Source of the DNA: an uncultured Rikenellaceae bacterium
GTDB lineage: Bacteria > Bacteroidota > Bacteroidia > Bacteroidales > VadinHA17
Assembly (NCBI GenBank): GCA_964525415.1
Contig: CAZGGZ010000009.1
Coordinates: 1-61,690 of the forward strand
DNA length: 61,690 nucleotides
Direction: 5' to 3'
Positions within the stretch are counted from its first letter, which is position 1. Each line of letters starts with the position of its first letter. The notes beneath the pieces were generated by a model. It searched no databases. It had not been told where the DNA came from and saw nothing but the letters and a program-made list of their open reading frames with translations. Shown here piece after piece: positions 1 to 61,690 of this stretch. A program made the translations under genes and the position numbers.

Positions 1-68
1 TCAACACCTAATTCAGCATATTGCTGTCTTGCCAGTTGATAAGCTTTTTCTATTGTATCTTTTTTCAT
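1..68 (-). CDS. rhaA: L-rhamnose isomerase, 5' end only (runs off the window)
   Basis: ATG at 68; hand translation MKKDTIEKAYQLARQQYAELGV resembles Bacteroidetes RhaA N-termini; lies downstream of rhaT-rhaM on the same strand. Confidence 0.75.
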   Translation of the reverse strand, partial: MKKDTIEKAYQLARQQYAELGV

Positions 69-102
69 GACAGTACATTTAATTATAAAGTTTATTTCTT
101 AA

Positions 103-136
103 TTCCCCCTTTGAAGACCCCCCCTCAAGGGGGGAA
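103..136. repeat. GC-rich intergenic palindrome (REP-like or mRNA-stabilising hairpin)
   Basis: TTCCCCCTTTGA...TCAAGGGGGGAA inverted repeat with an internal C run, between rhaM and rhaA. Confidence 0.5.
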
Positions 137-145
137 CAAATTATA

Positions 146-463
146 TTATTCCATATAGAATACCTGTTCAAGCGGTATTGATACTGGTGAATTATCCGGA
201 TTTGTTTCCATGATATCAGCCATGTATTTCCACCATTTCTTAACTATTTCGGTTGAACCGAGATCCTGAGAAGTGCTCTCTCCCGACTGTTCCTGGTAGG
301 CAAAAAGCGTATTTGTCTCTTCATCAAGGAAGATTGAGTAATTACCTATACCCTCATTCTTTAATAATTTCACAAGCTCAGGCCAGATCTCACTGTGTCT
401 TTTCCGGTATTCTTCCTTAAAACCGGGATAAAGCTTCATTTTAAACCCAAATCTCTTTACCAT
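146..463 (-). CDS. rhaM: L-rhamnose mutarotase
   Basis: KRFGFKMKLYPG, EEYRKRHSEIWPEL, NYSIFLDEETNTLFAY and KKWWKYMADIMETNPDNSP motifs; ATG at 463 preferred because the longer ORF overlaps rhaT. Confidence 0.92.
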   Translation of the reverse strand: MVKRFGFKMKLYPGFKEEYRKRHSEIWPELVKLLKNEGIGNYSIFLDEETNTLFAYQEQSGESTSQDLGSTEIVKKWWKYMADIMETNPDNSPVSIPLEQVFYME

Positions 464-473
464 GTAATTATGA

Positions 474-1502
474 TTAACCAAGTTTGACAATAAATGTGGA
501 GAGAATCAGAACAACTATACCTGTTATAAGGATAACAATTGTTTTTGTTCTGACACCTTTCCACTCCTTTAATATTATGCCCCATATGTTACTTATGGCA
601 ATGTTCAGTGCCATCAATATACTCCAGCCGAATACAGCCATACCTTCAGGCAGCTTGCTTGATCCCATCCCAAAGAAATGGAACTGGAGAAACCATAAAA
701 GGCCAGCCAGAAAGGTAAAGAAGAGGTTATTAAGAAGGATATTACCCGATACAGTATAATAGTCCTTATAGGTTTTGTTTTTAATATTCAGGAAACCGCA
801 GTATACAAGATTAGTTATGAATCCTCCAAGAAGAATAAATATGAGTGACGGATTTTTCTGAAACAATGGATTTGTTCCGTGCGCCAGTGCAACATCTTCG
901 ATAGGTTTGCCTGCTTCATAACCAAAGTTAAAGCATGCGCTCATGATCCCTGCAAAGATCGCAATCAGGAGTCCTTTCTTCAATGCGAATTCTTTCACGG
1001 CTGCTTTCTTCTGTTCCTCCGACATCTCTTTGCCTTTAAGGGAGCCTGCATAACCGATAATTATTATCCCGGCTACCGTTACTGATACTCCTATTACAGT
1101 CAGTATCCCACCGGTGGTTGAAAACATATTCTGCCCTGCAATAACAGGCGGTAAAAGTGTTCCAAAGGCTGCACACAGACCAAGTGCAATACTTTGCCCG
1201 AGCGCAACTCCAAGGTAACGAAGGCTTAATCCGAAAGTGAGACCACCGAATCCCCAAAGGATCCCGAAAAACATTGCCAGCAGCTTAGCTGATGAGGGCG
1301 CTTCACTGATAATCGGCATAAGCTCACCCCTGGGGACGAAGATCAGCGCAAAGAGCCAGGGAATAATAAGCCATGCAAAGACACCCTGACTCAGCCAGTA
1401 TGATTCCCATGCCCATGATTTTACTTTCTTGAAAGGGACATAAAAACTTGCAGCTCCTACAGAGCCAACAGCAATTAACAATATTCCTGTGATCGGATCC
1501 AT
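474..1502 (-). CDS. rhaT: L-rhamnose/proton symporter
   Basis: ASFYVPFKKVKSWAWESYW, GLSLRYLGVALGQSIALG and WGIILKEWKG motifs; about 10 TM segments; rha context. Confidence 0.93.
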   Translation of the reverse strand: MDPITGILLIAVGSVGAASFYVPFKKVKSWAWESYWLSQGVFAWLIIPWLFALIFVPRGELMPIISEAPSSAKLLAMFFGILWGFGGLTFGLSLRYLGVALGQSIALGLCAAFGTLLPPVIAGQNMFSTTGGILTVIGVSVTVAGIIIIGYAGSLKGKEMSEEQKKAAVKEFALKKGLLIAIFAGIMSACFNFGYEAGKPIEDVALAHGTNPLFQKNPSLIFILLGGFITNLVYCGFLNIKNKTYKDYYTVSGNILLNNLFFTFLAGLLWFLQFHFFGMGSSKLPEGMAVFGWSILMALNIAISNIWGIILKEWKGVRTKTIVILITGIVVLILSTFIVKLG

Positions 1503-1597
1503 ATAATTTTATTTAATTTGAATTGCAATTTAAAAACTTTATTCTTTATTCACACATTTTTAATAGTCTTGAATTGTCTTACAAATACATTATTAAT

Positions 1598-4336
1598 ATG
1601 AAAGCATTCAGTTTATCCCTGTTCTTTATTTTTGTTTCAGCCGCCATTCTTGCGCAGGATCTGAAAGTAAAAGATCTTACTGTTGAACATAAGAAGAGTC
1701 CGGTTGGCATTGATGCACAGAAGCCAAGGTTATCCTGGAAATTAACTGGTTCCGGGAACAATATATTGCAAACTGCTTATTCGGTAAGAGTAGCAGCAGA
1801 TCAGAAATTTTCATCCGGGAAAATGATCTGGCAGTCAGGAAAAATAAATTCTGATGCATCTGTTCTTCAGGAATATGATGGTCCGGCTTTGAAATCAGGG
1901 CAGAGATATTACTGGCAGGTAAGGGTATGGGACAACAGGGGAAAGGAATCAAAATGGAGCGAAGCAGCTTACTGGGAGATGGGACTGCTTTCTCCATCAG
2001 ACTGGAAGGCCAGATGGATCGAAATGGAAACTGATACAAACCGATATGCTCCTTCACCCCATTTCAGGAAGGAGTTCCCGATCAGCAAGACAGTGACCAA
2101 AGCAGTGGTGTATGTAACCTCTCACGGACTTTATGAGCTTCACCTGAATGGTGAAAAAGTCGGAGACCAGGTACTTACACCAGGATGGACTTCATATGGG
2201 AAGCGTCTTCAGTACCAGGTTTATGATGTTACAGGCAAGCTGGCAAAAGGCAGCAATGCAATCGGCGCAGTTCTCGGCGATGGATGGTACCGAGGAACCC
2301 TGGCGTGGGGTGATAACTGGGCGATATATGGTAAAAGGCTGGGACTTCTTATGCAGATGAAAATAACCTATTCGGATGGAAGTGAAGATCTGATAATAAC
2401 AGATGAAACATGGAAATGCAATAATGATGGTGCTATAAGGATGAATGACCTGTACAACGGAGAAACATATGATGCAAATAAAAAACTGACAGGATGGAAT
2501 AAACCAGGCTATGATGAAAAGAACTGGGATAAAGTAAAGATCGCGAATTATACCGTACCTCTTGTTTCTGCTGAGAGTGTTCCTGTAAGAAAAGTTGAGG
2601 AAATAAAACCAGTGAGGATTTTTAGAACTCCCGGGGGAAGCCTGGTAGCAGATATGGGACAGAATATGGTTGGTTGGATAAGGATCAAGGTTTCAGGTCC
2701 GCAAGGTTCTGTAGTTAAAATACGACATGCTGAGGTCCTTGATAAGTTTGGTGAATTCTATACGGAAAACCTCAGATCGGCTAAATGTGAACTTAAATAT
2801 ACTCTATCCGGGACGGGTGAAGAGGTTTATGAACCCCGATTTACTTTCATGGGTTTCAGATATATTGAGGTTACCGGGTTCCCTGGTAAGCTCACTCCTG
2901 ACAACATAACGGGCATTGTGGTCCATTCTGATATGCAGCCAACAGGTTCTTTTGAGTGTTCCAATACTCTTCTGAACCAGCTTCAGCATAATATAATATG
3001 GGGTCAGAAGGGAAATTTTGTCGATGTGCCAACCGATTGTCCTCAGAGAGATGAACGACTTGGATGGACAGGCGATGCACAGGCTTTCAGCCGTACTGCT
3101 GCGTTCAATTCCTACGTTGCCCCGTTCTTTACGAAATGGCTGAAGGATGTCGCTCTTGATCAGAAGCCCGGGGGTGAAGTGCCTGATGTCATTCCCGATG
3201 TTCTTAACAGACAGGATGCAAAGACAGCCCAACCCTCAGCCGGCTGGGGTGATGTTGCGGTTATCGTACCATGGACGATGTATATTGTTTACGGAGATAA
3301 GAAACTTCTGGAAACCCAGTATCCAAGTATGAAAGCATGGGTTGAGTATATCAGGAAGAAAGCCGGCGACAGTTATATCTGGAAAGGAGGAAGCAAATAT
3401 GGCGACTGGCTCTTCTATCATCCTCCTGTAAATAATCATTCGGAGCCTGACGGACATACTGATCATGATTTTATTGCTACAGCATTCTATGCTTATTCAA
3501 CCAGCCTGCTTGCCAGGGCTGCCAAAGAACTTGGAAAGGCAGAAGATGAAAAGTCTTATACAGAGCTTTTCTATAAGATCAAAACTGTATTTATTAATGA
3601 ATATGTTACCCCGGCAGGGCGTGTAGGAACCAATTCCCAAACCTCATATGTTCTTGCACTGATGTTTGATCTTCTCCCTGATAACCTAAGGGAGAAAGCA
3701 GCCCGGTTTCTCGTGGATGATATCAAAAGCAGAAGGAATCATCTCTCGACCGGTTTCCTGGGAACAGTGTACCTGTGCCATATTCTGACCCAGACAGGGC
3801 ATACAGATGTTGCATATGACCTTCTGCTCCAGGAGACATATCCATCATGGCTCTATCCGGTGAAGATGGGAGCTACAACCATCTGGGAGCGCTGGGACGG
3901 ACAGAAGACGGACAGTACATTCCAGGATGCAGGGATGAATTCATTTAATCATTATGCCTATGGAGCAATCGGCGACTGGATGTACAGGGTATCAGCAGGA
4001 ATTGAAGCCGGATCACCCGGGTATAAGAAGATCCTTATCCAGCCTCATGTCACCGATAAGCTGAATTACTCAAAAGCATCATTTGAAAGCCCTTATGGTA
4101 CCATTGCCTCGGGATGGGAAAGAAAGGACGGCAAAATAATATTCAGAATTATAATTCCGCCAAATAGTGAGGCAAATATCCTTCTTCCTGTTGAGGATCT
4201 TACGACGATAAAAGAAAATGGTTCTCCCCTTTCAGCCGGCAAACCTGATTATTCAATTGCTGTTGATACTAAAGAGGGTAAACGAACCGGACTTGTAAGA
4301 GGATCCGGTGAATACGTTTTTGAGATAGCTGAATAG
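1598..4336 (+). CDS. Secreted alpha-L-rhamnosidase, GH78
   Basis: Signal peptide from ATG 1598; GH78 motifs VPTDCPQRDERLGWTGDAQ, GATTIWERWDG and MNSFNHYAYGAIGDW. Confidence 0.93.
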   Translation: MKAFSLSLFFIFVSAAILAQDLKVKDLTVEHKKSPVGIDAQKPRLSWKLTGSGNNILQTAYSVRVAADQKFSSGKMIWQSGKINSDASVLQEYDGPALKSGQRYYWQVRVWDNRGKESKWSEAAYWEMGLLSPSDWKARWIEMETDTNRYAPSPHFRKEFPISKTVTKAVVYVTSHGLYELHLNGEKVGDQVLTPGWTSYGKRLQYQVYDVTGKLAKGSNAIGAVLGDGWYRGTLAWGDNWAIYGKRLGLLMQMKITYSDGSEDLIITDETWKCNNDGAIRMNDLYNGETYDANKKLTGWNKPGYDEKNWDKVKIANYTVPLVSAESVPVRKVEEIKPVRIFRTPGGSLVADMGQNMVGWIRIKVSGPQGSVVKIRHAEVLDKFGEFYTENLRSAKCELKYTLSGTGEEVYEPRFTFMGFRYIEVTGFPGKLTPDNITGIVVHSDMQPTGSFECSNTLLNQLQHNIIWGQKGNFVDVPTDCPQRDERLGWTGDAQAFSRTAAFNSYVAPFFTKWLKDVALDQKPGGEVPDVIPDVLNRQDAKTAQPSAGWGDVAVIVPWTMYIVYGDKKLLETQYPSMKAWVEYIRKKAGDSYIWKGGSKYGDWLFYHPPVNNHSEPDGHTDHDFIATAFYAYSTSLLARAAKELGKAEDEKSYTELFYKIKTVFINEYVTPAGRVGTNSQTSYVLALMFDLLPDNLREKAARFLVDDIKSRRNHLSTGFLGTVYLCHILTQTGHTDVAYDLLLQETYPSWLYPVKMGATTIWERWDGQKTDSTFQDAGMNSFNHYAYGAIGDWMYRVSAGIEAGSPGYKKILIQPHVTDKLNYSKASFESPYGTIASGWERKDGKIIFRIIIPPNSEANILLPVEDLTTIKENGSPLSAGKPDYSIAVDTKEGKRTGLVRGSGEYVFEIAE

Positions 4337-5239
4337 ATGGAATTTATCAGCAGTCATTATGGTGAATTTGCAGCACTCCTGGTTGCTTTCTTCTGGACAG
4401 TATCCGCACTCGCTTTTGAATCAGCCAGCAAGAAGGTAGGTTCTTTGCCGGTAAATATCCTGAGACTATGTGTTGGTTTTATCTTTCTGAGCACATTTAC
4501 TTTCATCCGCAGAAGGCTTTTTCTTCCGACGGATGCGAGTGCTGAGAACTGGTTATGGCTGGCACTATCAGGATTCGTAGGATTAGTCTTTGGTGACCTT
4601 TTCCTTTTCAAGGCATTTACTGTTATAGGCTCCAGATTCTCTATGCTGATGATGACACTTGTTCCTCCCTTTACTGCCCTTTTTGGCTGGATAATGCTGG
4701 GTGAACATCTTACTTTGATCCATTTTTCAGGGATGGCTCTTACATTCACCGGGATAGCTATGGCTATATTCAACCGTGGAAGTAATGGCGAAAAACTCTC
4801 ACTCAAGCTTGCGCCATCCGGGATCCTCTTTGCGCTGGGGGGTGCTGTCGGTCAGGCACTTGGACTTATCTTGAGCAAGATAGGCGTAAAGGATTATGAT
4901 CCTTTTTCCGCAACACAGATCAGGGTGATTGCAGGTATTGCCGGATTTGCTGTGCTGATTACAGTAATGCGAAGATGGAGCAATGTAAAAAATGCGCTGA
5001 TAAATAAGGATGGAATGAAGCTTCTCTCCATTGGAGCATTTTTCGGCCCTTTCCTTGGAATCTCTTTCTCGCTGGTTGCCGTACTTTACACTGAAGCAGG
5101 CATAGCTTCAACAATAATGGCGCTTGTACCTATATTCATAATTATTCCTTCTGCAGTTATATATAAGGAGAGAATAAAACCTGCAGAAGTAATCGGAGCA
5201 GTATTAAGTGTTGCAGGTGTTGCGTTGTTTTTTATTTAG
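4337..5239 (+). CDS. DMT/EamA family membrane transporter
   Basis: 300 aa, two 5-TM repeats, GDLFLFKAF and IIPSAVIYKERI motifs; starts immediately after the GH78 stop. Confidence 0.85.
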   Translation: MEFISSHYGEFAALLVAFFWTVSALAFESASKKVGSLPVNILRLCVGFIFLSTFTFIRRRLFLPTDASAENWLWLALSGFVGLVFGDLFLFKAFTVIGSRFSMLMMTLVPPFTALFGWIMLGEHLTLIHFSGMALTFTGIAMAIFNRGSNGEKLSLKLAPSGILFALGGAVGQALGLILSKIGVKDYDPFSATQIRVIAGIAGFAVLITVMRRWSNVKNALINKDGMKLLSIGAFFGPFLGISFSLVAVLYTEAGIASTIMALVPIFIIIPSAVIYKERIKPAEVIGAVLSVAGVALFFI

Positions 5240-5245
5240 GATAAT

Positions 5246-5677
5246 ATGGATGTTGAGGAATTAAGAGAACGTATCAGACATGGAGAACTGATCTTTTCCA
5301 CTTCGCGAAGCAGCGGACCGGGAGGACAGAATGTCAACAAGGTTAATACAAAAGTAGAGCTTAGGTTTAATGTTGCAGTCTCATACTGTTTGACTGATAA
5401 AGAAAAAGACAGGGTCTTACTGAAGCTTAAAAACAAGATCAATTCGGAAGGTTATCTGATAGTCATTTCACAATCAGAACGAACTCAGCTGATGAACAGG
5501 AAGAAAGCTGAAGAGAAATTCTTTAAACTCCTTGCCGGTGCTCTTGCGGAAAAGCGTAGACGGAAATCAACAAGACCTACGGAAGTATCAAAAACAAAAC
5601 GACTTGAGAAGAAAAGAAAAAAAAGCAATATTAAAAGACTCCGGAAAGAATCAGGAATTTTCGATGAAGAGACTTAA
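5246..5677 (+). CDS. arfB: Alternative ribosome rescue peptidyl-tRNA hydrolase
   Basis: SRSSGPGGQNVNKVNTKV (GGQ motif), SQSERTQLMNR and a basic C-terminal tail. Confidence 0.93.
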   Translation: MDVEELRERIRHGELIFSTSRSSGPGGQNVNKVNTKVELRFNVAVSYCLTDKEKDRVLLKLKNKINSEGYLIVISQSERTQLMNRKKAEEKFFKLLAGALAEKRRRKSTRPTEVSKTKRLEKKRKKSNIKRLRKESGIFDEET

Positions 5678-5687
5678 CCTATATAAA

Positions 5688-5707
5688 CCCGCCCCTCCAG
5701 GGAAGGG
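5688..5707 (-). terminator. Putative intrinsic terminator hairpin after the MATE gene (convergent with arfB)
   Basis: Minus strand CCCUUCCC-UGGA-GGGGCGGG followed by UUUAUAU. Confidence 0.45.
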
Positions 5708-5771
5708 ATATGTACAAAATGTTCTTCAAATGGGGAATTTAATGACCGGGCACCGAGGACCCGGGATCCAG

Positions 5772-7193
5772 TTACACTTCTTTTAATTTCCATTTTCCCC
5801 TTCTGAAAACAAGATATGCAGTAAGTGTCATAATGGTTTCGGCGATAACAATTGCCAGATATACGCCGTTCTCGTTCATACCCGATGAAATGGCAAACAA
5901 GTATGCCAGAGGTATCTCAATCAGCCAGTATGAGAAGATATTTATCTTGAGCGGAGTAGTAGTGTCACCTGCCCCATTGAACGAATTGACAAGCACCATC
6001 CCGAATCCGTATCCAATAAAGCCGATACTTATTATTCTCAGGCAGGCAGCTCCTGTTTTGAGAACTTCCGGATCGCTGATAAAAAGTCTGATGAAAGGTT
6101 CAGGGAATACAACAAAGATAATTCCAACTATTCCCAGGAAGATCATATTTACCCAGCCGGTAATCATTACTGAACGCTCAGCACGGTCAGGTTTCCCGGC
6201 ACCAAGGTTTTGCCCGACAAGGGTTGAAGCTGCATTGCTGATCCCCCATGATGGGAGAATTATGAAGTTGATGATCCGTATTGCGATTGTGTAGCCTGCA
6301 ACTATCTCACTCCCGAAAATTGAAATTATCCTTACAAGTGCAATCCAGCTTGAGGTCGCAATGAGGTTCTGACCGATGCTTCCGAGAGATATTTTGATAA
6401 GCCGGAAGATGATCCGGAAATTGATCCCGAAGTGTTTTACTGAAAGCTGTATGCGTTTCTTCCCGAAGAAGAGAAGATATACCTGATACATCACTGCTAT
6501 TCCTCGTCCGGTAGTAGTTGCAATTGCAGCTCCTTTAATTCCCATTTCCGGGAATGGACCAAACCCGAATATGAGGCATGGATCCAGTATCATATTTATA
6601 ATATTGCCTATCCATAGAACCCGCATTGCTATTGCTGCATCACCGGCGCTTCTGAAAATTGCATTTATGATAAACAGCAGCATTACAACCGTATTACCTG
6701 CAAGAACAATAGTTGCATATCCAGACATTTCATTTACGATAACCGGCGAAGCGCCCATTATATCAAGAAGGTCTCTGGCAAATAGTGCACCCGGAACGGC
6801 AATTATCACAGATACTATTACGCCTGTAAGGATAGCCTGAAAAGCAGTCTCAGAAGCTTTGTCGGGATTCTTTTCTCCGATCCTTCTGGATACCATTGAA
6901 GTGGTTGCAGTTGCAAGCCCTAATGAAATTGCATAAACGATTGTAAGCAATGATTCGGTCAGACCAACAGTTGCTATCGCATCGGGACCAAGCTTAGACA
7001 CAAAGAAAATATCGACTACAACGAAGATAGATTCCATTATCATTTCCAGCACCGCAGGTATTGAAAGAAGAAGTATGGCACGGCTCAACCTTACTTCGGT
7101 GAAGTCCTGCTCAGTCCCGGAAACAGCCTCTTTGAGGTCCCTGAAGAACAATTTCAGCTTTTGCCTGTTAGTATTTGCAATATCAAGATTCAT
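5772..7193 (-). CDS. MATE family efflux transporter
   Basis: 473 aa, about 12 TM; LSIPAVLEMIMES, VDIFFVSKLG, IFRSAGDA, NMILDPCLIFG and GQNLGAGKPDRA motifs. Confidence 0.92.
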   Translation of the reverse strand: MNLDIANTNRQKLKLFFRDLKEAVSGTEQDFTEVRLSRAILLLSIPAVLEMIMESIFVVVDIFFVSKLGPDAIATVGLTESLLTIVYAISLGLATATTSMVSRRIGEKNPDKASETAFQAILTGVIVSVIIAVPGALFARDLLDIMGASPVIVNEMSGYATIVLAGNTVVMLLFIINAIFRSAGDAAIAMRVLWIGNIINMILDPCLIFGFGPFPEMGIKGAAIATTTGRGIAVMYQVYLLFFGKKRIQLSVKHFGINFRIIFRLIKISLGSIGQNLIATSSWIALVRIISIFGSEIVAGYTIAIRIINFIILPSWGISNAASTLVGQNLGAGKPDRAERSVMITGWVNMIFLGIVGIIFVVFPEPFIRLFISDPEVLKTGAACLRIISIGFIGYGFGMVLVNSFNGAGDTTTPLKINIFSYWLIEIPLAYLFAISSGMNENGVYLAIVIAETIMTLTAYLVFRRGKWKLKEV

Positions 7194-7643
7194 TACCTTG
7201 AATGGTCACAGATTTTCAGAAACAACAAAAGTATTTCATTTTTTTATTTGGCAAAGAAGCCGTTGAATTCATTCTGGCATAATTATTGTAAAAATGACAC
7301 TTAAAACTAAAATCATCTGCAGGAACGATATTTTGCAGTAAAAAGGTGTATTAAAAATGAGAAGAAAAAAAATAAGTCAAAAAAAGAACACATCTCACAA
7401 CATGTACGACAGGAATTTCAATGCGCATAACATACTCACAGACAGTTGTTTATATAATAATAAAAATGAAGTGAAAAAATTAACTGTTAATAAAATGCTA
7501 TTAGTGTTAATATTTCTGATGGTCAAGTGATACAATGTATTAGAAGAATATATATTTTCGCACCAATTAATTTTTTTATTAAGAGTATTAATTTAAAACA
7601 AAAGAGTCTTAAAGAGAAACGATGAATTTTTTCATCATCTGCT

Positions 7644-8885
7644 ATGAACGCTAACAAAAATGAGGCTACGGCTATCCGTGGTGAGAGCCGCCTCGTGGGT
7701 AGTTCTTCTGACGAAGAACCTGGCGCGAAAACCATGATTTTTTCGCAAAACGAGATCCCAATTCAGTCAGTTAGCAACCGGAGTTCGGAGTTCATGCACC
7801 GCTACTTCCCCCTGACAACCGTCGATTCCTGGAATGATTGGAAATGGCAACTGAGAAATGCTATAACAAGCATTGACGAGCTAAAGAAAATCATGAAATT
7901 ATCCGAAAAGGAGATTATGGCTATTAATAATCTTAAAGGCCGTCTTCCTATGAGGATAACTCCGTATTTCGCTTCGCTAATCTATGACACCGGGTATTCA
8001 CATCCCCTTAGAAGGAATGTTATCCCTGTCGTGGAAGAGCTTCTTACCAGTACCAGTGAACAATCTGATCCGTTACATGAGAAATCCTATTCTCCTGTAA
8101 AAGGTATTGTGCACAGATATCCCGACAGGATTCTTTTTACTGTAACCCAGGTCTGTTCAAACTATTGCAGATACTGCACTCGTTCACATTCGGTAGGCAA
8201 ACTTGACAAGCTCGGGAAACAGGATTTTGAGAAGGCATTCAGCTATATTGCAACTCACAAGGAAGTCAGAGATGTTTTGATCAGCGGTGGAGATCCTCTG
8301 ACTCTTAGCGATGCATTACTTGAATACATTGTATCAAATATCAGAAGCATTGAGCATGTTGAAATAATACGTATAGGAACGAGGATACCTGTTGTATTGC
8401 CGCAGAGGATAACCGATAACCTCGTAAACATGCTTAAAAAATACCATCCCCTCTATTTCAGCCTTCATTTTTCACATCCGTCTGAAATAACCGAGGAATG
8501 CGCGAAAGCTTGCAACAAGCTTGCCGATAACGGATTCCCTCTTGGAAGCCAGACTGTTCTTCTCAAGGGTATCAACGACAACGTTCCGGTTATGAAGGAG
8601 CTGATGCATAAGCTGCTTAAGATCAGAGTAAGACCTTATTATTTATACCAGTGTGACCTTATTCCGGGTTCAGGTCATTTCAGGACCACTGTAAAGAAGG
8701 GATTGGAAATAATTAAAGGATTGAGAGGTTTCACAAGCGGTTATGCAGTTCCTACTTTTGTTGTGGATGCTCCCGGCGGCGGCGGAAAAATACCGCTGCT
8801 CCCGAACTATGTTGTTGAGCATAACAGCGAAAAAATAGTGCTGCGTAACTATAAGGGCGTTTTATGCGAGTACCCTGAAAAATAA
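7644..8885 (+). CDS. KamA-family radical SAM/PLP aminomutase (lysine 2,3-aminomutase-like)
   Basis: CSNYCRYCTR cluster motif, VHRYPDR, LISGGDPL, YQCD and PTFVVDAPGGGGK (PLP Lys); start uncertain (7644, 7734 or 7794). Confidence 0.9.
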   Translation: MNANKNEATAIRGESRLVGSSSDEEPGAKTMIFSQNEIPIQSVSNRSSEFMHRYFPLTTVDSWNDWKWQLRNAITSIDELKKIMKLSEKEIMAINNLKGRLPMRITPYFASLIYDTGYSHPLRRNVIPVVEELLTSTSEQSDPLHEKSYSPVKGIVHRYPDRILFTVTQVCSNYCRYCTRSHSVGKLDKLGKQDFEKAFSYIATHKEVRDVLISGGDPLTLSDALLEYIVSNIRSIEHVEIIRIGTRIPVVLPQRITDNLVNMLKKYHPLYFSLHFSHPSEITEECAKACNKLADNGFPLGSQTVLLKGINDNVPVMKELMHKLLKIRVRPYYLYQCDLIPGSGHFRTTVKKGLEIIKGLRGFTSGYAVPTFVVDAPGGGGKIPLLPNYVVEHNSEKIVLRNYKGVLCEYPEK

Positions 8886-8894
8886 GACTCTTTA

Positions 8895-9869
8895 ATGAAA
8901 GTTGGCTTGACTTATGACCTGCGGTCATGGTATCTTGACCGGGGTTATTCCATGGAGGATACTGCAGAATTCGACAAGCAGGAAACCGTTGATGCAATCG
9001 ATACAGCCCTGCGTAAATTGGGCTTTGAGACAGAAGCCGTAGGTAACTGCTTCCAGCTGATTGATGCCCTGGCAGCAGGCAAGAGATGGGATCTGGTCTT
9101 TAATATAGCAGAAGGACTTTATGGTGACGGAAGAGAATCTGTAGTTCCTGCAATTCTTGATCAGTATAAGATCCCGTACGTCTTCAGCGGACCTGTTATA
9201 CTTGGGATCTCCCTCAATAAATACCTGACCAGGCTGATCGTTTCCGCAGCAGGTGTTCCGGTCAGCCCCGGCATGCTGATATCCACAAAATCGGATATAA
9301 CAAAATGCAATCTTGAATATCCCCTTTTCATCAAGCCTGTTTCAGAAGGAACAGGAAAAGGCATCACGGAAAAGAATGTGATCAATTCGCCTGCAGAACT
9401 AAAAGAGGTGGCTGAATATTTACTTGAAAGGTTCAGCCAGCCTGCACTTGTTGAGGAGTATCTTCCCGGAAGGGAATTTACTGTCGGAGTAATTGGCTCG
9501 GGTGATGATGCCATAGCAATCGGGGGAATGGAAATTGAATGCAAAAATAATTTTCCTTATTCCGTTGAGTACAAGGAGAACTATCAGGAGTTCTGCAAAT
9601 ATATTCCGATGGCAGAGGAATTCTCAGGGGAATGTAAAACGGTAGCTCTGAATGTCTGGAAAGCTCTTGGAGGCGTTGATGCCGGAAGAGTGGATGTTAA
9701 AGCTGACAGAAACGGACGGATGTGCTTCATGGAAGTAAATCCCCTGGCCGGTCTTCATCCTGTCCATTCCGATCTGCCAATCCTTTCAAAAATGATCAAT
9801 ATTGATTTCCAGGCTTTAATGGGAATGATCATGAAATCAAGTCTAAAACGACACGGACTTACAATATGA
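8895..9869 (+). CDS. D-Ala-D-Ala-ligase-like ATP-grasp enzyme A
   Basis: KPVSEGTGKGI, VEEYLPGREFTV and RVDVK...MEVNPLAG motifs; lacks the GGxSxE N-terminal motif of true Ddl. Confidence 0.85.
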   Translation: MKVGLTYDLRSWYLDRGYSMEDTAEFDKQETVDAIDTALRKLGFETEAVGNCFQLIDALAAGKRWDLVFNIAEGLYGDGRESVVPAILDQYKIPYVFSGPVILGISLNKYLTRLIVSAAGVPVSPGMLISTKSDITKCNLEYPLFIKPVSEGTGKGITEKNVINSPAELKEVAEYLLERFSQPALVEEYLPGREFTVGVIGSGDDAIAIGGMEIECKNNFPYSVEYKENYQEFCKYIPMAEEFSGECKTVALNVWKALGGVDAGRVDVKADRNGRMCFMEVNPLAGLHPVHSDLPILSKMINIDFQALMGMIMKSSLKRHGLTI

Positions 9870-10834
9870 CAGGGAAAAGATGCTGCATATTATTTAACGA
9901 GCCGTGTGAAAATGCTCTTCCGGACGAACTCGATGTTATCGAACAGGTGAAATTAATAGAAAAACCACTGATAGAATTAGGATTTGATACGTTCAGGAAA
10001 GGCATCACCCTCAATTTCATGAATGAGATAGCATCACTGGCTGATGACAGACCGGATTTTATTTTTAACCTCGTTGAATCAATAAATAATAAGGGCGAAT
10101 TATGCTATTTCATCCCTGCCCTTCTGAATATGTACTCCATTCCGTATTCCGGGAGTCCGGTGGAGGCTATGTTCATTACAACAAGCAAGGCACTTACATG
10201 CAAGGTATTAACAAAAGCAGGAATTAATACTCCAAATGGATATTTTCCTTCCCGGTTCAATCAGCTTATTCCGGGGAAGCAGTATATTATCAAACCAATC
10301 TGGGAAGATGGTTCGCTTGGCATAACAGGTGATTCTGTTTTCACCTTTGAACCCGGATATGAATCGAAGCTTATGGATTATAGCGATAACCACTGGATAA
10401 TTCAAGACTATATTGATGGAAGGGAATTCAATATTAGCTTAATTTACGGTGAACAGGGGCCGGAAGTGCTGCCTGTTGCAGAGATGACTTTCAACAATTA
10501 TTCAGAAGATAAGCCGAAAATTGTAGATTTCAAGGCAAAATGGGAAGAAGGCAGCTTTGAATATAAGAATACAATCAGAAAATTTCCGGGAGAAAATCTT
10601 GATCCGGTTCTCGAGGCGAGGATCAAATCTGTTGCCCTTGATTGCTGGAGCGAATTCGGACTCAGGGGGTATGCACGTGTTGACATGAGGGTTGATGACA
10701 ATGATATCCCCTATGTAATTGAAGTAAATGCAAATCCCTGCCTGTCGCCCGACGGCGGCGTCATTGCAGCCGTAATTGCAGCAGGCCTGCCGTTTACCGA
10801 ATTAATTAAACGTATTATAAGCGATTTAAACTAA
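9866..10834 (+). CDS. D-Ala-D-Ala-ligase-like ATP-grasp enzyme B
   Basis: KPIWEDGSLGI, QDYIDGREFN and GYARVDMR...IEVNANP motifs; ATGA overlap with the upstream ligase. Confidence 0.85.
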   Translation: MTGKRCCILFNEPCENALPDELDVIEQVKLIEKPLIELGFDTFRKGITLNFMNEIASLADDRPDFIFNLVESINNKGELCYFIPALLNMYSIPYSGSPVEAMFITTSKALTCKVLTKAGINTPNGYFPSRFNQLIPGKQYIIKPIWEDGSLGITGDSVFTFEPGYESKLMDYSDNHWIIQDYIDGREFNISLIYGEQGPEVLPVAEMTFNNYSEDKPKIVDFKAKWEEGSFEYKNTIRKFPGENLDPVLEARIKSVALDCWSEFGLRGYARVDMRVDDNDIPYVIEVNANPCLSPDGGVIAAVIAAGLPFTELIKRIISDLN

Positions 10835-10840
10835 TAAATA

Positions 10841-11323
10841 ATGACAATATTTTCTGAAGGTATAAAGACTGAAGACAAAGATAGAATAGAAGAGATACTG
10901 CGATCGACAAATTTCTTTTATGAATTTGAGATCGAAACTGCCATGGAAATTGTTGATGAAACAATACAGGACGGGATGGAAAAGAGCGGATACTATTGGC
11001 TAAAGGCAGCTGATGAGGATGGTTTAGTGGCTTTTGCCAATTACGGAAAAGATGATTTCTCAACTCATTCATGGGAGCTTTTCTGGATTGCTGTTCATGA
11101 TGCGTCAAGGCACAAGAAGCTGGGGACAGCTCTTTTAAAAGCAATAGAAGGGAATGTAGTTAAAATGGGCGGCAAGATACTCTGGATAGAAACATCAGGA
11201 CGGCCGCTCTATGCATCAACTGAAGCCTTCTATATTCGTAACGGTTATACGCTGGCTGCAAGCCTGAAGGATTTCTACGGACCTGATGATCCAAAACAGG
11301 TATACTTCAAGGTTTTACAATAG
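10841..11323 (+). CDS. GNAT family N-acetyltransferase
   Basis: 160 aa; LFWIAVHDASRHKKLGTALL (acetyl-CoA-binding motif A region) and FYIRNGY. Confidence 0.85.
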   Translation: MTIFSEGIKTEDKDRIEEILRSTNFFYEFEIETAMEIVDETIQDGMEKSGYYWLKAADEDGLVAFANYGKDDFSTHSWELFWIAVHDASRHKKLGTALLKAIEGNVVKMGGKILWIETSGRPLYASTEAFYIRNGYTLAASLKDFYGPDDPKQVYFKVLQ

Positions 11324-11362
11324 CCGGAATGTCTGATTGTCAAAAAGGCTTTATATAATTAA

Positions 11363-11812
11363 TCACTTTATCAGGTTGGCATTGTAGTATTCCGGTCTGC
11401 CTGTTACTTCCTCCCCCAGCCAGCCGGGTCTGTCAAATTTTTCCGATTCGGATGCTAGTTCTATCTCGGCGATAACCAGTCCTTCATTTTTATCATGGAA
11501 CTCATCAACTTCAAATATGTGTTTTCCGGCAGGAACCAGATACCTCGTTTTATCGATTTTTCCGGGAAGGCTGATTTTCATTATTTCCCTCGCATCAGCA
11601 ATGGGAATCTGAAATTCCCATTCATCACGTGTGAATGATGTGCCTTTCGGTCTGTTCTTTATTGTAATAAACGCTTTTCTGCCTGCAGTTCTGATCCGTA
11701 TGGTTTTATCGGGATCAATTGAAAGGTATGTCTGGATTATCCTGATTTTCTTTATGGCGAGATGCCTGAATTCACCTCTTACCAGGAATTTACGTTCGAT
11801 TTCTGCAGCCAT
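11363..11812 (-). CDS. CYTH domain protein (triphosphate tunnel metalloenzyme)
   Basis: EIERKFLV, EVDEF, VIAEIEL and WLGEEVTG motifs. Confidence 0.9.
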   Translation of the reverse strand: MAAEIERKFLVRGEFRHLAIKKIRIIQTYLSIDPDKTIRIRTAGRKAFITIKNRPKGTSFTRDEWEFQIPIADAREIMKISLPGKIDKTRYLVPAGKHIFEVDEFHDKNEGLVIAEIELASESEKFDRPGWLGEEVTGRPEYYNANLIK

Positions 11813-12044
11813 TTTTTCGTAAAGTTAGAAATAACCATAAACTTATACCTGCCAGAATTTGTTTATTAACAAATTGCAACTTTTGAAAGGCAGCTTTGGT
11901 CATTTAAAATGTATTGCCGGGGCAATATGATAGTATGTTTGTCAAAATATAGGAGTAATTGGTGTAAAAAATTTCCTTTGATAGATGATATTTGGTAATT
12001 TTATCGATTTACGTAAATTCATTCAAATTAAAATATTCTTGACC

Positions 12045-15005
12045 ATGAAAACGAAATTATGTTTTACCTTAATACTATTAGCTTTTGTCTTTTTGCCTGC
12101 TGAAGGTCAGGTTCCGCAAGGTCTTAATTACCAGGCAGTAGTGCGAGATGGATTGGGAAATCTTATAACTAACAGGGATTTACAGGTAAAGATCGCTATA
12201 CTTTCAGATACTGCTGGTTTTTATGCAAGCGGAACAGGCACATATGTTTGGGAAGAACAGCATAGCGTAAAGACCAACGGATTTGGAATGTTCACTCTGG
12301 TTATCGGAAGTGTCCAGGGAACGAAGGTGCAGGGATCAGCAGCCTCTTTCAGTGCAATTCCATGGACAACAACGCAGCTTTTTGTAGGAGCGAAAATCAA
12401 CTATCCCACATGGAAGCAGCTGGGAAGTGCCAGGTTATGGACAGTACCATACGCAATGATAGCCGACAAGGCAAATGGTGTAAATGCTGGCGCTAAATTA
12501 TCAGTAACAAGTACTAATGACCTCGGAACAGATGCTCTTTTTGAAGTCAAGCGCCAGGATGGTCAAACGGTTTTTGCAGTTTATCCTGATGCAGTAAACA
12601 TCTGGGTTCCACAGGAAGGTTCAAAAGGACCAAAAGGCGGATTCACTGTAGGAGGTTACGGCGCAGATAAGGCAGAGACCTATGATTTCTTCAAGGTCAC
12701 TCCGGACAGCGTAAGAATCTATATAGATCCCACTCCGGATGCTAAAGGCGCCAAGGGAGGATTTGCAGTAGGGGGTTATGGACAGGCGAAAGGTATTGAT
12801 GATATGTACTTTAACCTTACAGGAACCTCAGAGATAAGTGTGGTTAAAGCTTCCCCGCAGATATTATGGTACCCTACGAAAAATGCATTCCTGGCCGGGA
12901 ATGTTCATATAGGCGCGGCTGACAGCGTGGGAGATTATTCAACCGCACTCGGTTACCAGTCTATAGCAATGGGCGACTATTCACAGGCATTCGGGTATAA
13001 AGCCAAAGCATTTGGAGACTATTCAACCTCTATAGGCAAGAATTCCGTCGCCGGCTCAAAACTCACATCTTCCAATAATGCTTTTGCATTCGGTGACGCT
13101 GCCAAGGCGACCGGGAGTGATTCTTACGCGTTTGGTTCGGGAGCTCTTGCTTCAGGGCTCAAATCATTTGCTTTTGGTTCAGTCGGCCTCGATGATTCAC
13201 AGGTCCCGACGACAAATCCAACAAGAGCTACAGGGGACTATTCGGTTGCGATTGGTATGGGTTCTGCTGCACTAAATACAGGAGCTATATCCGTCGGTGT
13301 TGGAGCTGTATCCAGCGGAATAGCTTCCAGCACATTCGGATTCTACAGCAGTGCAAGTACAAACTTCTCGACAGCTGTCGGATATAAAGCCACAGCTAAT
13401 GGTGCTTACTCAATTTCTGTGGGTTCAAATGCCACTGTAGGCTCCACTGCAAATTACGGAAGCGCTTTCGGAAGAAGTGCCACCGCAAACGGTCCTAACT
13501 CGGTAGCAATAGGTTACAATGCATCAACAGGATCGACTGCAACAGACGCAAGCGCATTCGGCCGAAATGCTGCTGCAAACGGAACAAGCTCAATTGCCGT
13601 TGGTTACGGAGCTACAGCATCCGGCTCCAACTCTGTCGCTATCGGAACAAATGCACTGGCATCAGCAACTAATTCATATGCGTTCGGCGCAGCAGCATCT
13701 TCTGCAAATGCCAATGCCACAGCAATAGGATATCAATCACAGGCTAATGGTGAGCTTTCTATTGCCATAGGATCTTATTATACATATACACATACTTTGA
13801 TACCCTATTTTAACAGTACTGCCACAACAGGTGATTTCATCATCCGCACACCAACCATTGCACCATTGTTTAAATCAATATCGTTTAACCGGGCAAATAT
13901 AGCCAATGGCAAATATTCAATTTCAATAGGTAACGGAAACCTTTCAAACAACGGAGGATTCGCATTAGGTTCCAACAATGATGCAACGGCCTTTGGAGCA
14001 GTTGCATTGGGTGTTTCAAATAAAGCCGTTAATACCAATACCTATGCAGCAGGTTTTAACAACCTTGCTACAGGATATTATGCAACTGCCTTCGGCAATA
14101 ACACTTATTCAAAAGCATTTGGTTCATTCGTGATTGGCCAGTATAATATAATCGCAGGCGACTCAACACAGTGGAAGAGTACAGATCCTCTTTTCGTTGT
14201 TGGAAACGGATTAAGCTCCACCGACAGATCAAATGCGGTAACTGTATATAAAAACGGACGGTCGATTTTTACAGGTGAACATGCCAATATAAGCCTTAAT
14301 GATAAAACGACCAAGTTGTTATTTATCAGGGGAGTCGGAGTGGTAATAAGAACCACCGTCTTTGGCATCAAGTCATATGTTAACAGGGCAGATACGGAGG
14401 TAGACTACTATTACAGCGGGTATTTCTATGATACAGGTACTGCCGGTACATATAAAGGACTATACGCAGATGTAATCGAAAATGATTACTTGTATACTGA
14501 CTATATAAATGGAGTAGCTGCCGATGTGGCAGAGTATTACCATGACTCCAACGCAAATACGGAACCCGGGGATATTGTTGTTGCCGATCAGGTTAAGAAA
14601 GAAAGTGTTGTCAGATCAAGCAAACCATATCAGGCTGGTATTTTAGGAGCCATTTCCACAAAACCGCTGATAGTTATGGGCTCTGAACTGGTAGTTGATG
14701 ATAAAACGATGAAAACCCATGATGGAGGTATTGCTACAATGGTTGCTCTTACAGGCCGCGTGCCTGTTAAAGTAACAGGTGAGAATGGGGCAATCGTACC
14801 AGGTGATCTGTTAACATCGTCTTCAGTACCCGGTCACGCAATGAAATGGACGCTTCTCGATGTTACCAAAGCAAAGGATTTTGAGGAAATGAAATCAATC
14901 CTTGCTGAGAACGAAAGAAGACGGAATGCAATAATAGGCAAAGCTGTTGAAGGTTTTTCAGGATCCGGAACAGGAAAGATAATGGTTCTGATATCCCTTC
15001 AGTAA
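12045..15005 (+). CDS. Secreted trimeric fibre/adhesin-like protein with YadA-head-type repeats and a C-terminal intramolecular chaperone-like domain
   Basis: Signal peptide from ATG 12045; N-terminal VPQGLNYQAVVRD domain; many ~14-aa AxAxGxxSxAxG repeats; C-terminal DVAEYY...GRVPVKV...GDLLTSS...GHAM. Confidence 0.75.
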   Translation: MKTKLCFTLILLAFVFLPAEGQVPQGLNYQAVVRDGLGNLITNRDLQVKIAILSDTAGFYASGTGTYVWEEQHSVKTNGFGMFTLVIGSVQGTKVQGSAASFSAIPWTTTQLFVGAKINYPTWKQLGSARLWTVPYAMIADKANGVNAGAKLSVTSTNDLGTDALFEVKRQDGQTVFAVYPDAVNIWVPQEGSKGPKGGFTVGGYGADKAETYDFFKVTPDSVRIYIDPTPDAKGAKGGFAVGGYGQAKGIDDMYFNLTGTSEISVVKASPQILWYPTKNAFLAGNVHIGAADSVGDYSTALGYQSIAMGDYSQAFGYKAKAFGDYSTSIGKNSVAGSKLTSSNNAFAFGDAAKATGSDSYAFGSGALASGLKSFAFGSVGLDDSQVPTTNPTRATGDYSVAIGMGSAALNTGAISVGVGAVSSGIASSTFGFYSSASTNFSTAVGYKATANGAYSISVGSNATVGSTANYGSAFGRSATANGPNSVAIGYNASTGSTATDASAFGRNAAANGTSSIAVGYGATASGSNSVAIGTNALASATNSYAFGAAASSANANATAIGYQSQANGELSIAIGSYYTYTHTLIPYFNSTATTGDFIIRTPTIAPLFKSISFNRANIANGKYSISIGNGNLSNNGGFALGSNNDATAFGAVALGVSNKAVNTNTYAAGFNNLATGYYATAFGNNTYSKAFGSFVIGQYNIIAGDSTQWKSTDPLFVVGNGLSSTDRSNAVTVYKNGRSIFTGEHANISLNDKTTKLLFIRGVGVVIRTTVFGIKSYVNRADTEVDYYYSGYFYDTGTAGTYKGLYADVIENDYLYTDYINGVAADVAEYYHDSNANTEPGDIVVADQVKKESVVRSSKPYQAGILGAISTKPLIVMGSELVVDDKTMKTHDGGIATMVALTGRVPVKVTGENGAIVPGDLLTSSSVPGHAMKWTLLDVTKAKDFEEMKSILAENERRRNAIIGKAVEGFSGSGTGKIMVLISLQ

Positions 15006-15008
15006 AGC

Positions 15009-15070
15009 GATATTTCAGGATGCAGAGAAGCCGTTCTTTATAGGAACAGCTCTTTTGTCGCCTGGAAATC
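15009..15070 (+). terminator. Long imperfect stem-loop directly after the fibre gene
   Basis: GATATTTCAGG pairs with CCTGGAAATC; inner AGC-GTTC/GAAC-AGCT pairing. Confidence 0.35.
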
Positions 15071-15132
15071 ATTATTTAAATACAAATTCCCTCCATTCAT
15101 GTAAAAAATTAGGATTGTATTTAAAGGTTTTG

Positions 15133-15140
15133 TAAATTTG
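15133..15140 (+). promoter_or_regulatory. Bacteroidetes -7 promoter element
   Basis: TAAATTTG matches TAnnTTTG. Confidence 0.55.
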
Positions 15141-15146
15141 ATATAA

Positions 15147-15275
15147 TAATTCTTCTGATTTTGTAAGAATTAATTGGGTCCTTGCTTTTCTTATCAGCAG
15201 AAGTAGTTTTAGTTTAGGTTGGTAGGGTGATTAGGTAAAAGGGCTGTCAGGTTTTGAGACAGTCCTTTTATTTAT
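15147..15275 (+). ncRNA. Candidate ~125-nt small RNA or leader upstream of ung
   Basis: Lies between a -7 element and a terminator; 5' stem CTTCTG/CAGAAG and TAAGAA/TTCTTA; unpaired GU-rich tract; no ORF. Confidence 0.4.
15236..15275 (+). terminator. Intrinsic terminator, possibly bidirectional
   Basis: TAAAAGGGCTGTC-9 nt-GACAGTCCTTTTA followed by TTTATT. Confidence 0.7.
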
Positions 15276-15287
15276 TATTTTAGGGAC

Positions 15288-15953
15288 ATGTATGTACGGA
15301 TAGAATCAAGCTGGAAATCCAGGCTCAGCGAAGAATTTGAAAAGGAATACTTTGTCAGGCTCTCTGAGTTTGTTAAAGAAGAATACAGGACTAAAACGAT
15401 ATTTCCTCCGGGATCGCTTATATTCAACGCTTTCAACCTCTCTCCTTTTGATAAGATAAAAGCTGTTATAATAGGTCAGGATCCATATCATGGTCCCGGG
15501 CAGGCACACGGATTATGCTTTTCAGTAAGAGAAGGGGTGGAATTTCCTCCCAGCCTGATCAATATCTTCAGGGAGATAGAATCGGATGCTGGTTATAAGC
15601 CTCTCCCGTCAGGAAATCTTGAAAGATGGGCTGCACAGGGGGTGCTTCTCCTCAATGCCACTCTTACCGTCAGGGCTCACCAGGCAGGGTCGCATCAGAG
15701 AAAAGGCTGGGAGGAATTTACCGATTCAGTAATAAGAATATTAAATACGGATAAAACTAACATAGTCTTTTTCCTGTGGGGTGCCTATGCCCAGAAGAAG
15801 GGTGAAGCAATTGACAGGTCAAAGCATCTGGTACTTGAATCGGTGCATCCCTCCCCTCTTTCTGCAGCCCGCGGATTCTTCGGCAACAAGCATTTTAGCA
15901 GGTGCAATGATTACCTTATTGAGAAAGGCATAGAGCCTGTTAACTGGAGATAG
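15288..15953 (+). CDS. ung: Uracil-DNA glycosylase, family 1
   Basis: GQDPYH, GLCFSV, GVLLLNATLTV and HPSPLSA motifs. Confidence 0.97.
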   Translation: MYVRIESSWKSRLSEEFEKEYFVRLSEFVKEEYRTKTIFPPGSLIFNAFNLSPFDKIKAVIIGQDPYHGPGQAHGLCFSVREGVEFPPSLINIFREIESDAGYKPLPSGNLERWAAQGVLLLNATLTVRAHQAGSHQRKGWEEFTDSVIRILNTDKTNIVFFLWGAYAQKKGEAIDRSKHLVLESVHPSPLSAARGFFGNKHFSRCNDYLIEKGIEPVNWR

Positions 15954-17118
15954 CTTTCAGGGCTGAAGATACAATTCCTGAAAGCTTTCCTGTTTCTTCG
16001 TAGCCGGCAGACAACCTTATCATTCCAGGTTCAGGATATTTTGCTCCCCACACTGATTCAACCGGCAGTAAGATTGAGCGGGTATCACCAAGGCTTGGGA
16101 TAACCCTGATCCAGTCTGAAACGGCTTTTATAAATTCATCCCTCAAAATTCTCTTTTCATTAACTGAGCTGCCGCTGAAATCAAAGGTTACCATTCCGCC
16201 GAAACCCCTGTTGCCAAAGAGTTTTACAGCATCATCATGACTTGGATGATCCTTCAGGCCTGGATACCAGACCCTGCCAACAAGTTTTGAGGTGCACAGA
16301 AGCTCTGCAACCCGGGATGCATTAATGCATTGCCGGCTGAACCTCAGTTTGAATGTCTGGATCTGAGTATGGAGCCTGTAAGCATCATCAGCTGAGATCA
16401 TATGACCTGCATATTTACGGTATTCAACAGCTGCCTTCAGCAGATCCTGGTCATTTCCGCAAAGAACACCTGCAGTAATATTGCCATGCCCCGACAGGTA
16501 TTTGGTAGCGCTGTGAATAACTATATCAGCACCGCTGGCCAGAGGCTTCCACAATTCAGGCGTGGCAAACGTATTGTCGACAATGACCTTTGTGCCATAT
16601 TTCTTTGCAATTCCTATCACACCGGAAGAATCAGGAACAATCAGCATGGGATTGGAGATAGATTCAATATAGAGCAGTTCAGGTCTTATTTTCTCCATAA
16701 CTGTCTCAAAGCCGGCAAGGTCATACCGCTCTTTAATGGGAGAAAAGTAATGTATATCCAGTCCTCTCCGCCTTGTCAGGACCGATTCAGCATATGATAT
16801 TGTACCTCCGTAAATCTCATTGAAAAATAACCAGGGCTTAACAGTTTTACCGTTCTGAAAGACAGAGAGGGCAACATCAACAGCAGCCATACCCGACTCA
16901 GTCAGTATCGCCCATTCTGAATCCTCAAGCTTCATTACTTCCTCTTCTGCAGCAACCACGGTGGGATTCCGGTAGCGTGAATATATATAAAGATCAGGCA
17001 CACGTTCATTTTCTGTCTCCCTGCTGAATGCTTCCGATGCTGTACCTGCATCAAAAAGTTCAAATCCTGCGTCCCTGTAAACAGGGATACGCTGACTGTT
17101 TATTTCTTTCTTCTTCAT
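15940..17118 (-). CDS. PLP-dependent Cys/Met metabolism enzyme (cystathionine gamma-synthase/lyase or methionine gamma-lyase family)
   Basis: YSRYRNPT, SGMAA, YGGT, ESISNP, VDNTFATP and HSATKYLSGH (PLP Lys) motifs. Confidence 0.85.
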   Translation of the reverse strand: MKKKEINSQRIPVYRDAGFELFDAGTASEAFSRETENERVPDLYIYSRYRNPTVVAAEEEVMKLEDSEWAILTESGMAAVDVALSVFQNGKTVKPWLFFNEIYGGTISYAESVLTRRRGLDIHYFSPIKERYDLAGFETVMEKIRPELLYIESISNPMLIVPDSSGVIGIAKKYGTKVIVDNTFATPELWKPLASGADIVIHSATKYLSGHGNITAGVLCGNDQDLLKAAVEYRKYAGHMISADDAYRLHTQIQTFKLRFSRQCINASRVAELLCTSKLVGRVWYPGLKDHPSHDDAVKLFGNRGFGGMVTFDFSGSSVNEKRILRDEFIKAVSDWIRVIPSLGDTRSILLPVESVWGAKYPEPGMIRLSAGYEETGKLSGIVSSALKAISS

Positions 17119-17801
17119 CTTGTCAGATATTTGGTTTCAAGGTCCTTGTAATAAATAGCCCTGTCCAGAAGCTCACCTGACAGGAACAAAACTGTTATTA
17201 CCGGATCTGAATAAGAGATTCCGGTTATAAGTGATATTCCCGTTGCCATGAGCATCGCTATACGGAGAATTCTTAATCTAAAATACAAATTTTGCTGATT
17301 ATCATGAAAAGCAGCATAAATTCCTGATATTAATTTAATTGCACCGATAAAGATAAAAGGTGTCTTCAATCCTGAAAGAAAAGAAACAATGATCAGTGCA
17401 GTCAGCAAATTCTGCCCGCTGTGGAAAAATGTTGATATTCTTTTATCAGGCGCTGAGTACTGCAGATCGGACATGACAAGGAAAATAATCCCTGCCGTCG
17501 AAGCAGAAACAATTAACTCTGCAGATTTAAATGAAATGACCAGAAGCGAAAGGATCAGATATAAAATGTAAAGCAGCAATTCAATTCCGGCAGGTGAAAA
17601 TAGCGAACGTGATATTTCTTTTCTGCCTTCAATAAAATAAAATGCTGAAAACAAGACAGATAAAAGCAGGACAGGAAGAATAATATGGAAAGAATACAAG
17701 ACCGGGCCGGTAAGATCAGAGATCATCAGGGAAACTGACAAAGTCGTCAGAAAAGAGAAAGCGCTTTGACTCCACCCGGCTGGTAAAATTTGCGATGACA
17801 A
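17115..17801 (-). CDS. Hypothetical polytopic membrane protein, weakly DmsC-anchor-like
   Basis: Hydrophobic 228-aa ORF with TTG start; C-terminal GELLDRAIYY recalls the DmsC GExxGRxxFY motif; ATGA overlap with the PLP enzyme gene. Confidence 0.5.
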   Translation of the reverse strand: MSSQILPAGWSQSAFSFLTTLSVSLMISDLTGPVLYSFHIILPVLLLSVLFSAFYFIEGRKEISRSLFSPAGIELLLYILYLILSLLVISFKSAELIVSASTAGIIFLVMSDLQYSAPDKRISTFFHSGQNLLTALIIVSFLSGLKTPFIFIGAIKLISGIYAAFHDNQQNLYFRLRILRIAMLMATGISLITGISYSDPVITVLFLSGELLDRAIYYKDLETKYLTR

Positions 17802-17838
17802 GGTTATTTTCAGAAGGTAGTTTTATGACAGGTTATTC

Positions 17839-18231
17839 TTATTCAAGAGGCCCTTCGGGTACTGTCCTATCAATTTTAAGCTTTTTATTGTTCCAATTTT
17901 CGATAAAAACCTCATACGTGATCTTCATCTGCCCCATATAATTAGCATATGTATTATCAACCGGTCCTGTGGAGAAAAGTACTCCATTAATCCTTGCGGA
18001 TATTTCGGCAAATGCATATGCTGTTTCAAAACGGTAATATTCTGAAAAATTTCCGAAAGTTACAGTACCCAATGTATCAACCTCTTCTTTTATTTTGACA
18101 ATTACCTCATTGAATGTCTGATCGGATATGTTTTTAACTCGTACATCGGTCGGCCCCTTGGGCTCGAACTCTGTTTTCTTGCAGCCTGCTACTGCTATCG
18201 ATATAATTACAAGAAAGAAAAGCTTCTTCAT
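17839..18231 (-). CDS. Hypothetical lipoprotein
   Basis: MKKLFFLVIISIAVAG-C lipobox followed by KKTE. Confidence 0.75.
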   Translation of the reverse strand: MKKLFFLVIISIAVAGCKKTEFEPKGPTDVRVKNISDQTFNEVIVKIKEEVDTLGTVTFGNFSEYYRFETAYAFAEISARINGVLFSTGPVDNTYANYMGQMKITYEVFIENWNNKKLKIDRTVPEGPLE

Positions 18232-18294
18232 AGCCCGGGAAGGTTAGTTGTTCAGTTATTTGACCTTAAAGATAGCAAATTAGTTGCAAAGAGT

Positions 18295-19056
18295 TTATAT
18301 TATTTCAAGGCTGTTTGCCGGTATCCAACCCTTATTCCCGTCAGAAAGCTGTATCTCAAACCATTCGCCGACTTCATCCTCAACAGTTACTTTTGTGCCT
18401 TCATGAAGTACAAAAAGGTCAGTTCCGCTATTATCGGGTGAACTCTTCCCGTTTACAGCCGGACTGAAGATTATTGCCTTCTGGCTGTCATAGATCATAT
18501 TCCTGTTTCTGATTGTCATGGCAAGCGATGCCAGTGATACAATAATTAAAAACAGGGCAAGCCAGAATCCAAGCACTTTCAGCCTGTATTTTGAAGTGTA
18601 GAAATAAAGTGAAAGGAACAAAAGACACAGGATGAAGGTTACTATGCTTATCCATGCCCAGGTATTTGTTGAAAGAGACAGTGCCAGCAGGTTATACCAT
18701 CTGATAAAAAACAGCTCCGGGATCTCCTCAAAACGGTCAACAACAAGGGTCCGTGCAATCTGAAGGTTATAGTTTATATCTTCGTCACCGGGTTTGAGAA
18801 GATATGCCCTTTCGTAGAACAGAATTGCACCCGGAGTATTGTTCAGCTTGAAGTATGCATTCCCTATATTATATTCAAGTTCAGCCGAACGATATCCTGT
18901 TTTATAAATACCCGTCCAGTTTTCAAGGGCTTTTTCATAATTCCCGGCGGAGAAGCTCTCCGTTGCTGCAGCAAATTGTTCTGCCGGGGTCTGTTGTGCA
19001 GGAAGGCATACTGGAAATGTCAGGAGTAATAATATCAATGCTCTGGCTTTCATCAT
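18295..19056 (-). CDS. batE: BatE (TPR plus C-terminal SH3-like domain)
   Basis: TPR segment YNIGNAYFKL...AILFYERA and LFVLHEGTKV...GWIP; last gene of the bat cluster. Confidence 0.88.
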   Translation of the reverse strand: MMKARALILLLLTFPVCLPAQQTPAEQFAAATESFSAGNYEKALENWTGIYKTGYRSAELEYNIGNAYFKLNNTPGAILFYERAYLLKPGDEDINYNLQIARTLVVDRFEEIPELFFIRWYNLLALSLSTNTWAWISIVTFILCLLFLSLYFYTSKYRLKVLGFWLALFLIIVSLASLAMTIRNRNMIYDSQKAIIFSPAVNGKSSPDNSGTDLFVLHEGTKVTVEDEVGEWFEIQLSDGNKGWIPANSLEII

Positions 19057-20867
19057 CTGACAATTGAATTTTCCACTGACCGTATGAACCGGGATGTACC
19101 TTCATAAATTTCAGCAGCTTCATTGCCGGATGAAGCCGGTGAATACCTTGCATATTCGGAGCTGTCAAGAATTCCTGTCAGGCTGTTGATATCATCTTCA
19201 CTTATCCCCTTATCCTTCAGAACTGAAACAACGTTGTTTCTGCTGAGGTCTGAGACAGGTATATTAAGCTTGTCACTGAGATATCCCCAGATTGCCTTAA
19301 GTATCTCCTCATGAAACCTGTCTATTTCTCCTCGTTTCAGGCAGCCTGAAGCTTCCTTTAGTCTTTTGCCTGCAATTTTTCCTGCCTTGCGGTTACGGAC
19401 TGCAGTAATATCGGCATTTCGTCTGATGTGCTCCCTTCTTGCAAAAAGAACAATAAAAAAGACCAGGAGAGCAATAGCATAAATACTATAAAACGAACTA
19501 TTTGAGTTAATGATTTTTGTAGTTTTTGAAAACTCACCCGGATTGGATTTTATAAAGCGTATATCTTTTCCGACGTATTTCACATCCTCTTTTGAAACAC
19601 CGCCATAAACAGTGATACCTGTTGTTGTTTCTGTCCCTTTGCGGGCATAGAACCGGTATTCCCCTGTTTTGAGTGTTTCATACTTTCCGGAAGCTGTATT
19701 AAAGAAGGAATAAGTCACAGGCGGAATAGTAAAATCGCCATAATGACGCGGGATAAGCAGATATTCAAAGGTTCTTTGCCCTGATGTGCCACTCAGGCTG
19801 TTCTTTATATTATCAGTCACCTTTGGATCATATACCTCAATATCAGGGGATAATGCAAGCCTGGGAGCTTCGGCCAGTTTAAGGTTCCCATTTCCGGAAA
19901 TAGTTATTTTAAAGTTGACAGCATCATTTACATCAACGGAATCCTTATTGACAGAAGCCTTAAGATCAAGCTTACCCACTACTCCTGAATAATCGCCGGG
20001 CTTCGCACCCGGTAACGGTTTAACATTTATTGAAACAGCCTTGCTGATTACCGCTTTCTGTATTGTCTGGAATGTCGAGAAAAAGTCACCAAAGAAAGGA
20101 TCACCATCTCCAGACCTTTGACGTACGAGCACAGATATCTGGACAGGATCGATTTTTATTTCTCCTGTTACCTGTGGGAAGAGAAGAAAGTTCTGAATAA
20201 CTCCGGTTCCATAAATTGTTCCATTTATATTTTCCTGTTTCAGCTGGGTAAGAGGCGGCGTCTCAATATCAGATTTAAGAAATCCTTTGAAATCCGGATA
20301 TTTGATCTCATTTATTCCTGAAAGATCTACCCTGGTGTATATTTTCACTGTCGCAGCAATGTGTTCACCGATATATACTTCCCTCCGGTTCAGGGAGAGA
20401 TCGACAAAAATATCACTTCCTGCAGCTTCAGGTTGTGCACTTGCAGTACCTGTGTTAGCACCCGGCTGCACGTTCTGTCTCCGGGCACCATTACCGACAA
20501 CCTCAATGTAGATTGAGTCAGAATAGAAGGTTTTGTTCTTAAGCGTATATGAAGCAGGAGGAATGACATATTTGCCTTCCTCAGGTGCCTGGAGGTAATA
20601 CAGATAACTATATGTTGTCTGATGCGACATTTTGCCGTTAATTATCTGTGTGCTTGAGCTGTAGGAAGTCTGTGGTCCCATAAGTCTGTAGAATCCCGCA
20701 AAGGGAGGAGCAGAGAATTCACCGCCACCTGAATTTACGGTCCAGGATACTGCAAACTGCTGTCCTGCCTCCACAACCGAGGGGTATTCAGCTTCGATAG
20801 CAATATCCTGTGCAGTCATGTTCCGGACTGCCAGAAGTACAATAATATATAATAGTGTTCTTTTCAC
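19053..20867 (-). CDS. batD: BatD
   Basis: GPQTSYSSSTQIING, VKPLP, PDIEVYDPK and FEYLLIPR motifs; position in the bat operon. Confidence 0.88.
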   Translation of the reverse strand: MKRTLLYIIVLLAVRNMTAQDIAIEAEYPSVVEAGQQFAVSWTVNSGGGEFSAPPFAGFYRLMGPQTSYSSSTQIINGKMSHQTTYSYLYYLQAPEEGKYVIPPASYTLKNKTFYSDSIYIEVVGNGARRQNVQPGANTGTASAQPEAAGSDIFVDLSLNRREVYIGEHIAATVKIYTRVDLSGINEIKYPDFKGFLKSDIETPPLTQLKQENINGTIYGTGVIQNFLLFPQVTGEIKIDPVQISVLVRQRSGDGDPFFGDFFSTFQTIQKAVISKAVSINVKPLPGAKPGDYSGVVGKLDLKASVNKDSVDVNDAVNFKITISGNGNLKLAEAPRLALSPDIEVYDPKVTDNIKNSLSGTSGQRTFEYLLIPRHYGDFTIPPVTYSFFNTASGKYETLKTGEYRFYARKGTETTTGITVYGGVSKEDVKYVGKDIRFIKSNPGEFSKTTKIINSNSSFYSIYAIALLVFFIVLFARREHIRRNADITAVRNRKAGKIAGKRLKEASGCLKRGEIDRFHEEILKAIWGYLSDKLNIPVSDLSRNNVVSVLKDKGISEDDINSLTGILDSSEYARYSPASSGNEAAEIYEGTSRFIRSVENSIVR

Positions 20868-20882
20868 ACTTTATTATTGATA

Positions 20883-21629
20883 TCACCAGTTTTTAACCGT
20901 GATGGTTTTAGATTTCAATGCTTTTGCAAGTTTAACCTTTTCCTGGATATTTTTTTCATCATTTGCCAGAGCATTCAGCAATCTTTCAGCATCTTCCTTT
21001 GAAATTCCCTGCTGCTGCTGTTGTTCCTTCTGCTGATCCTGCTGTTGCTGATTATCACTGTTTTTGTTATCCTTGTTTTCCTGTTTGTCCTGTTGATTCT
21101 GCTGGTCTTTATTCTGATCCTGGTTCTGCTGATCCTTCTGTTGCTGCTGTTGTTGTTCCTGTTGCCTCAGGAGGTCCTGAGCATAAGCAAGGTTATATTT
21201 TGTTTCCATATTATCCGGATCCAGTCTCAATGATCCTTTATATGCGTCAACGCTCTCCCTGACCTTGTCGGCCATAAGAAGTGAGTTGCCAAGGTTATAA
21301 AGACTGGCTGCTTTCTTTTTGCTGTTGTCATTCATGTCGTGATTTTCAGCAAACTGCTTTCCTGCATCCTCAAATTTATTCTGCTTATAAAGAGCATCAC
21401 CTGAGTTGAAGACTGCATCAGCAGATTCTTTATTCTCGTCAATAGCCCTTCTGTAGGAGATCTCTGAATCAGAAAACTTACTGTTTCCATACTCACGGTT
21501 CCCCTGCCTGATGAATTTTTTATCACCCTGGGAGTAGGAAAACAAAGGAAGCAACAAAAGAATAACTGTCAGAATCAGCCATATTCTGTTCAGTTCTTTC
21601 CTGTTCTCCATATTATTGTTTGTCGGCAT
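20883..21629 (-). CDS. batC: BatC (TPR protein with a Gln-rich linker)
   Basis: TPRs YNLGN...YKGSLRLDPDNMETKYNLAYA and ISKEDAERLLNAL. Confidence 0.88.
   Translation of the reverse strand: MPTNNNMENRKELNRIWLILTVILLLLPLFSYSQGDKKFIRQGNREYGNSKFSDSEISYRRAIDENKESADAVFNSGDALYKQNKFEDAGKQFAENHDMNDNSKKKAASLYNLGNSLLMADKVRESVDAYKGSLRLDPDNMETKYNLAYAQDLLRQQEQQQQQQKDQQNQDQNKDQQNQQDKQENKDNKNSDNQQQQDQQKEQQQQQGISKEDAERLLNALANDEKNIQEKVKLAKALKSKTITVKNW
21006..21165. repeat. Low-complexity (CTG/TTG)n coding repeat forming the Q/D/K/N linker of BatC
   Basis: Runs such as ctgctgctgttg; translates to QQEQQQQQQKDQQNQDQ. Confidence 0.8.
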
Positions 21630-21642
21630 ATTGTTTATATGA

Positions 21643-22683
21643 TCAGATCTTGAATTTAAATAATTTTATACTGGCCAGCTTCCTGTTCTTTCTTTCCATT
21701 ACGATAAAATCGAATATCAGGAAGAAAAGTGCAATCACAGCAAATATCTGAAACTGGTCATTGTATTCAGTATACATTGTACTCTCCATTTCCTGGGTTT
21801 TCATCTTCTTTATTTCTCCGTATATCTCATCCAGTCCGATATTTGAGCTGCTTGCCCTTACATAGTTGCCTTCGCCGTTTATAGCAATCTTCTTAAGGAT
21901 TTCCTCATCAAGCTTTGTGATCACGGTATTGCCATCCTTATCTTTCAGGTAATCACGCTTTCCCCCTCTCATTACAGGAACGGGCACACCTTCAGGAGAG
22001 CCTATTCCTATAGTGTGAATTACTATCCCAGCCACAGCTGCTTCTGAAGCTTTTGCAACCGGATCATCCTCATGATTCTCACCGTCGGTAATGATGATCA
22101 TAGCCCTGCTTTTACCTTCTCCCGGGCTGAAGGATCTCATACCCAGATCTATTGCAGCGCCAATGGCAGTTCCCTGTTTGGGAACCATATCGGGATTTAT
22201 AGCTGAAAGAAACATCTTAGCAGAGATATAGTCAGTTGTAACAGGAATTTGTGTATATGCATCACCGGCAAAGACTATCAGTCCTATTTTGTCATTATCC
22301 AGGTTGTCAATCAATCTTGTCAGAGCCTGTTTTGCCCGGGTAAGACGGTCAGGCTGAATATCCTGTGCAAGCATGGAATTGCTGACATCAAGAGCAATAA
22401 TAACCTCCACACCCTGTTTTTTAACCTCCTCAAGCCTCGATCCGAACTGCGGACGGGCAAGAATCAGAATGATAGCGGCAAGGGCAAAAAACTGGAGGGA
22501 GAATTTAATACCTGGTCGTATCCCTGACATTTCCGGAAGGAGCTTTGTTACGAGTTCTGATTCCCCGAATCTTTTAAGCGCTCGTTTCTTCCTCACTTCA
22601 TTCAGTATCCACAAAACAACCATTGCCGGCAGCAAAAGCAGCAGGTAAAGGAAATCGGGATTTGCGAATCTGAATAACTGCAT
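21643..22683 (-). CDS. batB: BatB, vWA domain protein
   Basis: MIDAS motif DVSNSM, GLIVFAGDA, GTAIGAAI and ITDGENHE. Confidence 0.9.
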   Translation of the reverse strand: MQLFRFANPDFLYLLLLLPAMVVLWILNEVRKKRALKRFGESELVTKLLPEMSGIRPGIKFSLQFFALAAIILILARPQFGSRLEEVKKQGVEVIIALDVSNSMLAQDIQPDRLTRAKQALTRLIDNLDNDKIGLIVFAGDAYTQIPVTTDYISAKMFLSAINPDMVPKQGTAIGAAIDLGMRSFSPGEGKSRAMIIITDGENHEDDPVAKASEAAVAGIVIHTIGIGSPEGVPVPVMRGGKRDYLKDKDGNTVITKLDEEILKKIAINGEGNYVRASSSNIGLDEIYGEIKKMKTQEMESTMYTEYNDQFQIFAVIALFFLIFDFIVMERKNRKLASIKLFKFKI

Positions 22684-22695
22684 TATTGTATCTTA

Positions 22696-23688
22696 TTATG
22701 TAAGGTTTTTATAAACAGTCAGACGCAAAAGCGCTTCAAGGGCAAGTAAGATAAAAGCAAAAATCGCAGGCAGGAGGAATTTCTCCTCCTTGCGTGTAAA
22801 CTGACGCACATCAATTTTGGACTTTTCAAGCTTATCAATCTCGCCATAGACCTGTACCAGCTTATCATTATCGGTTGCCCTGAAATAGCTTCCGCCCGTT
22901 TTTGTAGCAATATCCTTAAGTATTGCTTCATCTATTTCAACCGGCATATTCTGGTACTGAACTCCGAATGGTGTCTGAACAGGATATGGTGCAGTGCCCA
23001 TGGTTCCCACTCCGATAGTATAAACCCTTATTCCATATGTTTTTGCTATATCAGCGGCGGTGGATGGAGCTATATCTCCCCTGTTATTGACACCATCAGT
23101 CAGCAGGATTATGACCTTACTTATTGCCTCTGAATCCCTGATCCTGTTTATCGCGGTAGCCAGACCATTTCCTATTGCAGTACCGTCTTCGATCATACCG
23201 CTCTGAATCTCTCTCATCAGGTTAATCAGAACAGCATGGTCAGTTGTCAGAGGGCATTGGGTAAAGCTCTCACCGCTGAATACCACAAGCCCAAGACGGT
23301 CGTAAGGACGACCTGAAATGAACTCGGTCGCCACATTTTTGGATGCTTCCAGCCTGTCGGGTTTGAAATCACGGGCAAGCATGCTTCCCGATATGTCAAG
23401 GGCCAGCATTATGTCTATTCCTTCAGTTGTTACATTCTGAAACCTGTCGGTTTTCTGGGGACGTGCAAGAATAATGATCAGTAAAGCTACGGCAAGCATC
23501 CTCAGGGCAAACAGGATATGCCTTAGATAGTGCCGGAACGTTGTTCCTGTGTTTCCAAACTGATCAAGTCCGGGCATGTGAAGTGATGCGGATGTTTTTT
23601 GCTGGCGGAGGACATAAAAGGCCATCATTCCCGGGACCAGCAGCAGAAGCCAGAGATAGAGAGGTTCAGCATATGTAATACCTGTCAT
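22696..23688 (-). CDS. batA: BatA, vWA domain protein
   Basis: DISGSMLARDFKPDRL, TQCPLTTDH, GTAIGNG and LLTDGVNN; ATG overlaps the upstream TGA. Confidence 0.92.
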   Translation of the reverse strand: MTGITYAEPLYLWLLLLVPGMMAFYVLRQQKTSASLHMPGLDQFGNTGTTFRHYLRHILFALRMLAVALLIIILARPQKTDRFQNVTTEGIDIMLALDISGSMLARDFKPDRLEASKNVATEFISGRPYDRLGLVVFSGESFTQCPLTTDHAVLINLMREIQSGMIEDGTAIGNGLATAINRIRDSEAISKVIILLTDGVNNRGDIAPSTAADIAKTYGIRVYTIGVGTMGTAPYPVQTPFGVQYQNMPVEIDEAILKDIATKTGGSYFRATDNDKLVQVYGEIDKLEKSKIDVRQFTRKEEKFLLPAIFAFILLALEALLRLTVYKNLT

Positions 23689-24668
23689 CACTTCTTTTCG
23701 CTTGTTTTTTTTGTTTCTTTGTCAGGTTCAGGTTCCGGAATATATTTTGTAGCATCAACAAATGCCCATGAGTTTTGAAAATGAACATCATTCTCCGAAG
23801 GTTCAGGTTTATATTTGGCAAATTTTACCAGGTCGGAACCATTTAGGATGGTCTTCAGGCTGCTGTATGAACTATCTTTTTTAAATCCCGTTTTCAATAA
23901 CGCTTCAAGAGTTTCCGAGGTTGTCATTTCAAGTGAATAAACACCATATCTGTTTTCGAGGTACTGGCGCAGTATCTCTGTAAGCCTTGAATAATATTGC
24001 TTCACCTCACCCTTTTGCCAAAGCTGTTCGTCCCTTAACTTTTCAAGGTCCCTGAATGCAATCACGTGTGCCGGATCGGGATTTATTAATGTTTCCGGTT
24101 CTGTCTTCGGTTTTCTTAACTTGCGGACCAGTCTGATTATTCCCCAGATCAATGCTGCAGCCAGGGCTGCGAGCAATATCCATGGAAGTATCTCTCCCAG
24201 CGTTAAAGGAGCCTTGTAAGGTCCGATTATATCGAAGATCCTTGCTGAAGTATCGGCAGGTGCAATCTTTACCCTCATGACTTCAAGCGGTGAGTAACCG
24301 GAATAATACCTTTTTATTCCCGACTCGTTCTTTATTTCAGCATAAGTTGGAGGAACCTCATAAAAGCCTGAATCAAAAGATGTTATCAGATACCTGCTGG
24401 TTATCCTGAGCCGGTCATTATCAACAGCATTGCTATCGATCACCGGACCGGAAAGGATCTCAATTTTTCCGGAGAGTGTGTCCTTAAGCAAGGGAAGATC
24501 GAGCTCAAGTCCGAAAGGCTGATCTACTGTAATTGTATAGTTTATCTGATCCCCGATATATATGCGTGTGCTGTCAAAAACAGCTGTTACGGTAACATCC
24601 TGTCCTTCCAAAGCTGCAATAGCAATGGCAATCAACACTAATGATATAGACAGTCTCTTCCTGATCAC
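23688..24668 (-). CDS. Conserved bat-cluster membrane protein
   Basis: Signal peptide, ITSFDSG, single TM segment and LEMTTSE...DLVKFAK, typical of the gene between DUF58 and batA. Confidence 0.8.
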   Translation of the reverse strand: MIRKRLSISLVLIAIAIAALEGQDVTVTAVFDSTRIYIGDQINYTITVDQPFGLELDLPLLKDTLSGKIEILSGPVIDSNAVDNDRLRITSRYLITSFDSGFYEVPPTYAEIKNESGIKRYYSGYSPLEVMRVKIAPADTSARIFDIIGPYKAPLTLGEILPWILLAALAAALIWGIIRLVRKLRKPKTEPETLINPDPAHVIAFRDLEKLRDEQLWQKGEVKQYYSRLTEILRQYLENRYGVYSLEMTTSETLEALLKTGFKKDSSYSSLKTILNGSDLVKFAKYKPEPSENDVHFQNSWAFVDATKYIPEPEPDKETKKTSEKK

Positions 24669-25528
24669 CTGCTTTCGAATAATTTTATCAGAGGTTTAAC
24701 ATAGTCTTCCCCGGTATTTATCAGAGCAGAATCCACTCCGCTCCTTTTAAATACATTGCTGATCCTGGCAGAATGTTCTTCCCACCACCGTCCATACGCC
24801 TCCCTTGATTTGCGGGCAGCTGTATCTATCCATTTTTCGTCACCTGTTTCAGAATCCGTTACTTTAACAAGTCCGACATCGGGCAGATAAGTCTCAGCTT
24901 TATCATAGACTTTTATAGCTGCTATATCGTGCTTGTTTGAAGCGATCCTGAGCGCCTCATCAAAATCAGGGGCCATAAAATCTGAGATAATGAAAGCAGT
25001 ACATCTTTTCTTTATTGCATTGGTCAGAAACCTCAATGCCTCATCGAGATTGGTTTTGTTGCTCTCCGGTCTGAAACCAAGAAGCTCTCTGATTATTCTT
25101 AGAATATGTTTTCTTCCTTTTTGTGGAGGAATGAATTTCTCCACCTTGTCTGTGAAGAAGATCACGCCTATTTTATCATTATTGAAAATAGCTGAAAATG
25201 AAAGGACTGCGGCAACTTCAGTCATCACATCACGCTTGAAGCTGACCGTGGTGCCGAAATTTCCTGATCCGCTGACATCGATCAGAAGCATAACTGTCAG
25301 TTCCCTTTCTTCTTCAAATATCTTTATATAGGGATGGTTGAATCTTGCAGTCACGTTCCAGTCAATACTCCTTATATCATCGCCGTACTGATATTCCCTG
25401 ACTTCGCTGAAGGCAATACCTCTTCCCTTAAAAGCACTATGGTATTCCCCTGCAAAAATATGCCGGGTCAGTCCCCTGGCTTTTATTTCAATCCTGCGGA
25501 CTTTCTTTATGAGATCTGTTTCTTCCAT
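24665..25528 (-). CDS. DUF58 domain protein
   Basis: GEYHSAFKGRG, EVREYQYGDDIRSIDWNVTAR and EEERELTV motifs. Confidence 0.92.
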   Translation of the reverse strand: MEETDLIKKVRRIEIKARGLTRHIFAGEYHSAFKGRGIAFSEVREYQYGDDIRSIDWNVTARFNHPYIKIFEEERELTVMLLIDVSGSGNFGTTVSFKRDVMTEVAAVLSFSAIFNNDKIGVIFFTDKVEKFIPPQKGRKHILRIIRELLGFRPESNKTNLDEALRFLTNAIKKRCTAFIISDFMAPDFDEALRIASNKHDIAAIKVYDKAETYLPDVGLVKVTDSETGDEKWIDTAARKSREAYGRWWEEHSARISNVFKRSGVDSALINTGEDYVKPLIKLFESR

Positions 25529-25530
25529 TT

Positions 25531-26526
25531 TCAGGGAACTTCCACAACATTAAGTATCTCAGCAATTATCTTATCCTGGTTGACATTTTCAGCTTCGGCT
25601 TCATAGGTCAGACCGATCCTGTGGCGCATGACATCAGGGCAGATAGCTCTCACGTCTTCGGGAATAACATAACCCCTGCGTCGTATGAAGGCAAAAGCCT
25701 TGGCGGCCAGTGAGAGATATATTGAAGCCCTTGGTGATGCACCATATGATATCATGTTCTTAAATGCCGGCAAACCGTATTTTTCGGGACTCCTGCTGGC
25801 AAATACAATATTCAGGATATAATTCTCAATCTTCTCATCCATGTACACTTCCCTGACTATATCCCTTGCCCGTACAATATCGTTCGTTTTCAGAACGGTG
25901 CTTGTTTTCGGAAATTCTTTGGCAAGGTTTTCCCTGATTATCAGTTTTTCCTCATCCATTGAAGGATAATCGATTAGCACTTTCATCATGAACCTGTCAA
26001 CCTGGGCTTCAGGAAGAGGATAAGTCCCCTCCTGCTCTATCGGATTCTGGGTGGCAAGCACAAGGAAGGGTTCATCGAGCAGGAATGTTGATTCACCGAT
26101 CGTAATCTGCCTTTCCTGCATGGCTTCAAGAAGAGCGCTTTGAACCTTTGCAGGAGACCGGTTGATCTCATCTGCAAGGATGAAATTTGCAAAGACCGGA
26201 CCTTTCTTAACAATGAATTCCTCTTTCTTCTGACTGTAGATCATTGTACCTATTAGGTCGGCAGGAAGCAGGTCAGGTGTGAATTGTATCCTGCTGAATT
26301 TAGCTTCAATAATTGCAGCAAGTGATTTTATTGCAAGCGTTTTTGCGAGTCCGGGGACTCCTTCAAGAAGAATATGGCCGTTAGCTAAAAGACCTATCAT
26401 CAGGCTGTCAGTAAGATGTTTCTGTCCGATTATGACCTTATTCATCTCCAACCTGATGATATCGACAAAAGCGCTTTCTTTTTCGATTTTTTCATTAAGG
26501 ATCCTTATGTCAGTTGTCTGCTCCAT
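25531..26526 (-). CDS. moxR: MoxR family AAA+ ATPase
   Basis: LEGVPGLAKT, RIQFTPDLLP, LADEINRSPAKVQSALLEAM and ATQNPIEQEGTYPLPEAQVDRF. Confidence 0.95.
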   Translation of the reverse strand: MEQTTDIRILNEKIEKESAFVDIIRLEMNKVIIGQKHLTDSLMIGLLANGHILLEGVPGLAKTLAIKSLAAIIEAKFSRIQFTPDLLPADLIGTMIYSQKKEEFIVKKGPVFANFILADEINRSPAKVQSALLEAMQERQITIGESTFLLDEPFLVLATQNPIEQEGTYPLPEAQVDRFMMKVLIDYPSMDEEKLIIRENLAKEFPKTSTVLKTNDIVRARDIVREVYMDEKIENYILNIVFASRSPEKYGLPAFKNMISYGASPRASIYLSLAAKAFAFIRRRGYVIPEDVRAICPDVMRHRIGLTYEAEAENVNQDKIIAEILNVVEVP

Positions 26527-26545
26527 GGTTTAAAATTTTAAACAG

Positions 26546-26553
26546 CAAAGATA
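26546..26553 (-). promoter_or_regulatory. -7 promoter element of the moxR/bat operon
   Basis: Minus strand TATCTTTG, about 20 nt upstream of the ATG. Confidence 0.55.
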
Positions 26554-26645
26554 ATAAAACACATGTTATTTCAGTCTCAGAATATCTTCTGAAACATCTG
26601 ACCGCAAAAGAATAAGGGTATTTAATAAAGAGGTGTTAATGAGTG

Positions 26646-27833
26646 TTAAACTTCTGTTAAATTTACCGAAAGAGGGTTCCAGCCGAAACCCGATCGCATT
26701 GACGACCTTACTACGATCATCAGTTCAAGCGGGATAAAAGCGCTATTGAACGCGTTGGGAAAGAATATCTGTATCAGAAACGCAATAATGGCAAGGGAAA
26801 AGACCAGTTTGAACCATCCATGCCATTCCTTGTTGAAAATCAGGCTTATAAGACACAATATTATAAAAGGACTCAGCCAGATCATATTCAGATTCCATTT
26901 TGTCTGCTGGTGATCGGTGAAAAAATTAAAGAAGAGAAGCAGTATGGCAAGCAATGTAAATACCGAGAAAACCAGAAGGTCAATCACCTTGTTTGCTGTT
27001 TTTGCCCTTATGGTTGCTGACAATAAAATCATGAGTATCAGGATCAGTGATAAAACAAACATAGGAGATGTGATAAAGCTCTTCTTCACAAAAGGAGGAT
27101 CAAATTCGATTAGAAAATCAGGATTCTGAAGAAGGGGGATCATCTTCCCGTTCCTGTTAACGACTGCATCAGATAATCCTTCCTGCAGATCGATCGGGAG
27201 GAACATCCTGTCTCTCAGGTCGGCTTTTTTATCTGCCGGGGACCCCAGGAGAAGATCTACTCCAAACAGCAGCCATGGATATGGCTGCTGGTATTGATTC
27301 ACCTTTTCCCTGAAAGTAGGAATATCCTTAACAATTTCAGGCGGGTAAATGAGCTTTTCGCCTAAGGATTTCTCGAGAAGGTCCCTGATACGGGTAGAAC
27401 AATCATCATAGAAAAAGTCGTAGCGGTATTTGACATTTTCAGGTTTGAGGTTTTCGTTTATAAGAGCTATAAGTGTTTGAATCTCATCTGGCTCAAGGTT
27501 TATTTTCTGCTGATATACAGATCGTTGCTCAAAGAAATACTCCTGCAGGAACCTGTCAAATGAATAGACTCCCAGCATATATTCAAGCCGCCCTTTTACG
27601 AATTTCCACACGAAATTAGGCGTGGCAAAATCAAATACGCCCCAGTTATAGACCAGGTCGCTGTTCTTCTCCGGGATCACTATACGCAGCGCACTGTGTC
27701 CGTAAATAGAATACGTCGCAGTACCGGGTGCACATGTAAGCAGGTAAACTTCAGGTCCGGGAGATAGCTGTGATAAGAGATTAAGATTTCCTGATATCAG
27801 AAGTACTGAAAGAAAGAAGCTTGCTTTTTTCAT
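26646..27833 (-). CDS. lnb: DUF4105 protein, Bacteroidetes lipoprotein N-acyltransferase Lnb-like
   Basis: LLTCAPG...YSIYGHSALR, YNWGVFDF and YRYDFFYDDCSTR; C-terminal TM bundle. Confidence 0.75.
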   Translation of the reverse strand: MKKASFFLSVLLISGNLNLLSQLSPGPEVYLLTCAPGTATYSIYGHSALRIVIPEKNSDLVYNWGVFDFATPNFVWKFVKGRLEYMLGVYSFDRFLQEYFFEQRSVYQQKINLEPDEIQTLIALINENLKPENVKYRYDFFYDDCSTRIRDLLEKSLGEKLIYPPEIVKDIPTFREKVNQYQQPYPWLLFGVDLLLGSPADKKADLRDRMFLPIDLQEGLSDAVVNRNGKMIPLLQNPDFLIEFDPPFVKKSFITSPMFVLSLILILMILLSATIRAKTANKVIDLLVFSVFTLLAILLLFFNFFTDHQQTKWNLNMIWLSPFIILCLISLIFNKEWHGWFKLVFSLAIIAFLIQIFFPNAFNSAFIPLELMIVVRSSMRSGFGWNPLSVNLTEV

Positions 27834-27940
27834 AAAAGGAATCTTTTAGTGAATCACAGCATTTATATAGTACGAAAGTGCAAAAAATATGCAATTTGCA
27901 GTAAAAACGCACGATTTTTTTTCAAATTGCGGATAAGTTA

Positions 27941-27948
27941 TACTTTTG
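27941..27948 (+). promoter_or_regulatory. -7 promoter element upstream of the ZIP transporter
   Basis: TACTTTTG matches TAnnTTTG. Confidence 0.45.
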
Positions 27949-27970
27949 AGAAGACTTTTCAGGAAGAAAC

Positions 27971-28786
27971 ATGAATCTGGAGAAACTGCTTGGGATAAAT
28001 CCCGTCTTACTGGCACTGTTTGCAACATTGTTTACCTGGGGTGTCACCGCTCTTGGAGCCGCGATGGTTTTCTTCTTCAAAAGCATTAACAGGAAGATCC
28101 TTAATTCCATGTTAGGATTTGCCGCAGGTGTCATGATTGCAGCAAGTTTCTGGTCGCTTCTTAAACCTGCTATTGAAATGGCAGAGGCTGCGGGCTCAAG
28201 TCCGTGGATCCCGGCTGTTGTCGGTTTCCTTACAGGCGGTGCTTTCCTGTTCCTCACTGACAGACTTCTTCCGCATCTTCACCAGGGTTTGTCAACTGAT
28301 AAAGCCGAAGGTATAAAAACCTCATGGCAGAGAAGTATCCTGCTTGTCATGGCAATTACACTGCACAATATTCCTGAAGGACTGGCGGTTGGAGTTGCTT
28401 TCGGTGCTCTGGCAAGCAGTACTGATACAGGTAATCTTGCAGGTGCAATTGTTCTCGCTGTCGGAATAGGGCTTCAGAATTTTCCGGAAGGGGCTGCAGT
28501 ATCAATTCCGTTACGGCGGGAAGGATTCTCTCGACTTAAATCTTTTATGTACGGTCAGGCTTCAGGACTAGTAGAGCCGATAGCGGCTGTGATTGGAGCT
28601 TTTGCAGTTCTGATGATAAAACCTATGCTGCCTTATGCCCTCTCATTTGCTGCAGGGGCTATGATATTCGTGGTTGTTGAGGAGCTGATACCTGAATCAC
28701 AGACAGGCAATGAGACTGATCTTTCAACAATAGGAGCTATGTTCGGATTCGCAACCATGATGCTTCTCGATGTCGCGCTTGGATAA
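27971..28786 (+). CDS. zupT: ZIP family divalent metal transporter (GufA/ZupT type)
   Basis: GFAAGVMIAASFWSLL, ITLHNIPEGLAVGV, QNFPEG and VVVEELIPE motifs. Confidence 0.88.
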   Translation: MNLEKLLGINPVLLALFATLFTWGVTALGAAMVFFFKSINRKILNSMLGFAAGVMIAASFWSLLKPAIEMAEAAGSSPWIPAVVGFLTGGAFLFLTDRLLPHLHQGLSTDKAEGIKTSWQRSILLVMAITLHNIPEGLAVGVAFGALASSTDTGNLAGAIVLAVGIGLQNFPEGAAVSIPLRREGFSRLKSFMYGQASGLVEPIAAVIGAFAVLMIKPMLPYALSFAAGAMIFVVVEELIPESQTGNETDLSTIGAMFGFATMMLLDVALG

Positions 28787-28803
28787 CATAAATACGAAAA
28801 AAT

Positions 28804-29595
28804 ATGAAAGTTAAAGTTGTCATCATTTTCTTATCATTCTCATTATTATTAATGAATTGCAAGGATAAAGAGGTTCAGATCACTGATCTTCATATCCATC
28901 TGAAAGGAAATTTTTATATTGATGATGCCGTCACAAAGTCCAGGGCAGAGGGTATCAATTACGGAATAGCATTTAACTGCGGGCATAAGTTTCCGATACA
29001 CCAGGACAGACAGATTGACTCGGTTCTGGCGATCATGAAAGACTATCCTCAGTTTCTTACCGGTATGCAGGCTGAAGGAAGGGAATGGGTAAATATTTTC
29101 TCAAAGGAATCAATGGAAAAGTTTGATTATGTCTTTACAGACGCAATGACTTTTACCGATGAAAAAGGCAGGCGGAACAGGATATGGATAAAGGAAGAGA
29201 CCTGGATTGATGATGAAGAGCAATTCATGGATTACCTGGTAAATACTATTGTAAAAATAATGAGTGAAGAGCCTATAGACATATATGTGAATCCTACTTT
29301 TCTGCCGGAGCAGATGTCCGGCAGGTACAACACTTTCTGGACAAATGAGCGAATGGATAAAGTGATCATGGCTGCAAAAGATAATAATATTGCTATTGAA
29401 ATAAACAACAGGTATAGGATCCCTTCTCCGGAATTCATTAAAAAAGCTAAAGCAGCCGGTGTAAAGTTCACTGTCGGAACAAATAATACCGATGAGCATT
29501 TTTCAGGAGCAGAGTATGCCCGGGAAATGATAGTGGAATATGGTTTAACTCAAGAAGATTTCTTCCTTCCTGCAAATAAGAAACAGGATGGATAA
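28804..29595 (+). CDS. Putative lipoprotein with a PHP-like metallo-hydrolase fold
   Basis: LLMN-C lipobox-like signal; DLHIH; AIEIN...KFTVGTNN resembles the C-terminal part of PHP domains. Confidence 0.6.
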   Translation: MKVKVVIIFLSFSLLLMNCKDKEVQITDLHIHLKGNFYIDDAVTKSRAEGINYGIAFNCGHKFPIHQDRQIDSVLAIMKDYPQFLTGMQAEGREWVNIFSKESMEKFDYVFTDAMTFTDEKGRRNRIWIKEETWIDDEEQFMDYLVNTIVKIMSEEPIDIYVNPTFLPEQMSGRYNTFWTNERMDKVIMAAKDNNIAIEINNRYRIPSPEFIKKAKAAGVKFTVGTNNTDEHFSGAEYAREMIVEYGLTQEDFFLPANKKQDG

Positions 29596-30235
29596 TCTTG
29601 ATATCTTCAGAACTTTAAAGTTCCTGCCGGGAATTATTCTGGGACTCACCATCCATGAGTTCAGTCATGCTTATATAGCCAGCAAGTGTGGAGATTTAAC
29701 ATCAAGGGAACAGGGAAGGGTTTCCCTTAATCCTCTCAAACATATTGATCCTCTTGGTTTTATAATGCTTCTTGTGGCAGGATTCGGATGGGCAAAACCT
29801 GTCGAATTTGATGAAAAAAATCTCAGGAATCCTAAAACAGACGTGCTTAAAATAGCGGTTGCCGGACCTTTTTCAAATGCCATTCTGGCAATGATACTTT
29901 CAGCAGTCTTTGTAGTTTTCAAGGACCTTGAAACAGCAGATTTCTATAATGGTAAGTTTCTCATAACCGAATTATTCATTTATGCAATATATATTAACTG
30001 GGGGCTTTTCATTTTCAACCTGATACCCATTCCTCCTCTTGATGGTTCGCACCTTTTGCTGTCTTATTTCAGAAAATTCCCGGTTCTCTACAATGCTCTG
30101 TATAAATACGGCACATTCATTTTGTTCGGACTTCTGGTTGTTTCAGCAATATCCAAGTACAACCTTCTTCCTATCTGGCCGGCAATACAATTCCTGGGTG
30201 AAGGATTTCTTTCGCTTCTGGGATACAGCTATTAA
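29588..30235 (+). CDS. Site-2 protease, M50 family
   Basis: HEFSH zinc motif, AVAGPFSN and FNLIPIPPLDG. Confidence 0.92.
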   Translation: MDNLDIFRTLKFLPGIILGLTIHEFSHAYIASKCGDLTSREQGRVSLNPLKHIDPLGFIMLLVAGFGWAKPVEFDEKNLRNPKTDVLKIAVAGPFSNAILAMILSAVFVVFKDLETADFYNGKFLITELFIYAIYINWGLFIFNLIPIPPLDGSHLLLSYFRKFPVLYNALYKYGTFILFGLLVVSAISKYNLLPIWPAIQFLGEGFLSLLGYSY

Positions 30236-30315
30236 GCGCAGTGAATCCTTATCACCGTATCAGCGAACTTTGAAATTTGCCGATTTTTATGTATATTGTG
30301 TAAAACAAGCTTGTT

Positions 30316-31005
30316 GTGAAAAACTTCATCCTTTTACAGGTTATAATTATGGCAGGCTGTATTGCTCCACAGGCAGATAAATTTGAATCGCAGCGTCAAA
30401 GAATGGTTGAAACCCAGATACGGAACAGGGGAGTAACAAATCCTGAGGTTTTAAATGCAATGAAGAAAGTTCCGAGGCACCTGTTCATTCCGAAAGAGTA
30501 CCAGGATGAAGCCTACAATGATTATCCTCTTCCTATAGGTTACGGACAGACTATTTCGCAGCCTTTTATTGTGGCTTACATGTCAGAGGCTGTAAGGCCA
30601 AACAGCAAAAAGAAGGCTCTTGAAATTGGTACCGGATCAGGATACCAGGCTGCTGTTCTTGCGGAAATAGTCGATAAAGTTTATACAATTGAAATAGTGC
30701 CTGAGCTCGCCAGGGAATCTGCCGATCGGTTAAAGAATATGGGGTACGACAATGTTATATGCAAATATGGTGATGGTTACCAGGGCTGGCCTGACTACGC
30801 GCCTTTCGATATAATTGTTGTTACAGCAGCGCCTGAAAAGATTCCTCAGCCCCTGATAGATCAGCTTGCCGAAGGCGGGAGACTGATCATTCCTGTGGGA
30901 CCAGCCAATGCTGTACAGGAGCTTGTGCTTGTAATAAAAAGAAACGGTAAAACCGAAACCCGACGGTTGTCGTTTGTAAGGTTTGTACCTTTTAAGAGAT
31001 TATAA
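30316..31005 (+). CDS. pcm: Protein-L-isoaspartate O-methyltransferase
   Basis: VPRHLF, GQTISQP, LEIGTGSGYQAAVL, GDGYQGW, APFD and GGRLIIPVG; GTG start (alternative ATG at 30349). Confidence 0.95.
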   Translation: MKNFILLQVIIMAGCIAPQADKFESQRQRMVETQIRNRGVTNPEVLNAMKKVPRHLFIPKEYQDEAYNDYPLPIGYGQTISQPFIVAYMSEAVRPNSKKKALEIGTGSGYQAAVLAEIVDKVYTIEIVPELARESADRLKNMGYDNVICKYGDGYQGWPDYAPFDIIVVTAAPEKIPQPLIDQLAEGGRLIIPVGPANAVQELVLVIKRNGKTETRRLSFVRFVPFKRL

Positions 31006-31052
31006 AGGATATTTTCAGAACAAAACTTTATTTCTTTGTCCTTGAGCTTACA

Positions 31053-31226
31053 TTAAATCCAGCCGGTTCCTGTTACAACATTGCCTCTGCTATCCATCCG
31101 GTCAACTAAATCGCTCGCATACGGATTTTCAATACCGGGATTTACAGCACCCCATTCATAATCCAGGTACCATTCTCCCATAGCACCTCCCATCAGACCG
31201 TCAGTATCATAGAATCCTTCTGCCAA
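31053..31226 (-). pseudogene. Possible gene remnant (57-codon open frame)
   Basis: Hand translation LAEGFYDTDGLMGGAMGEWYLDYEWGAVNPGIENPYASDLVDRMDSRGNVVTGTGWI*, preceded by an in-frame TAA. Confidence 0.3.
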
Positions 31227-31385
31227 TTACAGTATATTATAATGGATGATTGAACAGCATTTTGGGAAGGAAATACATAAGAACCTGTAAGACTCAATGA
31301 TACTGTTTAAAAATCACCTTGATATTATTTTGCCTGAACACTAACATAATCAAGCAGATAACACAGATAAAAAAAAGCGAAATAA

Positions 31386-31418
31386 TTTGCATATTATATA
31401 AAAATATATATATCTTTG
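31386..31418 (+). promoter_or_regulatory. Bacteroidetes -33/-7 promoter of the islet operon
   Basis: TTTG (31386-31389), 21-nt spacer, TATCTTTG (31411-31418). Confidence 0.7.
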
Positions 31419-31468
31419 TAATGTGGTTTGTATTACTAACTATATTACATTACTAATATTATGAAAAA

Positions 31469-32086
31469 ATGGAACAAAAAATGAATCTAAAACAATTGGA
31501 GAAGAATACTGCAGCAGTAATATTTCAAACCGGTCTTGTAGAAATTGGAATAGGACTGATGTGGGTTGTTTCAACTTTGGCCATGATCTTCGATGATATA
31601 AGTTATTATATTGACATCCTTTTTGTTGTACCAGTAATATTCATCATTCTGGCCATAAGATATATTGTAACTCCGCGTATGGGAATGGTGAAACTTGCCA
31701 GGAAGCGTATAAGAAGAAACATTTGGTTCATAGTGACTGTTACCGTTTTTCTGGTAATAATGGTCATTCTCACAATTACAGGTAATGGCCATCCCAATGC
31801 TGTACATATCAACGGGAGATGGATCATCAGTGGAATCATTCTTTTCATATGTACAACGATTGCTTATTTTCTAAATTTCAAAAGAATGTATCTCTATGCT
31901 TTTCTGTTTGCAGGGGCATTTAATCTTTCTGAAGAAATCAGGAAAAATCCCGGAATTATTTCGGATGGAGCCTATGTTTATCTGATAGTGTCATTTTTGT
32001 TAATCGTTATTGGATGCATTTATCTGATCAGTTTTCTGAAAAAGTATCCACTGCCAGAAAAAATTACTTATGACAAAGAAAGCTAA
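31469..32086 (+). CDS. Hypothetical membrane protein (about 6 TM)
   Basis: Hydrophobic ORF overlapping the downstream winged-helix regulator. Confidence 0.75.
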   Translation: MEQKMNLKQLEKNTAAVIFQTGLVEIGIGLMWVVSTLAMIFDDISYYIDILFVVPVIFIILAIRYIVTPRMGMVKLARKRIRRNIWFIVTVTVFLVIMVILTITGNGHPNAVHINGRWIISGIILFICTTIAYFLNFKRMYLYAFLFAGAFNLSEEIRKNPGIISDGAYVYLIVSFLLIVIGCIYLISFLKKYPLPEKITYDKES

Positions 32087-32390
32087 CAATGAAAACCAGC
32101 AGGTTGAAATTGATAAATTAATCCATGAACCTGCACGCCTGAAAATCATTGCCCAGTTATATGTGGTTGAAAGCGCCGATTTTCTTTTTTTAATGAGACA
32201 AACAGGACTTTCCCAGGGAAACGTATCAGGTCACCTCAGCAAATTGGAGGATGCTGCTTACGTGGAAATTGAAAAAGGGTATATTGGCAAACGGCCGCAA
32301 ACAATTATTTCACTTACAAAGAAAGGACGGGAGTCGTTTAAAAGATATATTAAAAATATGCGGGAATTATTTGATGATCTGGATGAATAA
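32070..32390 (+). CDS. Winged-helix transcriptional regulator (MarR/ArsR-like, HTH_34 type)
   Basis: IHEPARLKI, FLFLMRQTGLSQGNVSGHLSKLE and LTKKGRESF. Confidence 0.88.
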   Translation: MTKKANNENQQVEIDKLIHEPARLKIIAQLYVVESADFLFLMRQTGLSQGNVSGHLSKLEDAAYVEIEKGYIGKRPQTIISLTKKGRESFKRYIKNMRELFDDLDE

Positions 32391-32455
32391 TAATGATTAT
32401 TCTGCCAGTTATAATAATCTGTTATTAATAAAAGAATTATAAAATTAAGATAATT

Positions 32456-33886
32456 ATGAAAACTAATATCTCATTCATGTTTATTATTTTGCTTTTTAGC
32501 GAAGTGTCAATATGTCAGCATAATGAGACAGGATTTAATACTGAAGAACTGCAATTTATCATCGGAAATTGGACGGGAACAATAAATACAGGAGTCTCAA
32601 AATTTACATTTGTCTTTAAGTTTTGGGTTGACGATGATAAAATATTAAAAGGAACTCTGGATTCGCCTGAGCAGGATTTAAAAGATTTACCCGTCAATGA
32701 AATAATAATTAAAGATGACAGCCTCAAATTGGATATAAGATCCATACAGCGTAAGTACTATGCTGGAATGAATAAAAATGATAATGTTATAAATGGTTTG
32801 TATATACGAAACGGGCAAATAAATCTTCCTTTACTTCTGAAAAAGACAGAATCCGCGGTAATTTTAAACAGACCGCAAATGCCAAAAAAACCTTATCCGT
32901 ACAAAGAGGAAGAAATTTCTTTCATTAATGAAAATGATGGCACCAGACTGGCAGGGACGCTAACCATTCCAGATGGAAAAGCACCCTTCCCAGTTGTTAT
33001 TTTAATATCTGGTTCAGGAGCACAGGACAGGGATGAATCTGCATTTGGGCATAAGGTTTTTCTGGTAATCGCGGATTATCTCACTCGCATTGGAGTTGCA
33101 GTACTGCGGTTTGATGATAGAGGTGTCGGAGGTAGTTCAGGAGATCATCTTCAGGCAACATCAAAGACAAATAGCGAAGATATAATTTACGCTACCGGAT
33201 TTCTTAGATCCAGGAAAGATATAAACAAAAGGAAAGTAGGTTTAATTGGGCATAGTGAAGGAGGCTTGATTGCATCAATTGTGGCAGGTAAGTGTCCACA
33301 AATAGCATATGTTATTTTAATGGGAGCACCTGGACAAAGTATTGAAGAAAACCTATATCAACAGAACGAAATGATAAGAATGGCAGAAGGAGAAAGTGCA
33401 AATATGATCAAACAATATAATTCACTTCAGAAACAGATCTTCTCAATAATTAAAGAAGAAGCAAATGATTCAGTGGCTGCTGAAAAACTCAGATCGGCTT
33501 ATACTATGAACAGATACCAGCTTTTATCTCCGGAACAAAAGAAGATTATTGATGCGAGAATAAATGACCTCCTATTAACCCCTTATTTTAGAGATATTAT
33601 AAAGTGTGATCCTTCCCCATTTCTTCAAAAAGTAAAATGTCCGGTACTTGCAATAACAGGAGAAAAAGACCTTCAGGCATCTCCAACGAAAAATCTTGCA
33701 GCAATGGATGAAGCATTTAAATCAGGGGAAAATAAAAATTACAAACTCATTGAATTACCCGGAATAAACCACATGATGCAGACCTGTAAAAAAGGAACTA
33801 TATCGGAATATTCCGACATAGAGGAGACTATTTCTCCGTTGGTTCTGGATACTATTTCTGAATGGATACTCACAAATACAAAATAA
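32456..33886 (+). CDS. Secreted alpha/beta hydrolase (peptidase/esterase)
   Basis: Signal peptide; GSGAQDRDE, RFDDRGVG, GHSEGG nucleophile elbow, GEKDLQ and NHMMQ. Confidence 0.88.
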   Translation: MKTNISFMFIILLFSEVSICQHNETGFNTEELQFIIGNWTGTINTGVSKFTFVFKFWVDDDKILKGTLDSPEQDLKDLPVNEIIIKDDSLKLDIRSIQRKYYAGMNKNDNVINGLYIRNGQINLPLLLKKTESAVILNRPQMPKKPYPYKEEEISFINENDGTRLAGTLTIPDGKAPFPVVILISGSGAQDRDESAFGHKVFLVIADYLTRIGVAVLRFDDRGVGGSSGDHLQATSKTNSEDIIYATGFLRSRKDINKRKVGLIGHSEGGLIASIVAGKCPQIAYVILMGAPGQSIEENLYQQNEMIRMAEGESANMIKQYNSLQKQIFSIIKEEANDSVAAEKLRSAYTMNRYQLLSPEQKKIIDARINDLLLTPYFRDIIKCDPSPFLQKVKCPVLAITGEKDLQASPTKNLAAMDEAFKSGENKNYKLIELPGINHMMQTCKKGTISEYSDIEETISPLVLDTISEWILTNTK

Positions 33887-33969
33887 TTGATAGTCGATCG
33901 TATCTCTTAAGGGCAGCATACAACGTCAATCATTAATGCAGTCATCACCAACATTAGAATGATAGAAGA

Positions 33970-35004
33970 ATGAAAAAGATGCTTCTTTTAACGTCAGCAA
34001 TTCTAATTACTGGATGTGGGACACATCTCCAGAATGAATCGCAAACAGAACCAAATGCCAGAATGAATGGTAAGTATATTGCATGCTTTGATACAGCATG
34101 GAAAAGAGTGAAAGATGTTTACCCGTTTTTTGAGTTTAAGAAGATAAACTGGGACTCCATTTACACTGTTTATCGTCCTAAAGTTGAAAATGCCAATAGA
34201 AAACAGTTCACTCAAGTATTAAATGATATGCTGGCTGAACTTAAAGATGTGCATGTATATCACCAAAATGTAAAAGGGAATCAGAAATATGTATATGAAT
34301 CGCCAAGACAAACTAAGGACAAAAATGTGTATAGCCTTAAGGTTATCAGAAAGTACTTTAGCAAGAAATTGGCAAGAGCAGAATGTAAAAGTGTTATGTA
34401 TGGGATAACGCCGGAAAATATTGGGTACATTTATTTTTATGATCTTCTAAAGAGTGACCTGCGAACCGAATTTCCTGAAATATTAAAGCATTTAAGCAAT
34501 ACAAAGGGGTTGATACTTGATTTTAGGACAAGACAAGGAGGAGATTATCAGGTAATTCAGTCTGTAGTATTAAACTTCATGACTACCCCGCTTGAAAAAC
34601 CAAAAATTTACATATTGGAAGATATTGAACAGCCTCCTTTTCAACCGTTAACAGACACATTTATCTATACTAAACCGATTGTCGTTCTCATAAACGGAGT
34701 AACAATTAGTGGCGGCGAATCAATAACAGAGATTCTCAAGCAACTTCCGAATGTCACTGCAGTCGGAGATACAACAAGTGGTGGCGGCGGATGTGCCTCA
34801 GGACACACTCCTCGCGCTATAGGCACTTACCAGTTACCGTGTGGAAAAATAATATTTATCCCTACAGGCTATTTATTACGCTATGATGGCTCCCATTTTG
34901 AGTGGAACGGAGTTTCACCTGATATCAGAGTCGAACAAACTGTGACTGATATTAAAAATGGAAAGGACAAACAACTGGAGTATGCAATTAATCTATTGAA
35001 GTAA
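33970..35004 (+). CDS. S41 family peptidase, lipoprotein
   Basis: LITG-C lipobox; ENIGYIY, LILDFR..QGG, ISGGE (catalytic Ser), VGDTTSG and GVSPDI. Confidence 0.88.
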   Translation: MKKMLLLTSAILITGCGTHLQNESQTEPNARMNGKYIACFDTAWKRVKDVYPFFEFKKINWDSIYTVYRPKVENANRKQFTQVLNDMLAELKDVHVYHQNVKGNQKYVYESPRQTKDKNVYSLKVIRKYFSKKLARAECKSVMYGITPENIGYIYFYDLLKSDLRTEFPEILKHLSNTKGLILDFRTRQGGDYQVIQSVVLNFMTTPLEKPKIYILEDIEQPPFQPLTDTFIYTKPIVVLINGVTISGGESITEILKQLPNVTAVGDTTSGGGGCASGHTPRAIGTYQLPCGKIIFIPTGYLLRYDGSHFEWNGVSPDIRVEQTVTDIKNGKDKQLEYAINLLK

Positions 35005-35118
35005 TTTACAAATTAATTGATACTAAAGCCATTAGAAATTTATACAAACAAACACTTTGTATAGAAAACCTAATTATAAATAATTTGACCAACCTGACTA
35101 AATTAGAAACCAATTTAG

Positions 35119-35172
35119 GCGCGAGTCGAACGCGCGATCCATCCCGCTGAGGTGGGATTGCTCTATCCAACT
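35119..35172 (-). pseudogene. tRNA-like remnant: D-loop, replaced anticodon arm, intact T-arm, no acceptor stem
   Basis: Minus strand AGTTGGATAGAGCA-ATCCCACCTCAGCGGGAT-GGATC-GCGCG TTCGACT CGCGC. Confidence 0.7.
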
Positions 35173-35175
35173 TTT

Positions 35176-35204
35176 AAAAAAGACACCCCTTTAGTTAGAG
35201 TGTC
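35176..35204 (-). terminator. Intrinsic terminator of tRNA-Arg
   Basis: Minus strand GACACUCU...GGGGUGUC followed by UUUUUU. Confidence 0.7.
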
Positions 35205-35209
35205 CTTTG

Positions 35210-35283
35210 TGATTCCGGGGCGACTCGAACGCCCGACCCGCAGCTTAGAAGGCTGCTGCTCTATCCAGCTGAGCTACGGAACC
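35210..35283 (-). tRNA. tRNA-Arg (anticodon UCU)
   Basis: GGTTCCG/CGGAATC acceptor stem, GCTC AGCTGGATA GAGC D-arm, GCAGC CTTCTAA GCTGC anticodon arm, GGGCG TTCGAGT CGCCC T-arm; CCA not encoded. Confidence 0.97.
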
Positions 35284-35295
35284 AAAATTCGGGGG

Positions 35296-35303
35296 CAAAT
35301 TTA
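35296..35303 (-). promoter_or_regulatory. -7 promoter element for the tRNA
   Basis: Minus strand TAAATTTG, 13 nt upstream of tRNA position 1. Confidence 0.6.
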
Positions 35304-37076
35304 TAAGGATTTCATGTAATTAACAAGTCCCTTGTGATCTATGATCTGCTTCAGCTTTTCAGGCAATGGCTCGAAACTGAATTCATGTGAACCGATTTTA
35401 ACCTTCCCGGAGTCAAAGTCCGGGTTTACATTGTCACCGGATTTATATGATTCCACAGCCTCCTTATGAACAATAAGCAAAAGCCCCTGATTTATTGAAG
35501 ACCGGTAAAATATCCTGTTCACCGATTTCACTATGACAGCCTCTATTCCTGCATGAACAAGCCCGACGGAAGGATGCTCCCTTGAGCTTCCGCAGCCGAA
35601 GTTCTCCCCTGCAATGATTATATCGCCTTTGCTTACACTCCTGCTGAATGCCGGATCAAAATCCTTAAAAAGAAGAGGCAGGATCGCAGGAGCATCTGTG
35701 CTGAGTATATTATAGGTATGCTTGCCTGCAAACATCTGATCGGTGTTCAGGTTATCAACATCAGCATAATTCCATACATTTCCGCACTTCCTCATCTCCC
35801 CTGCCTTAATCTCAGATGTTCTGCTCTGTTCGGGAGAAAAGGGATATCTCTCGTTACCCGGTTTCTTCCGAGGATCAGTTATAACTCCTTTTATTGCCGA
35901 TGCAGCAACAGTTTCAGGCGATGCCAGGTAAATTGATGCTTCCTTGTTGCCCATCCTCCCCAGAAAGTTCCGGTTGGCAGTTGAAATTACAGTATGTCCG
36001 CTTGCCGGAATACCCTGTCCTGTTCCAAGGCAGGGACCGCACGAAGGAGTAAGGACATTTGCTCCGGATTTAATAAGTATGCTTATAATGCCTTCATCAA
36101 TTGCCCGGAGGAATATTTCCCGTGAAGCCGGGATTACGTTTAGCTGAAATCCTTCTGCAATCTTCTTTCCTTTCAAGATACCTGCAGCGATGCGCAGATC
36201 TTCAATTCTGCCGTTTGTGCAGGTGCCGATCAGTCCTTCATGCACTATTGTTCCTGCAGCTTCAGAAACTGACTTTATATTATCCACGTTATGAGGAGCG
36301 GCGACAACGGGGAATATTTCATTTAAATTGATGTGGATCTCCCTGATGTAATCTGCATCCGGATCTGCCCAGACTCCTTTGTATTTCTTCCTGAAGAAAC
36401 CTGCAAGTATCTCATCAGCCGGAAAAACAGCATTTTTTGCTCCCATTTCCGAAGCGAGGTTCGCAATTGTCATCCTGCCGGAGATATCAAGGCTTTTGAC
36501 ACCATTACCATGGTATTCAATTGACATATAGTTTGCTCCATCTGATCCTATCATACCAATAATCCAGAGCGCAAGATCTTTTGCAGATACTCCGGCTTTA
36601 AGCTTGCCTGTCAGAGTTATTTTAACAGAATCAGGCACCCTGAACCAGGTCTCCCCTCTTTTCCAGATTCCGGCTGACTCTGTCCTGTCGATTCCTGCAG
36701 CGAAAGCATTAAAAGCCCCGGCTGTGGATGTATGGCTGTCGCTGCCGACTATCAGCATACCAGGTCTGGCATGGTATGACATTATCTGGTGGCATATTCC
36801 CTTTCCGGAATCATAGAATTTGCGGATTCCCTGCTGCTTCACAATATCCCTGATATCCTGGTACCGGGTAGCAAGCTTTGAATCTGCAGGTGGTGCATTA
36901 TGGTCCAGAACAACCAGCATCTGGTCAGGATCAGCAACTTTCTGTCCACCCATATTACAGAATGTCTTGTAAATGCTTGATGTGTTATCGTGAGTCAGTA
37001 CAATATCAGGACGGGCAAATATTATTGTGCCTGCCTGAGCCCCTAATATTTTTTCGGCGAAAGTAAAATGTTTCAT
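35301..37076 (-). CDS. Fused large+small subunit aconitase-family hydratase (homoaconitase/IPM-isomerase-like), copy 2
   Basis: THDN, LDHN, GICHQ, SDSHT, GTCTNGR, CGPC and NRNFLGRMG, then small-subunit NTDQM and GCGSSREH. Confidence 0.9.
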   Translation of the reverse strand: MKHFTFAEKILGAQAGTIIFARPDIVLTHDNTSSIYKTFCNMGGQKVADPDQMLVVLDHNAPPADSKLATRYQDIRDIVKQQGIRKFYDSGKGICHQIMSYHARPGMLIVGSDSHTSTAGAFNAFAAGIDRTESAGIWKRGETWFRVPDSVKITLTGKLKAGVSAKDLALWIIGMIGSDGANYMSIEYHGNGVKSLDISGRMTIANLASEMGAKNAVFPADEILAGFFRKKYKGVWADPDADYIREIHINLNEIFPVVAAPHNVDNIKSVSEAAGTIVHEGLIGTCTNGRIEDLRIAAGILKGKKIAEGFQLNVIPASREIFLRAIDEGIISILIKSGANVLTPSCGPCLGTGQGIPASGHTVISTANRNFLGRMGNKEASIYLASPETVAASAIKGVITDPRKKPGNERYPFSPEQSRTSEIKAGEMRKCGNVWNYADVDNLNTDQMFAGKHTYNILSTDAPAILPLLFKDFDPAFSRSVSKGDIIIAGENFGCGSSREHPSVGLVHAGIEAVIVKSVNRIFYRSSINQGLLLIVHKEAVESYKSGDNVNPDFDSGKVKIGSHEFSFEPLPEKLKQIIDHKGLVNYMKSL

Positions 37077-37081
37077 AAAAA

Positions 37082-38893
37082 TTATATTAAGCCGCCTTTC
37101 TTATATATTTCAAACTGCACATCCGAAAAAGGTTCGGCTGATGTCGTTTTATTATTCGTTGAGTTTATAACAGTTCCTGTCCGGAGATTGATTTTGACTT
37201 TGTCCCCATCCTTCAGTGCCAGCTCACTTAATGATTTGCATGTGATGATTGGAAGGGCGGCATTTATGGCATTTCTCTCATAAATTGCCCCGAAAGATTC
37301 GGCTACAATACCCTGAATGCCAAGGGAGATCAGGCAATCCACCGCCTGTTGCCGTGAGCTTCCGCTGCCAAAGTTCTTACCGGTTACAACGATATCTCCC
37401 GGACTGGCTTTCTTAGCAAAATCTTCATGCCCCTTCAGGTTATCAAAAGCATATTGCCCCATTTGACTGATGTTCGTTACAGCCAGGTACCTGTTATGGT
37501 AGATCATATCGGTATCGATGTTATCCATTTGTATCAGCCAAATCTTTCCTTCAATGAAGTCAGGTCTTGCTATCCTGTCATTTTCCTTCTTCCCCTGCGC
37601 AGCTGCTTTCTCAGTCGGCACAGGTCTTATGAAAACAGATGGTTCAGCAGGAATTTTACCGGGCGTGGTAATATATCCTGCCACTGATGATGCTGCAACA
37701 ACTTCAGGAGAAGCAAGGTATACGCTCCCTTTTCCCTGTTTTCCCGGGAAATTCCTGTTTCCGGTGCTTATTGTCACTTCACCCGGACCATTCTGACCAA
37801 CCTGTCCTGCTGCGCATCCGGCACATCCTGCATTCGAGACCAGAGCCCCGGCTTTCTTGAAAATTCCGATAAGTCCGTTTTCAAGGCATTTTTTCCAGAT
37901 ATCATCGGTTGCAGGCACGATTTTCAGTATAACCCCCGGTGCTACTTTCCTGTTATTAAGTATCTCAGCAGCCTTTTGCATATCTTCCATCCTTCCGTTT
38001 GTGCAGCTTCCTATAAAGGCTGAATCTATTTTCTGTCGTTCTAATGATGATACGTCAACAGTATCGTGGGGTTCTCCCGGACGAGACACCAATTGGGAAA
38101 AGCCTGCTACATCTATTTCGATCGTTTTATCATAGGAAGCATCAGGGTCGGCATATAGAGGAACAAATTTGTTTCGTGAATATTGGCGGCAATATTCAAT
38201 GATATATTCAGATGGCGGGAATAAGATGATTATAGCACCCATTTCAGTAGCCATGGAGGAAATGGTTATCCTGGCATCAAGGCTCATTTTGTCAACTGAA
38301 TTGCCATACAGTTCAAGTGAATACCCGAGAAGCGTGTTTGCCCCGAAGATCCTGAGAAGGTTCAGAATGACATCCTTTGGTGAAATGTTTCCGGGAATTT
38401 CTCCGTTCAACTGAATTCTGACAGATGGAGGTACCTTAAACCATATCCTTCCTTTATTCCATGCGGCAGCGATATCCATATCACCCATCCCCTGTCCAAA
38501 GGCTCCTACTGCACCAAGGATATTTGCATGTGAGTCAGTTGAAACGGCAGTAGTTCCCGGGTATACATACCCTTTATCAATAAGCAGATGTGTTCCAATG
38601 CCGGAATCAATATCATAAATCCTTATCCCGGTTTCACGGGCAAAAAGCCGGCAGATATGCTGGTTTGTTGCATATTTCTGATCCGAGCCGGTTGGATTGC
38701 AATCGAATGTAAACAGCGTTTTGCCCGGATCGTCAATGCTTAATCCATTATCCCTTAAATGTTTGACGACATTTGCACCTCCGAAATCACGTGCCACCCT
38801 GACATCAATATCAATATCAACTATTTCGCCCGGATGGACAATATCTTTATGTGAATGTGTTGCAAGTATTTTTTCAACCAATGTCATTGCCAT
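37082..38893 (-). CDS. Fused large+small subunit aconitase-family protein, copy 1 (divergent active site)
   Basis: TDSHA, GSCTNGR, CAGC and NRNFPGKQG, small-subunit NIDTD and GSGSSRQQA. Confidence 0.88.
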   Translation of the reverse strand: MAMTLVEKILATHSHKDIVHPGEIVDIDIDVRVARDFGGANVVKHLRDNGLSIDDPGKTLFTFDCNPTGSDQKYATNQHICRLFARETGIRIYDIDSGIGTHLLIDKGYVYPGTTAVSTDSHANILGAVGAFGQGMGDMDIAAAWNKGRIWFKVPPSVRIQLNGEIPGNISPKDVILNLLRIFGANTLLGYSLELYGNSVDKMSLDARITISSMATEMGAIIILFPPSEYIIEYCRQYSRNKFVPLYADPDASYDKTIEIDVAGFSQLVSRPGEPHDTVDVSSLERQKIDSAFIGSCTNGRMEDMQKAAEILNNRKVAPGVILKIVPATDDIWKKCLENGLIGIFKKAGALVSNAGCAGCAAGQVGQNGPGEVTISTGNRNFPGKQGKGSVYLASPEVVAASSVAGYITTPGKIPAEPSVFIRPVPTEKAAAQGKKENDRIARPDFIEGKIWLIQMDNIDTDMIYHNRYLAVTNISQMGQYAFDNLKGHEDFAKKASPGDIVVTGKNFGSGSSRQQAVDCLISLGIQGIVAESFGAIYERNAINAALPIITCKSLSELALKDGDKVKINLRTGTVINSTNNKTTSAEPFSDVQFEIYKKGGLI

Positions 38894-38943
38894 AGTCTGG
38901 TTATTAGAAGTTCAAATATAGTGAGAATTATACCGGGGTAAGC

Positions 38944-39792
38944 TTATCTGTACTGTGCTCTGTAATCTCTGGGTGAGATGCCTTCTGTTCGTCTGAAAAC
39001 CTTATTGAAATTGGAAATACTCTCAAAACCGCATTCAAGAGCGATATCGCGGATCTGGTACTCCGTTTCGCGAAGCAGGTAGCAAGCCTTATTGGTTCTT
39101 ACGCGGTTTACGTATTCAACAAATCCTGCTCCGCAGTTTTGTTTAAAGTAACGGCTGAAGCCGATAGGACTCATATGAGCGATTTTAGATATTTTTGCGA
39201 GTGATATAGGTCTGAAATAGTTTTCCCTGATATAAGAATACACATCAGCCATTTTCTTGTTACCCCTCTCATCATAAACCTGCTTGTAGTTTTCGGAGCA
39301 TAACAGTACTTTTTTGTCAGACTGGCACAATATCCTGAGTACATTGAAGAAATCAATCATTTTTTCAATACCCTTGTTGCCTGTCATCTGTACAAGGTGT
39401 TTTTCGGCTTTCCTGGCATCTTCAGTTGAAAAGCCTATTCCCCTTTCAGCCTGGGCCAGGAGATCCCTTACACAGGTCATTTCATACTGTCCCAGGAAGC
39501 CATCTCCAAGTGATGATTGTCTGAAATGTACCATGATCCCGTGTTTTTCAGGAAGAGTTCTATCATGCTTGTAATAATTCCAGGAGTGAGGTATGTTTCC
39601 TGCTACAAGAACCATGTCGAACTGGTCAAACAATTCAACGCTGTCACCTACGATTCGTGTTCCGTTGCTTTTTATGTTCAGAACCAGCTCATATTCCGGA
39701 TGAAAGTGCCACATACCTCCTGTATCGCTGATGTATTCGGCGACAAATCCGCCTCCGTCATCATAACTTATTTTTTCAAGTTCCGCTATCAT
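38944..39792 (-). CDS. AraC family regulator with an N-terminal cupin domain
   Basis: WHFHPEYEL, GTRIVGD, and C-terminal IALECGFESISNFNKVFRRTEGISPRDYR; ATG at 39792 preferred. Confidence 0.92.
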   Translation of the reverse strand: MIAELEKISYDDGGGFVAEYISDTGGMWHFHPEYELVLNIKSNGTRIVGDSVELFDQFDMVLVAGNIPHSWNYYKHDRTLPEKHGIMVHFRQSSLGDGFLGQYEMTCVRDLLAQAERGIGFSTEDARKAEKHLVQMTGNKGIEKMIDFFNVLRILCQSDKKVLLCSENYKQVYDERGNKKMADVYSYIRENYFRPISLAKISKIAHMSPIGFSRYFKQNCGAGFVEYVNRVRTNKACYLLRETEYQIRDIALECGFESISNFNKVFRRTEGISPRDYRAQYR

Positions 39793-39887
39793 CAGGAAAT
39801 AGTATTGGCCGGGTACTCTATCAAATTTAAGCAATATTCCTTCAATTCAGATTAAGATTCCTGCTAAAAATATTTTTTACATAATAA

Positions 39888-39918
39888 TTTGAAAATTTCA
39901 TTATTATATGTAAATTTG
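39888..39918 (+). promoter_or_regulatory. Bacteroidetes -33/-7 promoter
   Basis: TTTG (39888-39891), 19-nt spacer, TAAATTTG (39911-39918). Confidence 0.75.
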
Positions 39919-39925
39919 TTACCAA

Positions 39926-40147
39926 GCTCATGCTATTATTATAAGAGGAGTTGAGCAAGGGTTGGGAGTGAAAATCAACAGGATTGTATTGCAGACATTG
40001 ACTTTCACATCTGGAACCTGAGGAAAAGCGCCAGCTTTCTGTGGTTCCATCCTTTTATCAGACAGTAGACACGGGAATTATATTATTAAAGCCCGCTCCC
40101 TGATTCTCACTACCACCCTTCCTCCTCTTATTTTTATGTATAGCAGC
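39926..40147 (+). ncRNA. Long rod-shaped non-coding RNA, 6S RNA candidate
   Basis: ATAAGAGGAG (39941) pairs with CTCCTCTTAT (40122); further AAGGG/CCCTT, AGTGA/TCACT and AATCA/TGATT pairing; large internal bubble; apical GGAACC/GGTTCC stem; consensus promoter upstream; no ORF. Confidence 0.6.
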
Positions 40148-40291
40148 GATCCTTAATATCTTCATTTTCAATGACAATCCCCATAATGGAATTAAGAAAG
40201 GGAATTTCAGGTAACGGAATTAGTGAATTATTTCCATTATCTTTGTTTTCCGGTAAATTGGGTAATCGGTTTTAATATAGTTGAAAAGGTC

Positions 40292-41023
40292 ATGAAGACT
40301 TATATCAGGAGGATGGAAAAGAATGACCATCTCGTTGTCTTATACGGTGGCTGGGGTACTGATGAAAATGTTTTTACTCCGTTATGCAATGATAATTTCG
40401 ATTTTATCCTCTTTTATAACTACTCCGCTGATGAAGCACTGGTCCTTCCAGAGATGAAGGTATATAAGAAAATAATCCTCATTGGATGGTCTCTCGGTGT
40501 CTGGGCGGCCGGGTATCTGTCAGCAAAAACCGGAATAAAGCCTGATGTAACCATTGCCGTCAACGGTACACCTGTACCTGCTGATGACCAGTACGGGATC
40601 CCCCTGAAGGTTTTTGAGGGAACGCTCAATAATATTACTGAAGCCAACATGGAAAAATTCTACCTGAGGATGTTCGGCGACAAGAGGACATACAGGATGA
40701 ATGCGGACAGGATTCCTCACCGGACGGTCAAATCGCTTCATGATGAGCTCAGATGGCTCTACAACAGAATTATGGAACAGCCGGAACCTGGATTCAGGTG
40801 GGATTACGCAGTCTCGAGCGAGAATGACCGTGTTTTTCCCTCAGGAAATGTAAACAGCTACTGGAAAAAGGAAAAACTTACACGACATATTATTCTTCCA
40901 CTTCCTCATTATTTATTCAACAGATGGGATTCATTTACAGATTTTACAGGTTTTGTAGAACAGTTCAGAAAGAAAAGAGCTGTAAAAGCCAGAAAGCAGG
41001 AAGCTGTTCTTAAAGATCTTTAA
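40292..41023 (+). CDS. DUF452/BioG-type pimeloyl-ACP methyl ester esterase-like alpha/beta hydrolase
   Basis: YGGWGTD, GWSLGVW (nucleophile), AVNGT..PADDQYGIP..VFEGTL, DRVF and PHY. Confidence 0.8.
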   Translation: MKTYIRRMEKNDHLVVLYGGWGTDENVFTPLCNDNFDFILFYNYSADEALVLPEMKVYKKIILIGWSLGVWAAGYLSAKTGIKPDVTIAVNGTPVPADDQYGIPLKVFEGTLNNITEANMEKFYLRMFGDKRTYRMNADRIPHRTVKSLHDELRWLYNRIMEQPEPGFRWDYAVSSENDRVFPSGNVNSYWKKEKLTRHIILPLPHYLFNRWDSFTDFTGFVEQFRKKRAVKARKQEAVLKDL

Positions 41024-42353
41024 TCAGAATATTGGAATCGGATTTTGCTGCCAGCTTGTCGAATTTTTCGAGCATTGAGACTATCTTCTCATAGTCTTTG
41101 TTGCGAATCGCAGTATCGTGTTCAATACCTTTCTTATCAAGTTTTGACAATACATAACTTACAGTCAGCTTATTTATGTCGAGTGCAGGCTGGTATAGCC
41201 TTTCGATCTGATCCTTTTCATAGATCACAGAAACAAGACCGGCATTTGTCAGGTCCAGAAGAATATCACGTGCAAGCCTGACTGGTATTTTCAGTGATTT
41301 TCCTATTATCTCTGCACCTGCAGGTTTTTCACCTGTGGCAAAATTTCTGACAATCATATTCATCATCAATATTATCAGGGCGCGTTTGTGAAAATGGCTT
41401 ACATTAAGCGCTTCTGATTCAAATTCATAACGTGATATATTCTGGTTTGCAAACGAAAGTTCAGCTCCGATAAGGATAATTATCCAGGTTGTCTGGAGGA
41501 AAATGATGAACAAGGGTATTGCCGCCAGACCGCCATATATTGCGCTCAGCTTGGTTATTCCAAATTGAAGATCAAGATAAAGCCATTGCAGCGCTTTCAG
41601 TAATGTGCCTGCAATGATACCAGAAATCATGGCAGGCATGAATTTGACCTTGGTATTTGGCATTATTATGAACAACAGTGTCAGGATGGTCCATGTAAGT
41701 AAGAAGGGTGCGAACTTGATGAGAAAACTGATCACCGGCTTAAAAAATGCCAGAATAGGCGCTTTTGACATGAACTCGGTAAGTTCAGTACTGATAAAAA
41801 CCGTTATGCTGCTTGAAAGGATCAGAAGCACCGGTGCAAAAATCATTATTGTAAGGTAATCAGTGAACTTCCTGTACCATGGCCTCGAAGATGATATCTG
41901 CCAGATATGGTTAAATGAATTTTCTATCTGACCTAACAGGGAAATTACTGACCAGAAAAGGATTATTACACCAACCCCGGCAATATAACCGCCCCTGGTC
42001 TCCTGGATTGTAAGTCTGGCTCTCTCAAGCAGAGGTGTCAGTATCTGGCTGTACGACTGGAAATCCTTTGAATTAGTTATCATGGAATCCAGGTTCTGGT
42101 CAAGACCGAATCCTTTGGCTATCGCGAATGCGATTGCAATGACAGGAATTATTGACAGTAGCGTGTAGAAGGTGAGCGCTGATGCCCGTAATTCCACATT
42201 ATCCTTCAATGAACTACGGCCGGCAATAAAAAGGATCCTCAGCTGCCTGATAAGGAATGTCTTTCTTCTTGATAATTCTGAAAGCGGAGTGTGCCAGACA
42301 GCGTCATTCAGCCTTTTAGCCTGCTTAAGTGACCACGATACAGGGTTTCCCAT
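41010..42353 (-). CDS. YihY/virulence factor BrkB family membrane protein
   Basis: ASALTFYTLLSIIP, IENSFNHIW, IYGGLAAIPLF and GAELSFA; C-terminal HTH-like extension. Confidence 0.9.
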   Translation of the reverse strand: MGNPVSWSLKQAKRLNDAVWHTPLSELSRRKTFLIRQLRILFIAGRSSLKDNVELRASALTFYTLLSIIPVIAIAFAIAKGFGLDQNLDSMITNSKDFQSYSQILTPLLERARLTIQETRGGYIAGVGVIILFWSVISLLGQIENSFNHIWQISSSRPWYRKFTDYLTIMIFAPVLLILSSSITVFISTELTEFMSKAPILAFFKPVISFLIKFAPFLLTWTILTLLFIIMPNTKVKFMPAMISGIIAGTLLKALQWLYLDLQFGITKLSAIYGGLAAIPLFIIFLQTTWIIILIGAELSFANQNISRYEFESEALNVSHFHKRALIILMMNMIVRNFATGEKPAGAEIIGKSLKIPVRLARDILLDLTNAGLVSVIYEKDQIERLYQPALDINKLTVSYVLSKLDKKGIEHDTAIRNKDYEKIVSMLEKFDKLAAKSDSNILIKDL

Positions 42354-42436
42354 TCCCGGTGTTTTTTCAAATATACAAAATAGACGAAGGTGTATAAAGA
42401 AAATTATTATTATTTTTCACACAGGAGAAAGAGTTT

Positions 42437-43129
42437 ATGAAGATCGAAATCCTCGAATTTGTCGAAGGTGCAAAGAAAGCATCTGGCATTGCAGTTATTA
42501 TTGATGTCTTCAGGGCATTCTCAGTATCCTGCTATGCCTTTGATTCCGGGGCTGTCAGACTAATAGCAACATCGGAAGTTCAAAAGGCATTTGACCTTAA
42601 AAAGAAGTACAGGAATGTAATACTTACCGGTGAAAGAGGTGAGAGAAAAATTGAAGGCTTTGACTTCGGAAATAGTCCTACAGAAATAATTAAGGCTGAC
42701 CTGCAGGGGAAAACGGTAATACAGACAACTACCGCAGGTACAAATGGACTTATTAACGCAGTAAATGCCAATGTGTTGTTGACCGGGAGCATAGTAAATG
42801 CAGGTGCGATTGTCAGATACATAAAGCTCCTGAATCCTGACTATGTGTCACTTGTAGCAATGGGTTACAGGGCAGCTTCTTCTGCCGAAGAAGATATGAT
42901 TTGTGCTGAAATGATAAAGGCAGGGATCACCGGTAAAGAAATTAATTTTGAAAAGAAAATTACAGAACTGCGTTATGGATCTGGAAGCAGGTTCTTTGAT
43001 CCTGCAAATCTGAGTTACTCCCCTCCCACTGATTTCTTCCTCTGCACCATGATCAATAAATTCAGTTTCGTCCTTAAAGGAGAAAGACGACCCGACGGCA
43101 ACATTGACCTGATCAAAATTAATATCTGA
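42437..43129 (+). CDS. 2-phosphosulfolactate phosphatase (ComB) family
   Basis: VIIDVFRAFS, GERGERKIEGFDFGNSP, TTTAGTNG and EEDMICA. Confidence 0.85.
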   Translation: MKIEILEFVEGAKKASGIAVIIDVFRAFSVSCYAFDSGAVRLIATSEVQKAFDLKKKYRNVILTGERGERKIEGFDFGNSPTEIIKADLQGKTVIQTTTAGTNGLINAVNANVLLTGSIVNAGAIVRYIKLLNPDYVSLVAMGYRAASSAEEDMICAEMIKAGITGKEINFEKKITELRYGSGSRFFDPANLSYSPPTDFFLCTMINKFSFVLKGERRPDGNIDLIKINI

Positions 43130-43153
43130 CAAAAGAGAATTATTCGCAGGATA

Positions 43154-44110
43154 CTATAGATCGATGGAATCGGGAAGGAATACAGGTAACAGCTTTCTCC
43201 TGCTATGAATTTCACGGTAAGTGCAGAACATGCTGATTTTATAGAAACTGAACAGCCAGAGAGGCGGATTTGAAGAATCTATCCTCAGTTCCATTCTTTC
43301 CCTGAAACGGATAAAGAGAGCCACAAGAATCAGTCGAATCCTGAAGAACCGGATCCTGTTATAAACACGAAGCATTCTTGCAGTAGATGAAAAGGCTTTT
43401 TTGTCAGTGACACGGTCATAAAGTCTGCTCAGGTTTTCAAGGCTCAGCTTGGTCTTTTCAAGGAATTCATGGTTCGTTTCAAGTCCTTCATGAATAAGTC
43501 CATTGTCCATATGAAGAACGTCAATGCCTGCTTTTTTCAGCTGGTAACTAAACAGCGTATCCTCATGACCATATTGCCTGATCTCTTCATTAAACCGCAG
43601 CTTTGAAAATATTTTCCTGTCAATGAGCACATTGAATGTTGAAAAGGATGCATGTGAATGTTTGTTCCTTTCTGAAGCTTTCCTCTGTTCCCTCCTTATG
43701 CCATATTTCCATCTGAGCATCTTTTCCGGATCTCCAGGAGGGCTTTCATGATATAAAATGCCACCGGAAACAACCCTGGCATAATCCATTTCAGACAGCC
43801 ATTTGTTCAGATATGCCTCTGCAGTAGCCGGGATCATCGCATCAGAATCAATAAAAAGCAGAAAATCACCCTTTGCTTCCAGTGCCAGTTTGTTCCTTAT
43901 AGCCGCCCTGCCGATATTCTTTTCAGAAACTATTATCTTAACGCCATCGCCCTCCAGCAACATATACTTAGCACGGTTCTCTGCCGAAGAGCCATCATCA
44001 CCAATTATTATTTCAAGCAATTCCGGGACCTTACCAATACAACCCTTCATACTGTGGACCAATGCCACAATATCATAATCACATACAGGTATGAGCAAAG
44101 AGATTGTCAT
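43154..44110 (-). CDS. Glycosyltransferase family 2
   Basis: ISLLIPV, IGDDGS, NIGRAAIRN, LFIDSD and YGHEDT. Confidence 0.9.
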   Translation of the reverse strand: MTISLLIPVCDYDIVALVHSMKGCIGKVPELLEIIIGDDGSSAENRAKYMLLEGDGVKIIVSEKNIGRAAIRNKLALEAKGDFLLFIDSDAMIPATAEAYLNKWLSEMDYARVVSGGILYHESPPGDPEKMLRWKYGIRREQRKASERNKHSHASFSTFNVLIDRKIFSKLRFNEEIRQYGHEDTLFSYQLKKAGIDVLHMDNGLIHEGLETNHEFLEKTKLSLENLSRLYDRVTDKKAFSSTARMLRVYNRIRFFRIRLILVALFIRFRERMELRIDSSNPPLWLFSFYKISMFCTYREIHSRRKLLPVFLPDSIDL

Positions 44111-44172
44111 TAGCTACCCAAAGAATTAACAGACCAAAAATACAACATTTCTTTATAATGGGTTGTTATCAA

Positions 44173-44203
44173 TTTGGCAAAGAAATTGTAATGACTAATT
44201 TTG
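44173..44203 (+). promoter_or_regulatory. Bacteroidetes -33/-7 promoter
   Basis: TTTG (44173-44176), 19-nt spacer, TAATTTTG (44196-44203). Confidence 0.65.
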
Positions 44204-44231
44204 TCACAATCTTTTACAATAAGACAACTCA

Positions 44232-45650
44232 ATGAAAAAGATTATTCCTTTTATTCTTTTCCTTCTCCTGTCAGCTTCAGCATTCGGTCAGCTTAAGTAT
44301 AACCATGAGATCTCTATGACTATATCAGGACTCACGGATTCCTCAGTATACCTGGCGTATCATTTTGGCGACAAGCAGTATATAACGGACACAGTCAAGC
44401 TTGACAGCAAAGGTCACGGGGTGTTTTCAGGACCGGAAATCCTTCCAAAGGGTATCTATATGATCGTTCTCCCGGGAAAACAGTATTTTGAGTTCCTTGC
44501 TTCTGACGACCAGGTTTTTTCAGTTTCATGTAATTATATTGATTACTATAACACCCTTAAATTCAGCGGATCGGAAGAAAACAACGCATTCATTGAATAT
44601 CAGAAGAAATGGACATCAATGCAGAAGCAGGCTCAGGCTGTTTACAAGCGGATGCAGGCCGGCAAGCAGAATACTGATTCAGTCAAAGTCCTTGGTGAGA
44701 TGCAGAAGAAACAGGAAGAGTCAATGAAGACATACCTGAAAAGTGTAGTTAATGAAAACGGGAATAATCTGCTTGCTGTTCTTGTGAAATCGATGATTCC
44801 GGTGGAGGTTCCCGAATTCAAAATTCCGAACGGAACACATAATCCTGACTCCGTAATCTGGGTAAGGAAATACAATTATAACAAGGATCACTTCTTTGAT
44901 AATATTGATCTTACTGATGAAAGAATCCTGCGTACGCCAATTCTTTATGCACGCCTGGAAGCGTATTTTACTAATGTGGTAATACAATACCCCGATTCCA
45001 TAAACAGGGCTATTGACAGAATAGTAGGCAAATGCATTACAAATTATAAAGTATTCCAGTTCGTTTCAGTATTTCTTTTCAATCATTTCAGGGAAAGCGA
45101 GATAATGGGGCATGACGCCGTGATGGTTAAGCTGGCTGATGATATTTACCTGTCAGGCAAAGCAGACTGGACAACCAAAGAGTTCAGGGATGATCTGGTG
45201 AAGCAGGTTGAGCTTCTCAGAAACAACCTGATTGGAATGAAAGCGAAGGATCTTGTAATGAATTCATACAAAGGAACATATGTTTCGCTATACGATATTG
45301 AAAAAGATTTTACAATTCTGTATTTCTGGGAACCGAATTGCGGTCACTGCAAGGAAGCAACTCCAAAACTGAGGGATTATTATGAAAAGGAGCGAAACCA
45401 GGGTATTGAAATATTTGCTGTCTGTACGATTAATGATAAGGAGGCATGGAGTAAATATATTGAAGAGAACGGTCTGATATGGATCAATGGATGGGATCCT
45501 GACCGTAAAACACATTTTGACTTCTACTATAATGTCCAGTCCACACCTATGATCTATATTCTCGACAGGAACAAGAAAATAATTGCCAAGAAACTCGCTG
45601 TTGATGATATACCCTCATTCATTGATAATTACAGGAAATACGGAATGTAA
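44232..45650 (+). CDS. Secreted thioredoxin-like (TlpA/ResA-type) multidomain protein
   Basis: Signal peptide; C-terminal FWEPNCGHCK CxxC motif and YNVQSTP cis-Pro motif. Confidence 0.85.
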   Translation: MKKIIPFILFLLLSASAFGQLKYNHEISMTISGLTDSSVYLAYHFGDKQYITDTVKLDSKGHGVFSGPEILPKGIYMIVLPGKQYFEFLASDDQVFSVSCNYIDYYNTLKFSGSEENNAFIEYQKKWTSMQKQAQAVYKRMQAGKQNTDSVKVLGEMQKKQEESMKTYLKSVVNENGNNLLAVLVKSMIPVEVPEFKIPNGTHNPDSVIWVRKYNYNKDHFFDNIDLTDERILRTPILYARLEAYFTNVVIQYPDSINRAIDRIVGKCITNYKVFQFVSVFLFNHFRESEIMGHDAVMVKLADDIYLSGKADWTTKEFRDDLVKQVELLRNNLIGMKAKDLVMNSYKGTYVSLYDIEKDFTILYFWEPNCGHCKEATPKLRDYYEKERNQGIEIFAVCTINDKEAWSKYIEENGLIWINGWDPDRKTHFDFYYNVQSTPMIYILDRNKKIIAKKLAVDDIPSFIDNYRKYGM

Positions 45651-45651
45651 T

Positions 45652-46653
45652 TTATTTCCGGAGATTCCTTATCAGATCATAAATTGAACTGAAAGAAAAC
45701 TCTTTTCTGTCTGCAATAAGCTTCCACGGCTGATCTGCAAGTACGGGAACAACTATGTACGGATTGGTGATGGAATCAGAAACAACGTAACCAGCTCTTG
45801 ACAAAGCTCTCTCCGTCCATTTCCTTCTATTGCCTTCACCTTCAATGAAGAGTTTGCCGCGGGATTCATTCCGGAATATAAAGCTGCCATCTGATGAGTT
45901 GAACTTTATCACCGATGAATCAAATAGATGCTCGAAGTAACCGCTGAGCATAAGGTCCTCAGGAGATCCTTCAGCGAGCCTGTCATCCAGGATGAGCCAT
46001 ATTTTATCAGCCTGACTTACAGCAATATTGAAATCGTGTGTGGAAAAGATAATTGTCTTGCCATCCCTTGTTAGTTCCAGCATAAGGCTGATGATCTCAA
46101 ATTTGCTGGCTATATCAAGAAAGGCTGTCGGTTCATCCATTATTAAAATGTCAGTATTCTGAGCAAGCACTCTTGCAATCATAGCCTTTTGCCGTTCACC
46201 GTCTGATAGTTCCGTGATGTTCCTGTTCCGCAGAGCAGTCATTCTTGTCCTCTCTATTGCGCTCTCAACTGCAATCAGGTCAGACTGATCGGTACTGCCG
46301 AGCCAGTTTGTATGAGGGAAACGGCCAAGGGCGACCAGGTCGCAGACTCTCATATTACTCACCCTGACGACTTCGGTGGAGATGTACCCGATTCTTCTTG
46401 CCATTTCCAGTCGTGAATATCCGGATGTGCTTTTACCATTAATATATATCTCCCCTCCAAGAGATTGCTGCAGTCCTGTTATTGTCCGCAGCAATGTGCT
46501 CTTTCCAATTCCGTTCCTTCCGATGACAGCAATGAGCTCACCACCTTTTGAAGAAGCTGAAAGAGGCGGTAAAATGCAATTTACATGCCTTCCGGAAGAG
46601 AATCCGATGCATAATGAGTCGAGTCGTATTATTTCAGCCTGCTTTTCCTTCAT
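45652..46653 (-). CDS. btuD: Cobalamin ABC transporter ATP-binding subunit
   Basis: GRNGIGKST, LSDGERQK and MDEPTAFLD; ATG 46653 overlaps the permease TGA (the 490-aa ORF is over-extended). Confidence 0.88.
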   Translation of the reverse strand: MKEKQAEIIRLDSLCIGFSSGRHVNCILPPLSASSKGGELIAVIGRNGIGKSTLLRTITGLQQSLGGEIYINGKSTSGYSRLEMARRIGYISTEVVRVSNMRVCDLVALGRFPHTNWLGSTDQSDLIAVESAIERTRMTALRNRNITELSDGERQKAMIARVLAQNTDILIMDEPTAFLDIASKFEIISLMLELTRDGKTIIFSTHDFNIAVSQADKIWLILDDRLAEGSPEDLMLSGYFEHLFDSSVIKFNSSDGSFIFRNESRGKLFIEGEGNRRKWTERALSRAGYVVSDSITNPYIVVPVLADQPWKLIADRKEFSFSSIYDLIRNLRK

Positions 46654-47678
46654 CAGAATGAACCTGTTTCCCTTTTGTTTCTTAGAATAATCCAGATTAC
46701 AACCGGTATTCCGATCAGCGATGTTACCGAATTGACAGGAAGGACATTTGCAGAACCCGGCAGCTGTGATATAATATCGCTTACAAGCATTATTATACCT
46801 CCTGTAATGATAGTTCCCGGAACAAGTATCCCGTGATCCGAAGTTCTGAACAGGTTTCTGGCAATATGCGGAACAGCAATTCCTATGAATCCGATAGGAC
46901 CGCAGAAAGCTGTAACGCTTCCTGCCAGTATGCTTGTACAGGCGAAAATAACAGTTCGAGAGAGCTTCAGATTCAGACCGACACTGGCTGCGTAGTTCTC
47001 CCCAAGCAAAAGGGCATTCAGCATCTTTACAGACGCCAGGCTTAAGATCATCCCTGCGGTAACGGTTGCCAGAAGGACTTTCAGCTGTTCTGCTGAAAGA
47101 TTCCCGAGGCTGCCCATTGTCCATATTACATAGGCTTTCAGCATTGTTTCATTGCTGAAATACTGCATGATACTTACTATTGCAGATATCCCGCTTGCAA
47201 GCATAATCCCAAGAATTAGTATAGTCATTATGTCTCTAATCCTTGAGGAAATGAACATTATCAAAACCATAACCGCACCTGCTCCTATCCAGGCTGAGAC
47301 TACCAGGGCCCAGTTGCCCAGACTCTGAATGTTTTCCGGGGAAAACCGCGATGAAAAACCAAGTATTACAACAGCAACTCCAAGGCTGGCACCTGAACTC
47401 ACTCCAAGAACATACGGACCGGCCATCGGATTCCTGAATAGAGTCTGCATCTGAAGTCCGCTCAGAGATAAGGCAACTCCTGCTGCCAGTGCAGTAAATG
47501 CTTTCGGGAGCCTGAACCTGAGGATTATTGTTTCGATACCGGGATCAGGACTTTTGAACAGCGCACCGACAATTTCTGAAGGCTTAATTGATACCGAGCC
47601 AAGGAGAATATCAAGAATAAAGCTTAAGAACAGGAGGATGACCAGAATTGAAAAGATCAGGATCTTTCGTCTTCTCAT
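46653..47678 (-). CDS. btuC: Cobalamin ABC transporter permease (FecCD family)
   Basis: RLPKAFTA, QTLFRNPMAGPYVLGVSSGA and GPIGFIGIAVPH; start 47678 or 47708. Confidence 0.88.
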   Translation of the reverse strand: MRRRKILIFSILVILLFLSFILDILLGSVSIKPSEIVGALFKSPDPGIETIILRFRLPKAFTALAAGVALSLSGLQMQTLFRNPMAGPYVLGVSSGASLGVAVVILGFSSRFSPENIQSLGNWALVVSAWIGAGAVMVLIMFISSRIRDIMTILILGIMLASGISAIVSIMQYFSNETMLKAYVIWTMGSLGNLSAEQLKVLLATVTAGMILSLASVKMLNALLLGENYAASVGLNLKLSRTVIFACTSILAGSVTAFCGPIGFIGIAVPHIARNLFRTSDHGILVPGTIITGGIIMLVSDIISQLPGSANVLPVNSVTSLIGIPVVIWIILRNKRETGSF

Positions 47679-47731
47679 TTCAATTTCCGATAGTACAGCC
47701 TCAGGCATTTCAGATCTTAATAATCCTTCGT

Positions 47732-48898
47732 TTATTCAATTCTGCGGTAATAGAAGAGTTCTGCATCCGGAAATAGTGAAGGATGCAGGATTGCGCCAAT
47801 ATCCTTGAGTATCAGGTGAGGATTGAGGATACCGCTTTCCCAGTAATCATTGCCTCCAGACGGTGATATCCTGTTATCATTATTGAACAAGTTCCCGTTC
47901 CTGAAACAGGGTATGGTTTCCAGCCTTGGATCAAGCGAAAATATTTCTCTTTTAGATCCGGCGTTGCCTGTGTTAAGCCAGTATTCAGCCTCCAGAGATC
48001 TTAAATAAACATCTTCAATGCCATAGGGCATCGATACGGATGATTTTGTGTCACGCCAGAGGTAATTGCCGCCTGCATCTTCAATGAACCGGCTTATGTA
48101 TGAATTGCCCGGTGAAATAAACCAGGTATCCCTGAAAGGAAGTCCCATGAGAACATCCGGTCTTTCCCTGCAGTTTTTGCTGATATAGGATTTTATCCGG
48201 TTGTATGATTCTGAAACTGAAATGAATATTGAATCTGCAATTTTCTCCCTGCAGAAAAGCGCACCGAAGAGTTTTATCCATTCAGCCTTTCCCAAAGGAT
48301 CAGTTTCAAGATAATCGGCGTTGAACATGACTTTTATGCCAAGTTCCTTTACCTTGCCAAGGTAACCGGTTGATTCACTTCCTATTCCGTACATCATTAT
48401 CAGATCAGGAGAGAGACTGATGATCAATTCATTATTTAACCCTGACTCATATCCGACATCATATATCAGATCCTGGCTTATTCTTTCATTTATTTTCTCA
48501 TTGTATATGAAATCTTTCCCTGAGACACCTGTTATAGCATCTTCCGCACCTAGAGCCTCAATCATTGCGACATGCGTGGTGGACATGCAGATGATTTTCT
48601 TCAGTGGCACCTCGATTATTGATAACTTATCTGAACTGAGTGATTCCCCGTTAATTCTGTTTACAAGGTAATAAACCTGCTTAATCCCACTGGCGCCCTG
48701 CCATGGATCCGTTATGGTGAGGATTGTACAGGAATCGGTCTTTTCAAGAGAAAATCTCCGGGCACTGGTGACTATCGCATCAGACGCTTTAATACCTGAA
48801 CCCGGTCGGATGTCGTTTCTGACAGTGCAGGATACAAAAACCAATGCAATGATGACCAATGCGAAGCTGAGATATGGTATTTTACTTTCGATCCTCAT
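47732..48898 (-). CDS. btuF: Cobalamin-binding periplasmic lipoprotein
   Basis: FVS-C lipobox; ICMSTTH, YLETDPLGKAEWIK and GGNDYWESG. Confidence 0.85.
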   Translation of the reverse strand: MRIESKIPYLSFALVIIALVFVSCTVRNDIRPGSGIKASDAIVTSARRFSLEKTDSCTILTITDPWQGASGIKQVYYLVNRINGESLSSDKLSIIEVPLKKIICMSTTHVAMIEALGAEDAITGVSGKDFIYNEKINERISQDLIYDVGYESGLNNELIISLSPDLIMMYGIGSESTGYLGKVKELGIKVMFNADYLETDPLGKAEWIKLFGALFCREKIADSIFISVSESYNRIKSYISKNCRERPDVLMGLPFRDTWFISPGNSYISRFIEDAGGNYLWRDTKSSVSMPYGIEDVYLRSLEAEYWLNTGNAGSKREIFSLDPRLETIPCFRNGNLFNNDNRISPSGGNDYWESGILNPHLILKDIGAILHPSLFPDAELFYYRRIE

Positions 48899-49959
48899 TC
48901 AATCACCGGACTTGGCCGGACCTTAAAACACAATGATCCGGGGATGATACCTGCATTATATGAATTGAGCGAATCTCCCTTGCTGTTATAAATCAGGACC
49001 ATACCATTATGCTGATAATCAACAGCATCTGTTACGAAAATATCTCCGTTCACGGGATTTATACCAAGCTTGTAGAAAATACGCTCTCGTTCTTCAATAA
49101 AAGGTTCTGCCGGCACTCCTGATGCTCCAATATCCATTCTCTTTATCCCCTTCTGCAGGTAGAACAAAGTATTTCCATCCCCGTTGATACTGAGGCTGGT
49201 TGGTGAATCAAGGATTGATGGGAAAACATGCCTTTTCATAATTTCATACGACTGTGTATTAATTCCTGTCAGTTCAGCATAGTACTTTCTTGCCCATCCG
49301 CCGTTACACAGCACCCAGAGAACATATTTATTATCGATCACCATGCTCTCAGGTTCCCTTCCAACTTTTATGGAATCAGTCATTTTATCAATGGCAGTAT
49401 TAATCACAACAACTTCATCACCACCATACCAGCTTGAAACAAAAGCCTTCATGCCAGTAGTTACAATGGATTCAGAAGTCCTCCTGATATTAATGTAACC
49501 TGATATCTTATTATTTTCAAGATCCAGTATTGTGATGGAGTCTGAATAAAGGCTGCTCACATAAGCCTTGCTATGGTCAATGATTGCTATGTTTCTTGGT
49601 GAAATGAGTCCTGTTATAGTAGCTACCGATTTCAGGGAATTCTTTTTGACGACTTCTATTTTCCCCGAATTATTAACAACAATATACCCGAATTCGCCAT
49701 ATAGAGCCATAGAGTTTGGAACGTCACCAAGAGGTCTTTCGTTAGCTTTCTGAAAAACATCATTATGAATTTTTGAAGAATCATATGAATAATACGAAAC
49801 GGTTCCATTCCCCCACGTGTAGTTACCTTCGTTGATAATAAATACTCCGTCTCCGCTAATGAATGACTCTTCCGGATCCTGTTGACCCGGACCATCGAGT
49901 CTCTTTTCACAAGAGCAGATGAACAGAACGGCAATTAAGAAAATAAGTAATCGTTTCAT
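48895..49959 (-). CDS. btuG: BtuG-like surface lipoprotein (YncE/beta-propeller)
   Basis: ICS-C lipobox; NEGNY, VFQKANERPLGDV, YIVVNNSGKIEV, SPRNI and DAVDYQHNG. Confidence 0.8.
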   Translation of the reverse strand: MKRLLIFLIAVLFICSCEKRLDGPGQQDPEESFISGDGVFIINEGNYTWGNGTVSYYSYDSSKIHNDVFQKANERPLGDVPNSMALYGEFGYIVVNNSGKIEVVKKNSLKSVATITGLISPRNIAIIDHSKAYVSSLYSDSITILDLENNKISGYINIRRTSESIVTTGMKAFVSSWYGGDEVVVINTAIDKMTDSIKVGREPESMVIDNKYVLWVLCNGGWARKYYAELTGINTQSYEIMKRHVFPSILDSPTSLSINGDGNTLFYLQKGIKRMDIGASGVPAEPFIEERERIFYKLGINPVNGDIFVTDAVDYQHNGMVLIYNSKGDSLNSYNAGIIPGSLCFKVRPSPVIE

Positions 49960-51908
49960 TTCCTGACTTTTTTACTTAACTGATACAAAACGGAAGCATG
50001 ATATGACCTGCCAGGTTGAGGGTGAAATGCGATTGTCTGGTAGCTTAAATCAAATATATTGTCAATCCTGAAGCTTAAATCAAATAAATTCATGCCGAAT
50101 GGAATTTTTAATCCGGAAACAAAATTTGTTATTGAGCAAGAAGGCAAATGGGCTGAATTATCGACTGTAATAAATCTTTTTCCTGTAAAAGTTGTAATCC
50201 ACATTAAATAAAACTTCCTGTATCCTGCAAACAAAGATCCGTTAGCCTGGTTCTCAGGAATATACATAAGCTGGTTAACCGTTGCAGCTTCAGTGCCTGT
50301 TCCTGCCGAGAGTGCTCTTGTGCAGGAGTATCCTGCATTAAGATTAACTGTCATATTATCATGTGAGTATCTCAGCGACAGCGAAGCTTCAAATCCTGCT
50401 GTGTTGACCCTGTTAATATTATCGGCTATCCAGTAAGCAAATTCTCCCGGATGCCATTGGATCATGTCCCTGATAAGATTCCTGTAGAAACCAATTTCAG
50501 AGTCAAGCGACATGGAGGCAGAAATTTTCTGATTCATCTTATATCCAAAATCAAAAAGGTATGCAAATTCGTTTTTAAGATCCCTGTTTCCTCCCGGATA
50601 CCAGTATCGTTCGTTCATCGAAGGCAGGCGCGAAGTTCTGGAGAATCCTGATCTCAGAAAATGATCCTCGCCTGGGAACAATCTGAATTCCAGTCCTGCA
50701 GAGAAATCCGGGACCATGAGCCTGGTATTATCCAGGGTTTCTCTCATAAGCAATGTAGTTCCCAGTCTGCTACCTGATCTTCTTTCTGCAAGAACAGTAA
50801 GGGATGCTGTGTTTCCCGCAACATTTTTTTCGTAATTATTTGAATTGATAGCATTTAATTCTTCATTAAAGAATACTTTAAGTTCTGTACCCTTCAGTAT
50901 CCGTGCTTCAAATCCCAGTTTAAGGATGAAGGAGTTTGACCTGTTTAACGACTCAATTGAAGCAAGCTGGTTATGATAATCAAGCCTGTTTAATATCCAT
51001 GATCCTTTGACAAAAAAGTTTGTTTTTCCTTTTTCAGTATCAAAACTGAACAAGGTCCTGAATGATTCATCATTCTGCTTTTCACCGGAAGTGCCTGATT
51101 GAATGAGCATAGACCCCGGAAGGTTCCTGTCTGCTGACTGGTACCATATTCGTGCAGAAAGAACATTTTTATCCTTTCTGAAATACAGCTCCTGAAGAAA
51201 ATCTTTGCGTGAAATCTGACTATTGGTTCTTTTTTCCCGGACGGGCTCTGAACCTGTTATTGTATTCAGATATGGATAATCATTTTCCGAATAATCCAGG
51301 TTTATCTTTGTTACAGACAGTAAATTGTCATTTCCAGTCTTTATACCTGCCTGAAGGAAAAAGTTCCCGAAGCTTCCAATGCCGGGATTTATGGAACCCA
51401 GAGTCTGTTTACCCCAGGAGGGTTTATTTTCCAGGTTAATAATGCCGCCTATACCTCCGCCTCCGATATCCATGGAGGCTCCTCCCATGCTTAACTGGAT
51501 ATTATCAAGCAAACCAGGTGTGATAAGCGAGAAATCGGCTTGCCCCAGCATTGGATTGCTTATATTGATCCCATTCCAGGATACCTGGGTATGTGAAGCG
51601 CCTGTGCCACGCAGCGAAGATGTCGCTGAACCTCCTGATCCGTAACTTTTAATGAATACCGGTGAACTTGCGGTCAGCAGTTCAGCAAGAGAAATATGAT
51701 TGTAGTTCCTGAGCAGAGTTGAATCGATATTTGTTTTCCTGAAACCCGGAAGTTCAGAGTCTATATGCCTGCTGCTGATAACAACTTCCTTTATTTTTAT
51801 TGTGTCATCGCTGAAAAGATCTTGTCCCTGTGAAGGAGTACAAACCAGAAACAGTGCATACGCGATGATATGCCATGGAACAATGCAGGATTTTTTAAGG
51901 TCTTCCAT
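49956..51908 (-). CDS. btuB: TonB-dependent cobalamin receptor
   Basis: IKEVVIS TonB-box region; plug motifs SYGSGG.ATSSLRGTGASHTQVSWNGI and NPMLGQ.D; C-terminal PQPGRSY; riboswitch upstream. Confidence 0.88.
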   Translation of the reverse strand: MEDLKKSCIVPWHIIAYALFLVCTPSQGQDLFSDDTIKIKEVVISSRHIDSELPGFRKTNIDSTLLRNYNHISLAELLTASSPVFIKSYGSGGSATSSLRGTGASHTQVSWNGINISNPMLGQADFSLITPGLLDNIQLSMGGASMDIGGGGIGGIINLENKPSWGKQTLGSINPGIGSFGNFFLQAGIKTGNDNLLSVTKINLDYSENDYPYLNTITGSEPVREKRTNSQISRKDFLQELYFRKDKNVLSARIWYQSADRNLPGSMLIQSGTSGEKQNDESFRTLFSFDTEKGKTNFFVKGSWILNRLDYHNQLASIESLNRSNSFILKLGFEARILKGTELKVFFNEELNAINSNNYEKNVAGNTASLTVLAERRSGSRLGTTLLMRETLDNTRLMVPDFSAGLEFRLFPGEDHFLRSGFSRTSRLPSMNERYWYPGGNRDLKNEFAYLFDFGYKMNQKISASMSLDSEIGFYRNLIRDMIQWHPGEFAYWIADNINRVNTAGFEASLSLRYSHDNMTVNLNAGYSCTRALSAGTGTEAATVNQLMYIPENQANGSLFAGYRKFYLMWITTFTGKRFITVDNSAHLPSCSITNFVSGLKIPFGMNLFDLSFRIDNIFDLSYQTIAFHPQPGRSYHASVLYQLSKKVRK

Positions 51909-52013
51909 TCACTCCTATCTCTATTAAAGCCTTATTCAGGATTTCAGAAGGATAAGAATGGAATCAACTCGGACTCTGAGCCTTACTTCCCGAAAGCCTT
52001 GAACATGGTTTGT

Positions 52014-52200
52014 CTGGCAGGTCTTCTGACTTGTCCCGGCCTTATGAAGCCTTCCCATCCCGAGTCCTCGGGACAGTGGCAGGTTATCATAAAGCCATCA
52101 TCGTTAGAACGATCGGGCATCACAGCAGCGGGTACTGTCGCGGATTCACACCGCATTCCCTTTTCATCGCGCTGATTTTATTTCAGAGCGACACCAATAC
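52014..52200 (-). promoter_or_regulatory. Cobalamin (AdoCbl) riboswitch
   Basis: Minus strand GGTG...AAAAGGGAATGCGGTGTGAATCCGCGACAGTACCCGCTGCTGT...GCCACTG...GGGAAGG...AAGTCAGAAGACCTGCC (B12 box). Confidence 0.96.
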
Positions 52201-52204
52201 TGAA

Positions 52205-52212
52205 CAAAGATA
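52205..52212 (-). promoter_or_regulatory. -7 promoter element for the riboswitch/btu transcript
   Basis: Minus strand TATCTTTG immediately upstream of the aptamer. Confidence 0.7.
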
Positions 52213-52281
52213 AACTAATTATTAAATCAAAACAGGTTGATAACTCAGGGAGATATTAACAAGAGGGTTGCTGGTTGCTGG

Positions 52282-54519
52282 TTATTTGCTTACTGGGAGT
52301 TTTCTAAGTACTTGTTCTCCGATTCCGATTCTGTAGCCTTCAGGCGGAGCAAGATCTTTTCTCAACTTTACATTTATTATTCTGTGTTCTCCTTCATGAA
52401 GGTCAAAGAAGGTGATATTTGTTAGTATCCTGCTGTCGCTGACTCTGTTCCCGGTGACCATCATGTAATGACCCGGGGTCAGCTGCAACTCTTCCACGAA
52501 AGCGTCAATGCGCCTGTTATAATCATATTCAAGTGTATTGTAACGTCCGTTTTCAAAATGTGCGATTGTAAAATGAGTGTAATATTCCGGAACAGGATTT
52601 ACGCCATTTGTGGTCAGCTTGAGGAAGCTTTTCCCTGCTGAAGGAGGTTTCTGGTCATCAAAGTATACATCATTCCAGACCGAATTATGCCAGAATTGAG
52701 GTACTCTGCTTCCCGGCTCCAGCCTGGCAGGTATCCCAAGGCTGCGGCATACAGCTACAAAACAGATAGCCCTTGACCGTGTGTCGGATACTTTCAGCTT
52801 GCTTACACCGATCGGGGTCAATGCTGTTTTTGAATAATTTTCGTCGTCTGCTATTGTTATGCTGTCATTGAACCAGTCAGTTATGAGGAATGGGGTATCA
52901 GGAGCGTTTACCTTCAGTTCTTCAGGCAGCGACCTGAAAAACCAGCTGCGCCATAAGGTAAGGATTTCATTTGATACACGCGGATTTAAAACATACTGAA
53001 TAAACATTGATTCCTCACTGCAAAAAGGAACTGAGAAAATCAGGTGATCATAAAGAACATTCTCCCTGGTGTCTCTGAGATCCTTTTCAGCTATGACCTC
53101 AAGAAGCGAGACAGCTGTTTCCTTTAAAGTATCAGGCGTATTATTCAGAAACTCGATTATGCTTCTGTAATTCCCCATGCTGCGTGATATTATACCGGTA
53201 ATCCTTGAGCTGTCCACTCCGTAATTACGAGCAAAAGCTCTGGTCTCATCAGGGGTTATCCATGAATCAATATATCTCTGGCGCAAAGTGTTTTCCTCGT
53301 CAAGCCGTTTTGAGTTGGCTTCAACCATCTCCTGCGATGGCGCTTGAAGGGGAGCACGTGACAACGGGACTTCCATATCAAGATCAATACTGCGTGCATC
53401 ATAGTTCTTTCCCAACCGCAGAATTAATGTATCGGTGCCCGCAACTGATATTTTCCTGAAATCAAAATCATCTTTCTTCCTTCCCCAGATCAGAAGGTCG
53501 CCCAGGCCTGTAATGAAGGTGCTCATTCCTTTTTCATCTGTCGTAACTGAAGCAAGCGGATAGAACTCAGCGTAATTGTAAAGCTGATATTCCACTGTTG
53601 CGCCTTCAACAGGTTTACCGAGAGAATCTATTGTTTTTACGTATACCTGTTTTGTTACAGCATATTTTGGAAGGTTGTTTATCTCCGAATACTTATCATG
53701 GTGGTTAATTATTATCTCATTCCCTTCGTATGCGCCGAAGGCTTTTGTATGAACGAGCATGGCACGTCTTGCAGGTTCAGTGAACCATCCGCGGTCAATT
53801 ACAGGCTCCGGTTCACAGGCTCCCATATAGTACCATTTTCCGTCATTCCATATTTCCACCCATGCATGGTTGTCGTCGCTGTGAGCCCATCTCGGAGTGT
53901 AAACCTGCCTGGCAGGTATTCCTGCGGTCCTCAGTGCTGCAACTGTAAATGTGGATTCTTCTCCGCATCTCCCTCTGGCAGAGAGCATAGTGCTCAGAGG
54001 CGCTGATGTTCTGGAATCAGAAGGCTGATAGGTTACTTTTTCATGACACCAGTGGTTTATCTCAAGAGCAGCATCCATAAGAGTCTTTCCTTCCACCCTT
54101 CCCATTATCTCATCATAGCATATTATCCTGAATGAATCAAGGTTTTCATTATTTACCCTTACCGGTAAAACAAAGTGCAGAAAGATATCTTCAGGGATTG
54201 ATTCCCCCCATGGAGTCTCTTCTCTTGCTCTGAGTGACATATTAATGTTGGCAAGAAAAAATCCGCCTGAATGTTCAGCAAGATCATTTAATGGCATAAA
54301 TGCATACAGGAATTTCAAAGCTTCTGTCTGCTCAGGGGAAAGGTTATCATCAAAAACAGAAAAAAGCTGCTCATTCCTGTTTTGAGCAAGGCGTTCAACC
54401 TGAGAAAAAGAAATATCAACCTTTTCCCTGTATTCTTTATCCTTAATCAGATGGTCATGATAGCAGCCTGAACCCATGACTGATAAAATAATAATCAGGG
54501 CAAGATGAAAGTACTTCAT
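52282..54519 (-). CDS. Transglutaminase-like domain lipoprotein
   Basis: GSG-C lipobox; GRCGEESTF, GIPARQVYTPRWAHSDDNHAWVE; second degenerate CRSLGIPAR module. Confidence 0.85.
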   Translation of the reverse strand: MKYFHLALIIILSVMGSGCYHDHLIKDKEYREKVDISFSQVERLAQNRNEQLFSVFDDNLSPEQTEALKFLYAFMPLNDLAEHSGGFFLANINMSLRAREETPWGESIPEDIFLHFVLPVRVNNENLDSFRIICYDEIMGRVEGKTLMDAALEINHWCHEKVTYQPSDSRTSAPLSTMLSARGRCGEESTFTVAALRTAGIPARQVYTPRWAHSDDNHAWVEIWNDGKWYYMGACEPEPVIDRGWFTEPARRAMLVHTKAFGAYEGNEIIINHHDKYSEINNLPKYAVTKQVYVKTIDSLGKPVEGATVEYQLYNYAEFYPLASVTTDEKGMSTFITGLGDLLIWGRKKDDFDFRKISVAGTDTLILRLGKNYDARSIDLDMEVPLSRAPLQAPSQEMVEANSKRLDEENTLRQRYIDSWITPDETRAFARNYGVDSSRITGIISRSMGNYRSIIEFLNNTPDTLKETAVSLLEVIAEKDLRDTRENVLYDHLIFSVPFCSEESMFIQYVLNPRVSNEILTLWRSWFFRSLPEELKVNAPDTPFLITDWFNDSITIADDENYSKTALTPIGVSKLKVSDTRSRAICFVAVCRSLGIPARLEPGSRVPQFWHNSVWNDVYFDDQKPPSAGKSFLKLTTNGVNPVPEYYTHFTIAHFENGRYNTLEYDYNRRIDAFVEELQLTPGHYMMVTGNRVSDSRILTNITFFDLHEGEHRIINVKLRKDLAPPEGYRIGIGEQVLRKLPVSK

Positions 54520-54533
54520 AGTCACTATATTAT

Positions 54534-55565
54534 CTAAATAGTCCCGCAGGAATTCCTGACAACCAGCTCAGGTGTGATATTCACCAGACGCTTAAATCTG
54601 CCTTTTCCTGAGTTCCTGACTTCCGACCATATCATATTGGCAACTTTTATCGCCATTCCGGGCAATGGTTTTCTGAGGCAGGTCACCGGTGATAACATGA
54701 GGTCAAAGCCGGCACCCTCTTCCATGGATAAAATTGCTATATCCTGAGGAATACGCAAATTCTTTTTCCTCAACAGAGCCATCAGCGGGTAAACAAGCGA
54801 TGAGTTTATCATAATTATTATGTCGGCCCTGTATGGAGGTCTCAGGAACTTCTCCAGCAGAGAGAAGTCAATATCATTATCGGCAGGATTATCGAACTCC
54901 AGTACAACCGGTTTATTAATATTAGCTTCCTGGCTGATCGCATTTTCAACAGCATCAAGGTTATTCCTGTCAGCCTTGACTGATTTTCTGTCAGCTGCAA
55001 TGACAACATTCTGATAACCTAGTTTCAGTATGTGGTTTGTCACAAGTCTGGCGCCGGAAGTGTAATCGGTGCATACAGTATTAAGACGTAAGGTCTTCGG
55101 CATTTTCTCAAGAAGTATGAACGGATAATCTGTTGTCCGAAGGTTTCGAATTGTAGAATCATCAGCAGCTTCACCAACGAGGATCATGCCACTGAAGAAT
55201 TTTCTGAAGGAGCTGGTCAGTCTGTCAAATCTTTGATCATCAGGATCCCTGGTGACTATGGAAAATCCTAAACCGATACTGGCAAAGGCTTTCTGAAGGT
55301 ATGGAGTTATTCCTGCAACGAAGGGATCACTCAGCGATGGTACAATCATCCCTATTATTCCTGGTTTTTCTTCCACAGGCGACACTTCGTTATTTTCATC
55401 GAGTGAAGCGAAATAACCCATCTGCCTTGCCAGAGCAATAACCTTTTCCTGGGTATCCTTCTTTATGCCATGCTGATCAGCCTTGTTATTCAGAACAAGT
55501 GATACAAGAGTCCCGGAGACTCCTAATTTAGCAGCCAGATCTTTGTTCTTATACTTTTTGCCCAT
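54534..55565 (-). CDS. LacI family transcriptional regulator
   Basis: KDLAAKLGVSGTLVSLVLN HTH; IGMIVP, RIPQDIAI and LVVRNSC. Confidence 0.9.
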   Translation of the reverse strand: MGKKYKNKDLAAKLGVSGTLVSLVLNNKADQHGIKKDTQEKVIALARQMGYFASLDENNEVSPVEEKPGIIGMIVPSLSDPFVAGITPYLQKAFASIGLGFSIVTRDPDDQRFDRLTSSFRKFFSGMILVGEAADDSTIRNLRTTDYPFILLEKMPKTLRLNTVCTDYTSGARLVTNHILKLGYQNVVIAADRKSVKADRNNLDAVENAISQEANINKPVVLEFDNPADNDIDFSLLEKFLRPPYRADIIIMINSSLVYPLMALLRKKNLRIPQDIAILSMEEGAGFDLMLSPVTCLRKPLPGMAIKVANMIWSEVRNSGKGRFKRLVNITPELVVRNSCGTI

Positions 55566-55695
55566 TCCCCAAAATGTGAAAAGCTTAAAATTAGATGAAT
55601 TTCAGATGTAGTCGCAGGTTTTAAAGTTTTTTAACAATAGAGGGATATTCATCTCACTTTGAATATCTCTCTCTATTCTGTCTGAAGCATTCGGA

Positions 55696-57663
55696 TTATC
55701 TTCTCGGAGGAGTTACTCCTCTTGCTTTTGCAGCCTCTTCAAGTCTTTGCTGCCATTTTGATTTTTTAACAGGTTTCTTCCGGTTTTCTTCAAGTGTGGC
55801 CAGTACTTTTTCCTGGTCAATGAAACGTTTTGAGATCAGGTTCTGAGCCCAGGTAAGCATATTAGCAAGGAAATAGTAATATGTCAGCCCTGATGACCAT
55901 TGGTTCAACAAGACCATGAACATTATCGGCATCATCCACATCATAACTTTCATGCCAGGCTGATCCTGTCCGGCAGTTGATCCTGACATCTTCATTGTGA
56001 GCAGGGATGAGGCAGTCATTAGCAGTGTAAAGAGACTTACATGGTCACCATACATTGGTATTGTAAATGGGAGTTTAAGAATTGAATCATATGTTGACAG
56101 GTCAGTAGCCCAAAGGAAATGTTCCTGTCTCAATTCTATAGAAACCGGGAAAAACCGGAACATTGCAAAAAGTATCGGGAACTGAAGCAGCGTCGGAAGA
56201 CATCCTCCCATCGGATTTATACCTGCACGTTTATAAAGATCCATGGTAGCCTGCTGCTTCTTCATTGAATCTTCCTTCTTCGGGTATTTCTTCCCGATAT
56301 CGTCAACGAGAGGCTTCAGCACCTGCATCTTTGCCTGCGACTGGTATGATTTGAAGGTAAGCGGGAAAAGAACGACCTTTATTAAAATAGTAAGGATCAG
56401 AATAATGATACCATAGCTTCCGATGAATCTTTCAAGCCAGTTAAATACCGGGATTATTACAAAGCGACTGATCCATCCTATTATGTTCTTGCCAAGAAAT
56501 ATTATCTTATCAAGTTCCAGTCCTTCTTTTCTTAAAGTCGCAATATGGTTAGGACCATAGAATAATCTCATTTTGATATTTGTTTCCGGACCGGGTGTGA
56601 ATGGAACTCCGATTTCAGCAGTGTAATATCTGATGTACTTCTTCGATGTAAGTGTTTTCGTGGAGGTTACAGCGCCGTTAAGAAAAAAGTCATCAGTTAT
56701 AATGACTGATGAAAAGAACTGGTCCACAAAAGCAACCCAGCTTAATTTTGTTGTAATATCCACCTCCTCAATCTCCTTGTTTGAGCGAAGCCGCATTCCG
56801 TCAACTTCGTCCTGGTAATACTTATATTTTATAGTTGTGTAGTTCTCTTCGTTCTGTCTTCCTTTTTCCTGCTGGGGAATATACATTCGCCAGTCGAGTG
56901 TGATGTTGTTCTGGTTTGCAGGAAGAATCTCTGTAAGGTTCCTGAAGGTAACATCAAAATCGACGCTGTACTTGTCAGGTTCCAGGGTATATTTATATTG
57001 TATATATCTGTCATCACCTGCAGGCAGCTGAAGTACAACACTCTGAGGTTCTGATTCAGCCTTATAGTACCTGGTATCAGAAACAGGTTTGAAATACAGG
57101 CTATTTGTAAGAACTGCTTTATTGTCGGCAGTAAAGAAATTAAATCCGAAATTTGTTGAATCGCCCGAGAACAGTATAAGAGGAAGAGAATCATGTGTGG
57201 TGTACTCCTTGAGCTTTGCAGAGTAAACCCTTCCTCCTTTCATCGAGATCTTCAATTCAATCTTGTCATTTTCAAGTGTTATAAAGCCATCTTCACCGGT
57301 TGCAGCACCTGCAAATGCACCGTACTGGAGTCCGTCTGGCGGCACCGGAGCCGGGACTGGAGATCCTGACCCCACCGGAGTTTCTGTAACTTTTATTGAA
57401 TCTTCAACCGGTTTTTCAGGTGTAATCCCGAGTTGTATATTAAGCTCATTGAGCTTTTTAAGCGCATCCGGATGATTCGGCTTATATCTAAGGGCATTTA
57501 CATATTCTGTCCTCGCCCTTTCCAGGTTTCCTTGGGCAACTTCAGCTTCAGCAACTGCAACAGCCTTTTCATAACCTCTTTTAAGCCGGGCATTATTTAT
57601 TACGCTTGATCCGATGAAGATCAGGATAATCAGAATAATACCAATTATTGTATTCTTGTCCAT
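55696..57663 (-). CDS. yidC: Membrane protein insertase YidC
   Basis: MDKNTIIG, FYGPN, GSYGIIILILTILIK..LFPL, SQAKM, NPMGGCLP.LLQFPI and FLWATDLS. Confidence 0.96.
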   Translation of the reverse strand: MDKNTIIGIILIILIFIGSSVINNARLKRGYEKAVAVAEAEVAQGNLERARTEYVNALRYKPNHPDALKKLNELNIQLGITPEKPVEDSIKVTETPVGSGSPVPAPVPPDGLQYGAFAGAATGEDGFITLENDKIELKISMKGGRVYSAKLKEYTTHDSLPLILFSGDSTNFGFNFFTADNKAVLTNSLYFKPVSDTRYYKAESEPQSVVLQLPAGDDRYIQYKYTLEPDKYSVDFDVTFRNLTEILPANQNNITLDWRMYIPQQEKGRQNEENYTTIKYKYYQDEVDGMRLRSNKEIEEVDITTKLSWVAFVDQFFSSVIITDDFFLNGAVTSTKTLTSKKYIRYYTAEIGVPFTPGPETNIKMRLFYGPNHIATLRKEGLELDKIIFLGKNIIGWISRFVIIPVFNWLERFIGSYGIIILILTILIKVVLFPLTFKSYQSQAKMQVLKPLVDDIGKKYPKKEDSMKKQQATMDLYKRAGINPMGGCLPTLLQFPILFAMFRFFPVSIELRQEHFLWATDLSTYDSILKLPFTIPMYGDHVSLFTLLMTASSLLTMKMSGSTAGQDQPGMKVMMWMMPIMFMVLLNQWSSGLTYYYFLANMLTWAQNLISKRFIDQEKVLATLEENRKKPVKKSKWQQRLEEAAKARGVTPPRR

Positions 57664-57702
57664 TCTTTCCTGTTAGTTAAATACCTTATTCTCATTTCAC
57701 GA

Positions 57703-59310
57703 CTATTGCCTGCTGATACACGCTTTTATGAACTGAACAAACAGTGGATGAGGGGAAACAACCGTACTGCTGTATTCAGGATGGAACTGCACTCCTACAA
57801 ACCATTTATGTTGAGGAATTTCCATTATTTCAGCAAGTCCGGATTCAGGATTGATTCCTACAGCTGTCATTCCGTGTTCCTTAAACAGATCAAGGTACCT
57901 GTCATTGAATTCATACCTGTGACGATGCCTCTCTATTACCTCTGTTTTCCCATATGCCTCATAACTTCTTGAGTTTTTGCTGATAATGCATTTAAATCCT
58001 CCCAGCCTCATCGTTCCGCCTTTATTGACAACGCTTTTCTGCTCTTCCATGAGGTCGATGACAGGATGGATCGTTTTATGATTCATTTCAGTTGAGTGTG
58101 CTCCGTCAAGTTTAAGAACATTCCGTGCAAATTCAATCACTGCACACTGCATTCCGAGGCATATACCCAGATAAGGTATATTGTTCTCCCTGGCATACTT
58201 TGCAGCGGCTATTTTCCCTTCTATCCCCCTTGTCCCGAATCCGGGCGCAACCAGTATCCCGTCAAGTTCATTAAAGCGCTCTTTCGAATTAGCTTCATTA
58301 ATATCTTCTGACTGGATAAAATCAACATTTATTTTACATTCGTTTGTTGAACCGCCGTGCAAAAGTGCTTCTGATATTGACTTGTAAGCATCGGCCAGAT
58401 CAACGTATTTACCGACCAGTCCAATCTTTACCGAATGCCTGGGATTTTTTAGTCTCCTCAGGAATTCTCTCCATTCAGTAAGAGGAGGTTCCTTTGCAAC
58501 CGGAAGTCCCAGCTTTTCAAGCACAATCTGGTCAAGCTTTTCCTCAAGCATTTTTATCGGCACCTCATAAATCGTTGAGACATTCACTGTTTCAACCACT
58601 GCTTTTTCCTCAACATTGCAGAACAGAGCAACTTTCCGTTTTAATCCTTCAGGCAGGCTTCTGTCGGTCCTCAGGACAAGAATATCAGGCTGAATGCCTT
58701 CTTCAAGAAGCATTTTCACCGAGTGTTGAGTCGGTTTCGTTTTTGATTCACCGGTAGTTGATAGAAAAGGGACGAGAGTAAGGTGGATCACTATACAGTT
58801 CTGTGATCCAAGTTCCCATTTAAGCTGGCGGACCGATTCAATGTAGGGTAACGATTCTATGTCACCAACTGTGCCTCCTATCTCAGTCAGCACAATCTCA
58901 AATTTGTTTTCGGAAGTTACCAGCTTTATCCTGCGTTTTATCTCGTCAGTGATATGCGGAATAATCTGGACTGTTTTCCCGAGATAATCTCCCTTTCTTT
59001 CTTTATCAATTACAGTCTGGTACACTTGTCCTGTGGTTACATTATTAGCTTTTCCTGTAGGAACATTCAGAAAACGTTCATAATGTCCAAGGTCCAGGTC
59101 AGTTTCAGCTCCATCCAGAGTAACGTAACATTCCCCGTGTTCATAAGGATTCAGTGTTCCCGGATCAACATTGATATAGGGATCGAGTTTTTGAATAGTT
59201 ACTGAATAACCCCTTGCCTGCAGCAATTTTGCCAGGGATGCCGAAAGGATACCTTTCCCCAATGATGAGGTAACACCGCCGGTTATAAACACATATTTTA
59301 CGTCTTTCAA
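57703..59310 (-). CDS. pyrG: CTP synthase
   Basis: KYVFITGGVTSSLGKG, KLDPYINVDPGT, GICLGMQ, ERHRHRYE and QFHPE; TTG start at 59310 likely. Confidence 0.98.
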   Translation of the reverse strand: MKDVKYVFITGGVTSSLGKGILSASLAKLLQARGYSVTIQKLDPYINVDPGTLNPYEHGECYVTLDGAETDLDLGHYERFLNVPTGKANNVTTGQVYQTVIDKERKGDYLGKTVQIIPHITDEIKRRIKLVTSENKFEIVLTEIGGTVGDIESLPYIESVRQLKWELGSQNCIVIHLTLVPFLSTTGESKTKPTQHSVKMLLEEGIQPDILVLRTDRSLPEGLKRKVALFCNVEEKAVVETVNVSTIYEVPIKMLEEKLDQIVLEKLGLPVAKEPPLTEWREFLRRLKNPRHSVKIGLVGKYVDLADAYKSISEALLHGGSTNECKINVDFIQSEDINEANSKERFNELDGILVAPGFGTRGIEGKIAAAKYARENNIPYLGICLGMQCAVIEFARNVLKLDGAHSTEMNHKTIHPVIDLMEEQKSVVNKGGTMRLGGFKCIISKNSRSYEAYGKTEVIERHRHRYEFNDRYLDLFKEHGMTAVGINPESGLAEIMEIPQHKWFVGVQFHPEYSSTVVSPHPLFVQFIKACISRQ

Positions 59311-59350
59311 AACAAAAAGAGTTAATATCAACTATAAAAAACTTCCCATA

Positions 59351-61342
59351 TTATTCATCGAGACCAGACTGATCAATCATTTTGATCTTTTCTTCAAGTG
59401 TCTTGATCATCTTTTTAGCATGCTCAATTTTCTCTTCAACCTCATGGATCATTGTATCGGCGTTGGGTGATTTTGCGAAGAAGCCAATATTATTTTCCCA
59501 GAGCACTATATCACCTTCAAGTTGCTTGATCTTTGTAACAAATTTATCCCGCTCATTCCTGAGTTTTCTTGATGCTTTGGGATTTGTTTTCAGGTTATCA
59601 AGCTTGGTTTTGTATTTAAGTATGCTTTTATCATCGTCTCCGATCTTCAGCATATCGAATTCTTTATTCAGGGCATTCCTGTACCGGGTGGTTATTTCAT
59701 CCTTCATGTTGAACGGAACGAATCCGATCTCAGTCCATTTTTTCTGAAGCTCCTTCAGCCGGTCAAATGCTGCCTGGACGTCAGCGCCAGGCTCAAACTT
59801 CTCAAGCTCTTCAATGACAGCCTGTTTTGCCTTAAGATTATCTTCATAGGAAGTATCGAGTTCAGCAAAGTACTCAGCTTTCCTGTTGAAGAAATGATCA
59901 CACGCTTTCCTGAACCTCTTCCAGCATTTTTCAGATTGTTTCCTCGGAACGGGACCTATCTCTTTCCACTCCTTCTGCAGCTTTATCAGTGCATCTGATG
60001 ATGTTTTCCAGTCTGTGCTGTTCTGAAGAGCTTCAGCCTGTATGCACAATTCAATCTTCATCTGCAGGTTATTCTGCTGCAGTTCCTTGTTATCGGCATA
60101 AAAGCCTCTTTTCTTTTCAAAAAAGTTGTCACATGCATCCCGGAATCTCTGGTATACCTTATTATTCTGCTTTTTCGGGGCGAATCCTATTCTCCTCCAC
60201 ATTTTCTGAAGTGCAACAACTTTCTCAGCTTTTTCGTCAAAATCCCTGAAATTCTTTATTTCAAGAGCATTGACTGCTTCCACTTCTTCACAGATAGCTA
60301 TTTTGGCTTCAAGGTTTTTACGTTGTTCATCCTTTTGCTTCTCGAAATACTCGTGGTGTCTTTTGTTTATCTGTGAAGTGGCTTCCTTGAATCTCTCCCA
60401 TATCTCATTCTTGGATTCCTGAGGCACAGGACCTATTTCGCGCCAGTGGTTATGATAATCCTGCAAAGTCCTGAATGCATTTACGGGGTTAGGTTCCAGG
60501 AGAAGCTCCTCGGCTTTTTCGCACAGAATGATTTTTGATTCCAGGTTCTTCTTAAGATCAAGATCGCGCAGCTCCTTGTTAATCTTTATATAATCATAGA
60601 AGATTTCAACATGATGATGGTAATTTTCCCAGAGGTCCTTGAGAGAGTTTTGCGGCACTATGCCAATTGAGTGCCATTCATTCTGCAGCGATCTGAATTC
60701 GTGAAATGTTTTATTAATTGATTCCTCCCTGTTGACAAGTTCCTTGATCTTGTCAATTATATCGTATTTTTTTTTGAGGTTTTCAAATTTCTCAGCATCC
60801 TGTACCCTGTTATAATCTGACTTTCTTTCCTTGTATTTCTCAAGAAGGTGTTTTACTCTTGCTTCAGAGGGATCAACCCAGGCTCTGTACTCCTCAATCT
60901 TGCCTCCTTCAGTCAGAAATTTATTTTTCCTTTCATCTGATTCAGTCTTCAGCTTCTTGTAGAACAAAGCTTTAATCCTGTCAATGTCATTACGGATCTC
61001 GGCAGGAGGCCTGTTATCAATTATCAGTGCAAGAGTTTCTACAAGTTCATTTTTCGTATATCCCGAATAATCAACCGGAGGAAGGATGGAATCATCCCCA
61101 TCAGGGAGTGTTTCTTCCTTTACATCTTCATTTTCCGACCCTGCTGCATCAACTTTCCGTGATCTTCGCCTTACTTTCTTACTGACACTTTCCTTGCCCC
61201 CTTCTTCCTTTCCATTCTCTCTCTTTGTGTCTTCTTTTTCAATTGCTTCTTCAACATGTGTTGTCTTCTCAGTTCCGGCAGCATTTCCATTTGCCCCGGA
61301 TTGTTCATCATGAACAGAGTCATCCGGATTTCTCTCCATCAT
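59351..61342 (-). CDS. DUF349 domain protein
   Basis: Repeated NLxxKxxLCE...LQxxWxxIGxVP...WxRF helical units; acidic N-terminal extension. Confidence 0.9.
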   Translation of the reverse strand: MMERNPDDSVHDEQSGANGNAAGTEKTTHVEEAIEKEDTKRENGKEEGGKESVSKKVRRRSRKVDAAGSENEDVKEETLPDGDDSILPPVDYSGYTKNELVETLALIIDNRPPAEIRNDIDRIKALFYKKLKTESDERKNKFLTEGGKIEEYRAWVDPSEARVKHLLEKYKERKSDYNRVQDAEKFENLKKKYDIIDKIKELVNREESINKTFHEFRSLQNEWHSIGIVPQNSLKDLWENYHHHVEIFYDYIKINKELRDLDLKKNLESKIILCEKAEELLLEPNPVNAFRTLQDYHNHWREIGPVPQESKNEIWERFKEATSQINKRHHEYFEKQKDEQRKNLEAKIAICEEVEAVNALEIKNFRDFDEKAEKVVALQKMWRRIGFAPKKQNNKVYQRFRDACDNFFEKKRGFYADNKELQQNNLQMKIELCIQAEALQNSTDWKTSSDALIKLQKEWKEIGPVPRKQSEKCWKRFRKACDHFFNRKAEYFAELDTSYEDNLKAKQAVIEELEKFEPGADVQAAFDRLKELQKKWTEIGFVPFNMKDEITTRYRNALNKEFDMLKIGDDDKSILKYKTKLDNLKTNPKASRKLRNERDKFVTKIKQLEGDIVLWENNIGFFAKSPNADTMIHEVEEKIEHAKKMIKTLEEKIKMIDQSGLDE

Positions 61343-61523
61343 AATCAATCCTTTCTGGTTTCAGCCTCGTTTCCATTCTTCACCATGGCACTCCATGGAT
61401 TTTTCAGACTACGAAAATATTGAATTATTTAATAAAACTCTTAAAAGATTAATAATATCTTTGAAAAAATACAGACAATTAAACCTGTTTTACCATCTTA
61501 ACCTGAACTAATTATTTTGCTTA

Positions 61524-61690
61524 ATGAGTACCACAGAAGTAATATTGATTGTGACAGCCTTCATTGCACTGGGATTCAGCCTGTACAGAAAATATGTAAA
61601 AAAAGAACAGGGTAAGACCAGCTATGGAAAAAGTAAAAGTTCAGAATCATCATTCACCTCTGTCTCAAAAGATGATGATTATGAACCTTA
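61524..61690 (+). CDS. Small hypothetical membrane protein, 5' part (runs off the window)
   Basis: Hand translation MSTTEVILIVTAFIALGFSLYRKYVKKEQGKTSYGKSKSSESSFTSVSKDDDYEP..., one TM helix. Confidence 0.65.
   Translation, partial: MSTTEVILIVTAFIALGFSLYRKYVKKEQGKTSYGKSKSSESSFTSVSKDDDYEP

Follow-up and report, generated by a model that had tools for sequence, protein, structure and literature searches.

Four adjacent genes in the window, that is, the 61,690-nt stretch of DNA from an uncultured Rikenellaceae bacterium analysed here, encode an aminomutase of the KamA family, two ATP-grasp ligases and a GNAT acetyltransferase (Table 1). We give an even chance to the reading that these genes form a self-contained, widespread biosynthetic cassette that would produce a small N-acetylated beta-lysine peptide or amide by a three-step route. 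No description of the cassette was found in the literature or in curated families, and, because it is kept together in hundreds of species, it very probably makes a small beta-lysine compound that is so far undescribed.

Table 1 Features of the cassette and of the region upstream of it.
Feature	Position	Strand	Length	Family or remark
MATE gene	upstream of kamA	divergent		MatE
Conserved non-coding block	7482..7570	+		upstream of kamA; probable promoter/operator
KamA	7644..8885	+	413 aa	Pfam Radical_SAM + LAM_C
Ligase 1	8895..9869	+	324 aa	Pfam Dala_Dala_lig_C / ATP-grasp
Ligase 2	9866..10834	+	322 aa	Pfam Dala_Dala_lig_C / ATP-grasp
GNAT	10841..11323	+	160 aa	Pfam Acetyltransf_1

The ORF list of the window contains the four same-strand ORFs at exactly the coordinates given in the original prediction. 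The junctions (9 nt between kamA and ligase 1, a 4-nt overlap between ligase 1 and ligase 2, and 6 nt between ligase 2 and GNAT) were likewise confirmed, as were all the motifs that it lists. None of the four proteins matched the PADLOC anti-phage defence models. That the genes constitute a functional unit, as originally proposed, was borne out by a gene-neighbourhood survey, in which the four-gene order was kept in distant genomes of several phyla. In close Bacteroidales, the genes run on one strand in the order KamA, ligase 1, ligase 2 and GNAT (58/58, 75/75 and 58/61, the last being the loci with GNAT downstream of ligase 2). Distant genomes were surveyed as two independent sets, and here KamA had ligase 1 as a neighbour in 140/147 cases, ligase 2 in 144/152 and GNAT in 100/121. 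Of 150 distant loci, about 95% combine KamA with both ligases, and 83% have GNAT. The ligases are therefore the most constant partners of KamA across phyla, more so than GNAT, which is not beside the cassette in about 17% of the distant and 3/61 of the close loci.

The distant loci span Planctomycetota, Desulfobacterota, Alphaproteobacteria, Spirochaetota, Ignavibacteria and other groups, and the same cassette appears within unrelated flanks in the Pfam-annotated gene calls of Desulfovibrio sp. X2 and of MAGs, gammaproteobacterial ones among them. Overall, the cassette is kept in hundreds of bacterial species of about a dozen phyla, mostly uncultured and mostly from anaerobe lineages, with most loci taken from MAGs, so that some of the taxonomic labels may be binning errors. 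This recurrence across phyla places the arrangement far beyond chance. Within a whole clade of Bacteroidales, the cassette is syntenic and appears to have been inherited vertically.

The aminomutase aligns to the clostridial lysine 2,3-aminomutase 2A5H with 459 bits. Its CxxxCxxC cysteines (C171, C175 and C178) correspond to C125, C129 and C132 of that enzyme, R180, two residues past the third Cys, to R134, and D338 (YQCD), D375 (VVDAP) and K382 (GGGGK) to D293, D330 and K337, respectively. In lysine 2,3-aminomutase, D293 and D330 bind the lysine epsilon-amine and R134 binds the carboxylate. None of the seven residues varies among 71 distant cassette KamAs (71/71), and AblA was the best NCBIfam model for 6/6 cassette KamAs tested, which upholds the earlier assignment of a lysine-type enzyme. 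The KamA subfamily model TIGR00238 was passed (369.5 bits; cut-off 199.2), whereas the AblA model TIGR03820 gave 506.2 bits for the window KamA and 443-500 bits for five distant ones, all below the equivalog cut-off of 525.4. These matches stop at position 360-363 of the 417 model positions (360 for the window KamA), and about 55 C-terminal positions are missing. Likewise, in the alignment with the 416-aa clostridial enzyme, the window KamA stops at the counterpart of residue 368 and lacks the Cys-rich tail; cassette KamAs extend a median of 10 aa beyond. The fourth zinc ligand, C268, is replaced by N313 in the window KamA, a change that the original prediction does not mention, and by D, S, N or T, never Cys, in the 71 distant homologues; the inter-subunit zinc site (C268 and three C-terminal Cys) is consequently absent from all cassette KamAs examined. 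At the other end, a 58-aa N-terminal extension carries an acidic Pro motif, SSDEEPG. From these features, KamA is predicted to be a radical SAM/PLP lysine 2,3-aminomutase that converts L-lysine to beta-lysine and belongs to a clade without the zinc tail.

The two ligases are paralogues with 28% identity, and the ATGA in which the start of ligase 2 overlaps the stop of ligase 1 suggests their translational coupling. Ligase 1 carries the motifs EGTGKG and EVNPLAG and ligase 2 carries EDGSLG and EVNANPC, while GGxSxE is found in neither; an invariant ligase Glu, E25 (AEFD), may take the place of Ddl E15 according to a manual alignment. Ligase 1 matched Pfam Dala_Dala_lig_C with 84.6 bits, and its AlphaFold2 model (pLDDT 93.3) superimposes on Ddl structures with a TM of about 0.8 at about 23% identity. 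The residues K109, K147, E187, K227, R265, D267, E280, N282, S292 and D293 are invariant in ligase 1, as are K108, K143, E187, R271, D273 and N288 in ligase 2, in which K225 and W226 are kept in 79/83 loci and the E286 position holds an acidic residue (Glu or Asp) in 83/83. Thus, the ATP-grasp fold with its ATP, Mg and acyl-phosphate residues is present, but the omega-loop and second-site residues of Ddl (Y216, S281-L282) are not: the alignment places E228 of the window ligase 1 (Glu in the consensus, <88% conserved) and W226 of ligase 2 at Y216, and the invariant D293 of ligase 1 at L282. The scores on the Ddl models were 137 bits (NF002378; cut-off 243) and 112 bits (TIGR01205; cut-off 245.65) for ligase 1, and 100 and 78 bits, respectively, for ligase 2, in agreement with the earlier view that these are not peptidoglycan Ddl enzymes. 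We classify them as Ddl-fold ATP-grasp carboxylate-amine ligases that have been mislabelled as cell-wall enzymes. Public records label both D-alanine--D-alanine ligase, and no canonical ddl was seen within the window.

These data bear on a simpler explanation, in which KamA and GNAT make the osmolyte N-epsilon-acetyl-beta-lysine and ordinary D-Ala-D-Ala ligases lie in between by chance. The presence of a GNAT, the ranking of AblA as the best-scoring model for KamA and the names of the ligases in public records are all in its favor. It is nevertheless very improbable, given ligases that accompany KamA at about 95% across phyla, fall far below every Ddl cut-off and have their Ddl specificity residues replaced. 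GNAT also scored 19.6 bits on the AblB model TIGR03827, against a cut-off of 205.1, and its candidacy as an AblB-type beta-lysine N-acetyltransferase was rejected on this score.

As to how the ligases work, the original suggestion of two ligation steps or a heterodimeric ligase is plausible, with the catalytic residues kept in both proteins. Fusions of ligase 1 and ligase 2 into one ORF were found in 3/163 loci and also among metagenomic proteins, where there are at least 13 and the fusions are singletons; KamA-ligase 1 and CxxCxxCC-ligase 1 fusions were each seen once. Because such fusions are rare, the heterodimer idea draws mainly on paralogy and coupling. Cyanophycin synthetase, too, has two active sites, comparable to the two distinct ligase activities here, and the ligases could instead build beta-lysine chains as in streptothricin side chains, or a storage polymer with a cyanophycin-like backbone and side chains, which acetylation and deacetylation would cap, detoxify or mobilise and which would serve as a nitrogen store or a polycationic antimicrobial. 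The acetylation of a beta-lysine amine is a known mechanism of streptothricin self-resistance, opposed GNAT and deacetylase domains occur within one protein at some loci, and sigma-54 activators adjoin the cassette in Desulfobacterota, all of which fit such a polymer. However, characterised Ddl-type enzymes form dipeptides in a closed pocket, and no sign of primer-dependent polymerisation was seen; the cyanophycin synthetase model NF010623 gave 39.4 bits, in the ATP-binding segment only, against a cut-off of 877. Moreover, the annotated loci show no conserved exporter, hydrolase or resistance gene around the cassette, and the apparent vertical, syntenic inheritance in a whole Bacteroidales clade is more housekeeping-like than antibiotic-like. 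We therefore consider a polymer unlikely.

The acetyltransferase aligns to PDB 2R7H with 90.3 bits and is a close relative and probable orthologue of that protein, for which the function is not known. Its predicted target is a free amine, either on the ligase product or on beta-lysine, and its absence from some loci indicates that this step may be optional. In about a quarter of the lineages, GNAT is fused or adjacent to a deacetylase of the acetylpolyamine amidohydrolase type. This domain, found in about 25% of loci and absent from the window, occurs in the architecture GNAT-deacetylase-GNAT and is nearest to acetylpolyamine amidohydrolases (247 bits to 6PHR). Enzymes of this type act on small molecules, and the GNAT-deacetylase fusion points to a small amine as the substrate.

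A macromolecular target was weighed against this small substrate. Beta-lysine might be attached to a protein (as by EpmAB on EF-P, or on carboxylates in the manner of RimK/LysX-type enzymes), with reversible acetylation by GNAT and the deacetylase, or the envelope might be changed, for example at the peptidoglycan stem peptide. There are precedents both for proteins modified with beta-lysine and for ATP-grasp enzymes with protein substrates, HDAC-family and GNAT enzymes often target proteins, Ddl-fold enzymes normally supply peptidoglycan, and in Desulfovibrio sp. X2 the cassette is followed by a gene for an Acyl_transf_3 membrane acyltransferase. On the other side, KamA scored 256.7 bits on the EpmB model (cut-off 369.3), the annotated neighbourhoods contain no EpmA-like (LysRS-like) gene, and no candidate target gene (efp, ribosomal protein or mur) turns up repeatedly next to the cassette in the annotated loci. 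The deacetylase is nearer to the small-molecule acetylpolyamine amidohydrolases than to protein deacetylases, and the ligase 1 model is a compact Ddl fold. Taken together, these results make a protein or envelope modification improbable.

Many hosts (Smithella, Syntrophales and Bacteroidales of peat, fens and digesters) are syntrophs or fermenters of methanogenic habitats. With the aminomutase reaction being reversible and an acetyl-amine deacetylase often present, the deacetylase and a reversed KamA could in principle recover lysine from the N-acetyl-beta-lysine of co-resident methanogens. Such salvage is highly unlikely, however: two ATP-consuming ligases and an acetyltransferase would be pointless in catabolism, the deacetylase occurs at just about 25% of loci, and no uptake system is conserved at cassette loci by a crude hydrophobicity count.

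The region upstream of kamA was compared by aligning the 330 nt 5' of the gene from 64 close Bacteroidales loci. The positions of the non-coding block listed in Table 1 are at least 90% conserved, whereas conservation does not extend to the remainder of the 450-nt intergenic region. Within the block lie two GTTAATA direct repeats, the palindrome ATACAATGTAT and an AT-rich stretch resembling a promoter. The block gave no match in an Rfam search and probably serves the operon as its promoter/operator. In 17/130 distant loci, an orthologous sigma-54 activator lies upstream of the cassette, which suggests regulated expression. The divergent MATE gene, once put forward as the exporter, is present in 25/80 close relatives and about 1/160 distant loci, and was rejected in this role for want of conservation; by a crude hydrophobicity count, no other transporter family is conserved beside the cassette.

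For the small-molecule route that we prefer, KamA would first turn L-lysine into beta-lysine, as its fully conserved active-site residues indicate. Ligase 1 and ligase 2, probably paired like the Ddl homodimer, would then each form one amide bond with ATP via an acyl-phosphate, joining beta-lysine to one or two partners among amino acids, another beta-lysine or an amine. Finally, GNAT would acetylate a remaining primary amine, most likely the terminal epsilon-amine, a placement that comes solely from the family of the deacetylase, which is paired with GNAT in about a quarter of lineages and would reverse such a modification. Since no exporter is conserved, an intracellular role is probable for the product, which would be a regulated solute or resemble a polyamine. 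The osmolyte idea has no specific support; the hosts are mostly freshwater, peat or digester MAGs, and GNAT is not AblB-like. That the cassette defines a previously undescribed metabolite class, namely N-acetylated beta-lysine di- or tripeptides or amides with a reversible acetyl switch, we judge to have slightly less than an even chance. If true, such metabolites would be shared by hundreds of uncultured anaerobic species of a dozen or more phyla and would reveal a widespread, so far invisible part of anaerobe physiology (a stress solute, polyamine substitute or nitrogen reserve). More radically, the cassette might carry out a new beta-lysine-based protein or envelope modification. It is a good orphan-pathway lead.

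Several known systems resemble parts of this cassette. The AblA/AblB pathway of methanogens and some bacteria likewise has a KamA/AblA-type aminomutase followed by a same-strand GNAT, with beta-lysine as the presumed intermediate, but the cassette has two ATP-grasp ligases in between, linked to KamA more tightly than GNAT is; its GNAT is a single-domain, 2R7H-related protein outside the AblB family, and its KamA lacks the C-terminal positions and zinc site and stays under the equivalog cut-off (506 vs 525). In Bacillus, the kamA (yodO)-yodP operon includes a beta-lysine acetyltransferase. This operon and clostridial lysine fermentation also begin with a lysine 2,3-aminomutase, yet the annotated cassette neighbourhoods contain no B12 aminomutase, dehydrogenase, cleavage enzyme, CoA transferase or aminotransferase of the fermentation route. 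EpmA/EpmB similarly has a tail-less KamA-family aminomutase that feeds beta-lysine to an ATP-dependent ligation; the cassette KamA is much nearer to true lysine 2,3-aminomutases, however, and its ligases are ATP-grasp enzymes rather than a LysRS paralogue, with no efp linkage seen.

The ligases share with Ddl and Van enzymes the fold and the equivalents of K97, K144, K215, R255, D257, E270 and N272, which makes a Ddl-like chemistry probable, with activation of a carboxylate and attack by an amine. They differ in being about 20-25% identical to these enzymes, with all Ddl and Van family scores far under the cut-offs, in lacking GGxSxE and having changed specificity positions, and in forming an obligate pair of paralogues beside an aminomutase instead of a mur/ftsQ context. 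Acetylpolyamine amidohydrolases and polyamine acetyltransferases offer a parallel for the accessory deacetylase, which is paired with GNATs in a way that matches the control of polyamines by acetylation and deacetylation, although the cassette form is a three-domain fusion within a beta-lysine/ligase cassette. With the L-amino-acid ligases BacD, TabS and RizA, the likeness is one of pathway logic only. The same holds for NAGGN, which is said to have been described by Sagot et al. in 2010 as a small N-acetylated peptide solute made by an acetyltransferase and ATP-grasp ligation. Its bifunctional Ngg enzyme (GNAT + ATP-grasp) acts with AsnO, whereas the cassette has no asparagine-synthetase-like amidotransferase, has two Ddl-type ligases in place of one RimK-type domain, and would take as its building block a beta-amino acid supplied by a radical SAM enzyme.

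The cassette comprises four co-oriented open reading frames, which bear out the original prediction exactly in position and spacing, with junctions of 9 nt, -4 nt and 6 nt. The overlap between the two Ddl-fold ligase genes is ATGA in the window, an arrangement typical of translational coupling. The nearest homologous loci are Bacteroidales MAGs from digester, fen and lake sediment samples, with 77-89% identity in ligase 1. Because the whole region is syntenic in 80 close relatives, synteny among them is of little weight; the GNAT gene is absent in 3 of the 61 evaluable close loci. None of the flanking genes is evidently linked to the cassette, and no local compositional anomaly was found in the window. 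The synteny of the region is broken by the YadA-head repeat protein, a variable insertion that close relatives conserve at this position only in part or lack altogether. Rfam matched nothing in the window other than a tRNA gene and a cobalamin riboswitch (98.7 bits).

Features of the cassette, its surroundings and homologous loci (coordinates are those of the window or of the locus named)
Feature	Location	Coordinates	Strand	Remarks
kamA	window	7644-8885	+	ORF; Pfam/NCBIfam family assignment
ligase 1	window	8895-9869	+	ORF; Pfam/NCBIfam family assignment
ligase 2	window	9866-10834	+	ORF; Pfam/NCBIfam family assignment
GNAT	window	10841-11323	+	ORF; Pfam/NCBIfam family assignment
10-codon upstream ORF	window	7624-7656		
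KamA N-terminal extension	window	7644-7820		residues 1-58
alpha-L-rhamnosidase	window, flank			
EamA transporter	window, flank			
RF-1-domain protein	window, flank			
MATE	window, flank			divergent
CYTH protein	window, flank			convergent
YadA-head repeat protein	window, flank	11985-15005		1006 aa; adhesin- or fibre-like
uracil-DNA glycosylase	window, flank			
Cys/Met PLP enzyme	window, flank			
tRNA gene	window	35210-35283	-	
cobalamin riboswitch	window	51999-52214	-	
ligase 1-ligase 2 continuous ORF	L034	6001-7938		close Bacteroidales MAG
ligase 1-ligase 2 continuous ORF	L108	7001-8992		Omnitrophota MAG
CxxCxxCC (PF03692) protein	L118	6496-6984		also in 16 other loci
GNAT/deacetylase/GNAT protein	L127	9022-11277		Desulfosarcina variabilis
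GNAT/deacetylase/GNAT protein	L163	10069-12323		
sigma-54 enhancer-binding protein	L161	1718-3166		also in 14 others besides these three
sigma-54 enhancer-binding protein	L165	3873-5279		
sigma-54 enhancer-binding protein	L166	3607-5013		
amidoligase cluster	L164	10086-14310		deltaproteobacterial-type MAG

A survey of gene neighbourhoods, as proposed with the original prediction, showed that the four-gene unit recurs in distant phyla. A search of ligase 1 against 1.8 billion cluster representatives returned 523 clusters below E = 1e-30. Pattern scans of species-representative genomes matched more than 600 stretches; the two scans, whose queries were an alignment of fused proteins and the ligase of Desulfovibrio sp. 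X2, gave at least 600 matches each. The top 80 loci per scan, out of at least 600, come from Planctomycetota, Spirochaetota, Fibrobacterota, Omnitrophota, Lentisphaerota, Verrucomicrobiota, Acidobacteriota, Krumholzibacteriia, Aminicenantes, WOR-3, Desulfobacterota (Desulfosarcina variabilis, Desulfatitalea, Smithella, Syntrophales and Desulfovibrio), Alphaproteobacteria (Rhizomicrobium and Filomicrobium), Ignavibacteriales and other Bacteroidota, together with a few bins labelled Bacillota or Patescibacteria that may be mis-binned. Among distant loci with sufficient flanking DNA, kamA lies on the same strand within 1.2 kb upstream of ligase 1 in 140/147, ligase 1 is followed directly by ligase 2 in 144/152, and a GNAT homologous to that of the window follows the ligases in 100/121. 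Gene calls made independently, with precomputed Pfam assignments, place these four genes together in surroundings that are otherwise unrelated. These results indicate that the unit is real, old and mobile across phyla, and its core is KamA plus both ligases. Its hosts include dominant uncultured anaerobes of digesters, peat and sediments, and it is also carried by two cultured bacteria, Desulfovibrio sp. X2 and Desulfosarcina variabilis.

Residues 59-412 of the window KamA align with the clostridial lysine 2,3-aminomutase 2A5H (459 bits), and this alignment confirmed every residue cited for the radical SAM enzyme (C171, C175, C178, R180, D338, D375 and K382). The claim that the protein ends before the C-terminal Cys-rich tail also held: it runs only to the counterpart of residue 368 in the 416-residue clostridial enzyme, and C268, the fourth zinc ligand there, is replaced by Asn, so that the entire zinc site is lost. 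The 71 distant cassette KamAs compared all keep the cluster cysteines, R180, the PLP lysine and the two aspartates that bind lysine, and none has Cys at the position equivalent to C268. The C-terminal tail is missing from cassette KamAs, with a median of 10 residues past the end of the window protein. AblA was the best-scoring model for all six cassette KamAs tested, as a plain AblAB pathway, a rival reading of the cassette, would have it; all six fell below its cut-off because the match stops at about position 360 of 417 in the model, and the window GNAT is not AblB-like by its NCBIfam model. Against the glutamate, arginine and EpmB models their scores fell far short. Judged by sequence, the cassette KamAs are a distinct clade lacking the zinc tail, with a predicted lysine-type activity.

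Cassette KamAs also carry a variable N-terminal extension that is missing from clostridial KamA and was also compared in kamA of the homologous loci L081-L246. It holds a short acidic Pro-Pro motif (EEEEPPG, DEEPPG or EDIEPPGS; SSDEEPG in the window), found in 61/62 close and 74/146 distant KamA homologues, with about 2 expected from shuffles; a partner protein may dock on this peptide. An upstream ORF (ATG AAT TTT TTC ATC ATC TGC TAT GAA CGC TAA) overlaps the kamA start codon in a different frame; it lies in DNA that is highly conserved in close relatives and contains the inverted repeat ATGAA-TTTTT-TTCAT, and it may be a leader or coupling element. No riboswitch or leader RNA was matched by Rfam 5' of kamA, either in the window, even at a permissive threshold, or in 18 distant loci, and promoter and terminator scans gave results no different from those with shuffled sequence.

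Identity between the two ligases is 28%, and that of each to Ddl enzymes of solved structure is only about 20-25%. The residues of ligase 1 that are invariant in distant cassette homologues include K109, K147, E187, K227, R265, D267, E280 and N282, which align with Ddl K97, K144, E180, K215, R255, D257, E270 and N272, and an invariant S292-D293 occupies the position of DdlB S281-L282. Ligase 2 retains K108, K143, E187, K225, R271, D273, E286 (Glu or Asp) and N288, and has Trp at the position of Ddl Y216. Since catalytic residues are kept and specificity positions changed, both are probably active enzymes with altered substrate pockets. The AlphaFold2 model of ligase 1 (pLDDT 93.3) has a TM score of about 0.8 against Ddl structures. 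Both proteins miss all Ddl and Van NCBIfam cut-offs by a wide margin, and public records call them "D-alanine--D-alanine ligase" or "hypothetical"; the former, routine annotation is probably wrong for both and probably inflates apparent cell-wall gene counts.

An automated test found ligase 1 and ligase 2 fused in a single ORF in 3/163 loci. The ORFs of L034 and L108 are either natural fusions or assembly errors, and that of L154 is not counted with confidence because only ligase 1 matched there. Metagenomic ligase 1 matches include several two-domain ligase 1-ligase 2 proteins, all singletons, and one KamA-ligase 1 fusion. The Rosetta-stone argument was therefore downgraded. A second family of 560-720 aa (P0131, P0133, P0139, P0160, P0165 and other metagenomic proteins) has two ATP-grasp halves, both nearer ligase 1 than ligase 2, and may represent a sister system that uses other substrates.

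The window GNAT is a close relative, and by sequence probably an orthologue, of 2R7H, a structural-genomics PDB entry named "putative D-alanine N-acetyltransferase" (90 bits for the window protein and 152 bits for the Desulfosarcina domain), so that a crystal structure of unassigned function gains a pathway context. Desulfovibrio alaskensis G20, a candidate source of 2R7H, was absent among the matches listed in the scan with the Desulfovibrio sp. X2 ligase. In 30/121 distant loci, though not in the window, a histone-deacetylase-family domain precedes the GNAT or is fused to it, as in the 751-aa GNAT-deacetylase-GNAT protein of Desulfosarcina variabilis, in which opposed activities are predicted within one polypeptide. 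This domain is nearest to acetylpolyamine amidohydrolases (247 bits to 6PHR and 204 bits to 3Q9B) and much less similar to HDAH/AcuC-type protein deacetylases (about 128 bits), which counts against one rival reading, modification of a macromolecule. Such a partner suggests reversible acetylation, on an amine that is unbranched and terminal, such as the epsilon-amine of beta-lysine.

Two further accessory genes occur outside the window. In 17/72 loci, which belong to Planctomycetota and some Desulfobacterales, kamA is separated from ligase 1 by the gene for a CxxCxxCC protein of 160-190 aa (PF03692, a YkgJ-like metal-cluster family). This protein is fused to ligase 1 in the metagenomic protein P0136; it may serve the radical SAM enzyme as electron donor or chaperone. 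In 17/130 distant loci, mostly deltaproteobacterial or Desulfobacterota MAGs by record titles, a gene for an orthologous sigma-54 enhancer-binding protein, 50-56% identical between lineages, lies just 5' of the cassette. A strict sigma-54 promoter pattern precedes kamA in only 6 loci, so it is the adjacent activator that suggests sigma-54 control. Desulfovibrio sp. X2 has a DUF5818 gene between the activator and the cassette and an Acyl_transf_3 gene after GNAT, and L164 carries 3' of the cassette a separate amidoligase cluster (C39-like peptidase, RLAN/RimK ATP-grasp, GCS2 carboxylate-amine ligase and FGase).

The proposed pathway logic was strengthened by the conservation across phyla, but the divergent MATE failed as dedicated exporter, being present in only 25 of the 80 close loci. 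No conserved transporter family was found beside the cassette; 25/63 loci encode a protein of at least 6 TM segments within 2.5 kb, a proportion that, by judgement rather than measurement, is near the ordinary neighbourhood level. A defence role was likewise rejected, as the cassette proteins gave no PADLOC match. The cassette is vertically stable throughout one Bacteroidales clade, and a sigma-54 activator adjoins it in Desulfobacterota. Together with the lack of a conserved exporter, these features make a regulated small molecule that stays in the cell more likely than a secreted antibiotic.

Overall, we give about even chances that the cassette makes an N-acetylated small peptide or amide containing beta-lysine. 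From what was demonstrated, namely co-conservation, intact active sites and fold, we infer that KamA would convert lysine to beta-lysine, each ligase would make a single amide bond via acyl-phosphate chemistry of the Ddl type, and the GNAT would acetylate a remaining amine. The ligases would probably act as a heterodimer modelled on the Ddl homodimer, for which translational coupling and the rare fusions offer weak support. We speculate that ligase 1, whose second-substrate site has an invariant acidic residue, is suited to a substrate with an extra amine. Besides plain AblAB and modification of a macromolecule, rival readings are salvage and an oligomer or polymer as product.

Literature searches returned no description of an aminomutase combined with ATP-grasp/Ddl ligases and a GNAT, a result that is weak for phrases containing '2,3', which were probably unmatchable, and no NCBIfam equivalog fits the cassette. 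Each enzyme family is known and only the combination is undescribed in the literature searched. The system is not categorically new; it is a worthwhile and tractable orphan pathway. Identifying its product would add a use of beta-lysine to N-acetyl-beta-lysine, EF-P lysylation and antibiotic side chains, and would show what a new branch of the Ddl family acts on. The window KamA passes TIGR00238 and lies inside this KamA subfamily but outside the AblA equivalog as defined, and the cassette falls outside AblAB, Ddl, EpmAB and cyanophycin synthetase by their curated criteria. By analogy, it would work like a hybrid that shares the logic of beta-lysine formation and acetylation with AblAB, that of ATP-grasp dipeptide formation with Ddl and, in pathway logic only, the route from acetyltransferase and ATP-grasp enzyme to an acetylated peptide with NAGGN.

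Follow-up and report, generated by a model that had tools for sequence, protein, structure and literature searches.

Locus layout and regulation

The window, by which we mean the whole stretch of 61,690 nucleotides that was analysed, carries on its minus strand a pair of fused LeuC-LeuD-type genes behind an AraC gene. The upstream copy is referred to as P2 and the downstream copy as P1.

38944..39792, minus strand: AraC-family transcriptional regulator, 282 aa from Met15; Pfam HTH_18 (2e-23) and HTH_AraC (4e-14)
38913..38920, minus strand: TATATTTG, candidate promoter element matching the Bacteroidetes -7 consensus TAnnTTTG, 27 nt ahead of the P2 start codon
37082..38893, minus strand: P2, 603 aa, aconitase-superfamily protein with fused large and small subunits, of a distinct clade; upstream copy
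37077..37081, minus strand: 5 nt, TTTTT, separating the stop codon of P2 from the start codon of P1 (TAA-TTTTT-ATG)
35301..37076, minus strand: P1, 591 aa, aconitase-superfamily protein with fused large and small subunits and a canonical active site; downstream copy

P1 and P2 are 31% identical over their full length, and each matches both Aconitase (E 1e-90 for P1, 1e-82 for P2) and Aconitase_C (2e-16 and 8e-15) in Pfam. The large part of P2 covers approximately residues 1-414, followed by a linker (approximately 415-445) and the small-subunit domain (approximately 446-603). The open reading frames and Pfam domains bear out the initial annotation, which had described two tandem fused paralogues 5 nt apart, whereas the gap in orthologous loci is mostly about 10-270 nt.

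The open reading frame of the AraC gene, called mechanically, spans 38944-39834 with a TTG start at 39834. Met15 (39792) is likely to be the true start, because orthologue alignments begin at residues 13-15, and this agrees with the end coordinate given earlier. The C-terminus is an HTH_18/HTH_AraC DNA-binding domain, and the N-terminal half is presumed to bind a ligand. In each of the 58 AraC-type loci that extend 3 kb or more to either side, the AraC gene is found upstream of P2-P1; this count includes some contigs twice. The 68 non-AraC loci with the same flanks are defined by the absence of the gene, hence 0 of 68. The AraC-P2 gap of 50 nt contains the candidate -7 motif. Only 17 of 78 sequences (window included) have this motif in the corresponding gap, so that it argues only weakly for a promoter; the AraC gene and P2 may also be co-transcribed. 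Searches located the window sequence in DNA metagenomes only and turned up no expression data.

Genes of the window were scanned at 31469-35004, 40223-47124 and 47732-61348, apart from an overlapping open reading frame at 46653-47708. Among these genes the initial annotation is right that neither a homocitrate synthase nor an Iso_dh gene lies next to the pair. No citrate-lyase-type cleavage genes were found in the window.

Active-site residues and their conservation

P2 was aligned with PDB structures of M. jannaschii LeuC, HacA and LeuD and of pig aconitase. The motifs of P1 are as follows.

36981-36998, minus strand: LTHDNT
36891-36908, minus strand: LDHNAP
36783-36800, minus strand: GICHQI
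36726-36743, minus strand: SDSHTS
36441-36467, minus strand: IANLASEMG
36207-36227, minus strand: GTCTNGR
36027-36044, minus strand: SCGPCL
35946-35975, minus strand: NRNFLGRMGN
35703-35747, minus strand: loop NTDQMFAGKHTYNIL
35574-35597, minus strand: GCGSSREH

The corresponding motifs of P2 are as follows.

38777..38794, minus strand: ARDFGG, residues 34-39; Arg35 in place of the canonical His/Gln (aconitase Gln72 position)
38693..38707, minus strand: FDCNP, residues 63-67; Asp64 kept, Cys65 in place of the aconitase catalytic His101
38585..38602, minus strand: GIGTHL, residues 98-103, replacing canonical GICHQ; His102 pairs with aconitase His147
38522..38539, minus strand: TDSHAN; Asp120-Ser121-His122 (aconitase Asp165-Ser166-His167) retained
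38237..38260, minus strand: SSMATEMG; Ser213 for aconitase Asn258, Glu217 (aconitase Glu262) retained
37811..38011, minus strand: putative [4Fe-4S] Cys ligands, Cys297 in GSCTNGR (37991-38011) and Cys357 and Cys360 in GCAGCA (37811-37828)
37727..37759, minus strand: NRNFPGKQGKG; Asn379 and Arg380 kept, Lys385 for aconitase Arg452
37475..37516, minus strand: small-domain substrate loop DTDMIYHNRYLAVT, which aligns with the IPMI small-subunit loop DTDAILPARYLVYT (alignment to 3vba)
37346..37369, minus strand: GSGSSRQQ; base Ser and Arg (aconitase Ser642-Ser643-Arg644) kept, next Glu replaced by Gln

Both proteins retain the complete aconitase architecture, with three Cys ligands, DSH, Glu262, NR and the GSSR base; Cys297, Cys357 and Cys360 of P2 align with aconitase Cys358, Cys421 and Cys424. 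The canonical motifs reported for the downstream copy were confirmed, and the substitutions reported for P2 (ARD, DC, GKQG and SSRQ) are all present. Beyond that list, P2 has Ser at the aconitase Asn258 position and GIGTH for GICHQ. HMMER alignments (4kp2, 5acn) pair His102 with His147 via a one-residue insertion, so that His147 is probably kept.

Orthologues of P2 with 68-81% identity were found in 80 species-level Bacteroidales genomes. P1 orthologues (66-84% identical) lie directly downstream in 78 of these loci; the other two loci end before P1. The P2 substitutions are invariant in 72-80 Bacteroidales orthologues and the clade spans many phyla, which excludes strain-specific decay. The clade comprises more than 589 genome matches, with fused or separate large and small subunits, from Anaerolineae, Cloacimonadota, Planctomycetota, WOR-3, Acidobacteria, Delongbacteria, Eubacteriales, many Bacteroidota and Thermoplasmatota archaea. 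In other phyla P1-type subunits also occur unfused, with about 50% identity to P1 for the large and about 40% for the small subunit. Carriers of P2-P1 come from fen, wetland, soil, lake sediment and digesters, habitats where plant litter is plentiful.

As their signature, sequences of the P2 clade share Arg at the Gln72 position, Ser where aconitase has Asn258, Lys where it has Arg452, and the motif GSSRQQ. They retain the cluster cysteines, DSH, Glu262 and the serines of GSSR; the three cluster Cys were present in every P2-type sequence sampled and absent only from the degenerate relatives P0123 and P0128. The small-domain loop follows HN[RKQS][YH]L[AST][IV]T clade-wide, and of the small domains 125 of 126 P2-type ones carry SSRQQ, whereas 94 of 94 P1-type ones carry SSRE[HQ]. 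All P2-type sequences sampled have G[ST]H at the GICHQ-equivalent motif, and the sister group P0138/P0143 has GQH.

The position of His101 is occupied in the P2 clade by Cys, Thr, Leu or Tyr, never His. In the DH-to-DC change the Cys is not itself the key. Arg occupies the residue-35 position in all P2-type sequences, where canonical sequences containing His101 carry H, Q, N, S or T. Every P2-type and sister-group sequence combines Arg35 with a residue other than His at the His101 position; the exception to this pairing is P0136, a relative that has lost DSH and has His35 together with Cys65. As read from these alignments, the shared feature of P2 is the loss of the His and the gain of an Arg at the Gln72 position.

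A gene module outside the AraC lineage

Outside the AraC lineage, a recurrent gene order was found: an isocitrate/homoisocitrate-type dehydrogenase (Iso_dh), a small HD-domain protein (HD), P2 and P1. The cleavage system of this module is either CitE-ACP with CitF, or citryl-CoA synthetase with citryl-CoA lyase; CitF (528 bits, cutoff 501) and citryl-CoA lyase (263 bits, cutoff 212) score above their NCBIfam thresholds. Among the 68 non-AraC loci, HD was present in 32, a citrate-lyase-type system in 27, Iso_dh in 24 and P1-type genes in 23. The 25 loci with none of these partners were mainly from Cloacimonadota, Thermoplasmatota and Planctomycetota.

Full CitE-ACP-CitF-Iso_dh-HD-P2-P1 operons, or permutations of them, occur in Cloacimonadota, Delongbacteria, Bacteroidales, WOR-3, Acidobacteria and Eubacteriales. 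The order in Anaerolineae is CCS-beta, CCS-alpha, CCL, HD, P2 large and P2 small, sometimes followed by P1 large, P1 small and Iso_dh. TCA-type neighbours were seen in one locus (SucCD and fumarase, L183) and in Anaerolineae (Ldh_2), and Na+/solute symporter genes adjoin the operon in a few loci only. For the HD protein, searches returned no functional match. The cleavage enzymes match the families of citrate lyase CitDEF, known from citrate fermentation operons, and of the Hydrogenobacter-type citryl-CoA synthetase/citryl-CoA lyase, the latter a system of the reductive TCA cycle; CitE is fused to ACP. CitC, CitG and CitX were not identified in the loci examined, in an unsystematic look. Classical citrate-lyase operons are not known to contain aconitase-type, Iso_dh or HD genes. 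The module is widespread in anaerobic bacteria and apparently undescribed, no published account of it having been found.

Neither the window nor any AraC-type locus has a dehydrogenase, HD or lyase gene within about 8 kb of the pair. It is the window's lineage, and not the system, that is peculiar in missing the dehydrogenase. One full operon (L150) lies between BioG and BrkB/GT2, neighbours also found in the window. The metagenome-assembled genome BF4_76 has AraC-P2-P1 on one contig (L075) and CitE-ACP, CitF, M20, Iso_dh and HD without P2 on another (L294), so the module partners persist in at least one AraC-type genome.

These patterns bear on whether P2 is an enzyme in its own right. The initial annotation had raised a heterodimer with a pseudo-enzyme, and P2 could be an inactive enzyme or a regulatory paralogue, serving as a partner or modulator of P1, given that the canonical general-acid His is lost. 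The related fused proteins P0123 and P0128 lack DSH and the cluster cysteines, which indicates that the P2 branch is able to decay. Across distant phyla, P2-type proteins have nevertheless retained all three Cys together with DSH, Glu262, Asn-Arg and the Ser-Ser-Arg base, and the invariant replacements Arg35, Ser213, Lys385 and GSSRQQ indicate selection for a specific active site. Unfused P2 has its own dedicated small subunit, and P2 is often found without P1 nearby, as the count of 23 of 68 illustrates. A non-catalytic role for P2 is thus very unlikely.

The closest solved structures by sequence are M. jannaschii LeuCD (4kp1, 4nqy, 3vba), an isopropylmalate/citramalate isomerase, and the homoaconitase HacAB (4kp2, 2pkp), with P2 E values of 7e-76 for 4nqy, 1e-66 for 4kp2 and 2e-32 for 3vba. 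They share the domain organisation and NCBIfam subfamily, both P1 and P2 matching hacA_fam/PRK00402 and LEUD_arch, and the P2 small-domain loop resembles the IPMI loop in having no Arg. P1 and P2 might on these grounds be ordinary LeuCD/HacAB isozymes for leucine, isoleucine (via citramalate) or lysine (via alpha-aminoadipate). Neither protein, however, attains the LeuC, LeuD, HacA or HacB equivalog cutoff, and P1 scores 328 bits against TIGR00139, under its cutoff of 530. The M. jannaschii enzymes are separate-subunit heteromers with canonical HD, DH, CHQ, N..E and GRxG, whereas P1 and P2 are single-chain fusions and P2 has an altered set. The recurrent identified neighbours in roughly 290 loci are citrate-lyase-type cleavage enzymes, which argues for catabolism, and general annotation (not a targeted search) showed no 2-isopropylmalate, citramalate or homocitrate synthase among the neighbours scanned. 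An AraC regulator is also atypical of such operons. Biosynthetic isozymes seem extremely improbable. The same fused architecture of about 600-650 aa is found in PRK07229 'aconitate hydratase', with which P2 aligns end to end (residues 1-601 versus 1-636 of 647), and in TIGR01342 'putative aconitate hydratase', but scores are far under the cutoffs (PRK07229, cutoff 612: P1 385, P2 320; TIGR01342, cutoff 719: P1 298, P2 280).

A proposed tricarboxylate hydro-lyase pair

We give about even weight to the proposal that P2 and P1 are a functional [4Fe-4S] hydro-lyase pair acting in one pathway on a citrate-like tricarboxylic acid, and not a LeuCD of leucine biosynthesis. The module would link a 2-oxo acid, an 'iso' tricarboxylate, an aconitate-type alkene and a tertiary-alcohol tricarboxylate, the last then being cleaved to acetate or acetyl-CoA and a shorter 2-oxo acid. 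The acids could be those of the citrate series (2-oxoglutarate, isocitrate, aconitate and citrate) or of the homologous, homo series (2-oxoadipate, homoisocitrate, homoaconitate and homocitrate). In the window's Bacteroidales lineage, the pair would have become detached from the dehydrogenase, HD and lyase genes and moved behind an AraC-type regulator, a placement that probably puts its expression under a small-molecule signal. The interpretation in the initial annotation stands in part. Its fungal precedent is correct, decay is excluded, and a non-leucine di- or tricarboxylate route with both enzymes in one pathway fits the linkage to an Iso_dh-family dehydrogenase and citrate-lyase-type enzymes elsewhere; on the other side, the Cys of DC is not the key and a heterodimer with a pseudo-enzyme is unlikely.

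Fungal homoaconitase performs only the homoaconitate to homoisocitrate step, and aconitase performs the other (PMC3556520). In fungi and Thermus thermophilus, aconitase or Aco2p and a homoaconitase (Lys4/LysF/HacAB) thus share one isomerisation between two hydro-lyases (PMC3556520), as proposed here for P2 and P1. By analogy, P1, with its canonical site, would most likely carry out the step from the aconitate-type to the 'iso' acid, and P2, with no general-acid His and always with Arg at the Gln72 position, either the step to or from the citrate-type acid or a reaction on a stereo- or regio-isomeric substrate. In Aco2p an Arg-to-Lys change tunes the enzyme toward a longer substrate (PMC3556520); P2 also has an Arg-to-Lys change, but at a different Arg (Arg452). 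In fungi and Thermus the first half falls to a canonical aconitase whose catalytic set is complete, whereas P2 is without His101, and their pathway is biosynthetic and begins with homocitrate synthase, where the P2-P1 module instead has citrate-lyase-type cleavage enzymes. The M. jannaschii LeuCD and HacAB are described as each performing both half-reactions (Drevland 2008, as cited in PMC3556520).

The analysis shows the sequence features, how they are conserved and how the genes are linked; the pathway, its direction, its substrate and the division of labour, including the split of half-reactions, we infer. Mutation of His101 nearly abolishes the activity of pig aconitase. A hydro-lyase without this residue would need a compensating mechanism, and Arg35 may stand in for it. 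The absence of partner genes near the pair in AraC-type loci and the 25 non-AraC loci with none of the partners also count against the proposal.

P2 alone might instead perform the whole isomerisation between citrate and isocitrate (or homocitrate and homoisocitrate) with a rebuilt acid-base apparatus, P1 serving a related substrate such as one of another chain length. The tightest linkage is Iso_dh-HD-P2: in a search seeded on Iso_dh, P2 directly follows HD in 46 of 56 informative Iso_dh-HD loci, most of them without P1 in the flank. Most Anaerolineae loci are likewise CCS-CCL-HD-P2 with no P1 within 7 kb, so P2 adjoins enzymes using both the 'iso' acid and the citrate-type acid. The many Iso_dh-HD-P2 loci with no P1 nearby speak against a split, and a complete isomerase fits them at least as well. 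However, many phyla and all AraC-type loci have P1 or a P1-type pair immediately after P2. In a canonical mechanism, an enzyme that lost its His101 equivalent should be severely impaired in both half-reactions. The flanks moreover cover only 6-8 kb, so that P1 may lie elsewhere in the genome. A self-sufficient P2 therefore appears doubtful.

P2 may also act on a different isomer (for example trans-aconitate, or a related plant-derived or isomeric tricarboxylate) and feed P1, with HD as an accessory protein and AraC marking an inducible uptake-and-conversion unit. In the 2-methylcitrate cycle, AcnD, the small accessory protein PrpF and a second aconitase convert a tertiary-alcohol acid to the 'iso' acid; AcnD yields the 'wrong' alkene isomer, which PrpF corrects. 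P2, HD and P1 would be a possible analogy. At substrate-contact positions P2 has Arg for Gln72, Ser for Asn258 and Lys for Arg452, and its small-domain loop is altered too, while its cluster and base residues are unchanged; HD constantly adjoins P2. The plant-litter-rich habitats, the symporter genes and the AraC regulator of the window are consistent with this. The evidence for any one particular substrate is only indirect, however, with symporters in few loci, no known isomerase in the HD family and no HD beside the pair in the AraC-type lineage. AcnD moreover belongs to the long AcnA type (its model gives P2 only 81 bits, cutoff 1420), PrpF is not an HD-domain protein, and the methylcitrate cycle ends with a lyase acting on the 'iso' acid, whereas the module has a decarboxylating dehydrogenase and a citrate lyase. 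An isomer-specific P2 is accordingly judged unlikely.

For the hydro-lyase pair, the neighbours differ in the acid series they favour. CitF, CCL and the TCA-type genes point to the citrate series. The features of Iso_dh point to the homo series: it has Ile where the Ser-x-Asn isocitrate motif has Asn, like T. thermophilus homoisocitrate dehydrogenase, and its best NCBIfam match is homoisocitrate dehydrogenase, below cutoff. The P2 partner in one locus (L124), a TIGR00139 'homoaconitase' (865 bits, cutoff 530), points the same way.

Genes of the P2-P1 locus

Three genes lie on the minus strand between positions 35301 and 39834, in the upstream-to-downstream order AraC, P2, P1, where P1 and P2 are fused LeuC-LeuD-type proteins of the aconitase superfamily:

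38944-39834, minus strand, AraC-family regulator (mechanical ORF; probable start Met15 at 39792)
AraC-P2 gap, 27 nt before the P2 start, TATATTTG, match to the Bacteroidetes -7 consensus TAnnTTTG
37082-38893, minus strand, P2, 603 aa
35301-37076, minus strand, P1, 591 aa

The P2 stop and the P1 start are separated by TTTTT. Met15 is the probable start of the regulator because orthologue alignments begin at residues 13-15. Its C-terminal double helix-turn-helix was recognised by HTH_18 (82.8 bits, cutoff 33.6) and HTH_AraC (52.9 bits, cutoff 26.6), while the N-terminal half matched no Pfam family (E up to 0.01) and the protein reached no NCBIfam equivalog cutoff. The TAnnTTTG motif was present in the AraC-P2 gap in 17 of 78 sequences examined, so that an internal P2 promoter is uncertain. 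Scans for sigma-70 promoters and terminators performed no better than on shuffled sequences. No RNA runs contained the sequence, which was found in DNA metagenomes only.

Both proteins scored above the gathering thresholds of the two Pfam aconitase families and exceeded the cutoffs of the NCBIfam subfamily models for large subunits of the archaeal LeuC/HacA type and for small subunits of the LeuD type, P2 marginally so for TIGR01343. Neither reached the cutoff of any LeuC/LeuD equivalog, homoaconitase or aconitate hydratase model, and scores against the AcnA, AcnB and mitochondrial aconitase models were far lower still. P1 and P2 are only 31% identical over their full length, indicating that the duplication is old.

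Scores of P1 and P2 against family models, in bits (model: P1; P2; cutoff)
PF00330 Aconitase: 305.5; 278.8; 28.7
PF00694 Aconitase_C: 60.9; 55.8; 22.8
TIGR01343 hacA_fam: 480.7; 386.9 (marginal); 385.7
NF001614: 482.8; 412.4; 385
TIGR02087 LEUD_arch: 127.7; 141.1; 109
TIGR02083 (LeuC/LeuD equivalog): 408; 337; 611
TIGR00170 (LeuC/LeuD equivalog): 192; 182; 560
TIGR02084 (LeuC/LeuD equivalog): 124; 112; 246
TIGR00139 (homoaconitase, fungal type): 328; 294; 530
NF040615 HacA_Meth (methanogen homoaconitase): 405; 307; 550
NF040604 HacB_Meth (methanogen homoaconitase): 107; 106; 230
PRK07229 (aconitate hydratase): 385; 320; 612
TIGR01342 (aconitate hydratase): 298; 280; 719

The neighbouring genes that were scanned, in the part of the window beyond about the first 31 kb, encode an S41 peptidase, an esterase, BioG, a YihY/BrkB membrane protein, a ComB-family phosphatase, a GT2 glycosyltransferase, a thioredoxin-fold protein and a TonB/ABC uptake cluster. 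As to an association with leuA/leuB, no 2-isopropylmalate synthase was identified in a general survey of the scanned window genes and of the neighbours examined in related loci. No obvious link to organic-acid metabolism was seen among the remaining window neighbours scanned. The uptake cluster (45652-51908, minus strand) consists of an ABC ATPase, a Peripla_BP_2 binding protein, a DUF5074 protein and a TonB-dependent receptor with a Plug domain; it resembles a system for taking up a metal chelate or cofactor and is unrelated to P1 and P2. Three genes at 40223-43129, for a BioG-type pimeloyl-ACP methyl esterase, YihY/BrkB and a ComB-family 2-phosphosulfolactate-phosphatase-like protein, are syntenic with AraC-P2-P1 throughout the clade.

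Active site and spread of the P2-type clade

The initial annotation had contrasted canonical motifs in P1 with altered ones in P2, and all the motifs that it quoted were found. When aligned with aconitase, both proteins kept the three cysteines that in aconitase ligate the [4Fe-4S] cluster, Cys358, Cys421 and Cys424 (GTCTNGR and SCGPC in P1; GSCTNGR and GCAGC in P2), the base serine of the GSSR motif (Ser642) and the Asp165-Ser166-His167 triad. The general-acid pair Asp100-His101 was present in P1 (LDHN) but not in P2 (FDCN). His101 is regarded as the essential general acid of aconitase-type hydro-lyases. Two further changes, absent from the initial list, were identified in P2: Ser213 occupies the position of aconitase Asn258, and GIGTH stands in place of the canonical GICHQ. 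The second of these might be taken for loss of His147; this is probably not real, because HMMER placed the His of GIGTH on His147 with a one-residue gap or insertion, and His147 is thus probably retained.

Decay confined to one strain, one of the outcomes that the initial annotation had named as refuting its proposal, was ruled out by conservation of the P2 substitutions among orthologues. More than 100 relatives of P2 in the database, with 71-81% identity, all came from metagenome-assembled genomes of Bacteroidales/Bacteroidota, and a scan of one genome per species returned 467 genomes with a relative. Among the best 80 loci, the order AraC-P2-P1 was held wherever the contig was long enough, except in L068 and L069, for which no AraC match was found. 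Alignment of orthologues from these best 80 loci showed ARDFGG, FTFDCNP, TDSHAN, GKQG and GSSRQ to be invariant and GIGTH nearly invariant, with P1 conserved to a similar degree.

An exhaustive search of 50%-identity clusters placed the P2-like group on a narrow but deep branch made up of fused proteins (41-52% identity, same motifs) and unfused large subunits (42-48% identity). Large and small subunit pairs of P2 type were found in Anaerolineae, Cloacimonadota, LCP-89, Eubacteriales and Thermoplasmatota archaea by a genome scan with an unfused seed. Seeding with a 52%-identical fused member gave at least 600 pattern matches and at least 589 confirmed relatives; among the matches listed, this added Planctomycetota, Fermentibacteria, WOR-3, Acidobacteria, Aminicenantes, Delongbacteria, Fibrobacteres, Neomarinimicrobiota and many other Bacteroidota.

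Across P2-type proteins the active-site string was constant: Arg at Gln72, Asp100, a non-His residue (Cys, Thr, Leu or Tyr) at His101, G[ST]H, Asp-Ser-His, Ser for Asn258, a retained Glu262, the three Cys, Asn-Arg, and Lys for Arg452. Their small domains carried the substrate loop HN[RKQS][YH]L[AST][IV]T, and GSSRQQ in 125 of 126; P1-type small domains had an [AP]GK[HY]TY loop and GSSRE[HQ]. We defined a clade signature as Arg at Gln72, non-His at His101, G[ST]H, Ser at Asn258, Lys at Arg452, the HN.[YH]L..T loop and GSSRQQ. The full signature was found in the window P2, and in all 44 P2-type large subunits or fusions from loci L081-L138 of other genomes and the database relatives P0121, P0122, P0126 and P0127. 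The sole departure in P0135 was Gly at the Arg452 position.

Sequences bearing His101 had H, Q, N, S or T at position 35, and P2-type and sister-group sequences always Arg. The exception to this pairing was P0136, a relative without the Asp-Ser-His triad that has His35 and Cys65. A role for Cys65 of P2 as fourth cluster ligand or essential thiol was rejected as unlikely, since Thr, Leu or Tyr occurs there in other clade members. Of the DC motif described initially, then, the Cys itself is variable, and the shared feature is loss of His together with gain of Arg35. From these sequence patterns we infer that Arg35 may have taken over part of the role of His101.

In P0123 and P0128, fused P2 relatives of 41% and 38% identity, the Asp-Ser-His triad and the cluster cysteines are gone; these two look like cluster-less pseudo-enzymes derived from the P2 branch. 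With such relatives at hand, P2 could itself be a pseudo-enzyme, but this is unlikely because it retains every cluster and base residue and its replacement residues are invariant. A large, conserved clade that replaces His101 and keeps all other catalytic and cluster residues raises a mechanistic question: P2-type enzymes may use a different proton relay, or may carry out a different reaction on the same scaffold. Hundreds of uncultured anaerobes living in wetlands, sediments, soils and digesters carry members of the clade. Its proteins are publicly annotated as homoaconitate hydratase or 3-isopropylmalate dehydratase, and genome-scale models would therefore assign them to leucine/lysine biosynthesis or ignore the clade.

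A gene module around P2

Outside the AraC-type loci, i.e. the Bacteroidales loci with the order AraC-P2-P1, P2 had further partners. In Anaerolineae, the unfused P2 pair was preceded by a small HD-domain protein (HD) and three other genes, namely an ATP-grasp and CoA-ligase pair resembling succinyl-/citryl-CoA synthetase and a 258-aa citryl-CoA lyase (263 bits, cutoff 212). P1-type large and small subunits followed the P2 pair in four loci, and in three of these an isocitrate/homoisocitrate-type dehydrogenase (Iso_dh) followed as well. An Ldh_2 gene (malate/lactate dehydrogenase family) lay upstream in Anaerolineae loci. The ATP-grasp_2 beta subunit of this group (L086:1888-3435 and orthologues in L081-L097) is extended at its C-terminus by a stretch with two ferredoxin-like motifs of the CxxCxxCxxxC type, which is an unusual fusion.

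A locus from Eubacteriales (L134) carried Iso_dh, HD, a fused P2 with 60% identity to the window P2, CitE fused to citrate-lyase ACP, CitF (528 bits, cutoff 501), and P1 large and small subunits. A Thermoplasmatota locus comprised P2 large and small subunits, HD, CitE-ACP and CitF. Among loci retrieved with the fused query, the arrangement CitE-ACP-CitF-Iso_dh-HD-P2-P1, or a permutation of it, was found in Cloacimonadota, Delongbacteria, WOR-3, Acidobacteria, Eubacteriales and several Bacteroidales. Of the non-AraC loci, 68 had 3 kb or more on either side of P2; among these, HD was present in 32, a cleavage system in 27, Iso_dh in 24 and a P1-type gene in 23, and 25 had none of these partners. 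When the search was started from Iso_dh, P2 directly followed Iso_dh-HD in 46 of 56 informative loci, the other 10 having Iso_dh-HD without P2. The HD protein matched only the generic Pfam HD domain, with no PDB relative (best E 0.89) and no NCBIfam match.

Other neighbours were occasional, confined to one or two loci each, such as succinyl-CoA synthetase and class-I fumarase in L183 and 2-oxoacid:ferredoxin oxidoreductase subunits in L198 and L152. Symporter genes lay near the module in only four distinct loci (L217 being the same contig as L150). A LarA-family gene (nickel-pincer 2-hydroxyacid racemase/epimerase type) followed CitE-CitF in a WOR-3 genome (L182:14774-16009), and LarA homologues with 25-29% identity occurred in the flanks of P2 genes in nine Anaerolineae loci. 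IS200-like (Y1_Tnp) transposase ORFs interrupt the module in two genomes: in one from LCP-89 they flank the P2 large-subunit gene (L109:6472-6783 and 8394-8876), and in one from Cloacimonadota such an ORF separates HD from P2 (L168:7195-7794). In L168, genes with a saccharopine-dehydrogenase C-terminal domain and of the AlaDh_PNT family (7-2409) lie directly upstream of CitE-ACP-CitF-Iso_dh-HD-P2-P1 and hint at lysine or alpha-aminoadipate metabolism; this link was set aside as it did not recur at any other locus.

In the window and the AraC-type loci, the sole module partner accompanying P2 was P1. Up to about 8 kb from P2-P1, none of the other partner genes was found in the window or any AraC-type locus, and a six-frame search with an HMM built from eight HD proteins found no HD homologue in them. 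The AraC gene itself was specific to one Bacteroidales clade. The window is nevertheless linked to the module by two observations. Firstly, the Bacteroidales locus L150 carries Iso_dh-HD-P2-P1 plus CitF-CitE between BioG and BrkB/GT2, the genes that flank AraC-P2-P1 in the window clade. Secondly, the metagenome-assembled genome BF4_76 has AraC-P2-P1 on contig JAVEZX010000010 (L075); its contig JAVEZX010000003 (L294) carries CitE-ACP, CitF, an M20 peptidase, Iso_dh and an HD gene that is not followed by P2. The module has therefore been split, not lost, in at least one AraC-type genome. As the partners do not adjoin P2 in AraC-type loci, we infer rather than observe that the window P2-P1 belongs to the same pathway.

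The occurrence of the full operon between the same neighbours in L150 also bears on the synteny of the window locus. BioG, YihY/BrkB and the ComB-like gene are probably mere stable neighbours, and a functional tie of P2 and P1 to these genes or GT2 was rejected, the synteny being limited to one closely related clade. The ComB-like phosphatase was also considered as a substitute for the HD protein, with nothing in support. M20 peptidase genes were found in seven loci, divergent from Iso_dh in L294 and L276. In L276, a complete Bacteroidales chromosome, an AraC-family gene (7912-9048, 378 aa) follows Iso_dh-HD in the usual place of P2; it is not orthologous to the window AraC.

Possible pathway and division of labour

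No description of the P2 clade or of the Iso_dh-HD-P2-P1-lyase module was found in the full-text literature searched, whose coverage excludes most subscription journals. P2 belongs to an aconitase-superfamily clade with a putatively rebuilt acid-base site, in a widespread and apparently undescribed anaerobic gene module. The following assignments draw on gene linkage and on precedent. Iso_dh, as a beta-decarboxylating dehydrogenase, would act on an 'iso' hydroxy-tricarboxylate, the aconitase-type hydro-lyases would shift its hydroxyl, and the citrate-lyase-type system would split a tertiary-alcohol acid into acetate or acetyl-CoA and a 2-oxo acid. That the loci carry cleavage enzymes in place of a Claisen-type synthase speaks for a catabolic or dismutating function.

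The fungal and Thermus homocitrate route offers a precedent for dividing one isomerisation between two enzymes of the aconitase family. Fungal homoaconitases interconvert homoaconitate and homoisocitrate only, and the homocitrate-to-homoaconitate step is performed by aconitases, including that of T. thermophilus; yeast Aco2p was fitted to the longer substrate by an Arg-to-Lys exchange (PMC3556520). The [AP]GK[HY]TY loop of P1 is common to fungal-type-homoaconitase-like sequences (e.g. PGKYTY in P0144), and P1 has the full catalytic set. On these grounds, the simplest assignment is that P1 would convert the alkene to the 'iso' acid and P2 the tertiary-alcohol acid to the alkene. P2 as a self-sufficient isomerase would fit equally well, as many loci have Iso_dh-HD-P2, or HD-P2 with the citryl-CoA-type cleavage genes (CCS-CCL-HD-P2), and no P1 in the flank. 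A further possibility is that P2 acts on a different isomer with the assistance of the HD protein, for which AcnD and PrpF would offer an analogue. Under the simplest assignment, the pair would give a bacterial system in which to ask why a single isomerisation in some pathways takes two aconitase-type enzymes.

Linkage to Iso_dh, HD and citrate-lyase-type genes suggests an unrecognised route by which tricarboxylates, glutamate or 2-oxoadipate are turned over in anoxic carbon cycling. The most far-reaching interpretation, possible but less likely than not, is that P2 founds an ancient and uncharacterised clade of the aconitase superfamily that dispenses with the Asp-His general acid, has an invariant Arg instead and a dedicated HD partner, and serves an undescribed anaerobic pathway equivalent to 2-oxo-acid chain elongation in reverse; in the window's Bacteroidales lineage the isomerase pair would be under separate AraC control. 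Reductive carboxylation would be followed by two-enzyme isomerisation and then by citrate-lyase-type cleavage. One example would be 2-oxoadipate to 2-oxoglutarate and acetate, a reversed alpha-aminoadipate segment; another would be 2-oxoglutarate to oxaloacetate and acetate, a route for glutamate fermentation.

Whether the substrate belongs to the citrate series is close to evenly balanced: CitF and the citryl-CoA lyase (CCL) scored above their model cutoffs, and TCA-type neighbours occur in some loci. A substrate outside both this and the homocitrate series seems unlikely. The homocitrate series is a possible, if rather doubtful, candidate. The P2 partner in L124 matched the TIGR00139 'homoaconitase' model (865 bits, cutoff 530), and the best NCBIfam matches of Iso_dh, all below cutoff, were methanogen homoisocitrate dehydrogenases. 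The Asn of the S-x-N loop in NAD-isocitrate dehydrogenases binds the gamma-carboxylate of isocitrate. The substrate loop of Iso_dh reads Y-R-S-P-I-V-R-M-R and that of T. thermophilus homoisocitrate dehydrogenase A-I-R-Y-L-R; by this comparison the Asn is replaced by Ile in Iso_dh, as in the homoisocitrate enzyme.
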